Origin: Polyangiales bacterium
GTDB lineage: Bacteria > Myxococcota_A > Polyangia > Polyangiales > Polyangiaceae
Assembly: GCA_038231275.1 (NCBI GenBank)
Contig: JBBRLQ010000009.1
Coordinates: 1-64,000, forward strand
Length of the DNA: 64,000 bases
Reading direction: 5' to 3'
Shown: in pieces, positions 1-64,000 of the stretch
Position numbering within the stretch: position 1 is the first letter of the stretch
How the letters are laid out: each line of letters begins with the position of its first letter
Notes under the pieces: generated by a model
Told to the model about the DNA's origin: nothing
Database searches by the model: none
Seen by the model: the letters and a program-made list of their open reading frames with translations, nothing else
Made by a program: the position numbers and the translations under genes

Positions 1-10008: not shown

Positions 10009-10746
10009 TCAGCGTCTGATGAGCACGTAAACGGCACCCTCGCCGCCGTCGGAATCCACTGCAGTGACGAACGCAGCGACGTGCTCCGACGCGGTGGTCT
10101 GCGAGAGCCATGTCGCCACCTCGCCGCGCAGGACGGCGGGCCCGATCGAGTGCTCGCCGCGACCATGGATGACGAGCACGCACCGCTCGCCGCGCGCGCG
10201 CTTGTCCCGGAGGAACGCCGTCGTCGCGTCGCGCGCCTCCTCCGCTCGCATTCCATGAAGGTCGAGACGCGCGTCGATCGGGAGCATTCCGCGGCGGAGC
10301 TTGCGCATGAGATCCGGGGGAATGTCCGCACGGCGACCTTCCACGCGCGCGCCGTCGTCCGTCACCTCGAAGCGCTGACCGCCGAACGCTAGCGCGCGCA
10401 GGTGCTCGTGCGCCTCCGCCTCTTCCCGCGCCTGCGCCTGTCGACCTTGCGCGACGCGCTGGCGCGCGAGGAGGGCGTCGCTCGGCCCGGCCCCTTCGGT
10501 CTTTCCGACGCGCCCGACGCCCTCGTCGAGCGGAACGACGCCGCTCATCAGGCGGTGAAAGGAGAGATCGTCTTCCGCGCTGCTCGTGCTCGGCGCTGCG
10601 GCGCTCACCTTCGGGCGTGGCCTCGCGAGCGCCGTCGGCTTGGCGGGGGATTTTTTCGCGGCTTCTTCGTCGGCAGCGAGCTTCTTCTTAAGCTCGGCGA
10701 GCTTCGAGAAGGGGCCGTCCGGGATCTTCTCCTTCTTCTTGCTCAC
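10009..10746 (-). CDS. Smr/MutS2 domain protein
   Basis: LDLHGM, VLVIHGRG, GGEGAVYVL. Confidence 0.92.
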   Translation of the reverse strand: MSKKKEKIPDGPFSKLAELKKKLAADEEAAKKSPAKPTALARPRPKVSAAAPSTSSAEDDLSFHRLMSGVVPLDEGVGRVGKTEGAGPSDALLARQRVAQGRQAQAREEAEAHEHLRALAFGGQRFEVTDDGARVEGRRADIPPDLMRKLRRGMLPIDARLDLHGMRAEEARDATTAFLRDKRARGERCVLVIHGRGEHSIGPAVLRGEVATWLSQTTASEHVAAFVTAVDSDGGEGAVYVLIRR

Positions 10747-11003
10747 GCGCCGCCCTCCGTCCGCCCCGATTGCTTCGCCATCGCCCGCAGCGCCGACGAA
10801 ACGCTCTGGATGCCCGTGAGAACGCCGTCCTCGTAGTTCCAGTCGAGATCGCCGAGCTCGGGAAAATCGTGAGGGTTCTGGATGTCCTCGCTGGTGAGGC
10901 CCGGGCAGAGGCGCCGCGCGAGCGCGAGCACCTTCTCGCGTTGGTGGCCTTCCATTCGCGTGATCAGGGCCTCCAGCTCGACCCAGGGGATGTCTCGTTC
11001 CAT
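10743..11003 (-). CDS. Small conserved-looking hypothetical protein
   Basis: 86 aa with NPHDFPEL...YEDG; AAGGAG SD; GTGA overlap with Smr gene. Confidence 0.7.
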   Translation of the reverse strand: MERDIPWVELEALITRMEGHQREKVLALARRLCPGLTSEDIQNPHDFPELGDLDWNYEDGVLTGIQSVSSALRAMAKQSGRTEGGA

Positions 11004-11046
11004 CGCGGCTCCTTCGTAGCCTTTCCTAAGGCCGTTTTCTTCGCGC

Positions 11047-11331
11047 TCAAAGCGCGAGCAGCGCGTCGGTGTCCGTCGGCTCGACGTCGGAGAGCACGCG
11101 CCCGGTGGGGTAGGCTGCGACGGTCGCGCCGTGCTTCGGGCAGACGCCGAGGCAGTGGGTCTTCGTCACCCAAATCGTCGTGAACGCGCCGCGCGTCGCG
11201 ACGCCGCGCTTGAGCTCGTCGTAGACGGCGTCCCCGCGTTCGCCGCAGCCCGCGCCAAGCGGCGAGGTCGCGTCACGGCGGTTCGCGCAGACGAAGAGGT
11301 GCAGGCGAGGGGCGGGTACGGCGTCGCGCAC
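11047..11331 (-). CDS. Thioredoxin-like [2Fe-2S] ferredoxin
   Basis: HLFVCANRR...GC...HCLGVCP...YP; GTG start at 11331. Confidence 0.8.
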   Translation of the reverse strand: MRDAVPAPRLHLFVCANRRDATSPLGAGCGERGDAVYDELKRGVATRGAFTTIWVTKTHCLGVCPKHGATVAAYPTGRVLSDVEPTDTDALLAL

Positions 11332-11464
11332 GCGACATCGGTAGCACGGAGGGGCATGTCGCACACGGATCGCGCTCGCGTGCCTGGATCGACGGGGGTC
11401 CGCCTCGCGGCCCGTTGCCCGCAGAGCGGCGCACGAATGTCGCGCACATGCAACGCGCTCGGTC

Positions 11465-11480
11465 GGGTGCGTTCGTTGCA
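11465..11480 (+). promoter_or_regulatory. Possible sigma54 promoter of kinase gene
   Basis: GGGTGCG-TTCG-TTGCA: GG-N10-GC spacing, perfect -12, weak -24. Confidence 0.35.
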
Positions 11481-11492
11481 ATGTGCTCCGCC

Positions 11493-12518
11493 ATGGGCCT
11501 CGTGTCGCAGATGAGCGGAAAGTCGAGCGCGCTCGAGTTGGGCGACCGGCGGGTCGTCCTCGGCGGCTGCGTCGGCCGCGGCTCTCTCGGGAGCGTCTAC
11601 CGCGCGACGCTCGAGTCAGGGAACGGTGTCCGTCGTCTGGTCGCCTGCAAGGTCCTCGCGGTGCTGGCCAGCGACGAGTACGAGCCCGTCGCCACGCGCC
11701 TCACCGAGATCGTGCAGCGCGCGGCGCTCGTGCGTCACGCGAACGTCGCCGAAGTCACGGACCTCTCCCTCGCGCCCAAGACACGGCAGCCGTTCATCGT
11801 GAGCGAGCTCGTCGAGGGCGCGTCGCTCCGTCGCCTCCTCGATACGTTGGCGAAACGCAGCCGGCGCGTCCCGCTCGATCTCGCGCTCTTCATCGGCCTC
11901 GAGGCCGCCGAGGGTCTGAATGCCGCGCGCATCGCCAAGGCGCTCGACGGTCGGCAGCTCGGCGTCGCCCACCTCGACGTCTCCGCGCGCGACATCCTCT
12001 TGTCGTGGCAAGGCGCCGTGAAGGTCACCGACTTCGGCCTCTGCGTCGCGAAGCAAGTCGCCTCCAGCGTGCGGAGCCTCAGCGTCGTGGCCCGTCGCGC
12101 CGACACGATGGCCCCCGAGGTCGCGCGTGGCGGCGGCGGCGATGCGCGGAGCGACGTGTTCTCGCTCGGCGTCCTCCTCCACGAGATGCTCATCGGCCCG
12201 CGCTTTCCGATCGGGCTCGGCGACGCCGAGGCGCTCAAATACGCGCGCGAAGGCTTCGTGCCGCCGCTCACGTTCGAGCCGCATCTGCCGGAGGACGTGA
12301 AAAAAATCGTCGATCGCGCGCTCGAGCCATCGCCCGAGCGTCGCTACGCCCATACCGGAGCGCTCGCGTACGAGCTTCGTCGCGCCGCGTTCAGCCTCGG
12401 CGTCGGCGACTCGCGCTATTTCCTCCGCTCGCTCCTCGAGTCGGAGCTCGCCGACGAGCGCAGCGACGCCACCGTCCCCGGCGACGTGCAGAAGCGCAAG
12501 CGCATCACCAAGCGCTGA
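11493..12518 (+). CDS. Ser/Thr protein kinase-like protein with atypical catalytic loop
   Basis: GRGSLG, VACK, HLDVSARD, DFG, MAPE, SDVFSLG; start 11493 or 11511. Confidence 0.85.
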   Translation: MGLVSQMSGKSSALELGDRRVVLGGCVGRGSLGSVYRATLESGNGVRRLVACKVLAVLASDEYEPVATRLTEIVQRAALVRHANVAEVTDLSLAPKTRQPFIVSELVEGASLRRLLDTLAKRSRRVPLDLALFIGLEAAEGLNAARIAKALDGRQLGVAHLDVSARDILLSWQGAVKVTDFGLCVAKQVASSVRSLSVVARRADTMAPEVARGGGGDARSDVFSLGVLLHEMLIGPRFPIGLGDAEALKYAREGFVPPLTFEPHLPEDVKKIVDRALEPSPERRYAHTGALAYELRRAAFSLGVGDSRYFLRSLLESELADERSDATVPGDVQKRKRITKR

Positions 12519-12537
12519 CGCCGCGCCTCATGGAGCG

Positions 12538-13110
12538 TTACCGAGCGCCGTAGCGCCGCAGGTATGTCTCGAGCCCGACGCGGCAGAGCGAATGCGTGAT
12601 GGCGCCGTCGTCGAGGAGCTTCGGCAGCGCGTCGAGTGGCACCAGTACGACCTCGCATTCTTCGTTCTCGTCGAAGCTCGTCGCGCCGGCGAGGCGCGCG
12701 CCCTTCGCGAGGTAGGTGAAGCAGCGGTTGCCCTGGAGCGCGGGGTTCGGCTCCACGACGCATAGCTCCTCGACCGCGTTCGCGTCGTAGCCGGTCTCCT
12801 CGACGAGCTCGCGTCGCGCGGCGATGGCCGGCGCTTCACCCGGCTCGATCACGCCACCCGGGATCTCGAGCGACAGCGCGTCGGTGCCAAAGCGGTACTG
12901 CCAGATGAGCACGAGCTCGCGCGCCTCGGTGATGGCGACGACGTTGCACCAGTCGGGGCACGCGAAGACCGTGAAATCGCGGCGAGGCTTGCCCTCCGCG
13001 TCCGCCATGGAGAGCGACTGGACGCGGAAGACCCGATGATCGCTGATCTCGCGCACGGCGAGGCGCTTCCAGGAGCGAATGCGGGGAGGGGGGAGAACGA
13101 AGCCGGCCAT
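12538..13110 (-). CDS. NUDIX hydrolase (ADP-ribose pyrophosphatase-like)
   Basis: Nudix box GGVIEPGEAPAIAARRELVEETG; QYR motif. Confidence 0.92.
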   Translation of the reverse strand: MAGFVLPPPRIRSWKRLAVREISDHRVFRVQSLSMADAEGKPRRDFTVFACPDWCNVVAITEARELVLIWQYRFGTDALSLEIPGGVIEPGEAPAIAARRELVEETGYDANAVEELCVVEPNPALQGNRCFTYLAKGARLAGATSFDENEECEVVLVPLDALPKLLDDGAITHSLCRVGLETYLRRYGAR

Positions 13111-13175
13111 GACGGCATCCTATCAACGGAGCGGTTGAATCATTTGGGGTAAGCTGTCTCCCGAGCTTCACGGTC

Positions 13176-13943
13176 ATGGGTGTCCTTCGTTCGACGTTCC
13201 GCTGGATTCGTTCCCTTCCGCGCGCGATCACGCGCGCCGCGGAGGACATCGAGGCGGTGATGGCCAACGATCCCGCCGCCCGCTCGAGGACCGAAGTGGT
13301 CATGGTGTACCCGGGGCTCCACGCGCTGTGGCTGCACCGCGTGGCCCACGATCTCTGGACCGCCGGCAGCCCGTTCGAGGCGCGCGTCCTCTCCCACGTG
13401 AACCGCTTCATCACCGGCGTGGAGATCCACCCCGGCGCGACGATCGGTCGGCGTGTCTTCATCGACCACGGCATGGGCGTCGTGATCGGCGAGACGGCGA
13501 CGATCGGCGACGGGTGTCTCCTCTACAAGGGCGTGAACCTCGGCGGGACCAGCCTCGCGCGGACCAAGCGCCACCCGCAGCTCGGCGCCAACGTGGTCGT
13601 CGGCGCCAACGCGTGCATCCTCGGCGCGATCACGATCGGCGACGGCGCGCGCATCGGCTCCGGCAGCGTCGTCGTGAAGCCCGTACCGCCCGGCGCCACC
13701 GTCGTCGGCGTGCCCGCGCGCATCATCGTCCCTGCCGCGAAGCGCTTCGACGCCGCGCTCGATCACGCGAACCTCCCGGACCCGATGGCCGACATGATCC
13801 GCGCGCTCGCGTCGCAGAACGAGCGCCTGCGCGAGCGGCTCACCGCCCTCGAGCACAAGCTCGACATGCCCCACGACGATCGCGACGACAACGTGCACCT
13901 CCCGTACGACGGCGAAGAGATGCCCCCCGCCGACGGCGGCTGA
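13176..13943 (+). CDS. cysE: Serine O-acetyltransferase
   Basis: [37 protein letters not shown]. Confidence 0.95.
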
Positions 13944-13950
13944 CAGGATC

Positions 13951-14445
13951 ATGCCGAAGGACGAAAAGCAGGGGCGCAAGGACGCCCAGAAGCTCATCGC
14001 CGACAACCGTCGCGCGCGCTTCGACTACGAGATCATGGACAAGTACGAGGGCGGCCTCGTGCTCACCGGCAGCGAGGTCAAATCGATGCGCGCCGGCAAG
14101 GTCGACATCGTGGACGCGTACGCGTCGGTCGACCGCGGCGAGCTGTGGCTGAAGCAGCTCTACGTCGCGCCGTTCGAGATGGCGAACGCCTTCCCACACG
14201 AGCCGCGCCGGGCACGCAAGGTGCTCCTCCACAAGCGCGAGATCGAGGCGATCGACCGAGAAATTGGCCGCGGCGGCCTCACGGTGGTGCCGATGCGCCT
14301 CTACTTCAAGGACGGCAGCGCGAAGGTGGAGCTCGCCGTCGTGCGCGGGAAGAAGAAGGAAGACAAGCGGGCCGACATCGCCAAGAAGACCGCCGACCGC
14401 GAGGCGCGCGCCGACATCGGGCGCGCGGTTCGGGGGAAGTCGTAG
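13951..14445 (+). CDS. smpB: SsrA-binding protein
   Basis: NRRARFDY, GSEVKS, RKVLLHKREI, GKKKEDKR. Confidence 0.97.
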   Translation: MPKDEKQGRKDAQKLIADNRRARFDYEIMDKYEGGLVLTGSEVKSMRAGKVDIVDAYASVDRGELWLKQLYVAPFEMANAFPHEPRRARKVLLHKREIEAIDREIGRGGLTVVPMRLYFKDGSAKVELAVVRGKKKEDKRADIAKKTADREARADIGRAVRGKS

Positions 14446-14447
14446 CC

Positions 14448-14747
14448 GTGGACGCGCCGCACCCGCACCAGGGCTGGCATTTGCAGTGGGAAAAAGGCGG
14501 CACCGCGCGCGTCGTCTCGCTCGCCGCCGCGAAGGACGCGATCACGCTCCGCTCTTCGATCCCGTCGCCGCCCGGCTCGCGTATCGACGGGACGCTGCTC
14601 GACGGTGGGACGAAGGTGCGCTTCAAGATCCATGGGTCGAAGAAGCAAGACGACGGCGAGTTCGTCCTCGAAGGGCGCACGATCGACATGACGCGAGAGG
14701 TGCGCGAGCGTCTCGCTTCGCTCGTCGCGCCCGTCGCGCCTGCCTGA
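14448..14747 (+). CDS. Small hypothetical protein
   Basis: GTG 2 nt after smpB stop; 99 aa, coding-like (PSPPGSR). Confidence 0.6.
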   Translation: MDAPHPHQGWHLQWEKGGTARVVSLAAAKDAITLRSSIPSPPGSRIDGTLLDGGTKVRFKIHGSKKQDDGEFVLEGRTIDMTREVRERLASLVAPVAPA

Positions 14748-14761
14748 GCCGCGCCGAAAAT

Positions 14762-15445
14762 TCAGGCACGTTGGCGGCGCGCGAGGAGGAGCGCGAAGGC
14801 GCCGAAGACGACGGCGATCGCGACGAGCGCGAGGGCGCTGGCGCGCTGCGAGAGCTCCAACGCCGGGGCGCCGCCGAAGAGGCTGCGAAGGTGCGCGCGC
14901 GGCGTGAGGAGCGCGGCGACGCCAGAGCCGTCGCCGAGGATCCAGTCGACGGCGAGGAGGACGCCGCGTCCGATGCCGCTGCGAAAGATCGCGGCGCCGA
15001 ATCCGAACATGGCGGCGTAGGCGAGGCCCGCGAGCGCGCCGACCTTCGCGGACGTGAGCGCGTCGAGCAGGACCGGCGGATCGTCTTGGCCGTGGGCGAC
15101 GATGGCGACCGTCGCGGCTGCGGCACCGCACACAACGACGCTCATGACCGCAGCGACCGCGAGCGTGTGGAGTGCGACGCGCAGCGGATCGGCGCCGAAC
15201 GCGACGAGGGATCGGCCGGCGCGCCCAAAGCCGGCGCCCGCGAGGATGGCGCCGACGATGGCGTAAACGAGGAGCGGGAGCGCGATCGCTCCGAACGCGC
15301 CGAGCAGCACGTGCCCCGCGGCGGGCCAGCCGCGCGAGCGCTCGACGAACGCGGCGCCGACAGCGACGACGAGCCACGCCGCGCCGGTAAAAAGCGCGCT
15401 CGGGGTGCGCGCGACGCGGAGGACGGCGAGCCGCGCGGCGATCAT
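14762..15445 (-). CDS. ABC-2-type permease-like membrane protein
   Basis: About 6 TMs; ATGA overlap with ATPase-like gene. Confidence 0.7.
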   Translation of the reverse strand: MIAARLAVLRVARTPSALFTGAAWLVVAVGAAFVERSRGWPAAGHVLLGAFGAIALPLLVYAIVGAILAGAGFGRAGRSLVAFGADPLRVALHTLAVAAVMSVVVCGAAAATVAIVAHGQDDPPVLLDALTSAKVGALAGLAYAAMFGFGAAIFRSGIGRGVLLAVDWILGDGSGVAALLTPRAHLRSLFGGAPALELSQRASALALVAIAVVFGAFALLLARRQRA

Positions 15446-16467
15446 GTCGTGCCCTCGGCGGGTGTCGGCGGCGGAGCGGGAGGAGCCGCTGGCGCAGGAG
15501 GAGCCGGCGGCGTAGGCGCGGAGGAGGGCGGTGGGCGCTCGGTCGCCGCGCGGTAGGCCGCTGCGGCGGCGCTCGCACGCGATGCGCGCAGCTCGTCGAG
15601 CGGCGGCGCCTCGGCGCGGAGACTCGAAATCTCGACGTTCGCGCGAATGGCCGCGCGCGCGATCGCGTCGGCGAGCGCGACGACGTCGGAGCCCGAGACG
15701 GTCACCGATCGAGGGCCCGCCTCGATCGACACGGGCGCCGTCTCCGCGGCGAGGGCCGCGAGGAGCGTCCTCGGGTCTTCGACGATCGCGGTGAGTCGGG
15801 CCGGTCCCGCGCCGCGCGCCGCGACATCGGCGAGCGCGGTGGTCCGGTGGACGAAGCGCCCGCGCTCGAAGAGCAGGTGATCGTCGGCGAGCTCCGACGC
15901 CTCTCGGAGCGACGCGGTCGCGACGACGACGCACGTGTCTCGCCCTCGCCCGCGAACGGCCTCCGCCAAGCGCGACGCGGCGCGCGGATCGACGTCGACG
16001 TACGGCTCGTCGAGGAGGATGACCCGCGCGGTCGAGGTCAGCGCCTCGGCGAGCGCGACGGCCCGAGCCTCCCCGGGCAAGAGCGACCGCACCTTCCTGG
16101 TGAGGAGACCTTCGATGCCGAGCCGCTCGAGCCTCACGCGGACGTCAAAGGCCGGCTCGCCGCGCACGGCGGCGGCCATCTCGAGCACCTCGAAGACGCG
16201 GAGCACCTCGGGCAGCGCGATCTCGCGGCCGACGTGCGCGATCTTCGTGCGCGTCGCGCGGTCGCGCGGAGAGGCGCCGAGCACGCGCACGGTTCCCGCG
16301 CGAGGGCGCGCGCGACCCGATATCGCCGCGAGCGCGAGGCCCGCCCCGTCCGCCGGTGCGCCGATGAACGCGTGGACACCGGCGGCGAGCGTGAACGTCG
16401 TCGGCGAGAGCGCGACGGGAGCTTCGCGCGCGGTGACGTTCTCGAGGATGACGAGCGCGTCGGTCAC
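15442..16467 (-). CDS. Degenerate ABC ATP-binding protein
   Basis: Walker B VILLDEP retained; Walker A region GAPADGAGL, signature LLPGE, H-switch ATAS; GTG start overlaps upstream stop. Confidence 0.8.
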   Translation of the reverse strand: MTDALVILENVTAREAPVALSPTTFTLAAGVHAFIGAPADGAGLALAAISGRARPRAGTVRVLGASPRDRATRTKIAHVGREIALPEVLRVFEVLEMAAAVRGEPAFDVRVRLERLGIEGLLTRKVRSLLPGEARAVALAEALTSTARVILLDEPYVDVDPRAASRLAEAVRGRGRDTCVVVATASLREASELADDHLLFERGRFVHRTTALADVAARGAGPARLTAIVEDPRTLLAALAAETAPVSIEAGPRSVTVSGSDVVALADAIARAAIRANVEISSLRAEAPPLDELRASRASAAAAAYRAATERPPPSSAPTPPAPPAPAAPPAPPPTPAEGTT

Positions 16468-17300
16468 GGCGCTTCCTCTCTCTGCGCGGCGCGCGCCGCC
16501 CGCCGGACGGCCGCCAGGCTCAACGCCACGACCAGCGCCAGCATGAAGAGCGCCCGCATCGCACGCCAGCCGTCGACGCCCGGCGGCATCAGCGCGGTCC
16601 GGAGCGACGTGAGCGCGCCTGGGATCGACGTGAGATCTCCGTACCCGTACGGGAGGAGCGCGCGCGTCATCGGCGCCAACACCTCGGGAAGGACGAGCAC
16701 GACGAGCAGCCATCCGTAGCCCCCCGCGCGCGAACGCGGGCCGAGCGCCGCCATCGCCAAGGGGCCCAACGTCAACGCGAACGCGAACGCGTACACGACG
16801 GCGGCGAGCGTTCCCTGGAGCGTCCGCATGGCGATCCCTGCGCGCGTCGCCAGGAGGGTGGCGACCACGCCAACGAGGAGCGTCCCGCCGGCGACGACGA
16901 TCACGAGGAGGCCCGTGAGGCCACCCACGCGCGTCCACAAATACCCGCCGAGCGGCGCTCCTCTTGCGCGCAAGAGCGCGGTGATGCCGGCCTCTCGATC
17001 GCGCTTGAGCGCCTGCACAGAGACCGCGAAGGCGAGCAGCACCCCCGCGCCCCAGGCGAGCGCGCCGGCCGTGAGCGAGGGGACCTCCTCGAACGAAGAC
17101 CCGCCCCGTCGCACGAGCCCCGCCGTCGCGATGAGCGCGCCGAGCACCGTGAGCACGCCCACGACGAGCGAGATCGTCGCCAGCGGGCCGCGTCGCGCCA
17201 GATCCAGCCCTAACGCTGCCATCGCGCGCCGCCGCGCTCGCGCCGTGGGCGGGCTCGCCGCGGGCGGCGACGCTGGAGCAGGGGACGTCGACGGCTGCAT
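16464..17300 (-). CDS. ABC-2-type permease-like membrane protein
   Basis: About 6 TMs; DREAGITALLRARG loop typical of ABC-2 permeases. Confidence 0.72.
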   Translation of the reverse strand: MQPSTSPAPASPPAASPPTARARRRAMAALGLDLARRGPLATISLVVGVLTVLGALIATAGLVRRGGSSFEEVPSLTAGALAWGAGVLLAFAVSVQALKRDREAGITALLRARGAPLGGYLWTRVGGLTGLLVIVVAGGTLLVGVVATLLATRAGIAMRTLQGTLAAVVYAFAFALTLGPLAMAALGPRSRAGGYGWLLVVLVLPEVLAPMTRALLPYGYGDLTSIPGALTSLRTALMPPGVDGWRAMRALFMLALVVALSLAAVRRAARAAQREEAP

Positions 17301-17352
17301 CGGGACGAGGATACTTGACCTGCCCGGCCTCCCGGGGCATTTCGAGGCCAGG

Positions 17353-19680
17353 ATGCGAGACTCCGCCCCGTCCGGCCTGGCTCGCGTCGTCCGCGAGCAT
17401 CGCGCGCTCCTGCCAGGGGTCGCGAGCGTCGGCTACGTGGTCGCGGCGGCGCTCCAGGCGCACGACGGACCCCCGATTCGCCCGCTCGGCTTCGGCGCGG
17501 CGGCGCTCGTCGTGCTCGTCCTCGTCGAGCGACGCAACAAGCCGCTCCGCGTGACGGCGTTCGGCTTCGCGCTCGCGCTCGCCTCGCTCGGCGCCGACGC
17601 GCGCGGCTGGCTCGACGCGTTCGGCGCGTTCGGCGCTGCGGTCGGCTTCGTCACCGCGGCGCGCGCGGTCGTGGCGATGCGCGGCGCTGGCGGCCTCGGC
17701 GCGGCACGTCCCCCGTCGGCGCGCCTCGTGCTTTTCTTCGGCGGTCTCGCGTGGACCCTCGCGCTCGCGTCGACGGTCCTGGGCGCGGCCGGCCAGCCGT
17801 CGCCTCTCGCCGAAGCCCCCGCGGCTTGGGTGGGCGCGGCGACCATCGTGTCCGCGCTCGGCATCCTCTATCTCGCGCGGACCAGCGCGAAGACCCGTCG
17901 CCTCGATCTCGGCGTGGTCCCGCGCGCGAACGGCGTGCTCGCGCTGACGGCGCTCGCGATGGGCGTCGCGTCGCTCGCGAGCGTGATGAACCTCGCCGCG
18001 CCGGATCGCATCGCGCGCTTCACCGTCGCCCTCGCGTCCGTCGCCGTCGCGCACCTGTCGCTCGCCTCCGACGCCGTGGCCATCGCGCGCACGTCGCGTC
18101 GCTTCGTCGCGCTGGCGCTCGCCGCCGGCCCCGTGGTGGTGCTGGGGATGTCGGTGTCGCGCGGCCGCCCGTACGACACCGCGGCGGTGACCGCACTCAC
18201 CGCGATCGGCGCGCTCCTCGTCGGCACGTTGTCCCGTGTCTTCGAGCGCCCGCTCCGGCCCGCGCAGGGCGTCTGGCTCGACGCGGTGAAGAAGGCGCGC
18301 GAAGCGATCGAGCGCGCCGATCCCGACGACGCCCTGCGCGACGTGCTCCTCGCGCTCCGAGAGCCGGCCGGCGCGCGCGGGGCTTCGCCGGTGCTCCTCA
18401 CGCTCGATCCGGCGCGCGCGATGACGATCGACGCAGCGGGCTACGCGCACGACAAGGACCTCTCCATTCCCGAGGGCCTCCTCGCCATGGCGTCGAAGGA
18501 GCCGGAGGCGGCGCTGCGCACCGAGGTCCTCCTCGCTCTGGAGGTTCGTCGGCCCGATCTTCGTCCGATGCTCCGGTGGATGCTGGATCGCGGGGCGTCC
18601 CTCGCGGCGGTCGTCACGCGCGGCGGGGAAGCCGAAGGGCTCCTTCTCGTGCCCGAGATCCCGCGTGAGGATGCGCTCTCGCTCGAAGAGGCGCGCGCGA
18701 TCAAGGGCGTGGCCGACGCGCTCGCCGGCGCCATCCATGCGCGCGCTGCGCTGGCGCGCAGCAGGGAGCGCGAGCGTGTGACGCGCCTCAAGGCCGAGGC
18801 CGCGGAGGATCTCGCGGCGCGCCTCCAGCACCAGGTGGAGCTCGGCGAGGGCCGCAACGCGCTCGCGGCGTCGCGGCTCGCGCGGCCGGCCACGGTGGGG
18901 ATTTACTCGGCGGCCTCGCGCATGGCCCTCGACGCGACGCTTCGTCGTCTCCGCGCGGGCGCGCCGCTCGCGATCGTGGCGCCGAGCGGGGTGGATCCGA
19001 TCCCGTACATCGCGCGCGCGCACGGCGAGGGGCCTCGCGCGTCGGGCCCGCTCGTGCTCGTCGACGGCACGCAGTCGCGCGAGCACGATCCGGCGCGCTG
19101 GACCGATCCCAAGACGAGCCCGCTCGCGCTCTCCGACGGCGGGCTGCTTGTTTTGCTCGACGGCGCCGCGCTTCCCCTCGAGGTGCAGCGGCTCGTCGCG
19201 CGCGCGCTCAGCGAGCGTCGCGCGCCGTGGGAGCGTCCCGTCCCCCTCGACGTCGCGCTCGCGTTCACGGCGGTGGCGGCGCCCGAAGCTCTCGCCGCCC
19301 GCGGTCTCCTCGATGCCACACTCGCCGCTCGCCTGGGCGACGCCGCCGACGATCCCATCGTCCTGCCGCGCCTCTGCGATCGGCCCGAGGACGTGCGTGC
19401 GCTGCTCACCGATCGTCTCGCCCGCGAGGGTCTGCGCGCCTTGGGACGCCCGGTCGGAATCGACGACGCCGCCTTCGCGCGCCTCGTCGAGCGCACCTTC
19501 CCGGGCGAGGACGCCGAGCTCCAGGTCCTCGTCCAGCGCCTCGTCGCCCAGGTCGGTGCCCGGGGAGCCGACGTGGTGGGTCCGGCCGACGTGCCCGACG
19601 AATCGGCCCCTCCGCCGGCAGAAATGCCTACCTCCCAGGGCCTGCGCGAGCTTCGCTTGTCGAAGCCATTTCGCACGTGA
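17353..19680 (+). CDS. Multi-TM protein with C-terminal degenerate sigma54-activator-like AAA+ domain
   Basis: Many hydrophobic helices, a soluble middle region, then ARAHGEGPRASGPLVLVDG, GGLLVLLDGAALPLEVQ, LPRLCDRPED, FPGEDAEL echoing bEBP motifs. Confidence 0.72.
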   Translation: MRDSAPSGLARVVREHRALLPGVASVGYVVAAALQAHDGPPIRPLGFGAAALVVLVLVERRNKPLRVTAFGFALALASLGADARGWLDAFGAFGAAVGFVTAARAVVAMRGAGGLGAARPPSARLVLFFGGLAWTLALASTVLGAAGQPSPLAEAPAAWVGAATIVSALGILYLARTSAKTRRLDLGVVPRANGVLALTALAMGVASLASVMNLAAPDRIARFTVALASVAVAHLSLASDAVAIARTSRRFVALALAAGPVVVLGMSVSRGRPYDTAAVTALTAIGALLVGTLSRVFERPLRPAQGVWLDAVKKAREAIERADPDDALRDVLLALREPAGARGASPVLLTLDPARAMTIDAAGYAHDKDLSIPEGLLAMASKEPEAALRTEVLLALEVRRPDLRPMLRWMLDRGASLAAVVTRGGEAEGLLLVPEIPREDALSLEEARAIKGVADALAGAIHARAALARSRERERVTRLKAEAAEDLAARLQHQVELGEGRNALAASRLARPATVGIYSAASRMALDATLRRLRAGAPLAIVAPSGVDPIPYIARAHGEGPRASGPLVLVDGTQSREHDPARWTDPKTSPLALSDGGLLVLLDGAALPLEVQRLVARALSERRAPWERPVPLDVALAFTAVAAPEALAARGLLDATLAARLGDAADDPIVLPRLCDRPEDVRALLTDRLAREGLRALGRPVGIDDAAFARLVERTFPGEDAELQVLVQRLVAQVGARGADVVGPADVPDESAPPPAEMPTSQGLRELRLSKPFRT

Positions 19681-19713
19681 TACTCAGGAGCGGCCCGATT
19701 TCTCGGAGAAACC

Positions 19714-20436
19714 ATGCGCCAACCCGATCGTCTCAGCGCCGCTTCCTATTGCACCGCCGCCCTGTCGGTCGCACTCCTCACCTCCCTCCTCGGGAGCGTG
19801 GCGTGCGGCAGCGGGAATGACGAGCCGTACAAGGCCTCCCCCGCGTGGTCGGGTCGCAAGGCGAGCATGCCGCCCGTCCCCCAGCTCCCGTCGACGCCGG
19901 TCAAGAACGGCGACTCGTACACGGTGTTCGGCGCGATTCATCACCTGAACAGCCGAATCCACAGCACCGACGTCACGGCGAAGGACATCTCGATCACCGG
20001 CTACATCGTCGAGTCGAACATCCCCGACGCCCCGAAATGCGCGATCCACAAAGTCGGCAAGAAGGATCCGGACGACTGCCTCAACGTGCCGATCCCGTCC
20101 TTCTACATCGCCGACGCCAAGGGCGACACGAAGGGCGCCAAGATCCGCGTCCTCGGCTGGGCGAAGAACTTCGCGTCGGTCTTCGAGGCGATGGAGAAGT
20201 ACAAGAATCTGAAGGAGCCGCCGAAGGAGCTCTACAAGGACGAGGTCTGGATGGTCGACGTGCCGTTCCCGCTCCCCGCGGTCGGCGCGAAGGTGAAGGT
20301 CAACGGGAAGTACGGCTACACCTTCACCAAGTCCTCCACCGGCCTCGTGAGCGATCCCAAGAACGGCGTCATGACGTACGGCACGATCAACGTGATCGAG
20401 CCCGCGCCCGAGCCCGCCGCGTTCGCGAAGAAGTAG
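19714..20436 (+). CDS. Hypothetical lipoprotein
   Basis: Signal with VAC lipobox; GGAG SD; strong codon bias. Confidence 0.8.
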   Translation: MRQPDRLSAASYCTAALSVALLTSLLGSVACGSGNDEPYKASPAWSGRKASMPPVPQLPSTPVKNGDSYTVFGAIHHLNSRIHSTDVTAKDISITGYIVESNIPDAPKCAIHKVGKKDPDDCLNVPIPSFYIADAKGDTKGAKIRVLGWAKNFASVFEAMEKYKNLKEPPKELYKDEVWMVDVPFPLPAVGAKVKVNGKYGYTFTKSSTGLVSDPKNGVMTYGTINVIEPAPEPAAFAKK

Positions 20437-20462
20437 TCGTTCGCCGATTTTGCCGCCGGGCG

Positions 20463-21587
20463 TCAGCGTGCGGTGGGCGCGGGGAGGGTGGCGGTCGCGA
20501 TCTTGAGGAGCTCCTCGAGCTCCTTCGCGGCCGCGGTCGTGGAGGCAGGCTCGAGGGCGCGCAGGATCGCGAAGCGCTCGTCCGCCGGGAAGCAGTCGCC
20601 GTGCATCGCGATCCAGCGGCGCGCGACGAACGAGCCGGCGGCGCGCGCGAAGGCCGCCCCCGCTTGGATCGTCGGCGCGGAGGTCTCGGCGGCGCCGAGC
20701 GCACCTTCGGCCCAGCTCATCGCCCGTTCCCCCAGGAGATCGAGCGCCATCGCGGCGGGCTTCCATCGTCCTTGGGTCATCAGCTCCTTCGTCGCGCGGC
20801 CCAGCGCTTCGTCCACGCGTTCGTCGGGCTGCGCCGCGAGCGCCCTCACCGCGAGGGTCCGGCCTGCGCGAGTGGCGGCAAGCGCCAGTGTCTCGGCCGT
20901 CCACGCGAAGCGCGGCGCGTCGCGCCCGGCCGTTGCGAGATCGGTGAGCGGAGATTTTGCCAGCACCCCGCGGATCGCGAGCTCGAAGCGATCCGGATCG
21001 ATCCCGGCGCCGTGCTCGGGGAGCGACATCAGTGGCCGTGCGGAGCTCGCGACGTCGACGCGCCGCACCTTCGGCCACTTGGTGAGGCGCTCCGGCGGCT
21101 GCGCGCCGCGGAACTCCGACGAGCCGAGCCACCACGACACCACCGTGTCGGTGCGCGAGATCTCGAACATGCGCGACACGAGCGTATGGCGCGACAGCGC
21201 GTCGCCGATGCTCGCCGGCGGCGGGATTTGGTCGAGCGTCTGATCGACGAGATTAACGAGCTTGAGGGGAGCCTTGCTCCGGAACACACCCTTGAGGTCG
21301 GGGTGCGCGGTCTGGACGACGTCGTGCAGCGCCGCGACGAGCGCCCACTCCGCGGCGCGTAGCCCTTCGAAGCGGTCGACCGGGGTGAGCTTTCGCGCGA
21401 TGCGGACGCGCGCGAGCTGCACGTGCGCGGCGAGGTCGATGTCCGTCGTCGGGCGATCGTCGCCGATCGCGAGCGCGATGCGCGGACCGATCGGGCGTCC
21501 CGGCGACATCGCACCGCCGATGACGAGGGGCGCGACGAAGCCGCGAAAGAGCCGCTCCGCGGTGGCGCCGACGTCGGGCTTCGCCAC
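20463..21587 (-). CDS. Hypothetical protein
   Basis: 374 aa with normal composition; 3 nt downstream of 21591..23105. Confidence 0.75.
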   Translation of the reverse strand: MAKPDVGATAERLFRGFVAPLVIGGAMSPGRPIGPRIALAIGDDRPTTDIDLAAHVQLARVRIARKLTPVDRFEGLRAAEWALVAALHDVVQTAHPDLKGVFRSKAPLKLVNLVDQTLDQIPPPASIGDALSRHTLVSRMFEISRTDTVVSWWLGSSEFRGAQPPERLTKWPKVRRVDVASSARPLMSLPEHGAGIDPDRFELAIRGVLAKSPLTDLATAGRDAPRFAWTAETLALAATRAGRTLAVRALAAQPDERVDEALGRATKELMTQGRWKPAAMALDLLGERAMSWAEGALGAAETSAPTIQAGAAFARAAGSFVARRWIAMHGDCFPADERFAILRALEPASTTAAAKELEELLKIATATLPAPTAR

Positions 21588-21590
21588 GCT

Positions 21591-23105
21591 TCACCCCTTC
21601 GGCGGCAGTGCCGCAGGCGCGGGGGCAGGAGGGAGTGGCTCGGCGCCCGAGAGGGGAAATGTCCCGAGGCCGGTGAGCTTCAGATCGACGGGCACCTCGG
21701 CGAGCGCAAGCTGGATTGCGTCGGACACGAGAGGCTCCCACGGCTGCGCCTCGAGGAGCGCGGTCTCGAGGGGCACGAACGCGGCGTCGTCCACGCTGAG
21801 GGCATGCGCGTCGGGCGTGATGAAGAGCACCTGCTCGGCCGGCGCACCGAGCGCGCGGTGGAGCACCTCCGGCGCGACCGCGGGGGTGACGTCGTAGCCG
21901 GCGGGGATGTAGAGCTGCGGATGGATCTCGATGAAGAACGTCCCGAGCGGCACCGCCTCGATGCCCCCCGGTGAACGCAGGAACGCGCCGCGCGTGGTCA
22001 TCGCGATGGTCGTGCGCGCGATCGTCTGGTGCGGGAGCGCGTAGGCCATTCGCCGGAGGAGCGGCAGTTGCGCGGTCGGGATCCACGTCGCGGTGACGTT
22101 GCGCCACGGCGACGTCGACGGCAGCACGCGCAAAGGAACGCGCACCGATTCGGGCCGCGTCGTTCCCGTCGCGACCGATAGGGTCTGTTGTTCGTCGGGT
22201 CGCAGCTCTACGCGCGCGAACGCGCGGAGATCGCCCATCTGCGGAAGGCGATCGAGTGACCACGGCTCGTCGCCGCGACCGCGAAGGAGGACGAGGCCGT
22301 TGGGATCGAAGATCGGGCACGCGCGCAGCGCGACCGGGTGTCGGTAGCCGATCTCGACGGCGACGCCGGGTCCGACGGGCAGGAACGTGGTGATTCCCGG
22401 GGTCGTTCGCATCAGCAGGCGCATTCGCGCGGGGAGCTCGGGGACGCGCAGCACGTAGCGCCGCACCGGACCCTCGTCGAACGCGCCCGCCGGCGGCCAC
22501 TCGCCCACCGACACCTCTCCCTCGACGCGCGACCTCACGAAGTAGTGGATGAGCGCGGGCCCGAGGCCCTGCTCGGCGACGAGGAAGCGCGGGCCCGACT
22601 CGTCCATCGTCGACGGATCGACGTGGGGCATCAAACGCAGGAGCAGCGCGCGCAGATCGAGATCCTTGTCGCTCTCGTAGACCTGCGTGAATTTGTCGTG
22701 GTAGAGCGCGAGCGCCGCGTCCGTCGCGAGGAGGCTGCCGGCGTCGTATCCGAAGGGCGCGCCGGCGTCGCGGTACTGGACGAAATGGCGGCTGGTCCCG
22801 GTGAACGTCATCCCGCCGACCAAGCGCGCCGTCTCGGTGACGCGATCCATTCGGTCGCTCGACTCGGCGGCGAAGGCGAGCGTGATTTCGCGCGTGCCGA
22901 GCTTCGATCGAACGAGCCGGATCTCGAGGCTCGGCATGAGATCTTCGAGCGAATGCTCGCGCGTGTAGACGCTCAGCCACGCGACGAGGCGATCGATCGA
23001 GGGGAGGAGGACGAGACCCTTGGCGCCGAGCGCGACGCCCTTCGCGTCGAGGCCGAGCCCCGGCGTGCGCAGGCGAGTCTGGTGGAGCGCGATACGTTCG
23101 AGCAT
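21591..23105 (-). CDS. Hypothetical protein (possibly ternary conflict-system accessory domain)
   Basis: 504 aa; C-terminal LYIPAGYDVTPAV...AFVPL; family uncertain. Confidence 0.75.
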   Translation of the reverse strand: MLERIALHQTRLRTPGLGLDAKGVALGAKGLVLLPSIDRLVAWLSVYTREHSLEDLMPSLEIRLVRSKLGTREITLAFAAESSDRMDRVTETARLVGGMTFTGTSRHFVQYRDAGAPFGYDAGSLLATDAALALYHDKFTQVYESDKDLDLRALLLRLMPHVDPSTMDESGPRFLVAEQGLGPALIHYFVRSRVEGEVSVGEWPPAGAFDEGPVRRYVLRVPELPARMRLLMRTTPGITTFLPVGPGVAVEIGYRHPVALRACPIFDPNGLVLLRGRGDEPWSLDRLPQMGDLRAFARVELRPDEQQTLSVATGTTRPESVRVPLRVLPSTSPWRNVTATWIPTAQLPLLRRMAYALPHQTIARTTIAMTTRGAFLRSPGGIEAVPLGTFFIEIHPQLYIPAGYDVTPAVAPEVLHRALGAPAEQVLFITPDAHALSVDDAAFVPLETALLEAQPWEPLVSDAIQLALAEVPVDLKLTGLGTFPLSGAEPLPPAPAPAALPPKG

Positions 23106-23121
23106 CGAACCCCCGAGGATA

Positions 23122-24312
23122 TCAGCGCGCGCGGCGTTTGTCGGCGAAGGGCACCACGACGAGGAAGCCGGCCGCCGATACGGCGCCCGCGACGCCGCAG
23201 CCTCGCCACAGGACCGCGGAGCCGAACCGCTCCATCACGACGCCGCCGAGGATCGGCGCGAGCGCGGAGGCCGCTCCGAAGGTGATCTGGAACGCCCCCT
23301 GGTAGCTGCCGCGGAGGAGGGCGGGCGACAGATCGGCGACGATGGCCGGCGTCAGTGGAGCCATGAGGATCTCGCCGAGCGTCCAGACGACGATGGCGAC
23401 GGCGTAGAGCGCCGGCGAGCTGCCCGCGACCTCGTTCATGGCCCACCCGACGCCGGTGAGCAACGCGCTCGCCGCCGCGACGTGCGACCGTCGCGCGCGC
23501 TCTACGAGCGACGTGATGAGGGGCTGGAAGACGACGATGAGGAGCCCGTTCAATCCGAGGAGCAGTCCGTAGGTGCGCGGCGACAACCCGTTCGCACGCA
23601 TGTGGAGGGGCAGGGCCACGAAGCCCTGGAAAAACGCCAGCGCGAGCAGCAGCGAGAAGAGGACGAACGCGAGGAACGCCGGGTCTCGGTATGGCGTCAG
23701 GAGCGAGGGTCGCTTCTCTCCTTGGCGCTCCTTGGGCCTCGTCTCGGCGACGACGGCCGCGACGAGCGCGCCGCACGCCAGCGTGGAGGCGGCGTCACCG
23801 AAGAAGAGGTACGAGTAGCTGCGCGTCGCGAGGAAGCCGGCGGCGACCGGTCCAATGGCGAAGCCGACGTTGACGGCCCAATGGAGCAGCCCGTATGCAC
23901 GCGCCCGCTGGTTTTCCGGCACGACGTCGGCCACGACCGCGCCGAGGGCCGGACGGAACAGATCGCCGGCGAAGCCGAGCGCGAACGCGGTCACGCCGAT
24001 CGCGGTCACGTCGCGTGCGAAGCCAAGCGCGAGCATCGCTGCGGCGCCGGCCACACTGGAGCCGATCAGCGTGATCCGTCGTCCGATGCGATCGGCGAGC
24101 GCACCGCCGATCGGCCCCGCAAAGATCGACCCGGTGCCGACCAGCCCGACGATGAAGCTCGCGCGCTCCACCGAGAGGTGGATCTCCTCCGTCAGGTAGA
24201 TCGCGAGGAAGGGGACCACGAACGTCCCGAGGCGATTCACCAGCGTGCCGACGAACAACCACGCAAACGAACGCGGGAGGCCCCGCGTGTCGGGGAAGAA
24301 ACGAATCGCCAT
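23122..24312 (-). CDS. MFS transporter
   Basis: Motif A GGALADRIGRR; about 12 TMs. Confidence 0.92.
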   Translation of the reverse strand: MAIRFFPDTRGLPRSFAWLFVGTLVNRLGTFVVPFLAIYLTEEIHLSVERASFIVGLVGTGSIFAGPIGGALADRIGRRITLIGSSVAGAAAMLALGFARDVTAIGVTAFALGFAGDLFRPALGAVVADVVPENQRARAYGLLHWAVNVGFAIGPVAAGFLATRSYSYLFFGDAASTLACGALVAAVVAETRPKERQGEKRPSLLTPYRDPAFLAFVLFSLLLALAFFQGFVALPLHMRANGLSPRTYGLLLGLNGLLIVVFQPLITSLVERARRSHVAAASALLTGVGWAMNEVAGSSPALYAVAIVVWTLGEILMAPLTPAIVADLSPALLRGSYQGAFQITFGAASALAPILGGVVMERFGSAVLWRGCGVAGAVSAAGFLVVVPFADKRRAR

Positions 24313-24316
24313 CGAA

Positions 24317-25066
24317 TTAGCCGAGGGGCTCCGCGGCCAGGATCCGGCACGCCCCCAGCACGGCGGCAGCGACCGTCTCGGTGCGCAGGACGAAGGGCCC
24401 GAGCGATGCGGTCGTGAAGCCAGCGGCCTCGGCGCTCGCGACCTCGTCGACCGTCAACCCACCCTCGGGTCCTGCCGCGAAGCCGAGCGCGCGCCCCGCG
24501 GCGATCGCGTGGGCGAGGCTCGGACCGAGCGGAGGCGCTCCGCCGGTGTGAAGACAGAACCGCGCGGCGTCGCTCGGGACCGAGGCCAGCGCGTCCGTCC
24601 AAGCGAGCGGTCCCACGATCTCCGGCGGATCGCCGCGGCCGGATTGCCGCGCGGCCTCGCGGGCGATCTTCGTCCAGCGCGCGCGTCGGGCCGTGACGCG
24701 CGCCGCGTCCAGATGCACGACGCTGCGCGCGCTCTCGGCGACCACGATGCGTGTCGCGCCGAGCTCCGTGGCGTCGCGGACGATGTCGTCGAGCTTGTCC
24801 CCCTTCGAAAGGCAGTGAACCCACACGAGCTCGCGCGTGGCGACGACGCGCGCCGGTCGCGTCTGCGCGACGAGGATCCGCGCGTGGCCGGCGTCGAAGG
24901 CGACGAGCTCGGCGTCGGCCTCCACGGCGCGCCCGGCGTCGAACGCGACGAAGCGCGCGCCGACGGGGAGGCGGAGGACTCGTGCGAGGTAGTGCGAGGA
25001 CTCCTCGTCGAGCACGCGCTCTCCCGGTCCGAGCTCCGCGACCGCGACGCGCACGGAGCGGCTCAT
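24317..25066 (-). CDS. rsmE: 16S rRNA m3U1498 methyltransferase
   Basis: HYLARVLRL, ATELG, EAARQSGR, GPEGG, LGPFVLRTETV; follows prmA. Confidence 0.93.
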   Translation of the reverse strand: MSRSVRVAVAELGPGERVLDEESSHYLARVLRLPVGARFVAFDAGRAVEADAELVAFDAGHARILVAQTRPARVVATRELVWVHCLSKGDKLDDIVRDATELGATRIVVAESARSVVHLDAARVTARRARWTKIAREAARQSGRGDPPEIVGPLAWTDALASVPSDAARFCLHTGGAPPLGPSLAHAIAAGRALGFAAGPEGGLTVDEVASAEAAGFTTASLGPFVLRTETVAAAVLGACRILAAEPLG

Positions 25067-25914
25067 TTTTTCCGGAAGACGAGCGCGATCCACTCGCCCT
25101 TCTCGGGCGCGGCGATGAGGTCGAGCCCCGCGTAGGCGGCGACCACCTCGTCCTTCTGGGGGACGAGGATGCCCGACAAGACGAGGAGACCGCCCGCCGC
25201 CACGTGCGCGCCGAGCTCCGGCGCCATCGGGACGAGCACGCGCGCTTCGATGTTGGCGAGGACGACCGGAAACGTCTCCTCGATCGATCCGAGCTCGGCG
25301 GTCCCAGCGTCGAAGCGCGCGCCGACGCCGTTCCGCGCGGCGTTCTCCTTCGCGACCTCGATGGCGTCTCCGTCGATGTCGGTCGCGCGGGCGCGGGCCG
25401 CGCCCAGCTTCAGCGCAAGGATCGCGAGGATCCCGCTCCCCGTTCCGACGTCGAGCAGCGCCTTCCCGGTGAGCTCCCCGGCGCGCTCGGCGAGGACGCC
25501 AGCGACGAGCGAGGTCGTCTCGTGCAGGCCTGTCCCGAACGCGCGACCGGGCTCGAGCTCGAGGAGAACGCGCGAAGGCCCTTCATACGGCTCCCACGGC
25601 GGACGCACGACGATCCCCGGCGCGATTTCGAACGGACGAAAGTGTTCCTTCCACGCGTCCCGCCACGCATCTCCGACGATCTCTTCCACTCGCGGGGACA
25701 GCGACGCGTCGATCTCCGCGACGGCGGCTTCCGCCTCCTCGTGCGTCGCGAAGCTGGCGACGAGCGTGACCTTGCCAGCGGTCCCTTTTACCAGCGTCGT
25801 CGCATCCCGCTCTTCCACGCCCTGCGCCCCGAGATCGAAGAGCAGCGAGCTCGTCGCGTCGGCTTCTTCTTCCGAGACGTCGACGTGAACGAACGGGAAC
25901 CGCGGCTCGGTCAC
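25063..25914 (-). CDS. prmA: Ribosomal protein L11 methyltransferase
   Basis: WKEHFRP, EPGRAFGTGLHETT, LDVGTGSGIL, ANI, LSGI. Confidence 0.95.
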   Translation of the reverse strand: MTEPRFPFVHVDVSEEEADATSSLLFDLGAQGVEERDATTLVKGTAGKVTLVASFATHEEAEAAVAEIDASLSPRVEEIVGDAWRDAWKEHFRPFEIAPGIVVRPPWEPYEGPSRVLLELEPGRAFGTGLHETTSLVAGVLAERAGELTGKALLDVGTGSGILAILALKLGAARARATDIDGDAIEVAKENAARNGVGARFDAGTAELGSIEETFPVVLANIEARVLVPMAPELGAHVAAGGLLVLSGILVPQKDEVVAAYAGLDLIAAPEKGEWIALVFRKK

Positions 25915-26837
25915 CACCGAACGCCCCAGCGCGACTCGCCGACGCTGACGGTAACGTTCGAGTTGGCGCCTGGCCCCGGTCCAGGCCCCGGCGTCGACTT
26001 GCTGGACTTGAAGACGCCCGCCAAGGCCAACCCGCCGACGATGGCCGCTGCGCCGAGCACCCCGCCGCCGATGGCGACCGGAAGCACCCACCCCTTCGAT
26101 CCCTCCGGCACCGCCACACGAAGCGGCGTTCCCGCGTCGCCACGCGACACGATCGGCAACCCACCCTTGTCGAACCCCTGGAGGTAATATTCCACGAGCG
26201 GCGGGCTCACCGCCGACGCCGGGATCGTCGCGTGCACACGCACGCCGTCGAGGTCCGCGTCGCCTTCCACGAACTTCCCTTTGGAGCCGCTGCGGTAATA
26301 CATCCGCACGGTCGTCACGCGCTTGCCGGGATCTTCGAGCGTCGCGCTGAGATCGATCCGCGTGCCGCCGTCGACCTGTGAAGGCGAGGCGTGCTTCATC
26401 GAGACCGCCGCCGGCGGAGGCTCGGTCTCCTTGACGAGCCCCGGTCGCCCTTCTTCTTCCCACTTGGTGCGCACGAGCGTGAAGAAATCCCGGAAGCGCG
26501 GCGACTCGCTTTGGGGCAGCGCGTACGACGGCTCGATCGAGAGGAGGCCGCGCACCGCGCTCTCGGCCTCGTCCTTGCGGTTCAGCGTGATGTAATTGAG
26601 CGCGAGGAACCGGTAGATTTCGATCTTCTGCGGCTTCGTGTTGTTCGGGCGCAGCAGGGCGGCCGAGAGCGTCTGGATCGATTCTTCGTATTGCTGGTCT
26701 TCGAACAGCTGGTGTCCGCGCTGCACGAGATCCTGCTGCGGGCGCCCCTGCGCGAATGCCGGCGCGGCGAAGGGAACGCCAGCGCCATGAACCGCTGCGA
26801 GGACCGCGAGCGAGGTGAAGAAGCGCCTGCCGAACAT
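25911..26837 (-). CDS. Exported TPR-like protein with C-terminal TM
   Basis: Signal peptide MFGRRFF...AFA; TPR-like helices, beta domain (VEYY), hydrophobic tail. Confidence 0.75.
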   Translation of the reverse strand: MFGRRFFTSLAVLAAVHGAGVPFAAPAFAQGRPQQDLVQRGHQLFEDQQYEESIQTLSAALLRPNNTKPQKIEIYRFLALNYITLNRKDEAESAVRGLLSIEPSYALPQSESPRFRDFFTLVRTKWEEEGRPGLVKETEPPPAAVSMKHASPSQVDGGTRIDLSATLEDPGKRVTTVRMYYRSGSKGKFVEGDADLDGVRVHATIPASAVSPPLVEYYLQGFDKGGLPIVSRGDAGTPLRVAVPEGSKGWVLPVAIGGGVLGAAAIVGGLALAGVFKSSKSTPGPGPGPGANSNVTVSVGESRWGVRW

Positions 26838-26865
26838 GGCGCGGACTATAGCCGAGCGCCCGCCG

Positions 26866-27267
26866 TCAGTCGCGAACCACGAGCGCGAGCGAGTGACCGT
26901 CGTCCTGGATCTCCAGGGGGAAGAGGCTCTGGCCGAAACAGGGACCGAGGACGCAGACCCCGTCGCTGGGGCGATAGATGGCGCCGTGCGAGTGGCAAAC
27001 GAGGTGGACGCCGTCTTCGGCCATCGGGGCCGCGCGGACTCCTGAGCCGAGTCGCACGACGTCTGCAGTGTCGAGAGGGACGGGGTTGTGCTGGCACCGA
27101 TTCGCGAACGCCACCACGCGCCCGCCCACGCGCCCGACGAACGCGCTGGAGGCGCGCAGGCCATCCGGCAATCGCGTGGCGACGCCGAGCTCCACGCGAA
27201 CGAAGTGTCCCGATCGCACCTCTTGCGCCTCCGCGGCCGAAAGGGGCACGCGCCGCGGCGGGCTCAT
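26866..27267 (-). CDS. Rieske [2Fe-2S] ferredoxin-like protein
   Basis: NRCQH...VCHSHGA...GPC. Confidence 0.88.
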   Translation of the reverse strand: MSPPRRVPLSAAEAQEVRSGHFVRVELGVATRLPDGLRASSAFVGRVGGRVVAFANRCQHNPVPLDTADVVRLGSGVRAAPMAEDGVHLVCHSHGAIYRPSDGVCVLGPCFGQSLFPLEIQDDGHSLALVVRD

Positions 27268-27992
27268 GCCACGCGCTTCTTCAGTCGTCCCACGTGTGGC
27301 TCGTAATAGATGCGGGCGGCGGGTTGCGAGACGAGGAGCCCGCGCCGCGCGTCGATCGTCCGCGGAACGCGCTGCCGCTCAGCGAGGACGAGCGCGGTCA
27401 GGCGGCCGCCGTACACGCAGCCTGTGTCGAGGCCGGTGGCCCATCGATGCAGCTGAAGCCCCTGCATCGCGTTGTGCCCGAACACGATGTGCATGGGCCC
27501 GCCGTAACGTGCGCCCCAGAGCGCCCGCGGTCCGTGGGAGGTCTTCACCGTGCGCACGTTGAGGAGCACGCTGGGCATTTGGTGCTCGATGGCGACGTTG
27601 GGAAGGACGCCCGCGTGCACGACGCGAAGTCCGTGGTCGGGCAAGTCGTAGTAGAGCGGGGACGTCTCGAGCAGCGTCCAGTCGACGGGGCGCAGCTGTC
27701 GCGCGACCTCGCGGTGGATCCTGCCGAGCGGCGCTTTCGCTGCGGCTTTCCCGCGCATCCACGCGTCGCGCGCTGCTTTCCACGCGATGAGCTTCTCCTC
27801 GTGGTTGCCGCGAACGATCACGGCGCCTGTACGCCGCGCGATGTCGAGGACCCCGCGCGAGTCCGGCCCGCGCGCGATGAGGTCGCCGACGAAGACCAAT
27901 CGGTCACCGGATTCGAAACCAATCCGGTCGAGGAGCTTCTCGAGCTCGACTCGACACCCGTGCACGTCTCCGACGATGACGGTACGGCTCAT
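27264..27992 (-). CDS. Calcineurin-like metallophosphoesterase (ApaH/PrpE-like)
   Basis: GDVHGC, GDLIARGPDS, GNHE, VHAG, FGH, LDTGCVYGG. Confidence 0.92.
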   Translation of the reverse strand: MSRTVIVGDVHGCRVELEKLLDRIGFESGDRLVFVGDLIARGPDSRGVLDIARRTGAVIVRGNHEEKLIAWKAARDAWMRGKAAAKAPLGRIHREVARQLRPVDWTLLETSPLYYDLPDHGLRVVHAGVLPNVAIEHQMPSVLLNVRTVKTSHGPRALWGARYGGPMHIVFGHNAMQGLQLHRWATGLDTGCVYGGRLTALVLAERQRVPRTIDARRGLLVSQPAARIYYEPHVGRLKKRVA

Positions 27993-28077
27993 TCCTTCTA
28001 CTGAACAATGGACCAGGAGGCATGCACGGACAAGCGGTAATTTGCGCGCGGAACGACACTCGCACCCGCGTCGGGCG

Positions 28078-28641
28078 TCAGAGCTCTGAACGCGGCGGCA
28101 TCGGGAGGCCGAGATTGCGGAAGTAGGCCTGGATCGACCATGGACAAAGCTTTGGACGATCGCCGATGCACGCTGCTGTGTACGGCGGTATCGATACGTC
28201 GCCAAATCGGGCGGCGATGATGCGGAGGTCGGCGTAGAGACCGGCGAGCGCGAAGCGCAGCCGATCGCGTGGCAAGCGGAAGGCGCAGTCGAAAGCATCG
28301 CGGACGAGACCGAGCTTGAGAACTCGTCGTACGACCCGTCGCATGCGCTTTGTGCCCTCCCTCGACAGCTGCACGATCTTTTTCCGGCGATCCGCATGGT
28401 GTGTACGTCGCTCGAGAAGGCCGAGCTCCTCGAGACGCTTGAGCATCTTGCTGACGGTCGCGCTCGCGAGGCCGAGTCTCTCGTGGAGACCGCGTTGGCG
28501 GACGCCATGAGGTTTGCCGGTGTGGACGAGGTACATGAGGTCGAATCGCGCCGGGGTAAGGCCGAATGGGACCGCGAGGGCGCGCAGCGCGTGGACGGTG
28601 CGGAGGTGGGCCCGCTTGATGGCGAAGGGGAGGGAGTCCAT
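28078..28641 (-). CDS. MarR-family transcriptional regulator
   Basis: GLTPARFDLM, TVSKMLKRLEELGLLER, DRR wing motif. Confidence 0.82.
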   Translation of the reverse strand: MDSLPFAIKRAHLRTVHALRALAVPFGLTPARFDLMYLVHTGKPHGVRQRGLHERLGLASATVSKMLKRLEELGLLERRTHHADRRKKIVQLSREGTKRMRRVVRRVLKLGLVRDAFDCAFRLPRDRLRFALAGLYADLRIIAARFGDVSIPPYTAACIGDRPKLCPWSIQAYFRNLGLPMPPRSEL

Positions 28642-28652
28642 GCAGTCCTTAG

Positions 28653-28668
28653 AGCAGCCCGCGTGCCA
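28653..28668 (-). promoter_or_regulatory. Putative sigma54 -24/-12 promoter of MarR gene
   Basis: Minus strand TGGCACG-CGGG-CTGCT, 11 nt upstream of ATG 28641. Confidence 0.6.
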
Positions 28669-28897
28669 CCAGCCCCGGTGCCCCTTCCCGTGGGCAGGGG
28701 TCCGCAGAAGATCCATCAGCTTGCTAACGAATTTGGCGTCACGAGCGCGGGCTGCGGTGGCGAGGGGCCGTGGCTCGCGACCGTCCGGGACGGCGATGCC
28801 CCCGTCCTGGCCACCCCCGCGCGAACGTCACCCGCGTCCCGACCTGGCGACCGTGCGCGCGAGCCGCATGACCATCCCAAGTTGAGCCCGCCGTGGA

Positions 28898-30166
28898 CTA
28901 CCCTTCGTCGAGCTTCGCGCGCTTCGGGATCACGACGATTCCCCCGCTCGTTATCCCGAACCGTTGCTGATCCCGCACGGGATCGAAACCGATCTCCGCC
29001 CCCGGCGGGATTTCGACGTCCTTGTCCACGATGCACCGCCGGAGCCGTGCGTGACGTCCGATGCGGACGCGCTCGAAGAGCACGCTCTCCTCGACCTCGC
29101 TGAACGAGTTGATGCGGCATCCGACCGACAGAACGCTCCGATGGATTCGCCCCCCCGAGATGATGCAGCCGTGGCTGACGAGCGAGTCCGTCGCGATTCC
29201 CACGCGCGCGTGCGCCTCGTCGCGAAAGACGAACTTGGCGGGCGGGTCATGCGTCACGCCGGTGCGGATCGGCCAGCGCGTGTTGTAGAGGTTGAAGCTC
29301 GGCTGAATCTCGATGAGATCCATCTGCGCCTGCCAGTAGGCCTCGAGCGTCCCGACGTCGCGCCAATAGCCCTTCCCCAACGCGTCCTCGCCGGGCACGT
29401 CGTTCTTGGCAAAGTCGTAGACCATCACCTTCTTCCCCTCCGCGACCATGCGCGGGAGGATGTCGTGACCGAAGTCGTGCTTGCTGTCCTCTTTGGGCGC
29501 GTCGTCTTCGAGCTCGCGCATGAGCGCTTCGGTGTCGAAGACGTAGTTGCCCATGGACGCGAGGCACATGTCCGGATTTCCCGGCATGCCGGGCGGGTCC
29601 TCGACCTTCTCGTGGAACGCGATCACGCGGCCCTTCTCGTCGGTCTCCACCACGCCGAAGTCTCGCGCCTCGCCGCGCGGAACCGGAATGCAGGCGAGCG
29701 TCGCTTCGGCCTCTTCGTGGATGTGCCAGCTGATCATCTGGCGGACATCCATCTTGTAGATGTGATCGCCGCCGAAGATCGCGACGTAGTCCGGCTTCTC
29801 GTCGGCGATGACGTGCTGGCACTGGTACACGGCGTCCGCGGAGCCCCGGTACCACTGCTTGCCTGTCCGCTGCTGCGCGGGAATCGCCTCGATGAACTGA
29901 TCGAGGATGGGCGACAGGCGCCAGACACGCGCGATGTGCTCTTCGAGGCTCGCGCTCTTGTACTGCGTCAGCACCTTGATTCGCGCGAGACCCGAGTTGA
30001 CGAAATTGGAGAGGACGATGTCGATGATGCGGTAACGCCCGCCGAAAGGGACCGCCGGCTTCGCGCGCTCGAGGGTCAGCGGATGCAGGCGCTTGCCTTC
30101 GCCACCGGCGAGGATCATCACGAGCACCTGACTCGGGTCGAAGTCGGGCAGGATCGGAGGCCGCAT
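28898..30166 (-). CDS. glgC: Glucose-1-phosphate adenylyltransferase
   Basis: ILAGGEGKRL, RAKPAVPFGG, GDHIYKMD, EK, ASMGNY, YWRDVGT. Confidence 0.96.
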   Translation of the reverse strand: MRPPILPDFDPSQVLVMILAGGEGKRLHPLTLERAKPAVPFGGRYRIIDIVLSNFVNSGLARIKVLTQYKSASLEEHIARVWRLSPILDQFIEAIPAQQRTGKQWYRGSADAVYQCQHVIADEKPDYVAIFGGDHIYKMDVRQMISWHIHEEAEATLACIPVPRGEARDFGVVETDEKGRVIAFHEKVEDPPGMPGNPDMCLASMGNYVFDTEALMRELEDDAPKEDSKHDFGHDILPRMVAEGKKVMVYDFAKNDVPGEDALGKGYWRDVGTLEAYWQAQMDLIEIQPSFNLYNTRWPIRTGVTHDPPAKFVFRDEAHARVGIATDSLVSHGCIISGGRIHRSVLSVGCRINSFSEVEESVLFERVRIGRHARLRRCIVDKDVEIPPGAEIGFDPVRDQQRFGITSGGIVVIPKRAKLDEG

Positions 30167-30174
30167 CGCGACCC

Positions 30175-30204
30175 AGAATACGCGCGCTGCACGCGGCGGT
30201 GCAA
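30175..30204 (-). promoter_or_regulatory. Putative sigma70-type promoter of glgC (near-leaderless)
   Basis: TTGCAC-N18-TATTCT-N8-ATG on minus strand. Confidence 0.5.
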
Positions 30205-30286
30205 TGTGATGTGGGGACCGGTGCGACTTCAAAAAACTTGGCTTGCAAGCTTCGCGTCGCGGTGGCTCACTGACGGCCTCAACGGC

Positions 30287-30526
30287 ATGAAGTCGCGAAC
30301 GATCCTCCTCCTTCTCGCGGTGACGGCCGCGTCAGGAAGCGCTGCCGCACGGGACGCGGGCGCCCTCTACAAAGAACGAAGCGCGGACTTCGCCTCGTGC
30401 CCGGTCAACGCGACCTCGTCCGTGCTTTGTGACCCCGCTGGCGGGGCCGGGGTTTGTCCGGCCGGAAAGACTTGCCAGGTAACCAACCTCGGCAACGTCC
30501 CGGCGGCGTACCATTCGTGTCAGTGA
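30287..30526 (+). CDS. Small secreted Cys-rich protein (79 aa)
   Basis: MKSRTILLLLAVTAASGSAAA signal; 5 Cys; stop overlaps next GTG (GTGA). Confidence 0.65.
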   Translation: MKSRTILLLLAVTAASGSAAARDAGALYKERSADFASCPVNATSSVLCDPAGGAGVCPAGKTCQVTNLGNVPAAYHSCQ

Positions 30527-31119
30527 GCACCAAAGTCGCGATCATCCTCGCCGCAGGATCGGGAGAACGAATGGGGGGCAGCAAGGCGCTGCTTCGAATC
30601 GACGGGCACGCGCTGGCCGCGCTCCACGTCGCGCGGGCCCTCGAGGCCGGCTGCGATCGCGTCGTCGTCGTGACGCGTCCGGACGCCGCCGCACGCCTTG
30701 GTGAGATCGCGCGCGCGACGATCCTCGCGGCGGAGACCGCGGGTCAGGCCGAGTCGCTTCAGACGGCGGCGCGCAAGGTCGGAATGCGAGGCGATGTTCG
30801 CGTCGTCGTGACACCGGTCGATTGTCCTCCCGTGTCGGTCGCGACGTTCAAGGCGCTCTTCACGGCGCTCGACAACGGCGCGAGCGTCGCCACGCCACAT
30901 CGCGCAGGCAAAGGCGGACACCCCGTGGCGTGCACGTCCAGCGTGCTTGCTCCGTATGCATCGAAAGATCCCGCGCCACCGCCGCCGCTGCGCGACGTGC
31001 TCGCGAAGTACGAGACGACACGCACGCGCGTCGAGGTGGACGATCCCAAGGTGGGCATCGATCTCGACACACCCGCGGACGTCCTCGCATTCACCGGAGC
31101 GCAGCCCTCGTTCGTCTGA
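30523..31119 (+). CDS. MocA/MobA-like nucleotidyltransferase (probable Moco cytidylyltransferase)
   Basis: ILAAGSGERMGGSKALL, PVDCP, GGHPV, DLDTP; upstream of XDH genes. Confidence 0.85.
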   Translation: MSTKVAIILAAGSGERMGGSKALLRIDGHALAALHVARALEAGCDRVVVVTRPDAAARLGEIARATILAAETAGQAESLQTAARKVGMRGDVRVVVTPVDCPPVSVATFKALFTALDNGASVATPHRAGKGGHPVACTSSVLAPYASKDPAPPPPLRDVLAKYETTRTRVEVDDPKVGIDLDTPADVLAFTGAQPSFV

Positions 31120-31143
31120 CGGGCAGGGCCAGGGCGACTCCCC

Positions 31144-31506
31144 ATGGCGATCTGGCACCTCTACCTCGCACGTTGCGCAGACGGATCGCTTTATTGCGGC
31201 ATCGCCCGTGACGTCCGCGCACGTCTCGAAGCCCATGATGCCGGAAAGGGGGCGCGGTACACGCGCGGCAGGGGGCCTCTCGAGCTCCTCCTGACGCGGC
31301 GGTGCCGTGACCGAAGTCAGGCCCTGCGCCTCGAGCTCCTCGTCAAGGCGCTGCCCCGCGCCGACAAGCTCGCCGCCGCCGCGCGCCCCCGCCGGCTCGA
31401 CCGCCTGGCGAAAGAGGCGCTTTTGTCGAAAAATGCCGGCAAAAGCGCGGTATCGTCCCAAGCTCGTTCGACCGCGCGGGCACGAACGACGAGGAGGCGA
31501 GCGTGA
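31144..31506 (+). CDS. GIY-YIG nuclease family (YazA/UPF0213-like)
   Basis: YLARCADGSLYCGI, RLEAH, GKGARYTRGRGP. Confidence 0.9.
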   Translation: MAIWHLYLARCADGSLYCGIARDVRARLEAHDAGKGARYTRGRGPLELLLTRRCRDRSQALRLELLVKALPRADKLAAAARPRRLDRLAKEALLSKNAGKSAVSSQARSTARARTTRRRA

Positions 31507-33770
31507 CCACGAACGGGACGGGCAGCAGGGAGAAGACCGTCGGAACGAACGTCTCGCGCGTCGACGGCCGCGCCAAGGTCACCGGCAAGGCTGCCTACGT
31601 GGACGATCTCGCGACCCCGGGCGCGCTGTTCGGCGCGACCGTGCGAAGCGACGTCGCGCGCGGAACGTTGCGCGGCATCGTCAAGGACCCCGCGTTCGAC
31701 TGGACCGGCATCACGGTCGTCACCGCCGCCGACATCCCCGGCGACAACGTCGTCGCGCTCATCGAAGACGATCAGCCCCTCCTCGCCAAGGACGCCATTC
31801 GGCACGTCTACGAACCCGTCGCGCTCGTCGCCTGCGCCGATCCGGTGCGCCTCCAGAAGGCCGTCGCCGCCATTTCGCTCGACGTCGAAAAGCTCCCGCC
31901 CGTCCTCTCCATCGAAGACGCCGAGGCGAAGACGCAGATCATCCACGGCACGGACAACGTGCAGAAGCGCTACGTCATCGAGCACGAGCTCGGCGGCAAG
32001 ACGATCGACGAGCTCATCGCCGCCTGCGACGTCGTGCTCACCGGCCGCTACGCCGTGCACCACCAAGAGCAGATGTACATCGAGCCGCAAGGCATGATCG
32101 CGCACTGGGAGGAGGAGGGCGGACCGACCCCGGGGGTCCACGTTACGGGCTCCCTCCAATGCCCCTTCTACGTGCACAAGGCGATGAAGCGCGCGTTCGG
32201 GCTCGAGGGCGACAAGGTCCACATCGGCCAAGCGGTGACCGGCGGCGGCTTCGGAGGAAAAGAGGAGTACCCCAGCATCGTCGCCGCGCACGCCGCGCTC
32301 CTCTCCAAGGTGGCCGGCAAGCCGGTCCGCATGATCTACGGCCGCAAAGAAGACATCGAGGCCACGACCAAGCGCCACCCGGCGCGCGTCGAGATCACGA
32401 CGGGATGCACCAAGACCGGCGAGCTCGTCGCGCTGAAGATCGAGTGCGCTATGGACGGCGGCGCGTACGTCACGCTCACGCCAGTGGTCCTCTCGCGCGG
32501 CATCCTCCACGCGGCCGGCGCCTACAAGTGGAAGCACGCGCGCGTGCACGGCTGGGCCGTCGCCACCAACACGCCGCCGAACGGCGCCTTCCGGGGCTTC
32601 GGCGCGCCGCAGACGATCTGGGCGATCGAGCGCCACATGGACCGCCTCGCCGAAAAGCTCGGAAGAGAGCCGCTCGCGCTGCGCCAGCAGAACGTCCTCG
32701 GCATCGGCTCGGTGACCGTCACCGGCCAGACGCTCACCGAGAGCGTCGGCGTCGTCGAGTGCATCGAGAAGGCCACCAAGGCCAGCGACTATTTCGTGAA
32801 ACGTGCACACTACAATGAACCGTCGCCGCCCCACGCGCGCACGCGCCGCGGCATCGGGGCCGCCGTGTTCATGCATGGCGCGGGCTTCACCGGCAGCGGC
32901 GAGCGGCGCCTCAAGGGGAAGGTTCAGGTCGACCTCGAGCAGGGCGGCGTCCTCCGCGTTCGCAGCGCGTCGACCGACATCGGGCAGGGCACCGAGACGA
33001 TCTTCCGCCAGATCGCCGCCGACGCCGCGGAGCTCCCGTTCGACTCCATCGTCGTCGAGACACCCAACACCTCGAACGTCCCCGACTCGGGCCCCACCGT
33101 CGCGTCGCGCACCGTCATGGTCGTCGGCTCCATCGTCGGCAAGGCCGCAAAGCAAGTCGCCGATCGCGTCCGCGGGACCGGCGCCGGCGACTTCGCGAAG
33201 CTCGCCGACGCGCTCCTCGCGAAGGAGAAGACCGTCAGCGCCCTCGTCGAGTACGAGCCGCCCCTCAAGATCCAGTTCAACGACGAGACGTACCGCGGCG
33301 ACGCGTACCCTTGCTACGCGTGGGCGTGCGACATCGCGGAGGTCGAGGTCGATCTCGACACCTTCGAGACCAAGGTGCTCGGGTTTTGGGCCGCGCAGGA
33401 CATCGGCAAGGCCATCCACCCGCTGATGTGCGCCGGCCAGGTCGAAGGCGGCACGCTGCAGGCCATTGGCTGGGCGCTCTACGAGAACGTCGTCTGGAAG
33501 GACGGGCACATCATGAACCCGCGCATGACCAACTACGTGATCCCAACCAGCAAGGACGCGCCGCCGTTCACGACGTTCCTCGTCGAGCACCCGTTCTCGG
33601 GCGGACCGAGCGGCGCAAAGGGGGTCGGTGAGCTCCCGATGGATGGCGGGGCGCCCGCGATCGCGGCCGCCGTCGAGCAGGCGATACGTGCAAAGTGCAA
33701 CGATCTGCCGCTTCTCCCCGAGGATCTGTTCCGCGCCGTACGCGCGGCCCGCGAAGGAGCGCGATCGTGA
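31503..33770 (+). CDS. Xanthine dehydrogenase family molybdopterin-binding subunit
   Basis: KVTG, GGGFGGKE, AFRGFGAPQ, DIGQG, GQVEGG, AKGVGE. Confidence 0.93.
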   Translation: MTTNGTGSREKTVGTNVSRVDGRAKVTGKAAYVDDLATPGALFGATVRSDVARGTLRGIVKDPAFDWTGITVVTAADIPGDNVVALIEDDQPLLAKDAIRHVYEPVALVACADPVRLQKAVAAISLDVEKLPPVLSIEDAEAKTQIIHGTDNVQKRYVIEHELGGKTIDELIAACDVVLTGRYAVHHQEQMYIEPQGMIAHWEEEGGPTPGVHVTGSLQCPFYVHKAMKRAFGLEGDKVHIGQAVTGGGFGGKEEYPSIVAAHAALLSKVAGKPVRMIYGRKEDIEATTKRHPARVEITTGCTKTGELVALKIECAMDGGAYVTLTPVVLSRGILHAAGAYKWKHARVHGWAVATNTPPNGAFRGFGAPQTIWAIERHMDRLAEKLGREPLALRQQNVLGIGSVTVTGQTLTESVGVVECIEKATKASDYFVKRAHYNEPSPPHARTRRGIGAAVFMHGAGFTGSGERRLKGKVQVDLEQGGVLRVRSASTDIGQGTETIFRQIAADAAELPFDSIVVETPNTSNVPDSGPTVASRTVMVVGSIVGKAAKQVADRVRGTGAGDFAKLADALLAKEKTVSALVEYEPPLKIQFNDETYRGDAYPCYAWACDIAEVEVDLDTFETKVLGFWAAQDIGKAIHPLMCAGQVEGGTLQAIGWALYENVVWKDGHIMNPRMTNYVIPTSKDAPPFTTFLVEHPFSGGPSGAKGVGELPMDGGAPAIAAAVEQAIRAKCNDLPLLPEDLFRAVRAAREGARS

Positions 33771-34243
33771 TCCGCTTCAAGGTCAACGGCGCCGCGCGCG
33801 AGACCGACGCGCCGCCCCTGGCGCGATTGCTCGATGTTCTTCGCGTACCCCTCGGGCTCACCGGGACCAAGGAGGGCTGCGGAGAAGGGGAGTGCGGCGC
33901 GTGCTCGGTCCTCCTCGACGGCGTGCCGGTCAACTCGTGCCTCGTCGCCGTTGGGCAGTGCGAAGGCCGAGACATCGTCACCGTCGAAGGGCTCGCCCAT
34001 GGAGAAGAGCTGACACCGCTGCAGCGCGCGTTCGTCGAGGATGGCGGCGCGCAGTGCGGCATCTGCACGCCGGGCATGCTCGTCGCCGCGGAGGCGCTCC
34101 TGCGCCGGAACACCCGACCCACCGATGACGACATCCGCGACGCCATCGCCGGCAACCTATGCCGGTGCACGGGCTACCAGCGCATCGTCGACTCGATCCA
34201 GGCCGCCGCCGCCGCCGTTCGCGCGAAAGGGAGCCGAGCATGA
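33767..34243 (+). CDS. XDH family 2x[2Fe-2S] subunit
   Basis: GTKEGCGEGECGAC, NSC, QCGICTPG, NLCRCTGY. Confidence 0.95.
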   Translation: MIRFKVNGAARETDAPPLARLLDVLRVPLGLTGTKEGCGEGECGACSVLLDGVPVNSCLVAVGQCEGRDIVTVEGLAHGEELTPLQRAFVEDGGAQCGICTPGMLVAAEALLRRNTRPTDDDIRDAIAGNLCRCTGYQRIVDSIQAAAAAVRAKGSRA

Positions 34244-35139
34244 GCGCCTATGCCCCCGCCGGCCTCGAGCGCACGGAGATGGCGCGTCCCAAGACGATCG
34301 TCGAAGCGTGCAGGATCCTCGCGCAGGCCGTTCGGGCAAAAAAGACCGCGAGCCTGCTCGCCGGCGGCACAGACGTCATCGTCGATCGCCACCTGATGCC
34401 CGTGGCGAAGGCGCACGCGATCGATTTGATCGTCGACGTCACCGGAGTCGAGGAGCTCGTGCGCATCTCCGAACGCGACGTCGGCGGCGAGCGGCACCTC
34501 GTCTTCGGAGGCGGCGTCACCTACTGGCAGCTCCGCACCGACGCGCGCGTCACGGGCACGATCCCCATGCTCGACGCGATGGCCAAAGACGTCGGCGCCG
34601 TGCAGATCCAGACGCGCGGCACACTCGCCGGAAACATCGCGACCGCGTCGCCCGCGGCCGATGGCGTGCCGGCGCTGATGGCGCTCGACGGCAAGGTCAC
34701 GCTCGTCAAGGACGGCGGCGCGCGCACGGTGCCGCTCGACCAGTTCTTCCTCGCGTACCGGAAGACCGTGCTCGCGCCCGACGAGCTCATCGCTGAGATC
34801 GCCGTTCGCGTTCCAAAGGACGGCGCGCGCGTTCGGTGGCGAAAGGTCGGCACCCGCCTCGCGCAGGCGATCAGCAAAGTGGCGCTCGCGAGCGTCGTCG
34901 AAGAGGAGGGCGGCGTCATCACGCGCGCGCGCTTCGGGATGGCGTCGGTCGCCGCAGTCCCGCACCCGCTCGCCGGCGTGCGCGCCCTCGTCGAAGGAAA
35001 ATCCACCAAGAGCCTCGACCGAGCCGCCATCGACGCGGCGATCGACCGAGAAATCAAGCCGATCGACGACGTGCGCAGCACCGGGCCGTACCGGCTCCAC
35101 GTGGCCAAGGCGCTCGTGTGGCGGGCGCTCGCTCCATGA
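34240..35139 (+). CDS. XDH family FAD-binding subunit
   Basis: AGGTD, IQTRGTLAGNIATASPAAD, PIDDVRSTGPYR. Confidence 0.93.
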   Translation: MSAYAPAGLERTEMARPKTIVEACRILAQAVRAKKTASLLAGGTDVIVDRHLMPVAKAHAIDLIVDVTGVEELVRISERDVGGERHLVFGGGVTYWQLRTDARVTGTIPMLDAMAKDVGAVQIQTRGTLAGNIATASPAADGVPALMALDGKVTLVKDGGARTVPLDQFFLAYRKTVLAPDELIAEIAVRVPKDGARVRWRKVGTRLAQAISKVALASVVEEEGGVITRARFGMASVAAVPHPLAGVRALVEGKSTKSLDRAAIDAAIDREIKPIDDVRSTGPYRLHVAKALVWRALAP

Positions 35140-36494
35140 TCTTCGTCTCGCGCCGCGTCGCGCTCCCGGACGGCGTGCGCCCCGCGTCGGTGCACGTGAC
35201 GGGCGGCACGATCGTGAGCGTCCGCGGCCCTCTCGACCTCACGCCCGGCGAACCGGTCACGGACGTCGGCGAGGCGGTGCTCTTGCCGGGCCTCGTCGAC
35301 ACTCACGTCCACATCAACGATCCGGGCCGCGCCACGTGGGAGGGATTCGACACCGCTACGCGCGCGGCGGCGGCAGGCGGCGTCACTACGCTCGTCGACA
35401 TGCCGCTCAACAGCATCCCGCCGACGACGACCCTCGCCGGCCTCGAGGCCAAGGCGAGCGCCGCCGACGGGCGCCTCATGGTCGACGTCGGCTTCTGCGC
35501 CGGGCTCGTCCCGAGCAGCGTCGGCCAGCTCCGCGCGATGTGGGACGCTGGCGCGATCGCGTTCAAGTGCTTCCTCGCCGACTCCGGCGTCCCCGAGTTC
35601 TCGCACGTCGAAGAGGCGGATCTGGCCGCTGGCATGCGCGAGCTCGCCGGCTTCGGCGCGCCGCTGCTCGTCCACGCCGAGCTCCCGGGCCCCCTCGCCC
35701 GCGCGGCCGAGGCGCAAGCGAAGGCCGGCGCGATCGATCCGCGCACCTACGCCGCGTGGCTCGACTCCCGCCCGCGCGAAGCCGAGGACCTCGCGATCGA
35801 TCTCGTTATCCGCCTGTCGAAGGACACCGGCGCGCGCGCCCACGTCGTGCACCTCTCGAGCTCCACCGCGCTCGCCGCGATAAGGCGTGCCAAGGACGCG
35901 CACGCGCCGTTCAGCGCCGAGACGTGCCCGCACTACCTCACGTTCGCGGCCGAAGAGATCCCAGAGGGCGCCACCGAGTACAAGTGCGCGCCGCCGATCC
36001 GCGAAGCCGAGAACCGCGATCGGCTCTGGGACGCCCTCCGCGAGCGCCTCCTCGATCAAGTCGTCACCGATCACTCGCCGTCGACGGCGGAGCTGAAATG
36101 CTGCGGCTCCGGCGATTTCGTCGCCGCGTGGGGAGGCATCGCCTCGCTCCAGCTCGGACTCGCCGCGGTCTGGACGAGCGCGCGCGCGCGCGGCGCCACG
36201 ATCGCAGACGTCGCCGATTGGATGTGCGCGGCGCCGGCCCGCCTCGTCGGCCTCTACGGCGCGAAGGGCTGCATCGCAGCGGGTGCGTCGGCCGATTTCG
36301 CGGTCTGGGATCCGGACGCCGACTTCGCGGTCGACGCGCTCCGCCTCGAGCACAAGAACAAGGTGACGCCCTACCACGGGCGCACGCTGCGCGGACGCGT
36401 CCTCCAGACGTGGCTGCGCGGCGAGAAGATCTTCGACCGCGGGACCTTCCCGGCGTCTCCACGAGGACGCTGGCTGAGACGAGGAGCAGCATGA
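35136..36494 (+). CDS. allB: Allantoinase
   Basis: PGLVDTHVHINDPG, DMPLNSIP, FKCF, HAE, ETCPHY, KCAPPIR, DHSP, WGGI. Confidence 0.93.
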   Translation: MIFVSRRVALPDGVRPASVHVTGGTIVSVRGPLDLTPGEPVTDVGEAVLLPGLVDTHVHINDPGRATWEGFDTATRAAAAGGVTTLVDMPLNSIPPTTTLAGLEAKASAADGRLMVDVGFCAGLVPSSVGQLRAMWDAGAIAFKCFLADSGVPEFSHVEEADLAAGMRELAGFGAPLLVHAELPGPLARAAEAQAKAGAIDPRTYAAWLDSRPREAEDLAIDLVIRLSKDTGARAHVVHLSSSTALAAIRRAKDAHAPFSAETCPHYLTFAAEEIPEGATEYKCAPPIREAENRDRLWDALRERLLDQVVTDHSPSTAELKCCGSGDFVAAWGGIASLQLGLAAVWTSARARGATIADVADWMCAAPARLVGLYGAKGCIAAGASADFAVWDPDADFAVDALRLEHKNKVTPYHGRTLRGRVLQTWLRGEKIFDRGTFPASPRGRWLRRGAA

Positions 36495-37978
36495 GCGACT
36501 TCACCGAGCTGGTCGATCTGGCCGCCGAGCGCCTGGGCGCCGCGGCGATCGCGACGAACGACGATTTCTTCGCCTCGAAGGACAACCTCCTCAAGGCCGC
36601 GCCCGCGGTCTTCATCGACGGCAAGTACACCGATCGCGGAAAATGGATGGACGGCTGGGAGTCGCGCCGAAGGCGTACGCCCGGCCACGACTGGTGCATC
36701 GTGCGCCTCGGCGCGCCGGGCGTCGTGCACGGCGTCGTCGTCGACACCGCGTTCTTTCGTGGCAATTTCCCCGAGGAATGCTCGATTGAAGCGTGCAGTG
36801 TGCATGCAAACGCCGACGCCGCGTTCCTCACGTCGGGCGATGTGACGTGGTTCGAGCTCCTCCCGAGGACGACGCTGCAGGGCGACACGAAGAACGCGTT
36901 CGAGATCGCCGCGCGGCAACGCGTCACGCACCTGCGCCTCAACATCTTCCCCGACGGCGGCGTCGCGCGCCTGCGCGTGCACGGGCGGGTCATGCCCGAC
37001 GTGCGCTGGATGGGGAAGGCCGGCGCCGAGGTCGACCTCGCGAGCGTCGAGAACGGCGGCGTCGTCACGTCGTGCAACGACATGTTCTTCGGCTCGCGCC
37101 ACAACCTCGTCATGCCCGGGCGCGGCGTGAACATGGGCGACGGCTGGGAGACGAAGCGCAGCCGCCGCGAGGGACCTGACTGGGTCATCGTGAAGCTCGC
37201 CGCGCTCGGCGTGCTCTCGCGCGTCGAGGTCGACACCGCGCACTTCAAAGGGAACTTCCCCGAGAGCTGCGCGCTTCAAGCGCGGCGCGGCGATGGGCCG
37301 TGGCAGGACGTGCTCCTGCGCACCAAGCTGCAAGCGCACACGCGTCACTTCTACGACGCCGAGCTCCTCGCGCACGATCCCGCGACCGAGGTGCGCCTGC
37401 AAATTTTCCCCGACGGAGGCGTCAGCCGGCTCCGCCTCTGGGGGACGGTCACGACCGAGGGGCGCGAGGCGTTCGGCATCGAGCGGCTGAACCTGCTCTC
37501 TCCCTCCGACGCCGAGCGCGAGCTCCTCGCGTGCTGCGGCGCGCCGTCGTGGGCGAGAACGATGGTCGCCGCGCGCCCGTTCGCGAGCCTCTCTTTGGCG
37601 AAGAGCACCGCGCGTGAAGTTTGGAGCACCCTCACGAAGAGCCACTGGCTCGAGGCGTTCCGTGCGCATCCGCGCATTGGCGAGAAGAAGGCCGAGAAGG
37701 AACAAGGCGCGACCGCCAAGCAATGGTCGACCGAGGAGCAGTCGAAGGCCGCGACCGCGAGCGCCGAGACGATCGCCGCCCTCGAGGCCACGAACCGCGC
37801 GTACGAGGCCAAATTCGGCCACATCTACATCGTGTGCGCCACCGGCAAGACCGCCGACGAGATGCTGGCGCTCGCGAAGGCGCGCCTGGGGAACGACGCG
37901 GCGACCGAGCTCGCGGTCGCCGCCGAGGAGCAGGCCAAGATCACGGATTTGCGGCTCGAAAGATTGGTGAGGGGATGA
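36491..37978 (+). CDS. alc: Allantoicase fused to C-terminal OHCU decarboxylase
   Basis: Two allantoicase repeats (DGWESRRRR and DGWETKRSR; PDGGVARLR and PDGGVSRLR) then UraD-like AHPRIG, NRAYEAKFG, VCATG, ITDLRL. Confidence 0.92.
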   Translation: MSDFTELVDLAAERLGAAAIATNDDFFASKDNLLKAAPAVFIDGKYTDRGKWMDGWESRRRRTPGHDWCIVRLGAPGVVHGVVVDTAFFRGNFPEECSIEACSVHANADAAFLTSGDVTWFELLPRTTLQGDTKNAFEIAARQRVTHLRLNIFPDGGVARLRVHGRVMPDVRWMGKAGAEVDLASVENGGVVTSCNDMFFGSRHNLVMPGRGVNMGDGWETKRSRREGPDWVIVKLAALGVLSRVEVDTAHFKGNFPESCALQARRGDGPWQDVLLRTKLQAHTRHFYDAELLAHDPATEVRLQIFPDGGVSRLRLWGTVTTEGREAFGIERLNLLSPSDAERELLACCGAPSWARTMVAARPFASLSLAKSTAREVWSTLTKSHWLEAFRAHPRIGEKKAEKEQGATAKQWSTEEQSKAATASAETIAALEATNRAYEAKFGHIYIVCATGKTADEMLALAKARLGNDAATELAVAAEEQAKITDLRLERLVRG

Positions 37979-38310
37979 GCATCACGACCCACGTCCTCGA
38001 TACGTCGCGCGGCAAGCCCGCCGCAGGCGTCGCGCTGCAATTGAGCTTGAGCGAAGGCGGCACCTTCCGCCTCCTCGGGCGCGGGATGACCGACGCGGAC
38101 GGGCGGTGCCGCGATCTGCTCACACCCGGGCCGCTCGCGCTCGGTGTCTACCGGGTGACGTTCGACGTCGCCGCGTACTTCGCAGCGCAGTCGATCGAGA
38201 CCTTCTACCCGACGGTGAACATCCACTTCGACGTGAAGGACGCGGGCGGTCACTACCACGTGCCGCTCCTCTTGAGCCCGTGGGGATATTCGACCTACCG
38301 GGGGAGCTGA
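37975..38310 (+). CDS. uraH: 5-hydroxyisourate hydrolase
   Basis: ITTHVLDT, DGR, HYHVPLLLSP, C-terminal YRGS. Confidence 0.96.
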   Translation: MSITTHVLDTSRGKPAAGVALQLSLSEGGTFRLLGRGMTDADGRCRDLLTPGPLALGVYRVTFDVAAYFAAQSIETFYPTVNIHFDVKDAGGHYHVPLLLSPWGYSTYRGS

Positions 38311-38354
38311 CGTCGAGGAGTGGATGCGCGACGAACGAGGAGTAGTCTACGCCG

Positions 38355-39272
38355 ATGACGGACGAAGGCGCGAAGCCCCCGAGCGATCCCGAGACCGAGC
38401 CCAAGGACCCGAAGGCCGACCCCGCGGCACCTGCCGCGCCGGTCGTACCGGCCGCACCAGAGCGCGAGCGAACGGTGCTCGGCCTTGGAGACTCTCCGCC
38501 GGAGCCGGAGCCGGCCCCCAAGCCTGCCGCCGCGCCGGCGCCCGCGCCCGCGCGCGAGCCGACGGTGACCGGCGTGGGGCCGCGCGAAAAGACCGTCATC
38601 GGCATCGGCGAAGACCCGCCTTCGGCCGTCGGGCTGGTCGTCGCGCCGGAGCCATCGAAGCCGGAGGTCGCGAAGAAGAAGGCCGAGTCGGCGAAGCCCG
38701 CGGCCGAGGCGCGCGTGGTCCCCGAGCCGGCGCGCGAGAAGAAGAAGACCCCCGAGCGACCCGCACGCAAACGCGTCGCGGTGGACACGAGCGACTCGGT
38801 GCACATCCCCACCAGCGGAAGCGGCGGCAGGCTGCTTGCCATCGTCGCGCTCCTCGCGGTCGCGGGCGTCGCGTACGTCGAACGCGCGCGCATCTTCGGC
38901 GAGACGCCGGCGCCCGTGGTGCCTCCCGTCGTCCGCGACGTCGCCCCATCGAGCACGATCCCACCGCCGCCGCCGCCGAGCGCGATGGCGGCCGGTGCGG
39001 TCGACGCGACGACGCAGGACGCGATGGCGCTCGACGCCCAGAGCGACGCCCCCGCGTCCGACGCCGGGCGCGACGCTGGAATTACCGATGGGGGCCGCGC
39101 CGATGGCGGTCGCGACGCCGGCAAACCGGACGCCGGCAAGCCCGACGCCGGAAAGCCCGACGCGGGAAAGGCCGCGCCTGCACCGACCGCGCGCACCGGC
39201 GGCGCCCCGACCAAGCCTCCGCCGCCCAAGCCGGCGCCGAAGCCCAAGCCCGAGAGCGACAACCCGTATTGA
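38355..39272 (+). CDS. Pro/Ala-rich single-TM protein
   Basis: Low complexity, one TM, KPDAG x3, ends DNPY. Confidence 0.75.
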   Translation: MTDEGAKPPSDPETEPKDPKADPAAPAAPVVPAAPERERTVLGLGDSPPEPEPAPKPAAAPAPAPAREPTVTGVGPREKTVIGIGEDPPSAVGLVVAPEPSKPEVAKKKAESAKPAAEARVVPEPAREKKKTPERPARKRVAVDTSDSVHIPTSGSGGRLLAIVALLAVAGVAYVERARIFGETPAPVVPPVVRDVAPSSTIPPPPPPSAMAAGAVDATTQDAMALDAQSDAPASDAGRDAGITDGGRADGGRDAGKPDAGKPDAGKPDAGKAAPAPTARTGGAPTKPPPPKPAPKPKPESDNPY

Positions 39273-39295
39273 GCCGAAGTCTCCGCGGCGGCCGT

Positions 39296-39379
39296 TAGAG
39301 CAAGCGTCGTTACTACGTAACGCTTGCTCTAGCCTTCAGGTGGGTCGCTCCGGTCGTTTGCCCGCCACGGTCAAACGAC
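39296..39379. repeat. Two inverted repeats between convergent genes
   Basis: TAGAGCAAGCGT(39296-39307)/ACGCTTGCTCTA(39320-39331) perfect 12 bp; GTCGTTTG(39353-39360)/CAAACGAC(39372-39379). Confidence 0.8.
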
Positions 39380-39394
39380 ATCCGCTCTACTTCG

Positions 39395-40932
39395 CTACTT
39401 TTTGTGCGGCTTGCGCGGCCGCTTGCGCACCGGTTTGCCCGGCTTCTTGGGCGGCTTCGGGTGCGGCGCGACCTTCGGTGCGCCCGCGTCGGTGGCCACG
39501 CGGTGACCGGCGTCGACGATCTCTTCCTCGCCCGCGTCTTCGTCGTCTTCGTCGTCTCCGCCGTCGTCGTCTCCGCCGTCGTCGAAGTCCATGGCCGCCA
39601 AAGGGGACGCATCCTCCATGGCCGTCGCGTCGATTGAGCCGCCCTCGTCGGCCGCGTCCGCGACGGGCGGTCGCTCGTCACTCTGCGCGAGCGTCGTCGA
39701 CGCGACGGACGCGGGCCCCTTCGTCTCATAGAACGTCTCGTACAGCTCGCGCGCGAAGATGGCCCCGTAGAGGAGGCAGGTCACCAGCGGAATGCTCGAA
39801 CGCCGCGCCCGCCGCAGAGGCACGGACTCCGATGCCGACGCCGACGCCGACGCCGACTCCGACTCCGACTCCGCCGCCGACCCCGCCGGCTCCGACGCCG
39901 GTTCCGGGGGCTTCGTCCGCGGGGGCGGCGGAGGCGGCGGCACGACCGGCTCGAGATCCCCCTCGGACAAGTGCTGCGTCGGCTCCACCGGGGGCGCGGC
40001 GGGGAGCGGCACCGAGATCGGCGCGAACGCGGGCACCGTCGCCGCCTCGCCGGCGTACTCGACGAGCACCTTCTCCACGTCGGCGCGCATCGCCGCCGCG
40101 TCCGGATAGCGATCCTCTCGCCGGAACGCGAGCGCGCGATCGATCACGCGCGCGAAGCGCTCCGACACGCTCGGCGCGACGTCGCGGATCGGCGGCGCGG
40201 GGAGCTTGGCCATCTTCGTGACGACCTCGACCGGGTTGTCGCCCTCGTGGATGCGCTTGCCGGTGAGGAGGCGGAAGCCGGTCGCGCCGACCGCGAACAA
40301 GTCGGTGCGCCCGTCGATCTCCTCGGTGCGCCCCGCGGCCTGCTCGGGAGACATGTACGATGGGGTCCCGAGCGCGAGGCCCGCGCCGGTCACGCGCTCG
40401 CCCTCCATGAGTCGCGCGAGGCCGAAATCGAGCACTTTCACGCGGAGCGCGCCGTCCTCGTCACGCGCGAGGAAGAGGTTCTCGGGCTTCAGATCGCGGT
40501 GGACCACGCCGTGCGCGTGCGCGGCCTCGAGCACCTCGAGCACGGCGCGCGCGATTGTCAGAAATTCGCGCTCCGTCAACGGAGGCGCACGCTCCGCGCG
40601 ATCCTGGAGCGACTCGCCGTCGAGCAGCTCCATCACGAGGTAGGCGGTGCCGTCGTCGGGGCCGCCGCTCACGATGTCGTCGTCGAGGACCTTCACCGCG
40701 CCGCGATGCTCGACGCGGTTTGCGGCGTACCCCTCGCGAAGGAAGCGTTCGCGCACCTGCGAGATCCGCGCGAGGTTCGAATGGAGCAGCTTCACCGCCG
40801 CGCGGGCGCCGTTGCGATGACGCCCGGCGTACACCGCCGCCATGCCGCCCACGCCGATGAGGCGCTCGAGCGTCCACTTGTCGTTCAGGACGTCGCCGAC
40901 GCGCGCCTGGGCCCGGACCTCCGCGTCGTCGC

Positions 40933-40936
<4 letters not shown>
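39395..40936 (-). CDS. Ser/Thr protein kinase, membrane-associated
   Basis: GVGGMA, AAVK, HRDLKPEN, DFG, GTPSYMSPE; hydrophobic segment, acidic then basic tail; TTG start overlapping upstream stop assumed. Confidence 0.92.
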
Positions 40937-41463
<527 letters not shown>

Positions 41464-41507
41464 GGCCGACCCAATCTACCCGATCCTGCGCTGCCGCCGA
41501 AACGGCC

Positions 41508-43124
41508 TTATTTCCCGGGCAGCGTGAGCTCGACGGTCGCGGTGCCCTTGGCCTCGACCTTCAGCTTCTGCGTCACGCGACCGAAGATCTCGTGCCACGC
41601 GCCGATCTCGATCTCCCCGCCCGCCGGGACGTTCTCGAGCACGACCTCGCCCTTGTCGTTCGATACCGCGAAGTACGGGTGCGCGACGACGCCGACGAAG
41701 CCGCTCATCCACGGGTGAATGTCGCACTTCGCGGTGATCATGATCTCGGGCCGGCCGAACGTCTTGGTGAGCCGCGTGTCCTTCGTCGCCATCGCCTCGT
41801 TGAACGTCGCGTTGTCCTTCGCGATGGTGCGGACGTTGTGGAACACCGGATCGCTGTTCAAGAAGGTCACCCGCTGCCCGACCTGCGCGCCGACAACGTG
41901 CGGGCCGTACATGCACGCGCGCTGATCCACGGTCACCTCGTCGTTGGGCGGGCCGTCGCGCCACTCGCCGATGCCCTTGTCGATCCAGACGAACGCGTTC
42001 TGCACGAGCCCCGCCTTGACGAGCGCGGTGTTCGAGAGGAACGGCCCCTTTACGTCGGGCGCGCAGTTGCTCGGGATCGCCAGCTCCACCGGCGGCGGCA
42101 CCGCGCCTCCGAAGTGGACGATCGCGCGCACGGTCCCCACGCCGCCCGGCGATTTCGGCGCGAAGCTCGGGCCGCCCTTGCTCGGCGCGAACACGAGCGG
42201 CAGCGGCTTCCCTCCGCCGTCGCCGGACGACGCCGTCGACGTCAGGCCGGAGTTGGCGACGACGAGGACCGTGCCCAGGATCGCGAAGACGATCCCCGGC
42301 GAGCGATCGCCTGTGTTCTCGAAGTGCCGCGCCGCCGCGCCGACGATCATGAGGCCGCCGAGCACCGCCCACGCCCACGTGCTCCCGTACGTGGTCGGGA
42401 AGTGGTTCGAGAGCATGATGAACACGACGGGGTACGTCATGTAGTTGTTGTGACGGGAGCGCTGCTTGGCGCGCTTGCCGAGCGTCGCGTCGGGGGCGCG
42501 CCCCTCCTTCACCGCGGCGACGAGGCCGCGCTGCGCCGGGATGATGCGCATCGCGACGTTGCCCACCATCCACGTGCCCATCATCGCGCCGGTGTGGATG
42601 TACGCCGCGCGCCCGCTGAAGAAGCGCCCGAAGAACCACGCCGACCCGACCACGAACGCGAACGTGACGATGGCGCCGAAGAGCGTGCTCTTCGCGAGCG
42701 GCGAGAGCCAGAACAGATCGTAGAGGACCCACGACACCGCGATGGTGCCGAGCCCGATCGCCATGCCCACGGGCGCGGAGATGCTCGAGACGCTCGCGTC
42801 GAGGAGGAGCACGCCGCCGCCCGTGTAGTAGACGACGCCGAGGAGCACGACGCCCGTGATCCACGTGAAGTACGCCTCCCACTTGAACCAGTGGAGCGTC
42901 TTGGGCATCTCGCTCGGCGCGACGAGCTTCTTCTCGACCTGGTAGAAGCCGCCCGAGTGGACCATCCACAGCTCGCCTTCGACGCCCTTCTTCGGCGTCG
43001 CGGGTTTCTCGAGGTGGCTGTCGAGCCAGTTGAAGAAGATCGACGTTCCGATCCACATGATCCCCGCGAGGATGTGCATCCAGCGGACGATGAGGTGGAG
43101 CCATTCGCTGACGAGGGCGCCCAT
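41508..43124 (-). CDS. puuD: PuuD-type membrane urate oxidase domain fused to cupredoxin-like/carboxypeptidase-regulatory-like domain
   Basis: N-term RWMHILAGIMWIGTS, LWMVHSGGFY, LHWFKWEAYFTWITG, SGRAAYIHTGA, IIPAQR, KQRSRHNNYMTYPV, MLSNHFP; C-term DQxxC, HNV, CDIHPWM, HPYFA, WHE; no CxxCH. Confidence 0.88.
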   Translation of the reverse strand: MGALVSEWLHLIVRWMHILAGIMWIGTSIFFNWLDSHLEKPATPKKGVEGELWMVHSGGFYQVEKKLVAPSEMPKTLHWFKWEAYFTWITGVVLLGVVYYTGGGVLLLDASVSSISAPVGMAIGLGTIAVSWVLYDLFWLSPLAKSTLFGAIVTFAFVVGSAWFFGRFFSGRAAYIHTGAMMGTWMVGNVAMRIIPAQRGLVAAVKEGRAPDATLGKRAKQRSRHNNYMTYPVVFIMLSNHFPTTYGSTWAWAVLGGLMIVGAAARHFENTGDRSPGIVFAILGTVLVVANSGLTSTASSGDGGGKPLPLVFAPSKGGPSFAPKSPGGVGTVRAIVHFGGAVPPPVELAIPSNCAPDVKGPFLSNTALVKAGLVQNAFVWIDKGIGEWRDGPPNDEVTVDQRACMYGPHVVGAQVGQRVTFLNSDPVFHNVRTIAKDNATFNEAMATKDTRLTKTFGRPEIMITAKCDIHPWMSGFVGVVAHPYFAVSNDKGEVVLENVPAGGEIEIGAWHEIFGRVTQKLKVEAKGTATVELTLPGK

Positions 43125-43215
43125 GTTCAGGCGGTAAAGTACTCGTTTTTCGGGGGTTTTAGCCACATTTCGCGCGGACCAAACCGCGGGCGCGACGTGC
43201 TGCTACACTGACACT

Positions 43216-43875
43216 GTGATCCGCGTCGTAGAGGTCGTCGTCGCCGTCGTGGTCACGTGTCTCGGCGCCTGCGCGTCGCACGACACCAAGCCGACCGCGC
43301 AAGGCGACAACGTCACGCCGCCCCCGTCGCCGCAGCTCCCTCAGACCGGCGACTACCCGCCAGGACCGTTCGGGTGGACCGTCGGCGACGTCTTCCCGCG
43401 CGTGCAAATGATGGGGTACGTCGGCGGGCAGAAGCCGTGGACGACCATCGACACGAAGGACTACTTCGATCCGCACGGCACGCGCGGCATCTACGGCGTC
43501 TACATCACGGTCAGCGCGCCGTGGTGCTCGGGCTGCAAGATCGAAGGGCAGGAGCTCCCCGCGCTCTGGACCGCGCAGTACAAGGCACGTGGCGCACGCA
43601 TCATCACGGCGCTCCTCCAGAACGACGCGTACGAACCGGCGTCGCAGAACACCGTCGACGCGTGGGTCGCGACCTACGCGACGCCGTACGACATCTCGGT
43701 CGGCGCCCTCTCGTCGATGCTCCCCCCCAAGACGCCCGGCAACGGCGTCGCGCTCCCCTACAACTACGCGGTCGATCCGCGGACGATGCGCATCGTCGGG
43801 ATCGACTCGGGCGACTACTTCCACGGCGACACGCTGCCGGCGCTCAACGTCGCGCTCGCCACCAACGGGAAATAG
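43216..43875 (+). CDS. Thioredoxin-like (TlpA/redoxin-like) lipoprotein
   Basis: LGAC lipobox; SAPWCSGC; LPYNYAVDP cis-Pro loop region. Confidence 0.8.
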   Translation: MIRVVEVVVAVVVTCLGACASHDTKPTAQGDNVTPPPSPQLPQTGDYPPGPFGWTVGDVFPRVQMMGYVGGQKPWTTIDTKDYFDPHGTRGIYGVYITVSAPWCSGCKIEGQELPALWTAQYKARGARIITALLQNDAYEPASQNTVDAWVATYATPYDISVGALSSMLPPKTPGNGVALPYNYAVDPRTMRIVGIDSGDYFHGDTLPALNVALATNGK

Positions 43876-43917
43876 CGAGAGCGAGCCGCGATCGTCAGGC
43901 GGTCGGGCGGTCACCGG

Positions 43918-45366
43918 TCAGCCGGGCGTGCCCTTGCGGCGGCTCTCCATGATCTTGGCGAACGATCGGCCGCGGATCTCGTCGAGCGTGAGGCCGGTGG
44001 CGAGCGCCTCTTCTTCCGTGATCGCGCCGCTGTTGATGCCGCGGAGGAAGAAGTTGAGGAGTCCTTGGCCGGTCGCAGCGTCGTCGAAGACGTCGCCGAC
44101 GAGCGTGGCCTGGGCCGCCTTCTGCACGAAATTCTTGAGGCGCTCGCTCGCCGCCGGCAGCCCCTCGAGGAAGAACGCGATGACCGTGGCGTAGCGCGTG
44201 GGGAGCTGCGCGGGGTGCAGATCCCAGCCCTGGTAGTAGCCCTGCTTGAGCGAATGCAGAACTTGCTCGGAGTGCAGGCGCCACGCCGAGTGAACGGCCG
44301 CGCGGTTCTCGACGATCTGTTGCGCGGTGAGCGCAGCGCCGTCCTTCGCGCGGTGCGGCGCGATGGGCATGATGTTCGTCGCGCCGTCGGAGAGCCACAC
44401 GCCGGTCGCGGCGAGCGTGACCTGCATGACGTGCTTCGCGAAATCGCAGGCCGGGTGCGTCATCCCTTGGTAGGCGGCGGTGATGCTGCAGCTCGCGGTG
44501 TAGTCGTACGTCCCGAAGTGCGCGGCGACGAGGCGGCCGCGGCTGGCGTCGAGCAGGTGAGAGGCAGTCGCCTCGCCGTCCGCGTCGAAGACCGACTGCG
44601 TCGTCTCGATCATGATCTCGAACTTGAGCGAGCCTTGCGGCAGCTTGAGCTGGCGCTCGAAGATGTCGAAGAGATCGGCGAGCGCGGTGACCTGCTCCGG
44701 GATGGTGACCTTGGGGAGCGTCACGACGAAGTTCTGCGGGAGGCCCTTGCCGGTGGCGATCAGCGTGGACAAGAACACGTCGACCGTGCGGAAGCTCCGC
44801 GCGCGCAGCTCCTCGGTGAACGGCTTGATGCGGATGCCGATGAACGGCGGCAGCGAATTTTGCGCGATGCCCTTCGCCACCTCTTCGGCGGCGGCGACGG
44901 CGTGACCGTCCTCTTCTGCGTCGGGGCGGTTGCCATAGCCGTCCTCGAAGTCGATGCGAAAATCCTCGACCGGCTCGTTGGCGAGCTTGGCGGTGACGCG
45001 CGAGTAGACCGCGTGAGCGAGCCACGCCGGTGCGTTGCCTGCGCGCGCGCCCGCCGGATCGTCCGTGACCTTGCGCACGAGCGCGCCGATCTCGGCAGGC
45101 GCGTCGGGCAAGCGGTCCCACCCGGGGAGATGAACGGCGCGCGCGAAGGTGACGAAGTCGGGTGCGAACTGCTCGAGCGAGCCAAGCGCCACCTTGCCGA
45201 GCTTCGCCGCCGCGTCCGACTTGAAGAGGTGCGCGCCGCCGTACACCGTGTGGACCGGCTGCCGGCGGCTGCTCTCGCCCGGGTAGCGCCGCGCGAACAT
45301 GACGTTCGCGTCCTTGAGGCGAGCGGTGAGGGCGTTGGTCGTCTCGGGGGTCAGCGTCGTCTTCAT
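43918..45366 (-). CDS. HpcH/HpaI aldolase-citrate lyase superfamily protein (DUF6986-like)
   Basis: RQPVHTVYGGA, DFRIDFEDGYG, TLPKV, EIMIET, HFGTYDY, LSDGATN, QGWDLHPAQ. Confidence 0.85.
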   Translation of the reverse strand: MKTTLTPETTNALTARLKDANVMFARRYPGESSRRQPVHTVYGGAHLFKSDAAAKLGKVALGSLEQFAPDFVTFARAVHLPGWDRLPDAPAEIGALVRKVTDDPAGARAGNAPAWLAHAVYSRVTAKLANEPVEDFRIDFEDGYGNRPDAEEDGHAVAAAEEVAKGIAQNSLPPFIGIRIKPFTEELRARSFRTVDVFLSTLIATGKGLPQNFVVTLPKVTIPEQVTALADLFDIFERQLKLPQGSLKFEIMIETTQSVFDADGEATASHLLDASRGRLVAAHFGTYDYTASCSITAAYQGMTHPACDFAKHVMQVTLAATGVWLSDGATNIMPIAPHRAKDGAALTAQQIVENRAAVHSAWRLHSEQVLHSLKQGYYQGWDLHPAQLPTRYATVIAFFLEGLPAASERLKNFVQKAAQATLVGDVFDDAATGQGLLNFFLRGINSGAITEEEALATGLTLDEIRGRSFAKIMESRRKGTPG

Positions 45367-45432
45367 GTCTTGTTCCGCGTCGCACGTTAGCAGATGCAGC
45401 GGGCGCCGTGGCGCGTGTACCCTCCCCGGTCG

Positions 45433-45912
45433 ATGCCTCAGCCCCTCGTACGCTTCGGCCGATGGACGGTCCGCGCCGAGCCGGAGAAGACCCGCGCCGC
45501 GTACACCGGCCTGGTCGCGGCGTCGGAGCGCTGCGGGTGCAACATCTGCCGCAACTACCAGGCCGCGCGCGATCAGGTCTTCGGCGACGCGCCGCGCGCG
45601 CTCCTCGCCCAGCTCGGCATCGACGCCACGCGCGAGATCGAGGTCCTCCACACGCACCGAATCGCGCGCGGCCGCCACGCGTACCAGGGGTGGTTCCACC
45701 TGTTCGGCGGCCTCGAAGGGGGCAAGGACGCCTACGTCCCGCGCGGACCAGAGGCGTTCGCCGTCGAGCTCGAGGCGTGCGGCGAGTCGCTCTCGTTCGG
45801 CTTCACGACGCGCCTCGCGCTCGTGTCGAACGCGTGGGTCAACGCGCAGGTCATCCAGCTCGAGTTCGCGGCGATCGTCCCGTGGGTGCTCGAGATCGAC
45901 GAGCCCTCGTGA
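45433..45912 (+). CDS. Hypothetical protein with CxCxxC motif
   Basis: CGCNICRNY, YQGWFH; stop overlaps MTase GTG. Confidence 0.72.
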   Translation: MPQPLVRFGRWTVRAEPEKTRAAYTGLVAASERCGCNICRNYQAARDQVFGDAPRALLAQLGIDATREIEVLHTHRIARGRHAYQGWFHLFGGLEGGKDAYVPRGPEAFAVELEACGESLSFGFTTRLALVSNAWVNAQVIQLEFAAIVPWVLEIDEPS

Positions 45913-46790
45913 CGCGGCGCGAGATCGTCCACGCCGACAACCTCGCCGTGCTCGAACGTCTGCCCGACGCCTCGTTCGATCTCGTCTACGTCGACCCGCC
46001 GTTCAACACCGGCAAGCGCCAGCGCCGCACGACCATGACGACGGTGCGCAGCGAAGACGGCGATCGCACGGGATTCGGCGGCCGTCGCTACGCCACGACG
46101 CGCACTGGCGACTCGAGCTTCGCCGACGCGTTCGACGACTACCTAGGCTTCCTCGAGCCGCGCATGCTCCACGCGCACCGCGTGCTGAAGCCCACCGGCG
46201 CGCTGTATCTGCACCTCGACTACCGCGAGGTCCACTACTGCAAGGTCATGCTCGACGGCATCTTCGGGCGCGTGAACTTCCAGAACGAGATCATCTGGGC
46301 GTACGACTACGGCGCGCGCGCGACCAAGCGGTGGCCCGCCAAGCACGACAACATATTGTATTATGCAAAGAACGCCGCGAAGGTGTACTTCGATACGAGC
46401 GCCGTCGATCGCATCCCGTACATGGCGCCGGGGCTCGTCGGGCCCGAGAAAGCGGCGCGCGGAAAGCTCCCGACCGATACGTGGTGGCACACGATCGTCA
46501 GCCCCACCGGCAAGGAGAAGCTCGGCTATTCGACGCAGAAGCCGCTCGGCGTCGTAAGGCGCATCGTGACCGCGTCGTGCCCGAAAGGGGGGATCGTGCT
46601 CGATTTCTTCGCGGGGAGCGGGACGGCGGGCGCCGCGGCGATGGAGCGCGGGTGCGGGTTCTTGCTCGTCGACGAGAGCGCCGAGGCGATCGCCGTCATG
46701 AAGCGGCGCTTCGCGGGGCAGGGGGTGAGCTTCGTCGACGGGCCGACCGCGAAGGGGACGGAAGGGACGACGCGCGGGCGCGTACAATAG
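45909..46790 (+). CDS. Amino-DNA methyltransferase (N6A/N4C), beta-class motif order
   Basis: DPPFN (motif IV) precedes TQKP and DFFAGSGT (motif I). Confidence 0.92.
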   Translation: MTRREIVHADNLAVLERLPDASFDLVYVDPPFNTGKRQRRTTMTTVRSEDGDRTGFGGRRYATTRTGDSSFADAFDDYLGFLEPRMLHAHRVLKPTGALYLHLDYREVHYCKVMLDGIFGRVNFQNEIIWAYDYGARATKRWPAKHDNILYYAKNAAKVYFDTSAVDRIPYMAPGLVGPEKAARGKLPTDTWWHTIVSPTGKEKLGYSTQKPLGVVRRIVTASCPKGGIVLDFFAGSGTAGAAAMERGCGFLLVDESAEAIAVMKRRFAGQGVSFVDGPTAKGTEGTTRGRVQ

Positions 46791-46797
46791 GGAGGAG

Positions 46798-48090
46798 ATG
46801 AATGCTCGGCAGGTGCTGCTCGCGTGCGCCCTCGCGCTGGCGAGCGGGTGCGCGTCGCGTCCTCCTTCGACGGCGGCCAAGAGAGGGCCAGGTCAGCCCG
46901 CCGACGCTCCGCAAATCGAGGCGCTCGGGATCGCGTGCGACGCCGGTGACGCGATCTCGTGCGGCCGTCTCGGCAACGCGTACCTCCGCGCCGAGTCGGT
47001 CGCGCACGACCTCGCGCGCGCCGAGAAGCTCCACCAGAAGGCGTGCGGCCTTGGTCTGGCCGCGAGCTGCACGAACTGGGGCGCGCTCGTCGCGACGCGC
47101 TCGCCCGCGCAAGCCTTCGCCATCTACGAAAAATCCTGCGCCGCCGGAGACAACACCGGCTGTTACGACGAAGGGCGCGCGCTCCTGACCGGCGAGGGCG
47201 TCGCGAAGGACCTCGTGCGTGCCGCGCGCCTGCTGCTCGGCGCGTGCGAGCGCGGGCATCCGTCGGGGTGCAGCCTGACCGGGCGCGCGTACATGCTCGG
47301 CGAAGGCTTCCCGAAGGACGAGGCGAAGGCGGCCACCTACCTCACGCGCGCCTGTGAAGGCGATCAGTCGAAGCTCTCGCAAGCGAACGGCGCGCCGCTC
47401 CCGGCGATGGCCGAGTCGTGCTCCGCCGCGGCGAAGCTCCTCGAGCCGCTCGCCAAGACCGACGCCGAGAAGCGCCGCGTCGCGACGATGCTCGAGAAGG
47501 CGTGCGACTGGGGCTACAACCGCGCGTGCAACGACGCGGGCACGGCCTACGTGGAGCTCGGCGGCGAGGCAGACAAGTCGCACGGCATGCCGATGATCGC
47601 GCGCGGCTGTGACATGGGCGATCCAACGGCGTGCGCGAACATGGGGACGTTCCGCCTCGAGAGCGATCCGTTCGGCGCCGCGCCGTTCCTCGAGAAGGCG
47701 TGCGCGGGCAAGAACGCTCAGTCGTGCTCGAACCTGGGGTTCCTCTACTCGAAGGGCTCCGGCGTGATGCTCGACATGCCGAAGGCGGTGCGCCTCTTCG
47801 AGCGCGCGTGCGAGCTCGACAACATGCTCGGCTGCCTCTTCGTCGGCGGCGCGTACTACGAAGGGCGCGGCGTGAAGGAGGATCGCACGCGCGCGCGCGG
47901 CTTCCTCGAGAAGGCGTGCGACGGCAAGGTCGGCAAGGCGTGCGCGGCGCTGGCGCGGATGTACGAGTACGCGCTCGGCGTCGACGAGGACATGACGCGC
48001 GCCCGCAGCTACCACCGCCGCGCCTGCGACGCCGGCGAGGCCGAGCAGTGCGATCGCGCCGCGCCCGCCCCGCGTCCGAAGGCGAAGTAG
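46798..48090 (+). CDS. Sel1-like repeat Cys-rich lipoprotein
   Basis: LASGC lipobox; repeated KAC-x6-C-xxLG units; GGAGGAG SD. Confidence 0.9.
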   Translation: MNARQVLLACALALASGCASRPPSTAAKRGPGQPADAPQIEALGIACDAGDAISCGRLGNAYLRAESVAHDLARAEKLHQKACGLGLAASCTNWGALVATRSPAQAFAIYEKSCAAGDNTGCYDEGRALLTGEGVAKDLVRAARLLLGACERGHPSGCSLTGRAYMLGEGFPKDEAKAATYLTRACEGDQSKLSQANGAPLPAMAESCSAAAKLLEPLAKTDAEKRRVATMLEKACDWGYNRACNDAGTAYVELGGEADKSHGMPMIARGCDMGDPTACANMGTFRLESDPFGAAPFLEKACAGKNAQSCSNLGFLYSKGSGVMLDMPKAVRLFERACELDNMLGCLFVGGAYYEGRGVKEDRTRARGFLEKACDGKVGKACAALARMYEYALGVDEDMTRARSYHRRACDAGEAEQCDRAAPAPRPKAK

Positions 48091-48125
48091 CTCGTGCCGC
48101 CTTCTGAGCGCTATCGTCGTGGAGC

Positions 48126-48647
48126 ATGCCGACCTACCGCGAAGGCCCCACCATCCGTGTCCGTCTCGCCGACGACGGTCGTCCGCTCGGCGCCGCCGCG
48201 CAGGGGCGCATCGAGCGGCCCGTCGCCGAAGTGTGGGCCGCCATCGCCGACATCGAGCGCTACGCGCGCCACTTGCCGATGGTGCACCGCGCGACCCGTC
48301 GCGGCGATCGCGTCACGTTCGAGCTGAAGTTCCGCGTCGGTTTCTTTTCGGTCGGCTTCGAGTTCACCGCCGACGCGACCTACGAGGCCGAGAAGTGGCT
48401 CGAGCTCCGGTGGGTCTCCGGCGAGCCGAAGGACATTCGCCTCCGCTTCGAGCTCTCGCCCACCGACGAGGGTAAGGCCTGCCTCGTGGAAGGGGACGGC
48501 TCGTTCGATCTCCACTCCCTCGGGTGGCTCGTGAAGTATTTTCTCAAGCATCATCCGGAGATCCAGCACGGGATTTTCCCCGGCGTCGCGCTCGTCCTCA
48601 TCGACTCGCTACGTCGCTCCGTGGGGGAGCTGCCGCCCGCCAAATAG
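48126..48647 (+). CDS. SRPBCC/START (polyketide cyclase-like) protein
   Basis: PVAEVWAAIADIERYARHLP N-terminal signature. Confidence 0.8.
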   Translation: MPTYREGPTIRVRLADDGRPLGAAAQGRIERPVAEVWAAIADIERYARHLPMVHRATRRGDRVTFELKFRVGFFSVGFEFTADATYEAEKWLELRWVSGEPKDIRLRFELSPTDEGKACLVEGDGSFDLHSLGWLVKYFLKHHPEIQHGIFPGVALVLIDSLRRSVGELPPAK

Positions 48648-48735
48648 ATCGAACGGGGGACATGTACGTCCGTACGTGGACCGCGCGCGGCCGGCCTTTG
48701 TGTAGGCTCGTCCCACGCTCTCCCGGAGGCTGCCC

Positions 48736-51700
48736 ATGAATCGTCCGCTCGCTCCTCTCGCGTTGGCCGCGCTCGTGATGGGGGCCGTCGCGCTCGGCGG
48801 GTGTCCGGGCCAGAAGCCTCCGGTCTCCGGCGCGTCCGGACGGGACGGCGGCAAGACGACGACGTTCAAGATGAGCAAGTCGGGCGTTGGCTTCCGCCTC
48901 AGCAACGCGGACGACGACGAGGCGGCGGACCACGCGCCGAGCGTGAAGTCGACGGCGCTCTCCGCCGACGCCACGAACAAAGTTCTCGCACGCCTCCCCC
49001 CGCTCGTGGCCTCGCCCGACGACGATCAGGACTTCGCGCTGCGCGACAAATCGATGCCCGCGCCGCGCACCGGCAAGACCGTGACGGAGACGTTTCCGCC
49101 GCCAGGTGGTAGCGGTGGGCCTCCAGTGGTTGCGCCTACCGTGGGCGCGCTGACTGTCGTGCGTCACTCGCCGGAGGGGAACGTCGATCTCGCGCCGTTC
49201 CTCTCGGTGAGCTTCTCGCAGCCGCTCGTCGCGATCACGTCGCACGCCGATCTCGTGAAGCGCACGCCGCCCGTGAAGCTTTTGCCGCAGCCGCCCGGCG
49301 AGTGGCGGTGGCTGGGGACGCAGACGGTCGTGTTCCAGCCCGAAAAGCGCTTCCCGATGGCGACGGATTTCTCCGTCGAGGTCCCCGCGGGGACCAAAGC
49401 GGCGAGCGGCGCCGCGCTGGCGACGGCGGAGCGATGGACCTTCGCGACGCCGCCGGTGAAGCTGGTGCAGCAAGCGCCGCAGAGCGGCCCCGTCGATCTC
49501 GAGCCGGTGATCTTCGCGGACTTCGATCAAGAGATCGATCCGCAAGCGGTCCTCGCCACCATCAAGCTCTCGGCGGGAAACGGGGCGCCCATCGCGACGC
49601 GCCTCGCGACCGAGTCCGAGGTCGAGTCCGACAAGCTCGTGCGACCGCTCGCGGCGAAGGCGCAGCCGAAGCGCTGGCTCGCCTTCCGCGCGCAAGACAA
49701 GCTCACGCCGGCGACGAGCTACCTCGTCAAAGTGGGACCCGGGACGCCGTCCGCCGAAGGACCGAAGAAGAGCATTGGCGAGCAGACGTTCGGCTTCCAC
49801 ACCTACGGCCCCATGCGCATCGAGCGAGCGTCCTGCGGTTGGACGGATCACTGCCCGCCGCTCATGCCGTGGACCGTCGTGATGAGCAACCCCATCGACC
49901 CGAAGAAATTCGACAAGGCGATGGTGAAGGTCTCGCCGGATCTCCAGGGCATGAAGGTGTCGATGAACGGCAGCGCGATCACGCTGCAAGGGCGCTCCAA
50001 GGGGCGCACGCACTACAAGATCACGATCGCCGGCGGCATCGGCGACACGTTCCGGCAGACGATGGGGCAAGACGCCGACACCGCGATCGACGTCGGACCG
50101 GCCGAGGCCGCGCTCTTCGCCGAAGAGGGCGAGATGAGCGTCCTCGATCCCGCAGCGACCGCGACCTTGCCCGTCTACAGCGTCAACGAGCCGCAGCTCC
50201 GCGTGCGCCTCTACACCGTGCGCCCCGAGGACTGGATCGCGTACGAAAAATTCCGCGCGAACTGGGATCAGGAAGCGAAGGAGACGACGCCGCCCGGTCG
50301 ACTCGTGCAGACGACGATCGTGTCGCCGCAAGGCGCGCCCGACGAGCTCACCGAGACGCGCATCCCGCTCAGGGTCGCGCTCAACAAGGAGGGGCTCGGA
50401 CAGGTCGTCGCCATCGTCGAGCCCACGCACGCGCCGCGTAAGGACTGGGGCCGCCAGTGGCTTCGCACGTGGGTGCAGGTCACCAAGATCGGCCTCGACG
50501 CGTTCCTCGATCATGATCAGCTCTTCGGGTGGGCGACGGCGCTCGACACCGGCGCGCCGCTCGCGGACGTCGACGTCAGCATCCTCAAAGGCGGAACCGC
50601 GAAGAGCGGCGCCGACGGCCTCGCGCGCATCGAGCTCGCGGGTGCACCGGGCGATCTCCTCTACGCCAAGCGCGGCACCGATCTCGTGATCCTCCCCGAG
50701 CGCTACGGCTCGATCGCGGGTCTTCAAGGCGTCGGCGTCGCCCCCGACTACTCGCAGTGGCTGGTCTTCGACGATCGCCACATGTACCGACCCGGCGAAG
50801 AGCCGCGCGTGAAGGGTTGGGTCCGTCGCCAGAGCCAGCAAAAGGGCGGCGATCTCAAGATGACGCCCGACATCGGCAAGAAGGTCTCGTGGACGGTCCG
50901 CGACGTGCGCGGCGCCGAGGTCACCAAAGGCAAGACCGAGCTCGACGACGCCGGCGGCTTCGACTTCACGTTCAAGGTCCCGACCAACGCCAACCTCGGC
51001 CAGGCGCAGGTCGAGCTCCGCCTCGACGAGACGATGCTCGCGAACGCGGTCCACTACCACGGGCTCTCGTTCGAAGAGTTCCGGCGTCCGGAGTTCGAGG
51101 TGACCGCGCAAACGACGAGCGGACCTCACGTCGTCGGCGATCACGCCATCGCGACGGTCTCCGCGACATACTACGCGGGCGGCGGCCTCCCCAACGCCGA
51201 CGTCAATTGGATCGTGCGCGGCAGCCCCGGCCACTTCGCGCCGCCGAATCTCCCTGGATTCGCGTTCGGTCCCCAGGCGCGTCACGCCTTCTACGGCTAC
51301 GGCCGCATGCACGGCGGAGGCGAGACCATCGCGCCGGAGACGTGGACCGCGAAGACCTCGCCGTCGGGCGCCCACCGCCTCCGCATCGACTTCGACGCGC
51401 TCGAGAAGCCGGGACCGATGTCGATCCAGCTCGACGCGTCGGTCACCGACGTGAACCGCCAGGCCTGGAGCGCCCACGCGAACCTGCTCGTGCACCCCGC
51501 CGACCTCTACGTCGGCCTCAAGGGCCCTCGCGCCTTCGTGCGCGCCGGTGAGCCGATCGCCGTCGACGTCATCGTCAGCGACTTGGACGGCAAGAAGATC
51601 AGCGGCAAGAAGGTCACCCTCAAGGCCGCACGGATCGACTGGGAGCAAGAAGGCACCGACTGGGTCGAGAAAGAGCGCGACGTCGAGACGTGCGACGTCG

Positions 51701-54700
51701 AGACGAAAGACGACGCGCAGCGCTGCCTGCTCAAGACGAAGGACGGCGGCAACTACCGCGTCTCGGCGACGGTGACCGACGGCATCGGACGGAGGAGCGT
51801 CACCGAAGTGCCGATCTGGGTGCTGTCCGACCACATGCCGCCGATGCGCGAGCTCACCGCCGGCGCCGCGCAGCTCGTCACCGACAAGAAGGAGTACCTG
51901 TCCGGCGACACCGCGGAGATCCTCGTGCTCGCGCCGTTCGCGCCGGCCGAGGGCGTGCTGACCGTGCGACGCCAGGGGATCGTGAAGCTCGAGCGCTTCA
52001 CGATGAAATCGAGCGCGCAGACGATCGCCGTGAAGCTCGACCAAGGATGGCTGCCCGGCGTGTCGGTGCGCGTGGATCTCCTGGGCGCGGAGGTGCGCGC
52101 GAACGACGCCGGAGAGCCCGACGCGTCGCTCCCCAAGAAGCCGGCGTTCGCGACCGGTGGCGTCCAGCTCGTCATCCCGCCGAAGGAGCGCGCGATCACG
52201 CTGACGGCGCGGCCGCGCGACAAGGCGATCGAGCCGGGCGGCACCACGAGCCTCGAGCTCGACGCGAAGGACGCGCAAGGAAATCCGGCGGCGGGCACGC
52301 AGCTGGCCGTCGTGGTGGTGGACGAGGCGGTGCTCGCGCTCTCGGGGTACAAGCTCCCGATCCGCTTAGTGCATTCTACACGCAACGCCCCGATGGTGCG
52401 CGGGAGCTGGCGATCCGCGATCGCGTCCTCGTCGCGAAGCCGCGGGAAGACGGGGGCGGCGCCGGCATGATGCAGCGCCGAATGCATGCGGTAGGCGGGC
52501 ACGCGGGGAGCGGCGGAGCGATGCGGTCGGCCCCTCGCTCGCCGGCACCGGTGGCGACCGCGACGGCGGCGGCGTCCGCGGCCCCGGCCATGGAGGCCGC
52601 GCCCGATCGCGCCGACACGCTCCGCGACGAGTCGCGCGACGAGAAGAAGAAGGACAAGGCCGGCGAGGCTCAGGACAATACGCCGATGGCGGTGCGCACC
52701 GACTTCGCCGCGCTCGCTGCGTTCTTTCCGAAGGTGACGACCGACGCGAGCGGCCACGCCGCCGTGCCGATCAAGCTCCCCGACAGCCTCACGCGCTACC
52801 GCGTGATGGCGGTCGCGGTCCAAGGCGAGAACCGCTTCGGCAGCGCGGAGGCCACCGTGACCGCGCGTCTTCCGCTGATGGTCCGGCCGTCACCGCCGCG
52901 CTTTCTGAACTTCGGCGACAAGTTCGAGATGCCCATCGTCGTCCAGAACCAGACCGACGCGCCGATGGACGTCGACGTGGCGATGCGCGCCTCGAACGCG
53001 ACGGTCACCGGCACCGGTCGGCGCGTCACCGTGCCCGCCAACGATCGCGTCGAGGTCCGCATCGGCGCCGCCGCCGCCAAGGCCGGCATCGCGCGCTTCC
53101 AGATCGGCGCCGCGTCGGGGCGATTCAGCGACGCGAACCAGATGGAGCTCACGGTGTGGACGCCCGCCACGACCGAGGCGTTCGCGACGTACGGAACGAT
53201 CGACGACGGCGCGATCGCGCAGCCGGTCAAGATGCCGCCCGACGTCGTGCCGCAGTTCGGTGGCTTGGAGATCACCACGTCGTCGACCGCGCTCCAGGCG
53301 CTCACCGACGCCGTCCTCTACCTCGTTCACTATCCCTTCGAGTGCAACGAGCAGATCTCGTCGCGCGTCGTGTCGATCGCGGCGCTGAAGGACGTGCTCG
53401 GCGCGTTCAAGACGAAGGACATGCCCTCTCCCGAGGCGCTCCTCTCGAGCCAGAAGAAGGACATCGATCGGCTCAAGTCGCGCCAGTCCTGGTCGGGCGG
53501 CTGGGGCTTCTGGCCTGGCGCCGAGGCGCACCCGTACGTGAGCGTCCACGTCGCGCACGCGCTCGTCCGCGCGAAGGACAAAGGGTTCGACGTCGATCCG
53601 CAGGTGCTCGCGCGCGCGCAGAGCTATCTCCGCGGCGTCGAGGCGCAGATCCCGAGCTGGTGGCCCGAGGACGCACGCAGGGCGCTCATCGCCTACGCGC
53701 TCAACGTCCGCTGGCGCATGAAGGACGTCGATCGCGGCCGCGCCAAGGGGCTCGTCGCCGAGGCGGGCGGCGCCGACAAGCTGCCGCTCGAGGCCCTCGG
53801 CTGGATTCTCCCCATCATCAGCGAGGATCCGGGCGCCGCCGGCGAGCTCACGCAGATCCGCAAGCACCTGGCCAACCGCGTCACCGAGACCGCCGGCGCC
53901 GCGCACTTCGTCGCCTCCTACAAGGACGCCGACTACTTGATCCTGAACTCCGATCGGCGCGCCGACGGCGTCCTCCTCGAATCGCTCATCGGCGATCAGC
54001 CGCAGAGCGACGTCATCCCGAAGATCGTCACCGGCCTCCTCGCGCACCGCAAGGCGGGGCACTGGTCGAACACGCAGGAAAACGCGTTCGTTCTTCTCGC
54101 GCTCGACCGCTACTTCAACACCTACGAGAAGACGACGCCGGACTTCGTGGCGCGCGCGTGGCTCGGGGACAAGTACGCCGGCGAGCACGCGTTCAAGGGG
54201 CGCACGACGGAGCGGTACCAGGTAAACGTGCCGATGCGTCAGCTCGCGGACTTTTCGAAAGGCACCGATCTCGTCCTCCAGAAGGATGGCCCCGGCCGTC
54301 TCTACTACCGCATCGGCATGCAGTACGCGCCGAAGGATCTGAGGCCGCCGCCGATCGACCGTGGCTTCACCGTCACCCGCAGGTACGAGGGCGTCGACGA
54401 TCCGAAGGACGTGACGCAGGACGACGACGGCGTCTGGCACGTCAAGAGCGGGAGCAAGGTGCGCGTGCGCGTCGGCATGGTCGCGCCGTCGCGCCGCTAC
54501 CACGTCGCGCTCGTCGATCCGCTTCCCGCGGGCTTCGAGCCGATGAACCCTGCGCTCGCGGTGTCGGGTCCGATCCCGCAAGATCCCAAGGCCGCAAAAT
54601 CGCCGTACTGGTGGTGGCACAGCACCTGGTACGAGCACCAGAACCTGCGCGACGAGCGCGTCGAGGTCTTCGCGTCGCTCCTCTGGGAGGGCGTCTACGA

Positions 54701-54824
54701 CTACACGTACGTCGCGCGCGCGACGACGCCGGGCGACTTCGTGGTCGCGCCGCCGAAGGCCGAAGAGATGTACATGCCGGAGACGTTCGGCCGCGGCGCG
54801 GGGGACCGGGTCGTCGTGGAATAG
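48736..54824 (+). pseudogene. Alpha-2-macroglobulin family lipoprotein split by a single-base frameshift (may be a sequencing error)
   Basis: LGGC lipobox, DRHMYRPGE, EEFRRPEFEV, VVDEAVLAL; frame changes near 52356-52359; then LPDSLTRYRV, PRFLNFGD, thioester CNEQ, YVARATTPG, EMYMPE. Confidence 0.88.
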
Positions 54825-54848
54825 ACGACGTCGTGCTACTGAGGAGAG

Positions 54849-56177
54849 GTGGCACAAGCGCCCTCCAAGTCGTCTTCCACCGAAGGCGTACGCGCGCTCG
54901 CGATCCCGGTAGGTCCGCGCCTCGAGAAGGTGCTCGCCGTGGCGTATCGGGCGCGTCGGGCCGTGCTCCTCGAGGGGCCGACCGGCGTGGGAAAGAGCGA
55001 AATCGTCCGGCGCGTCGCCGAGCAGCTCGGCATCCAGACGACGATCCTCGATCTGAGCCTCCTCGAGCCGCCGGACCTCGTGGGCCTCCCCGTCGTGAAG
55101 GACGGGCGGACCGAGTACGCGCTCCCGCACGTGCTGCCGAAGGACGGCGCGGGCATCCTGATGCTCGAGGAGCTGAACCGCGCGGAGCGGTACATCCAGC
55201 AGCCCGCGCTCCAGCTCCTCTCCGCGCGCCGCCTGCACGAATACGAGCTGCCGCCCGGGTGGATGTGCGTCGCGACGGTGAACCCGCAGACCGCCGAGTA
55301 CCACGTAACGGCGCTCGACAAGGCGCTACGCGCGCGGTTTCTCCAGGTGAGCGTGCGCGCCGATCGGGCGTCGTGGCTGGCGTGGGCCCAGACGCAGAAC
55401 CTCCACCCGGGGATCCTCGCGCTCGCGCACACGCACGAGCGTCTCCTCGACGACGTGCCGCCGCGCACGTGGACGTACGCCTCCGAGCTGCTCCAGGCGT
55501 TCTCGCCCGACGAGCTGATGGACGGCGCGCTCCTCCGCGACGCGCTCGGAGGATTCTTGCCGACCGCGTGGGTGGAGGCGCTGCTCGCCTCGCAGGGCTC
55601 GTGGGGGTCGCGCCTCGCGTTCGACGTTCGTGAGCTGCTCGCGACGTACGCGCCCGGCACGCCGCGCGCGAAAGAGATCTCCGGCTACCGGGAGCAAGGC
55701 AAGACCGATCGCCTGGACGAGATCGTCGCGCGCCTCGTGCCGCTTCTGTCAGGCCCGGAGGCCGGCGTCCTCGCGGCGCAGAGGCAGCTCACGCTCGCGT
55801 CGTTCGAGGCGCTCGTCGCGGATTTGCCGGGCGATCAACGCGAGCGTTTGCAGGAGGCGCTCGGAGGAAATCCCACCGCCGCCACGCTCGTCGACGTCGC
55901 GCCGGGAGAGCTCGTCGCCGGATTTTCCGGCAGCGCCGCCGAGAAGAAGATCGCGGCATGGCGCGGCGATCCCAACAAGCGCCACCGCATCTCGCTCGCC
56001 GTGACGGCGCTGCGCTCGTTCCTCGAGCAGCCCGCGCGCCTCCCCGAGCTGAAACGAAGCAACGTCGCGCGCCAGTGCCTCGGGCACCTCCTCGTGCAGC
56101 TCCCCGAGAAGGACGCGCTCCCGCTCGTCGACACCTTGAAGCGCGTGGGCATCACGCCGGTGCGTCCGGGATCATGA
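54849..56177 (+). CDS. MoxR/dynein-related AAA+ ATPase with C-terminal extension
   Basis: GPTGVGKS, LMLEELNRA, ATVNP, LDKALRARF, PRTW. Confidence 0.88.
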   Translation: MAQAPSKSSSTEGVRALAIPVGPRLEKVLAVAYRARRAVLLEGPTGVGKSEIVRRVAEQLGIQTTILDLSLLEPPDLVGLPVVKDGRTEYALPHVLPKDGAGILMLEELNRAERYIQQPALQLLSARRLHEYELPPGWMCVATVNPQTAEYHVTALDKALRARFLQVSVRADRASWLAWAQTQNLHPGILALAHTHERLLDDVPPRTWTYASELLQAFSPDELMDGALLRDALGGFLPTAWVEALLASQGSWGSRLAFDVRELLATYAPGTPRAKEISGYREQGKTDRLDEIVARLVPLLSGPEAGVLAAQRQLTLASFEALVADLPGDQRERLQEALGGNPTAATLVDVAPGELVAGFSGSAAEKKIAAWRGDPNKRHRISLAVTALRSFLEQPARLPELKRSNVARQCLGHLLVQLPEKDALPLVDTLKRVGITPVRPGS

Positions 56178-57415
56178 CCGCCGCGCGCACGTCGCCGAGC
56201 GAGCTCGAGGCATGGCTCGACGGGTTCCTCCGCGATCCAGGCTTCCTCGAGGCCTACCCCTATTACGCGGCGATCCTCGCGAAGCTCACGCCGGTCGCCG
56301 ATCCGTCGGTCGCGCGCATGGCGGTGTCGCTTCACGGTGGGCGGTTCTACCTGCATGTCAACGTCGAGTCGTTCATGGCCGAGCCGCAGTACCTGCGGGG
56401 CGTCCTCCTGCACGAGGTCCATCACGTGGTCCTCGGCCATCTCGCGCACCCCAAGTTCGCCGAGGCCACAGAGCCGGAGCTCATGGATCTCGCGATCGAG
56501 ATGTCGGCGAACGAGTACATCGAGGAGCCGCTGCCGCCGGCGATCACGTGGCGCGCGTACGCCGCGGTGGGATTGCGCGCGCACCAGAGCACGCGCGATC
56601 GGTACGACATCCTCGTGCGGCACATGGAGGGGACGGGCACGCGGCCGCGCCCCGAGCAAGGAGAGCGCGGCGCCGGGACGATCGACGATCATCGTCACCT
56701 CGGTCGCGGCGAGGTGTCACCGGGAGGTGTCGCGCAGACGGGGCTCATGATCCAGCGCGCGGTCGCCGAAGCGCCGAAGAACGCGGACGCCGAGGACGAC
56801 GCGGATGGCCGTGAATCACGCCGTTTTCTCGTGGCGGGGCGGACGCCGGGGCGCCTCCTCGAAGAGCTGTCGGAGACGACGCGCGCGCCTGCCGAGGTGA
56901 TGGACTGGCGTGCGGCCCTCGCGATGTTCGTCGCGCGCGCGCGCTCGCCGGTGCACACGTGGTCGCGCCCGAGCCGACGGTTCCCTCATCGCATCTTCGA
57001 GGTGCCGGGCCGCACGTGGGCGCCGCGCCGCACGGAGGATCCGCGCCTCCTCGTCGCCATCGACACCTCGCTCAGCATGACGACCGCGGAGCTCGAGCAG
57101 ATCGCCCGGCAGCTCGTGGTCTTGTCGGAGCGCGCGCACGTCACGATCGCCGAGTGCGACGTGTCGGTCGCGCGGATTTATCCGTTCGCGGGGAGGATCG
57201 ACAACGTCGTCGGTCGCGGCGGCACCGATCTTCGCCCCATCTTTTCGCCCGCGGTGCTCGGTGCGCACGACGTCGACGGCGTCGTCTATTTCACCGACGG
57301 CGAGGGCCCGTTCCCACCGGAGCCCGCGCCGGTCCCGACGCTGTGGGTCCTCACCAAGCCGCTCGCGTTCCGCTGTCCGTGGGGTGAGCGCGCGCGCCTG
57401 CGCAGCACGGGGTGA
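56174..57415 (+). CDS. DUF2201-like metallopeptidase + vWA protein
   Basis: LLHEVHH (HExxH); MIDAS IDTSLS, GGTD, YFTDG; ATGA overlap with ATPase. Confidence 0.88.
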   Translation: MTAARTSPSELEAWLDGFLRDPGFLEAYPYYAAILAKLTPVADPSVARMAVSLHGGRFYLHVNVESFMAEPQYLRGVLLHEVHHVVLGHLAHPKFAEATEPELMDLAIEMSANEYIEEPLPPAITWRAYAAVGLRAHQSTRDRYDILVRHMEGTGTRPRPEQGERGAGTIDDHRHLGRGEVSPGGVAQTGLMIQRAVAEAPKNADAEDDADGRESRRFLVAGRTPGRLLEELSETTRAPAEVMDWRAALAMFVARARSPVHTWSRPSRRFPHRIFEVPGRTWAPRRTEDPRLLVAIDTSLSMTTAELEQIARQLVVLSERAHVTIAECDVSVARIYPFAGRIDNVVGRGGTDLRPIFSPAVLGAHDVDGVVYFTDGEGPFPPEPAPVPTLWVLTKPLAFRCPWGERARLRSTG

Positions 57416-57443
57416 TTCGCGACCTCGGCGCGGTTCGGGTCCG

Positions 57444-59195
<1,752 letters not shown>

Positions 59196-59316
59196 GGATA
59201 CGCCGACACCAAAGTCGACCCTAGCGGAGCCCGATTTACAAGGGTTTCGAAGGATCTCCTACCTTGGCGCCCCGGGATGACGGATACTGGATTGCGCGTT
59301 CGCTTCAGCAGTCGCG

Positions 59317-60987
59317 ATGAACGTTCCTCTCGCCGCACGCCTCGCCGTACTTGGGATCCTGGCTGCCGCTTGCGCGGGCGGGGCCGTCGCGGCGCGCGCG
59401 CGGTACCTGCCGGCGGGGCAGATCCTCCCAGGGCTGCGCGTGGATGGGCAGATTGTGTCGGATCCCGCGGACCTGCCCGCGCTGGTTCACACGCGTGTCA
59501 CATCGCTCGCCGCCCGAAAAATGAAGCTGGTTCTGCCGGGCGAGCCGGACCGACCGGTCCTCGAGGTGTCGCTTGGCGACCTAGGGCTCGCGGTCGACGA
59601 GGCGGCGGTCGTGCGCGCGGCGCAGCGTGTCGGCCACGAAGGAGACCTGCTCGAGCGTGCCGACGCCGCCGAGCGGGCGGCGGCCGGGGCGATCGACGTG
59701 CCGCTCTTGCCTACCCTCGACGACACGCGCGTGATGCCGCTCATGACGCGCATCAAGGAGACAGAGGACTCGCAGCCCGTGTCGGCGCGCCTCGATCTCG
59801 ACCGTCACACGACGGTTCCGGAGAAGCCAGGGCGCTACCTCGACGCGCACGGCGCCTTCGCCGCGCTCGAGCAGGCGGCGCGCGATCCCGACGCGACGGT
59901 GGTGACGATCCCGGCGGTGGAGGTCGAGCCGCGCATCACGACGTCGTTCGTCGCCGCGCTCGACGTGCACACCGTCATCAGCGAGTACGAGACGTATTTT
60001 TCGCGCGCGGGCGATCAGCAGCGGCGCGGAAAGAACATCGACGTCGCGGCGGCGAAGCTCGACGGCCTCGTCTTGTCGCCGGGAGAGCTCCTCAGCTTCA
60101 ACCAACTCGTCGGCGAACGGAGCGAGGAGAACGGCTTCCAGAAGAGCTGGGAGATTTTCAAAGGCGAGATGATCGAGGGCATCGGCGGCGGCACGTGCCA
60201 GGCGGCGTCGACGTTCCATGCGGTCGCCTTCTTCGGCGGGCTGGAAATTGTCGAGCGCTTGCCGCATTCACGGCCGAGCGCGTACATCCCGATGGGGCTC
60301 GACTCCACGGTCGTCTACCCGATCGTCGATTTGAAGGTGCGAAACCCGCACTCGTTCCCGGTCGTTTTGCACGCGAAGACCGAGGGGAACAAGCTTCGGA
60401 TGGAGCTCCTTGGCCCGTCGCGGCCGGTGCGCGTCGCGTTCGGGCGCGAGCTCTTGAAGACCGTGCCGTACCCGCGAAAGATCGTCGAGCAGCCGATGCT
60501 CGCGGGCAAGAAGGTCGTGGTGAAGCAGCACGGGATCCGCGGCTTTCGCATCAAGCGGTCGCGCATCTTGACGTTCCCCGACGGGACGCACCGCACCGAG
60601 ACGAACACCGATTTCTATCCGCCGACGACCGAGATCTACGAAGTCCCGGTGGACTTCGACGTCGCGCTGCTCCCACCGCTGCCGCACGCCGACGGTGACG
60701 AGGGCGAAGGCAGCGACTCGAGCGCCCAGACCGCCGCCGCCGCCGCCGCGACCACGACTACGACGCCGACCGCGACGCCGACTGCGACCGCGGCGCCGCC
60801 CGCGACCACGACCACGACCACGACGCCGACCGCGACTACGTCCACGACACCGACCGCGACGACGCCGACCGCGACTCCCGACGGCCAGCAAGCCGTGACG
60901 GATCTTCAACTGGTCGACGGACCGGGCTCGCACGCACCCACCAAAGGCCAGGCGAACCCGGCAAAGACCATCTGGGTTCGCCGGTAA
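59317..60987 (+). CDS. VanW family protein
   Basis: LSFNQLVGERS, GIGGGTCQ, ERLPHS, GLDSTV, DLKVRN; Thr/Ala-rich tail. Confidence 0.9.
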   Translation: MNVPLAARLAVLGILAAACAGGAVAARARYLPAGQILPGLRVDGQIVSDPADLPALVHTRVTSLAARKMKLVLPGEPDRPVLEVSLGDLGLAVDEAAVVRAAQRVGHEGDLLERADAAERAAAGAIDVPLLPTLDDTRVMPLMTRIKETEDSQPVSARLDLDRHTTVPEKPGRYLDAHGAFAALEQAARDPDATVVTIPAVEVEPRITTSFVAALDVHTVISEYETYFSRAGDQQRRGKNIDVAAAKLDGLVLSPGELLSFNQLVGERSEENGFQKSWEIFKGEMIEGIGGGTCQAASTFHAVAFFGGLEIVERLPHSRPSAYIPMGLDSTVVYPIVDLKVRNPHSFPVVLHAKTEGNKLRMELLGPSRPVRVAFGRELLKTVPYPRKIVEQPMLAGKKVVVKQHGIRGFRIKRSRILTFPDGTHRTETNTDFYPPTTEIYEVPVDFDVALLPPLPHADGDEGEGSDSSAQTAAAAAATTTTTPTATPTATAAPPATTTTTTTPTATTSTTPTATTPTATPDGQQAVTDLQLVDGPGSHAPTKGQANPAKTIWVRR

Positions 60988-61034
60988 CCGTGTTTTGGTG
61001 CTTATTTGACGCCTCGCCCGGCGCGTGCGATCGA

Positions 61035-64000: not shown

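Follow-up and report, generated by a model that had tools for sequence, protein, structure and literature searches.

Which enzyme oxidizes urate in this organism, and through which carrier its electrons leave, is the question raised by a locus in the window, a stretch of 64,000 nucleotides of a Polyangiales contig (JBBRLQ010000009.1). The locus includes a gene of the PuuD type, a family for which the available text of Doniselli 2015 describes CXXCH as strictly conserved in all sequences, defines all full-length DUF989 proteins as containing a cytochrome c, places the C-terminus, with its cytochrome c, outside the membrane, and contains 0 occurrences of copper or cupredoxin (PMC4562309). The protein encoded here carries a predicted cupredoxin instead (copper-type PuuD hereafter), and is regarded, with a probability of about 0.75, as the organism's PuuD-type membrane urate oxidase, whose electrons would leave via periplasmic type-1 copper in place of cytochrome c.

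Integrity of the gene

41508..43166, minus strand: whole puuD-like gene, with stop codon 41508-41510 (profile and ORF data)

The reading frame encodes 552 aa from a GTG at 43166 or 538 aa from an ATG at 43124, the latter being the version on record in the protein collection. Cysteine occurs only at positions 368, 418, and 481; a script run over the whole protein finds no C..CH anywhere, in agreement with the initial annotation, which had reported no CxxCH, and neither Pfam nor NCBIfam scans of the protein match a cytochrome c family. The source is a metagenome-assembled genome of 9.28 Mb in 164 contigs (94% complete), a circumstance that would suit a chimeric assembly or gene decay; nevertheless, a 1,702-nt contig matches 41400-43038 with 0 differences, and a second study contributes a 301-nt contig over 42094-42393, such that contigs of two studies span the domain junction, and the same fusion recurs in 20 species genomes and in 70 of the 120 protein clusters listed. 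The chimera, a concern the initial annotation had itself raised, is refuted by this evidence, and decay is opposed by the open frame and its GC3 of 0.95, leaving the two a negligible probability.

Genomic context and the urate step

30454..38310, plus strand: purine-catabolism cluster (MobA-like; GIY-YIG; XDH Mo, 2Fe-2S, and FAD subunits; allantoinase AllB; allantoicase-OHCU decarboxylase fusion; HIU hydrolase)
43918..45699, minus strand: DUF6986 protein, a malate synthase/malyl-CoA lyase-like TIM barrel (Pfam E 1.7e-185; weak malyl-CoA lyase match)

Profile scans confirmed the XDH, HIU hydrolase, OHCU decarboxylase, allantoinase, and allantoicase genes previously read from the window, with allantoinase AllB scoring 543 bits against TIGR03178 (cut-off 357.85). 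A Pfam scan of 48 ORFs of the window (33 at E <= 1e-5 and 15 at E <= 1e-3) gave no match to the uricase or FAD_binding_3 families; the earlier statement that the window holds no uricase extends to the whole genome, in which Uricase (PF01014) has 0 matches and Urate_ox_N is found in exactly one gene, and uricase matches were likewise 0 in each of five other copper-type genomes. These searches (Uricase and Urate_ox_N genome-wide, FAD_binding_3 in the window ORFs) turned up no candidate for the urate step other than the copper-type puuD, in line with the earlier proposal, there being no second PuuD.

Neighboring genes were also compared across a survey that took in the 80 nearest PuuD loci from species genomes. 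The DUF6986 gene is a recurrent PuuD neighbor and adjoins 23 of the 27 loci whose PuuD has no periplasmic domain. The divergent neighbor at 43216-43875, with its lipoprotein-like start and W-C-S-G-C motif, was considered as a copper-site or disulfide helper and then set aside as a conserved partner, having no family match and no homolog in the 80 loci; ORFs 38324-39298 and 45394-45912 similarly gave neither.

The membrane domain

42225..43124, minus strand: Urate_ox_N (DUF989) membrane domain, aa 15-314 (Pfam, AF2 model, invariance)
42144..42224, minus strand: Ser/Gly/Pro-rich linker after TM8, aa 315-341 (homologs vary here in the alignment; the N-domain model ends in low pLDDT)

The N-terminal region matches Pfam Urate_ox_N (PF06181) at aa 18-300 with an E-value of 1.7e-110 (369.5 bits against a cut-off of 26.9), covering profile positions 2-285 of 295, a full-length match that bears out its initial assignment as a PuuD membrane domain. 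The AF2 model (pLDDT 88.3, pTM 0.84) comprises eight long helices and a beta-hairpin in the cytosolic loop I-II, and His31, His70, His92, and His255 are invariant in 61 of 61 sequences from all three PuuD classes (copper-type, cytochrome-c-type, and those with no periplasmic domain). The Lys/Arg-rich loops I-II and V-VI, taken with the topology in the 2015 paper, suggest the PuuD orientation, with the C-terminus outside.

Conceivably, the protein is no urate oxidase at all, and a DUF989-type domain paired with a cupredoxin oxidizes some other heterocycle or serves an unrelated redox task. Such a role would accommodate the split forms, in which a short DUF989 variant and a cupredoxin lipoprotein are encoded by adjacent genes with no purine genes in their ~2 kb flanks, as well as the four-helix DUF989 protein that the accessible text of one report places in a PQQ-type cluster (PMC12423496). 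It is nonetheless quite improbable, given that the Urate_ox_N profile is matched over its full length, including the loop I-II hairpin missing from the split forms, that a purine cluster accompanies the gene here and in 18 of 20 copper-type relatives, and that genome-wide searches for Uricase and Urate_ox_N found no other urate oxidase candidate.

Foldseek returned 0 matches for the membrane domain at E <= 0.001, and the best VIA-align row was a designed protein (Z 10.4). Candidate heme-b relatives (b6f, Z 7.5; Dcytb, Z 7.0; b561, Z 6.7) fell within helical-bundle noise, and no conclusion about a heme site is drawn from them. Because neither search found a solved structural relative, the transmembrane electron path is conjectural. 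Docking prediction for the membrane domain and C-terminal module gave 0.15 against a mark of 0.32, which weighs neither way.

The C-terminal module and its predicted copper site

41511..42143, minus strand: periplasmic C-terminal module, aa 342-552 (AF2, VIA-align, Pfam CarboxypepD_reg)
41685..41945, minus strand: predicted cupredoxin insert, aa 408-494 (fold searches, profile against PDB)
41838..41840, minus strand: His443, predicted N-terminal type-1 Cu ligand in F-H-N-V (alignment, invariance, codon check)
41706..41726, minus strand: Cys481-Asp-Ile-His484-Pro-Trp-Met487, predicted Cu ligand loop with amicyanin spacing (alignment, invariance, codon check)
42063..42065, minus strand: Cys368, putative disulfide partner of Cys418 (invariant 82/82)
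41913..41915, minus strand: Cys418, putative disulfide partner of Cys368 (invariant 82/82)

The AF2 model of the C-terminal 218 aa (pLDDT 95.5, pTM 0.91) confidently predicts a cupredoxin inserted into a transthyretin/CarboxypepD_reg-like beta-sandwich, and cupredoxins top both fold searches run with it. Foldseek gave 91 matches at E <= 1e-3, all listed rows being cupredoxin-fold proteins or domains and the top cupredoxins having E-values of 1e-6 to 1e-4, probability 1.00, and target-normalized TM of 0.7-0.8. In VIA-align, cupredoxins matched the insert at Z 11-12.5 (rmsd 1.6-2.0 over 82-86 residues), among them plastocyanin 1b3i at Z 12.3 (rmsd 1.6 over 85 residues) and amicyanin 1aac at Z 11.5 (rmsd 2.0 over 86 residues), while the surrounding sandwich, with VIA-align rows that span module residues 8-218 with ~80 aligned, resembles carboxypeptidase D domain II (Z 11.2) and 5aq0 (Z 10.8).

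A profile of the module retrieves 5fc9 from the PDB (E 5.7e-6). In HMMER alignments, His443, Cys481, and His484 coincide with the equivalent residues of amicyanin, pseudoazurin, and 5fc9, and Met487 coincides with the Met of amicyanin and pseudoazurin. All 82 module homologs, fused and free, retain these four residues together with Cys368 and Cys418, and since the four are so conserved the copper-ligand motif is not a chance pattern. The initial annotation had located the histidine and the C-D-I-H-P-W-M loop at the positions listed above, which a script confirmed exactly, codon by codon; its reading of an amicyanin-type H...C-x2-H-x2-M cupredoxin is upheld by sequence, structure model, and conservation, and the two further cysteines it had mentioned are those at 368 and 418.

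Purple cupredoxin 5fc9 and nitrosocyanin 1iby, which have open or catalytic sites, also appear among the fold matches, and their presence lends something to the idea that the copper center is itself catalytic, reacting with O2 or urate in the periplasm with no relay. A mononuclear copper site with four ligands has no free coordination position, however, and such a site is predicted here, complete with an axial Met that is present and invariant where 5fc9 shows Arg in the alignment. The downstream enzymes are, moreover, cytoplasmic according to the accessible text of the 2015 paper (PMC4562309), and catalytic copper is accordingly considered very improbable.

A family distinct from the curated cupredoxins

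An NCBIfam scan of the protein matched no PuuD model and gave only faint matches to amicyanin (TIGR02657, 14.2 bits against a cut-off of 110.2) and pseudoazurin (TIGR02375, 13 bits against 109.85), far under the curated cut-offs, and Pfam Cupredoxin_1 and Copper-bind recognize just 8 and 5 of the 82 module homologs, respectively (best E 0.015 and 0.025). Pfam CarboxypepD_reg (PF13620), by comparison, matches all 82 at E <= 0.1 (best 1.4e-16), with the source protein at 17.3 bits, under the cut-off of 32.3. Judged by its sequence, the module would work like amicyanin, pseudoazurin, and the Pfam cupredoxin families but belongs to none of them. Domain architectures built on Pfam do not reveal the copper domain, which may be why the variant has escaped notice.

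The 210-aa module is mobile as a whole and occurs also as a free lipoprotein of ~305-320 aa in Verrucomicrobia, Planctomycetes, Acidobacteriota, and others; these free proteins share both nested domains and the invariant residues with the PuuD module but have no membrane domain. Their nearest clusters in the ESM Atlas are named "hypothetical protein", and NCBIfam showed no curated family for the two members scanned, one of which had a weak off-target match. Lipoprotein-type signals open both the free homologs and the split-form partners and, together with the external C-terminus of the 2015 paper, suggest that the module is periplasmic.

Distribution and exchange of the periplasmic domain

Among the 80 surveyed PuuD loci, the C-terminal domains define three classes, with 20 copper-type loci (all from metagenome-assembled genomes), 31 cytochrome-c-type loci, and 27 with no periplasmic domain. 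An HIU hydrolase gene is adjacent in 18 of the 20 copper-type loci and an allantoicase gene in 15; across 401 genomes of the phylum, the two domains are fused in 14 and split into adjacent genes in 3. The copper-type architecture is common, not singular, and is widespread among predatory bacteria of soil and water. By the membrane-domain tree, the periplasmic domain must have been exchanged at least twice, a refinement of the electron-carrier swap conceived in the initial annotation.

The third class bears on whether a fused carrier is needed. These 27 genes lie in purine clusters and form one clade (support 100), and no homolog of the C-terminal module occurs within ~6 kb of them, which implies that the fused carrier may be dispensable or that electrons exit otherwise. 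The membrane domain might accordingly be self-sufficient, giving its electrons to quinone or a separate carrier, with the cupredoxin as an accessory for copper sensing or handling, stabilization, or docking in the envelope; CupA, FtrB, and EfeO, cupredoxin-fold copper chaperones or iron-uptake proteins, are in fact among the fold matches (Z 9.6-10.6). Urate oxidation, though, calls for a high-potential acceptor, for which quinones are unfavorable, while the invariance of the full electron-transfer ligand set (H-C-H-M) in every homolog and the standing of electron carriers as the best matches in both fold and sequence speak against an accessory role. The module also sits exactly where the characterized PuuD, in the available text describing it, has its cytochrome c (PMC4562309). 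An accessory cupredoxin is, on balance, unlikely.

Proposed electron path

The reading preferred here, a urate oxidase with a copper exit, may be set out as follows. Urate would be oxidized on the cytoplasmic side of the eight-helix Urate_ox_N domain, by homology with the Agrobacterium enzyme, and the product, 5-hydroxyisourate, would pass to HIU hydrolase and OHCU decarboxylase, whose genes are close by. Electrons would cross the membrane domain, possibly via a cofactor that His31 and His255, both invariant and close to the outer face, would bind, and then reach the predicted type-1 copper center (His443, Cys481, His484, and Met487) of the periplasmic cupredoxin, which would replace the cytochrome c and, within its transthyretin-like sandwich, be tethered to TM8 by the flexible linker. 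One at a time, electrons would pass from the cupredoxin to a periplasmic acceptor of high potential and end at a heme-copper oxidase, with the consequence that urate would be oxidized without H2O2. An electron sink exists, as the genome has 4 COX1 matches, and the copper form is not forced, as 3 cytochrome c maturation matches are also present.

Relation to known systems

Single-domain type-1 copper carriers interchange with c-type cytochromes, and copper nitrite reductases provide a precedent for a tethered electron-transfer domain that is either copper or heme c. Two structures among the module's fold matches, 6tfd and 6hbe, are presumably three-domain enzymes of this kind, with a fused cupredoxin or cytochrome c; those reductases are nevertheless soluble periplasmic proteins that receive electrons, whereas PuuD is a membrane enzyme that would give electrons to its tethered domain. 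The insert shares its Greek-key fold (Z 11.5-12.3) and amicyanin-spaced ligands in register with amicyanin, pseudoazurin, and plastocyanin, but differs in being a tethered insert within another domain with an extra invariant Cys pair. To our knowledge, no purified enzyme, structure, or membrane-part cofactor has been reported for the PuuD family. Relative to PuuD as presented in the available text of the 2015 paper, the protein is alike in its full-length Urate_ox_N/DUF989 domain, eight helices, redox domain placed C-terminal to TM8, setting in a purine-catabolism cluster, and lack of other urate oxidases, and unlike in having the cupredoxin-in-sandwich module in place of a cytochrome c (PMC4562309).

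No description of copper-type PuuD was found in the literature, consistent with the earlier impression that such a swap was undescribed, although in JGI annotation such proteins already bear the label "membrane protein/plastocyanin". Two papers mention both "PuuD" and "cupredoxin" (PMC12423496; PMC12636525); in their accessible text the two are not linked, and the latter means the putrescine gene puuD. On the sequence evidence, copper-type PuuD is a real, common, and undescribed variant of a known enzyme, with a predicted copper site.

Significance

PuuD is the least understood urate oxidase, and knowledge of it rests on one genetic study. Its published definition is revised by these findings, in that the periplasmic domain is exchanged freely between heme c and predicted blue copper, and can be a separate lipoprotein or absent altogether. 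The predicted blue copper center would also offer a spectroscopically convenient handle on electron flow out of the enzyme.

The exchange, splitting, and absence of the periplasmic domain lend support to a modular model of electron exit, which is put forward tentatively and as somewhat less than an even prospect: the DUF989 core may be a general transmembrane electron conduit with a plug-in periplasmic exit (heme c, blue copper fused or in a neighboring lipoprotein, or none), the copper-type module may be a dedicated, unnamed partner family for such membrane oxidoreductases, and Myxococcota and Bdellovibrionota may wire prey urate through copper to a terminal oxidase. If this is true, purine breakdown would be a respiratory, energy-conserving source of electrons, beyond nitrogen salvage.

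Gene, membrane domain and assembly

The gene under study and the sites that define its C-terminal part are placed as follows.

41508..43166, minus strand: puuD-like open reading frame, 552 codons open from GTG
41838-41840, minus strand: codon of His443, located by script
41706-41726, minus strand: Cys481-Asp-Ile-His484-Pro-Trp-Met487, located by script

Initiation at an ATG at 43124 yields 538 aa, the length recorded among public proteins (P0002), and the third-position GC of the frame (0.95) is the highest within the window. The initial annotation had described a PuuD-type membrane domain in the N-terminal part, no CxxCH, a His codon and a C-D-I-H-P-W-M motif at these two sites, and two other cysteines, all of which hold: Pfam places a full Urate_ox_N (DUF989) domain at aa 18-300 (E 1.7e-110), a motif script finds no C..CH throughout the protein, both positions are exact, and the only cysteines are 368, 418 and 481.

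Modelled with AlphaFold2 (pLDDT 88.3, pTM 0.84), aa 15-330 fold into eight long helices, and the first loop on the cytosolic side bears a beta-hairpin, in agreement with the eight-helix PuuD topology, with the C-terminus outside, given in the available text of PMC4562309. His31, His70, His92, His255, Met68, Met200 and Met251 are invariant in 61 sequences from all three classes (copper-type, cytochrome-c-type and domain-less); His31 and His255 lie toward the outer ends of model helices 1 and 6 and may, by conjecture from the model, form a cofactor site. Neither Foldseek nor a second structure aligner found a solved structure resembling this domain.

The source genome is metagenome-assembled, and the initial annotation had named an assembly chimera as a possible refutation. 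Contigs crossing the domain junction argue against it: a single 1,702-nt contig from the probable source run covers 41400-43038 with 0 differences, and a second study has, in two of its runs, a contig of 301 nt with 7 differences that covers 42094-42393, a stretch reaching from helices 7 and 8 into the periplasmic C-module.

A cupredoxin nested within a second beta-sandwich

The proposal of a cupredoxin-like domain with a type-1 copper ligand set is borne out by sequence comparison and by structure prediction. Single-sequence searches gave faint signals (NCBIfam amicyanin, E 0.043, and pseudoazurin, E 0.066; in the PDB, 5fc9 at E 0.0034 and several amicyanins at E 0.1-0.8), and in-register blue-copper alignments placed the first ligand His at His443 and the ligand loop at C-x2-H-x2-M. 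With an 82-homologue profile, the PDB matches strengthened (5fc9, E 5.7e-6; 9cck, 3.3e-4; amicyanins, 2.4e-3 to 7.2e-3). The AlphaFold2 model of aa 335-552, built on the same 82-homologue alignment (pLDDT 95.5, pTM 0.91), has a cupredoxin fold with 91 Foldseek matches in the PDB at E <= 0.001; those listed are all cupredoxin-fold, chiefly amicyanin, plastocyanin, pseudoazurin and nitrite reductase cupredoxin domains, with target-normalised TM-scores of 0.7-0.8. The second, independent aligner resolves two nested domains, so the copper domain is an insert within a second beta-sandwich: module residues 74-160 (protein aa 408-494) form the cupredoxin (plastocyanin 1b3i, Z 12.3, rmsd 1.6, 85 residues; amicyanin 1aac, Z 11.5, rmsd 2.0, 86 residues), and residues ~8-73 and 161-218 jointly form a transthyretin/carboxypeptidase-regulatory-like sandwich (carboxypeptidase D domain II, Z 11.2; 5aq0, Z 10.8).

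The predicted ligands His443, Cys481, His484 and Met487, together with Cys368 and Cys418, are invariant in 23/23 sequences (13 fused to Urate_ox_N, 10 free) and in all 82 of the deeper alignment; Cys368 and Cys418 probably form a disulfide joining the sandwich to the cupredoxin. Free homologues carry a lipoprotein-type signal at the N-terminus, and the C-module is therefore an exported unit. Because the Pfam cupredoxin models barely detect the domain (8/82 and 5/82 members, best E 0.015), Pfam architectures show Urate_ox_N and CarboxypepD_reg only.

Distribution and evolution

With aa 335-552 as the query, a 5.8-billion-protein collection gave 1184 candidates, 285 of them at E <= 0.001. Among the matches listed (the best 120 of 285), 70, the window protein included, carry Urate_ox_N and 50 are free; fused proteins bear the JGI label 'uncharacterized membrane protein/plastocyanin', and four the NCBI label 'urate hydroxylase PuuD'. 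Urate_ox_N was matched in 174 of 401 genomes sampled from the phylum, at full length (E <= 1.8e-84) in 91 places among the matches listed; the C-module follows directly downstream and in the same frame in 14 genomes, 13 of which have a single Urate_ox_N match. In the species-representative collection, 575/600 candidate stretches encode PuuD relatives, and the C-terminal survey proposed by the initial annotation was run on the best 80.

Classes of PuuD among the best 80 of 575 loci, by motif and length
Copper-type: 20 loci, 528-558 aa; 12 Bdellovibrionota, 6 Myxococcota, one 'Proteobacteria', one Lysobacteraceae MAG
Cytochrome-c-type: 31 loci, 384-419 aa; various phyla
Domain-less, ending after helix 7: 27 loci, 255-286 aa; mainly Acidobacteriota (L012, L017, L019, L023-L025, L032, L036, L038, L041, L042, L044, L051-L053, L057, L060, L063, L065, L066, L072, L074-L079)
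Cut by a contig end: 1 locus
Unclassifiable: 1 locus (L050)

In the same best 80, copper-type puuD adjoins an HIU hydrolase gene at 18/20 loci and allantoicase at 15/20; the two loci lacking HIU hydrolase have no sequence on the upstream side (L002 being a contig of 2.8 kb, and the L004 gene starting at a contig end).

The membrane core was placed in a quick maximum-likelihood tree (80 rows: 79 loci and the window, the short L050 being left out), which is unrooted and samples the query's neighbourhood within the family. The copper label requires 4 changes, at least 2 of these forced by strongly supported branches, so the periplasmic domain was swapped repeatedly: a Bdellovibrionota clade of 13 has support 100, the window row joins four Labilithrix/Polyangiaceae-like rows (92), and locus L030 is nested in a cytochrome-c clade (99). 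The domain-less class is a single clade (100).

Three genomes of the phylum carry a split form, with one gene for a DUF989 variant of ~260 aa in which the loop I-II hairpin is missing and, after it, another gene (locus L082, 1950-3552; L083, 1890-3451; L084, about 1926-3520). The second gene of L082 and L083, read as ORFs, is lipoprotein-like with the same C-module and C-x2-H-x2-M loop; L084 has DUF989 and module as two adjacent matches. The short flanking stretches showed no purine genes. That the two parts occur both fused and as neighbouring genes supports a functional link of DUF989-type membrane domains with the copper module.

Genome context

Pfam and NCBIfam recover every purine gene that had been listed for the window: XDH Mo, 2Fe-2S and FAD subunits, HIU hydrolase, an allantoicase-OHCU decarboxylase fusion and allantoinase AllB (above the NCBIfam cut-off). 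The source genome (9.28 Mb, 164 contigs, 94% complete) has 0 Uricase-family matches and the window puuD as its only Urate_ox_N gene; Uricase matches are likewise 0 in 5/5 other copper-type genomes (92-99% complete), and FAD_binding_3 has 0 among 48 window ORFs scanned. Other features were observed in the window.

36500-37978, plus strand: the allantoicase-OHCU decarboxylase fusion, one open frame, in the same order in many related loci
40933-41463, minus strand: 176-aa ORF 45 nt downstream of puuD, with a lipoprotein-like signal, Pro-Thr repeat linker and Cys-rich tail
43216-43875, plus strand: divergent 219-aa ORF with a lipoprotein-like start, W-C-S-G-C motif and thioredoxin-like look
43918-45699, minus strand: DUF6986 gene (E 1.7e-185), weakly like the malate synthase TIM barrel and malyl-CoA lyase
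95-1765, minus strand: Thiol_cytolysin (Pfam E 1.4e-45), a cholesterol-dependent-cytolysin-like protein in a high-GC genome
48736-52470, plus strand: alpha-2-macroglobulin-like ORF with MG2 and bait region
51690-54824, plus strand: alpha-2-macroglobulin-like ORF with A2M and MG10

DUF6986, a close neighbour of PuuD genes (including 23/27 domain-less loci in the best 80 of 575), may consume glyoxylate at the end of the ureide pathway. GC3 outside the repeat supports ORF 40933-41463 over the long stretch that extends the N-terminus of the kinase ORF 39395-41404; other PuuD loci contain no homologue of ORF 40933-41463. ORF 43216-43875 has 0 family matches and is not kept beside other PuuD genes. 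The two alpha-2-macroglobulin-like ORFs overlap by ~780 nt in different frames, a split that may reflect a frameshift or assembly error.

Mechanism and significance

Past domain identity, the mechanism is one we infer: by homology with the PuuD enzyme of Doniselli 2015 (PMC4562309), urate oxidation would take place on the cytoplasmic side, with electrons exiting via the periplasmic redox domain and no H2O2 being formed, the exit domain in this case being a putative type-1 copper centre. The source genome has four matches to haem-copper oxidase subunit I, so a high-potential sink is present, and three to cytochrome c maturation, so copper is a choice and no necessity. The domain-less PuuD genes are the chief caution for a copper-exit mechanism.

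The 2015 paper (PMC4562309) has no occurrence of copper, cupredoxin, plastocyanin or azurin, and the accessible portions of PMC12423496 and PMC12636525 contain both 'PuuD' and 'cupredoxin' without linking them. In keeping with the initial annotation, which had not seen such an electron-carrier swap described, the full-text literature, subscription journals aside, yielded no description of a copper-type PuuD. Copper-type PuuD is a real, recurrent feature, and the window PuuD, as judged from sequence and model, is an undescribed variant of a known enzyme, with predicted copper chemistry and a predicted electron path.
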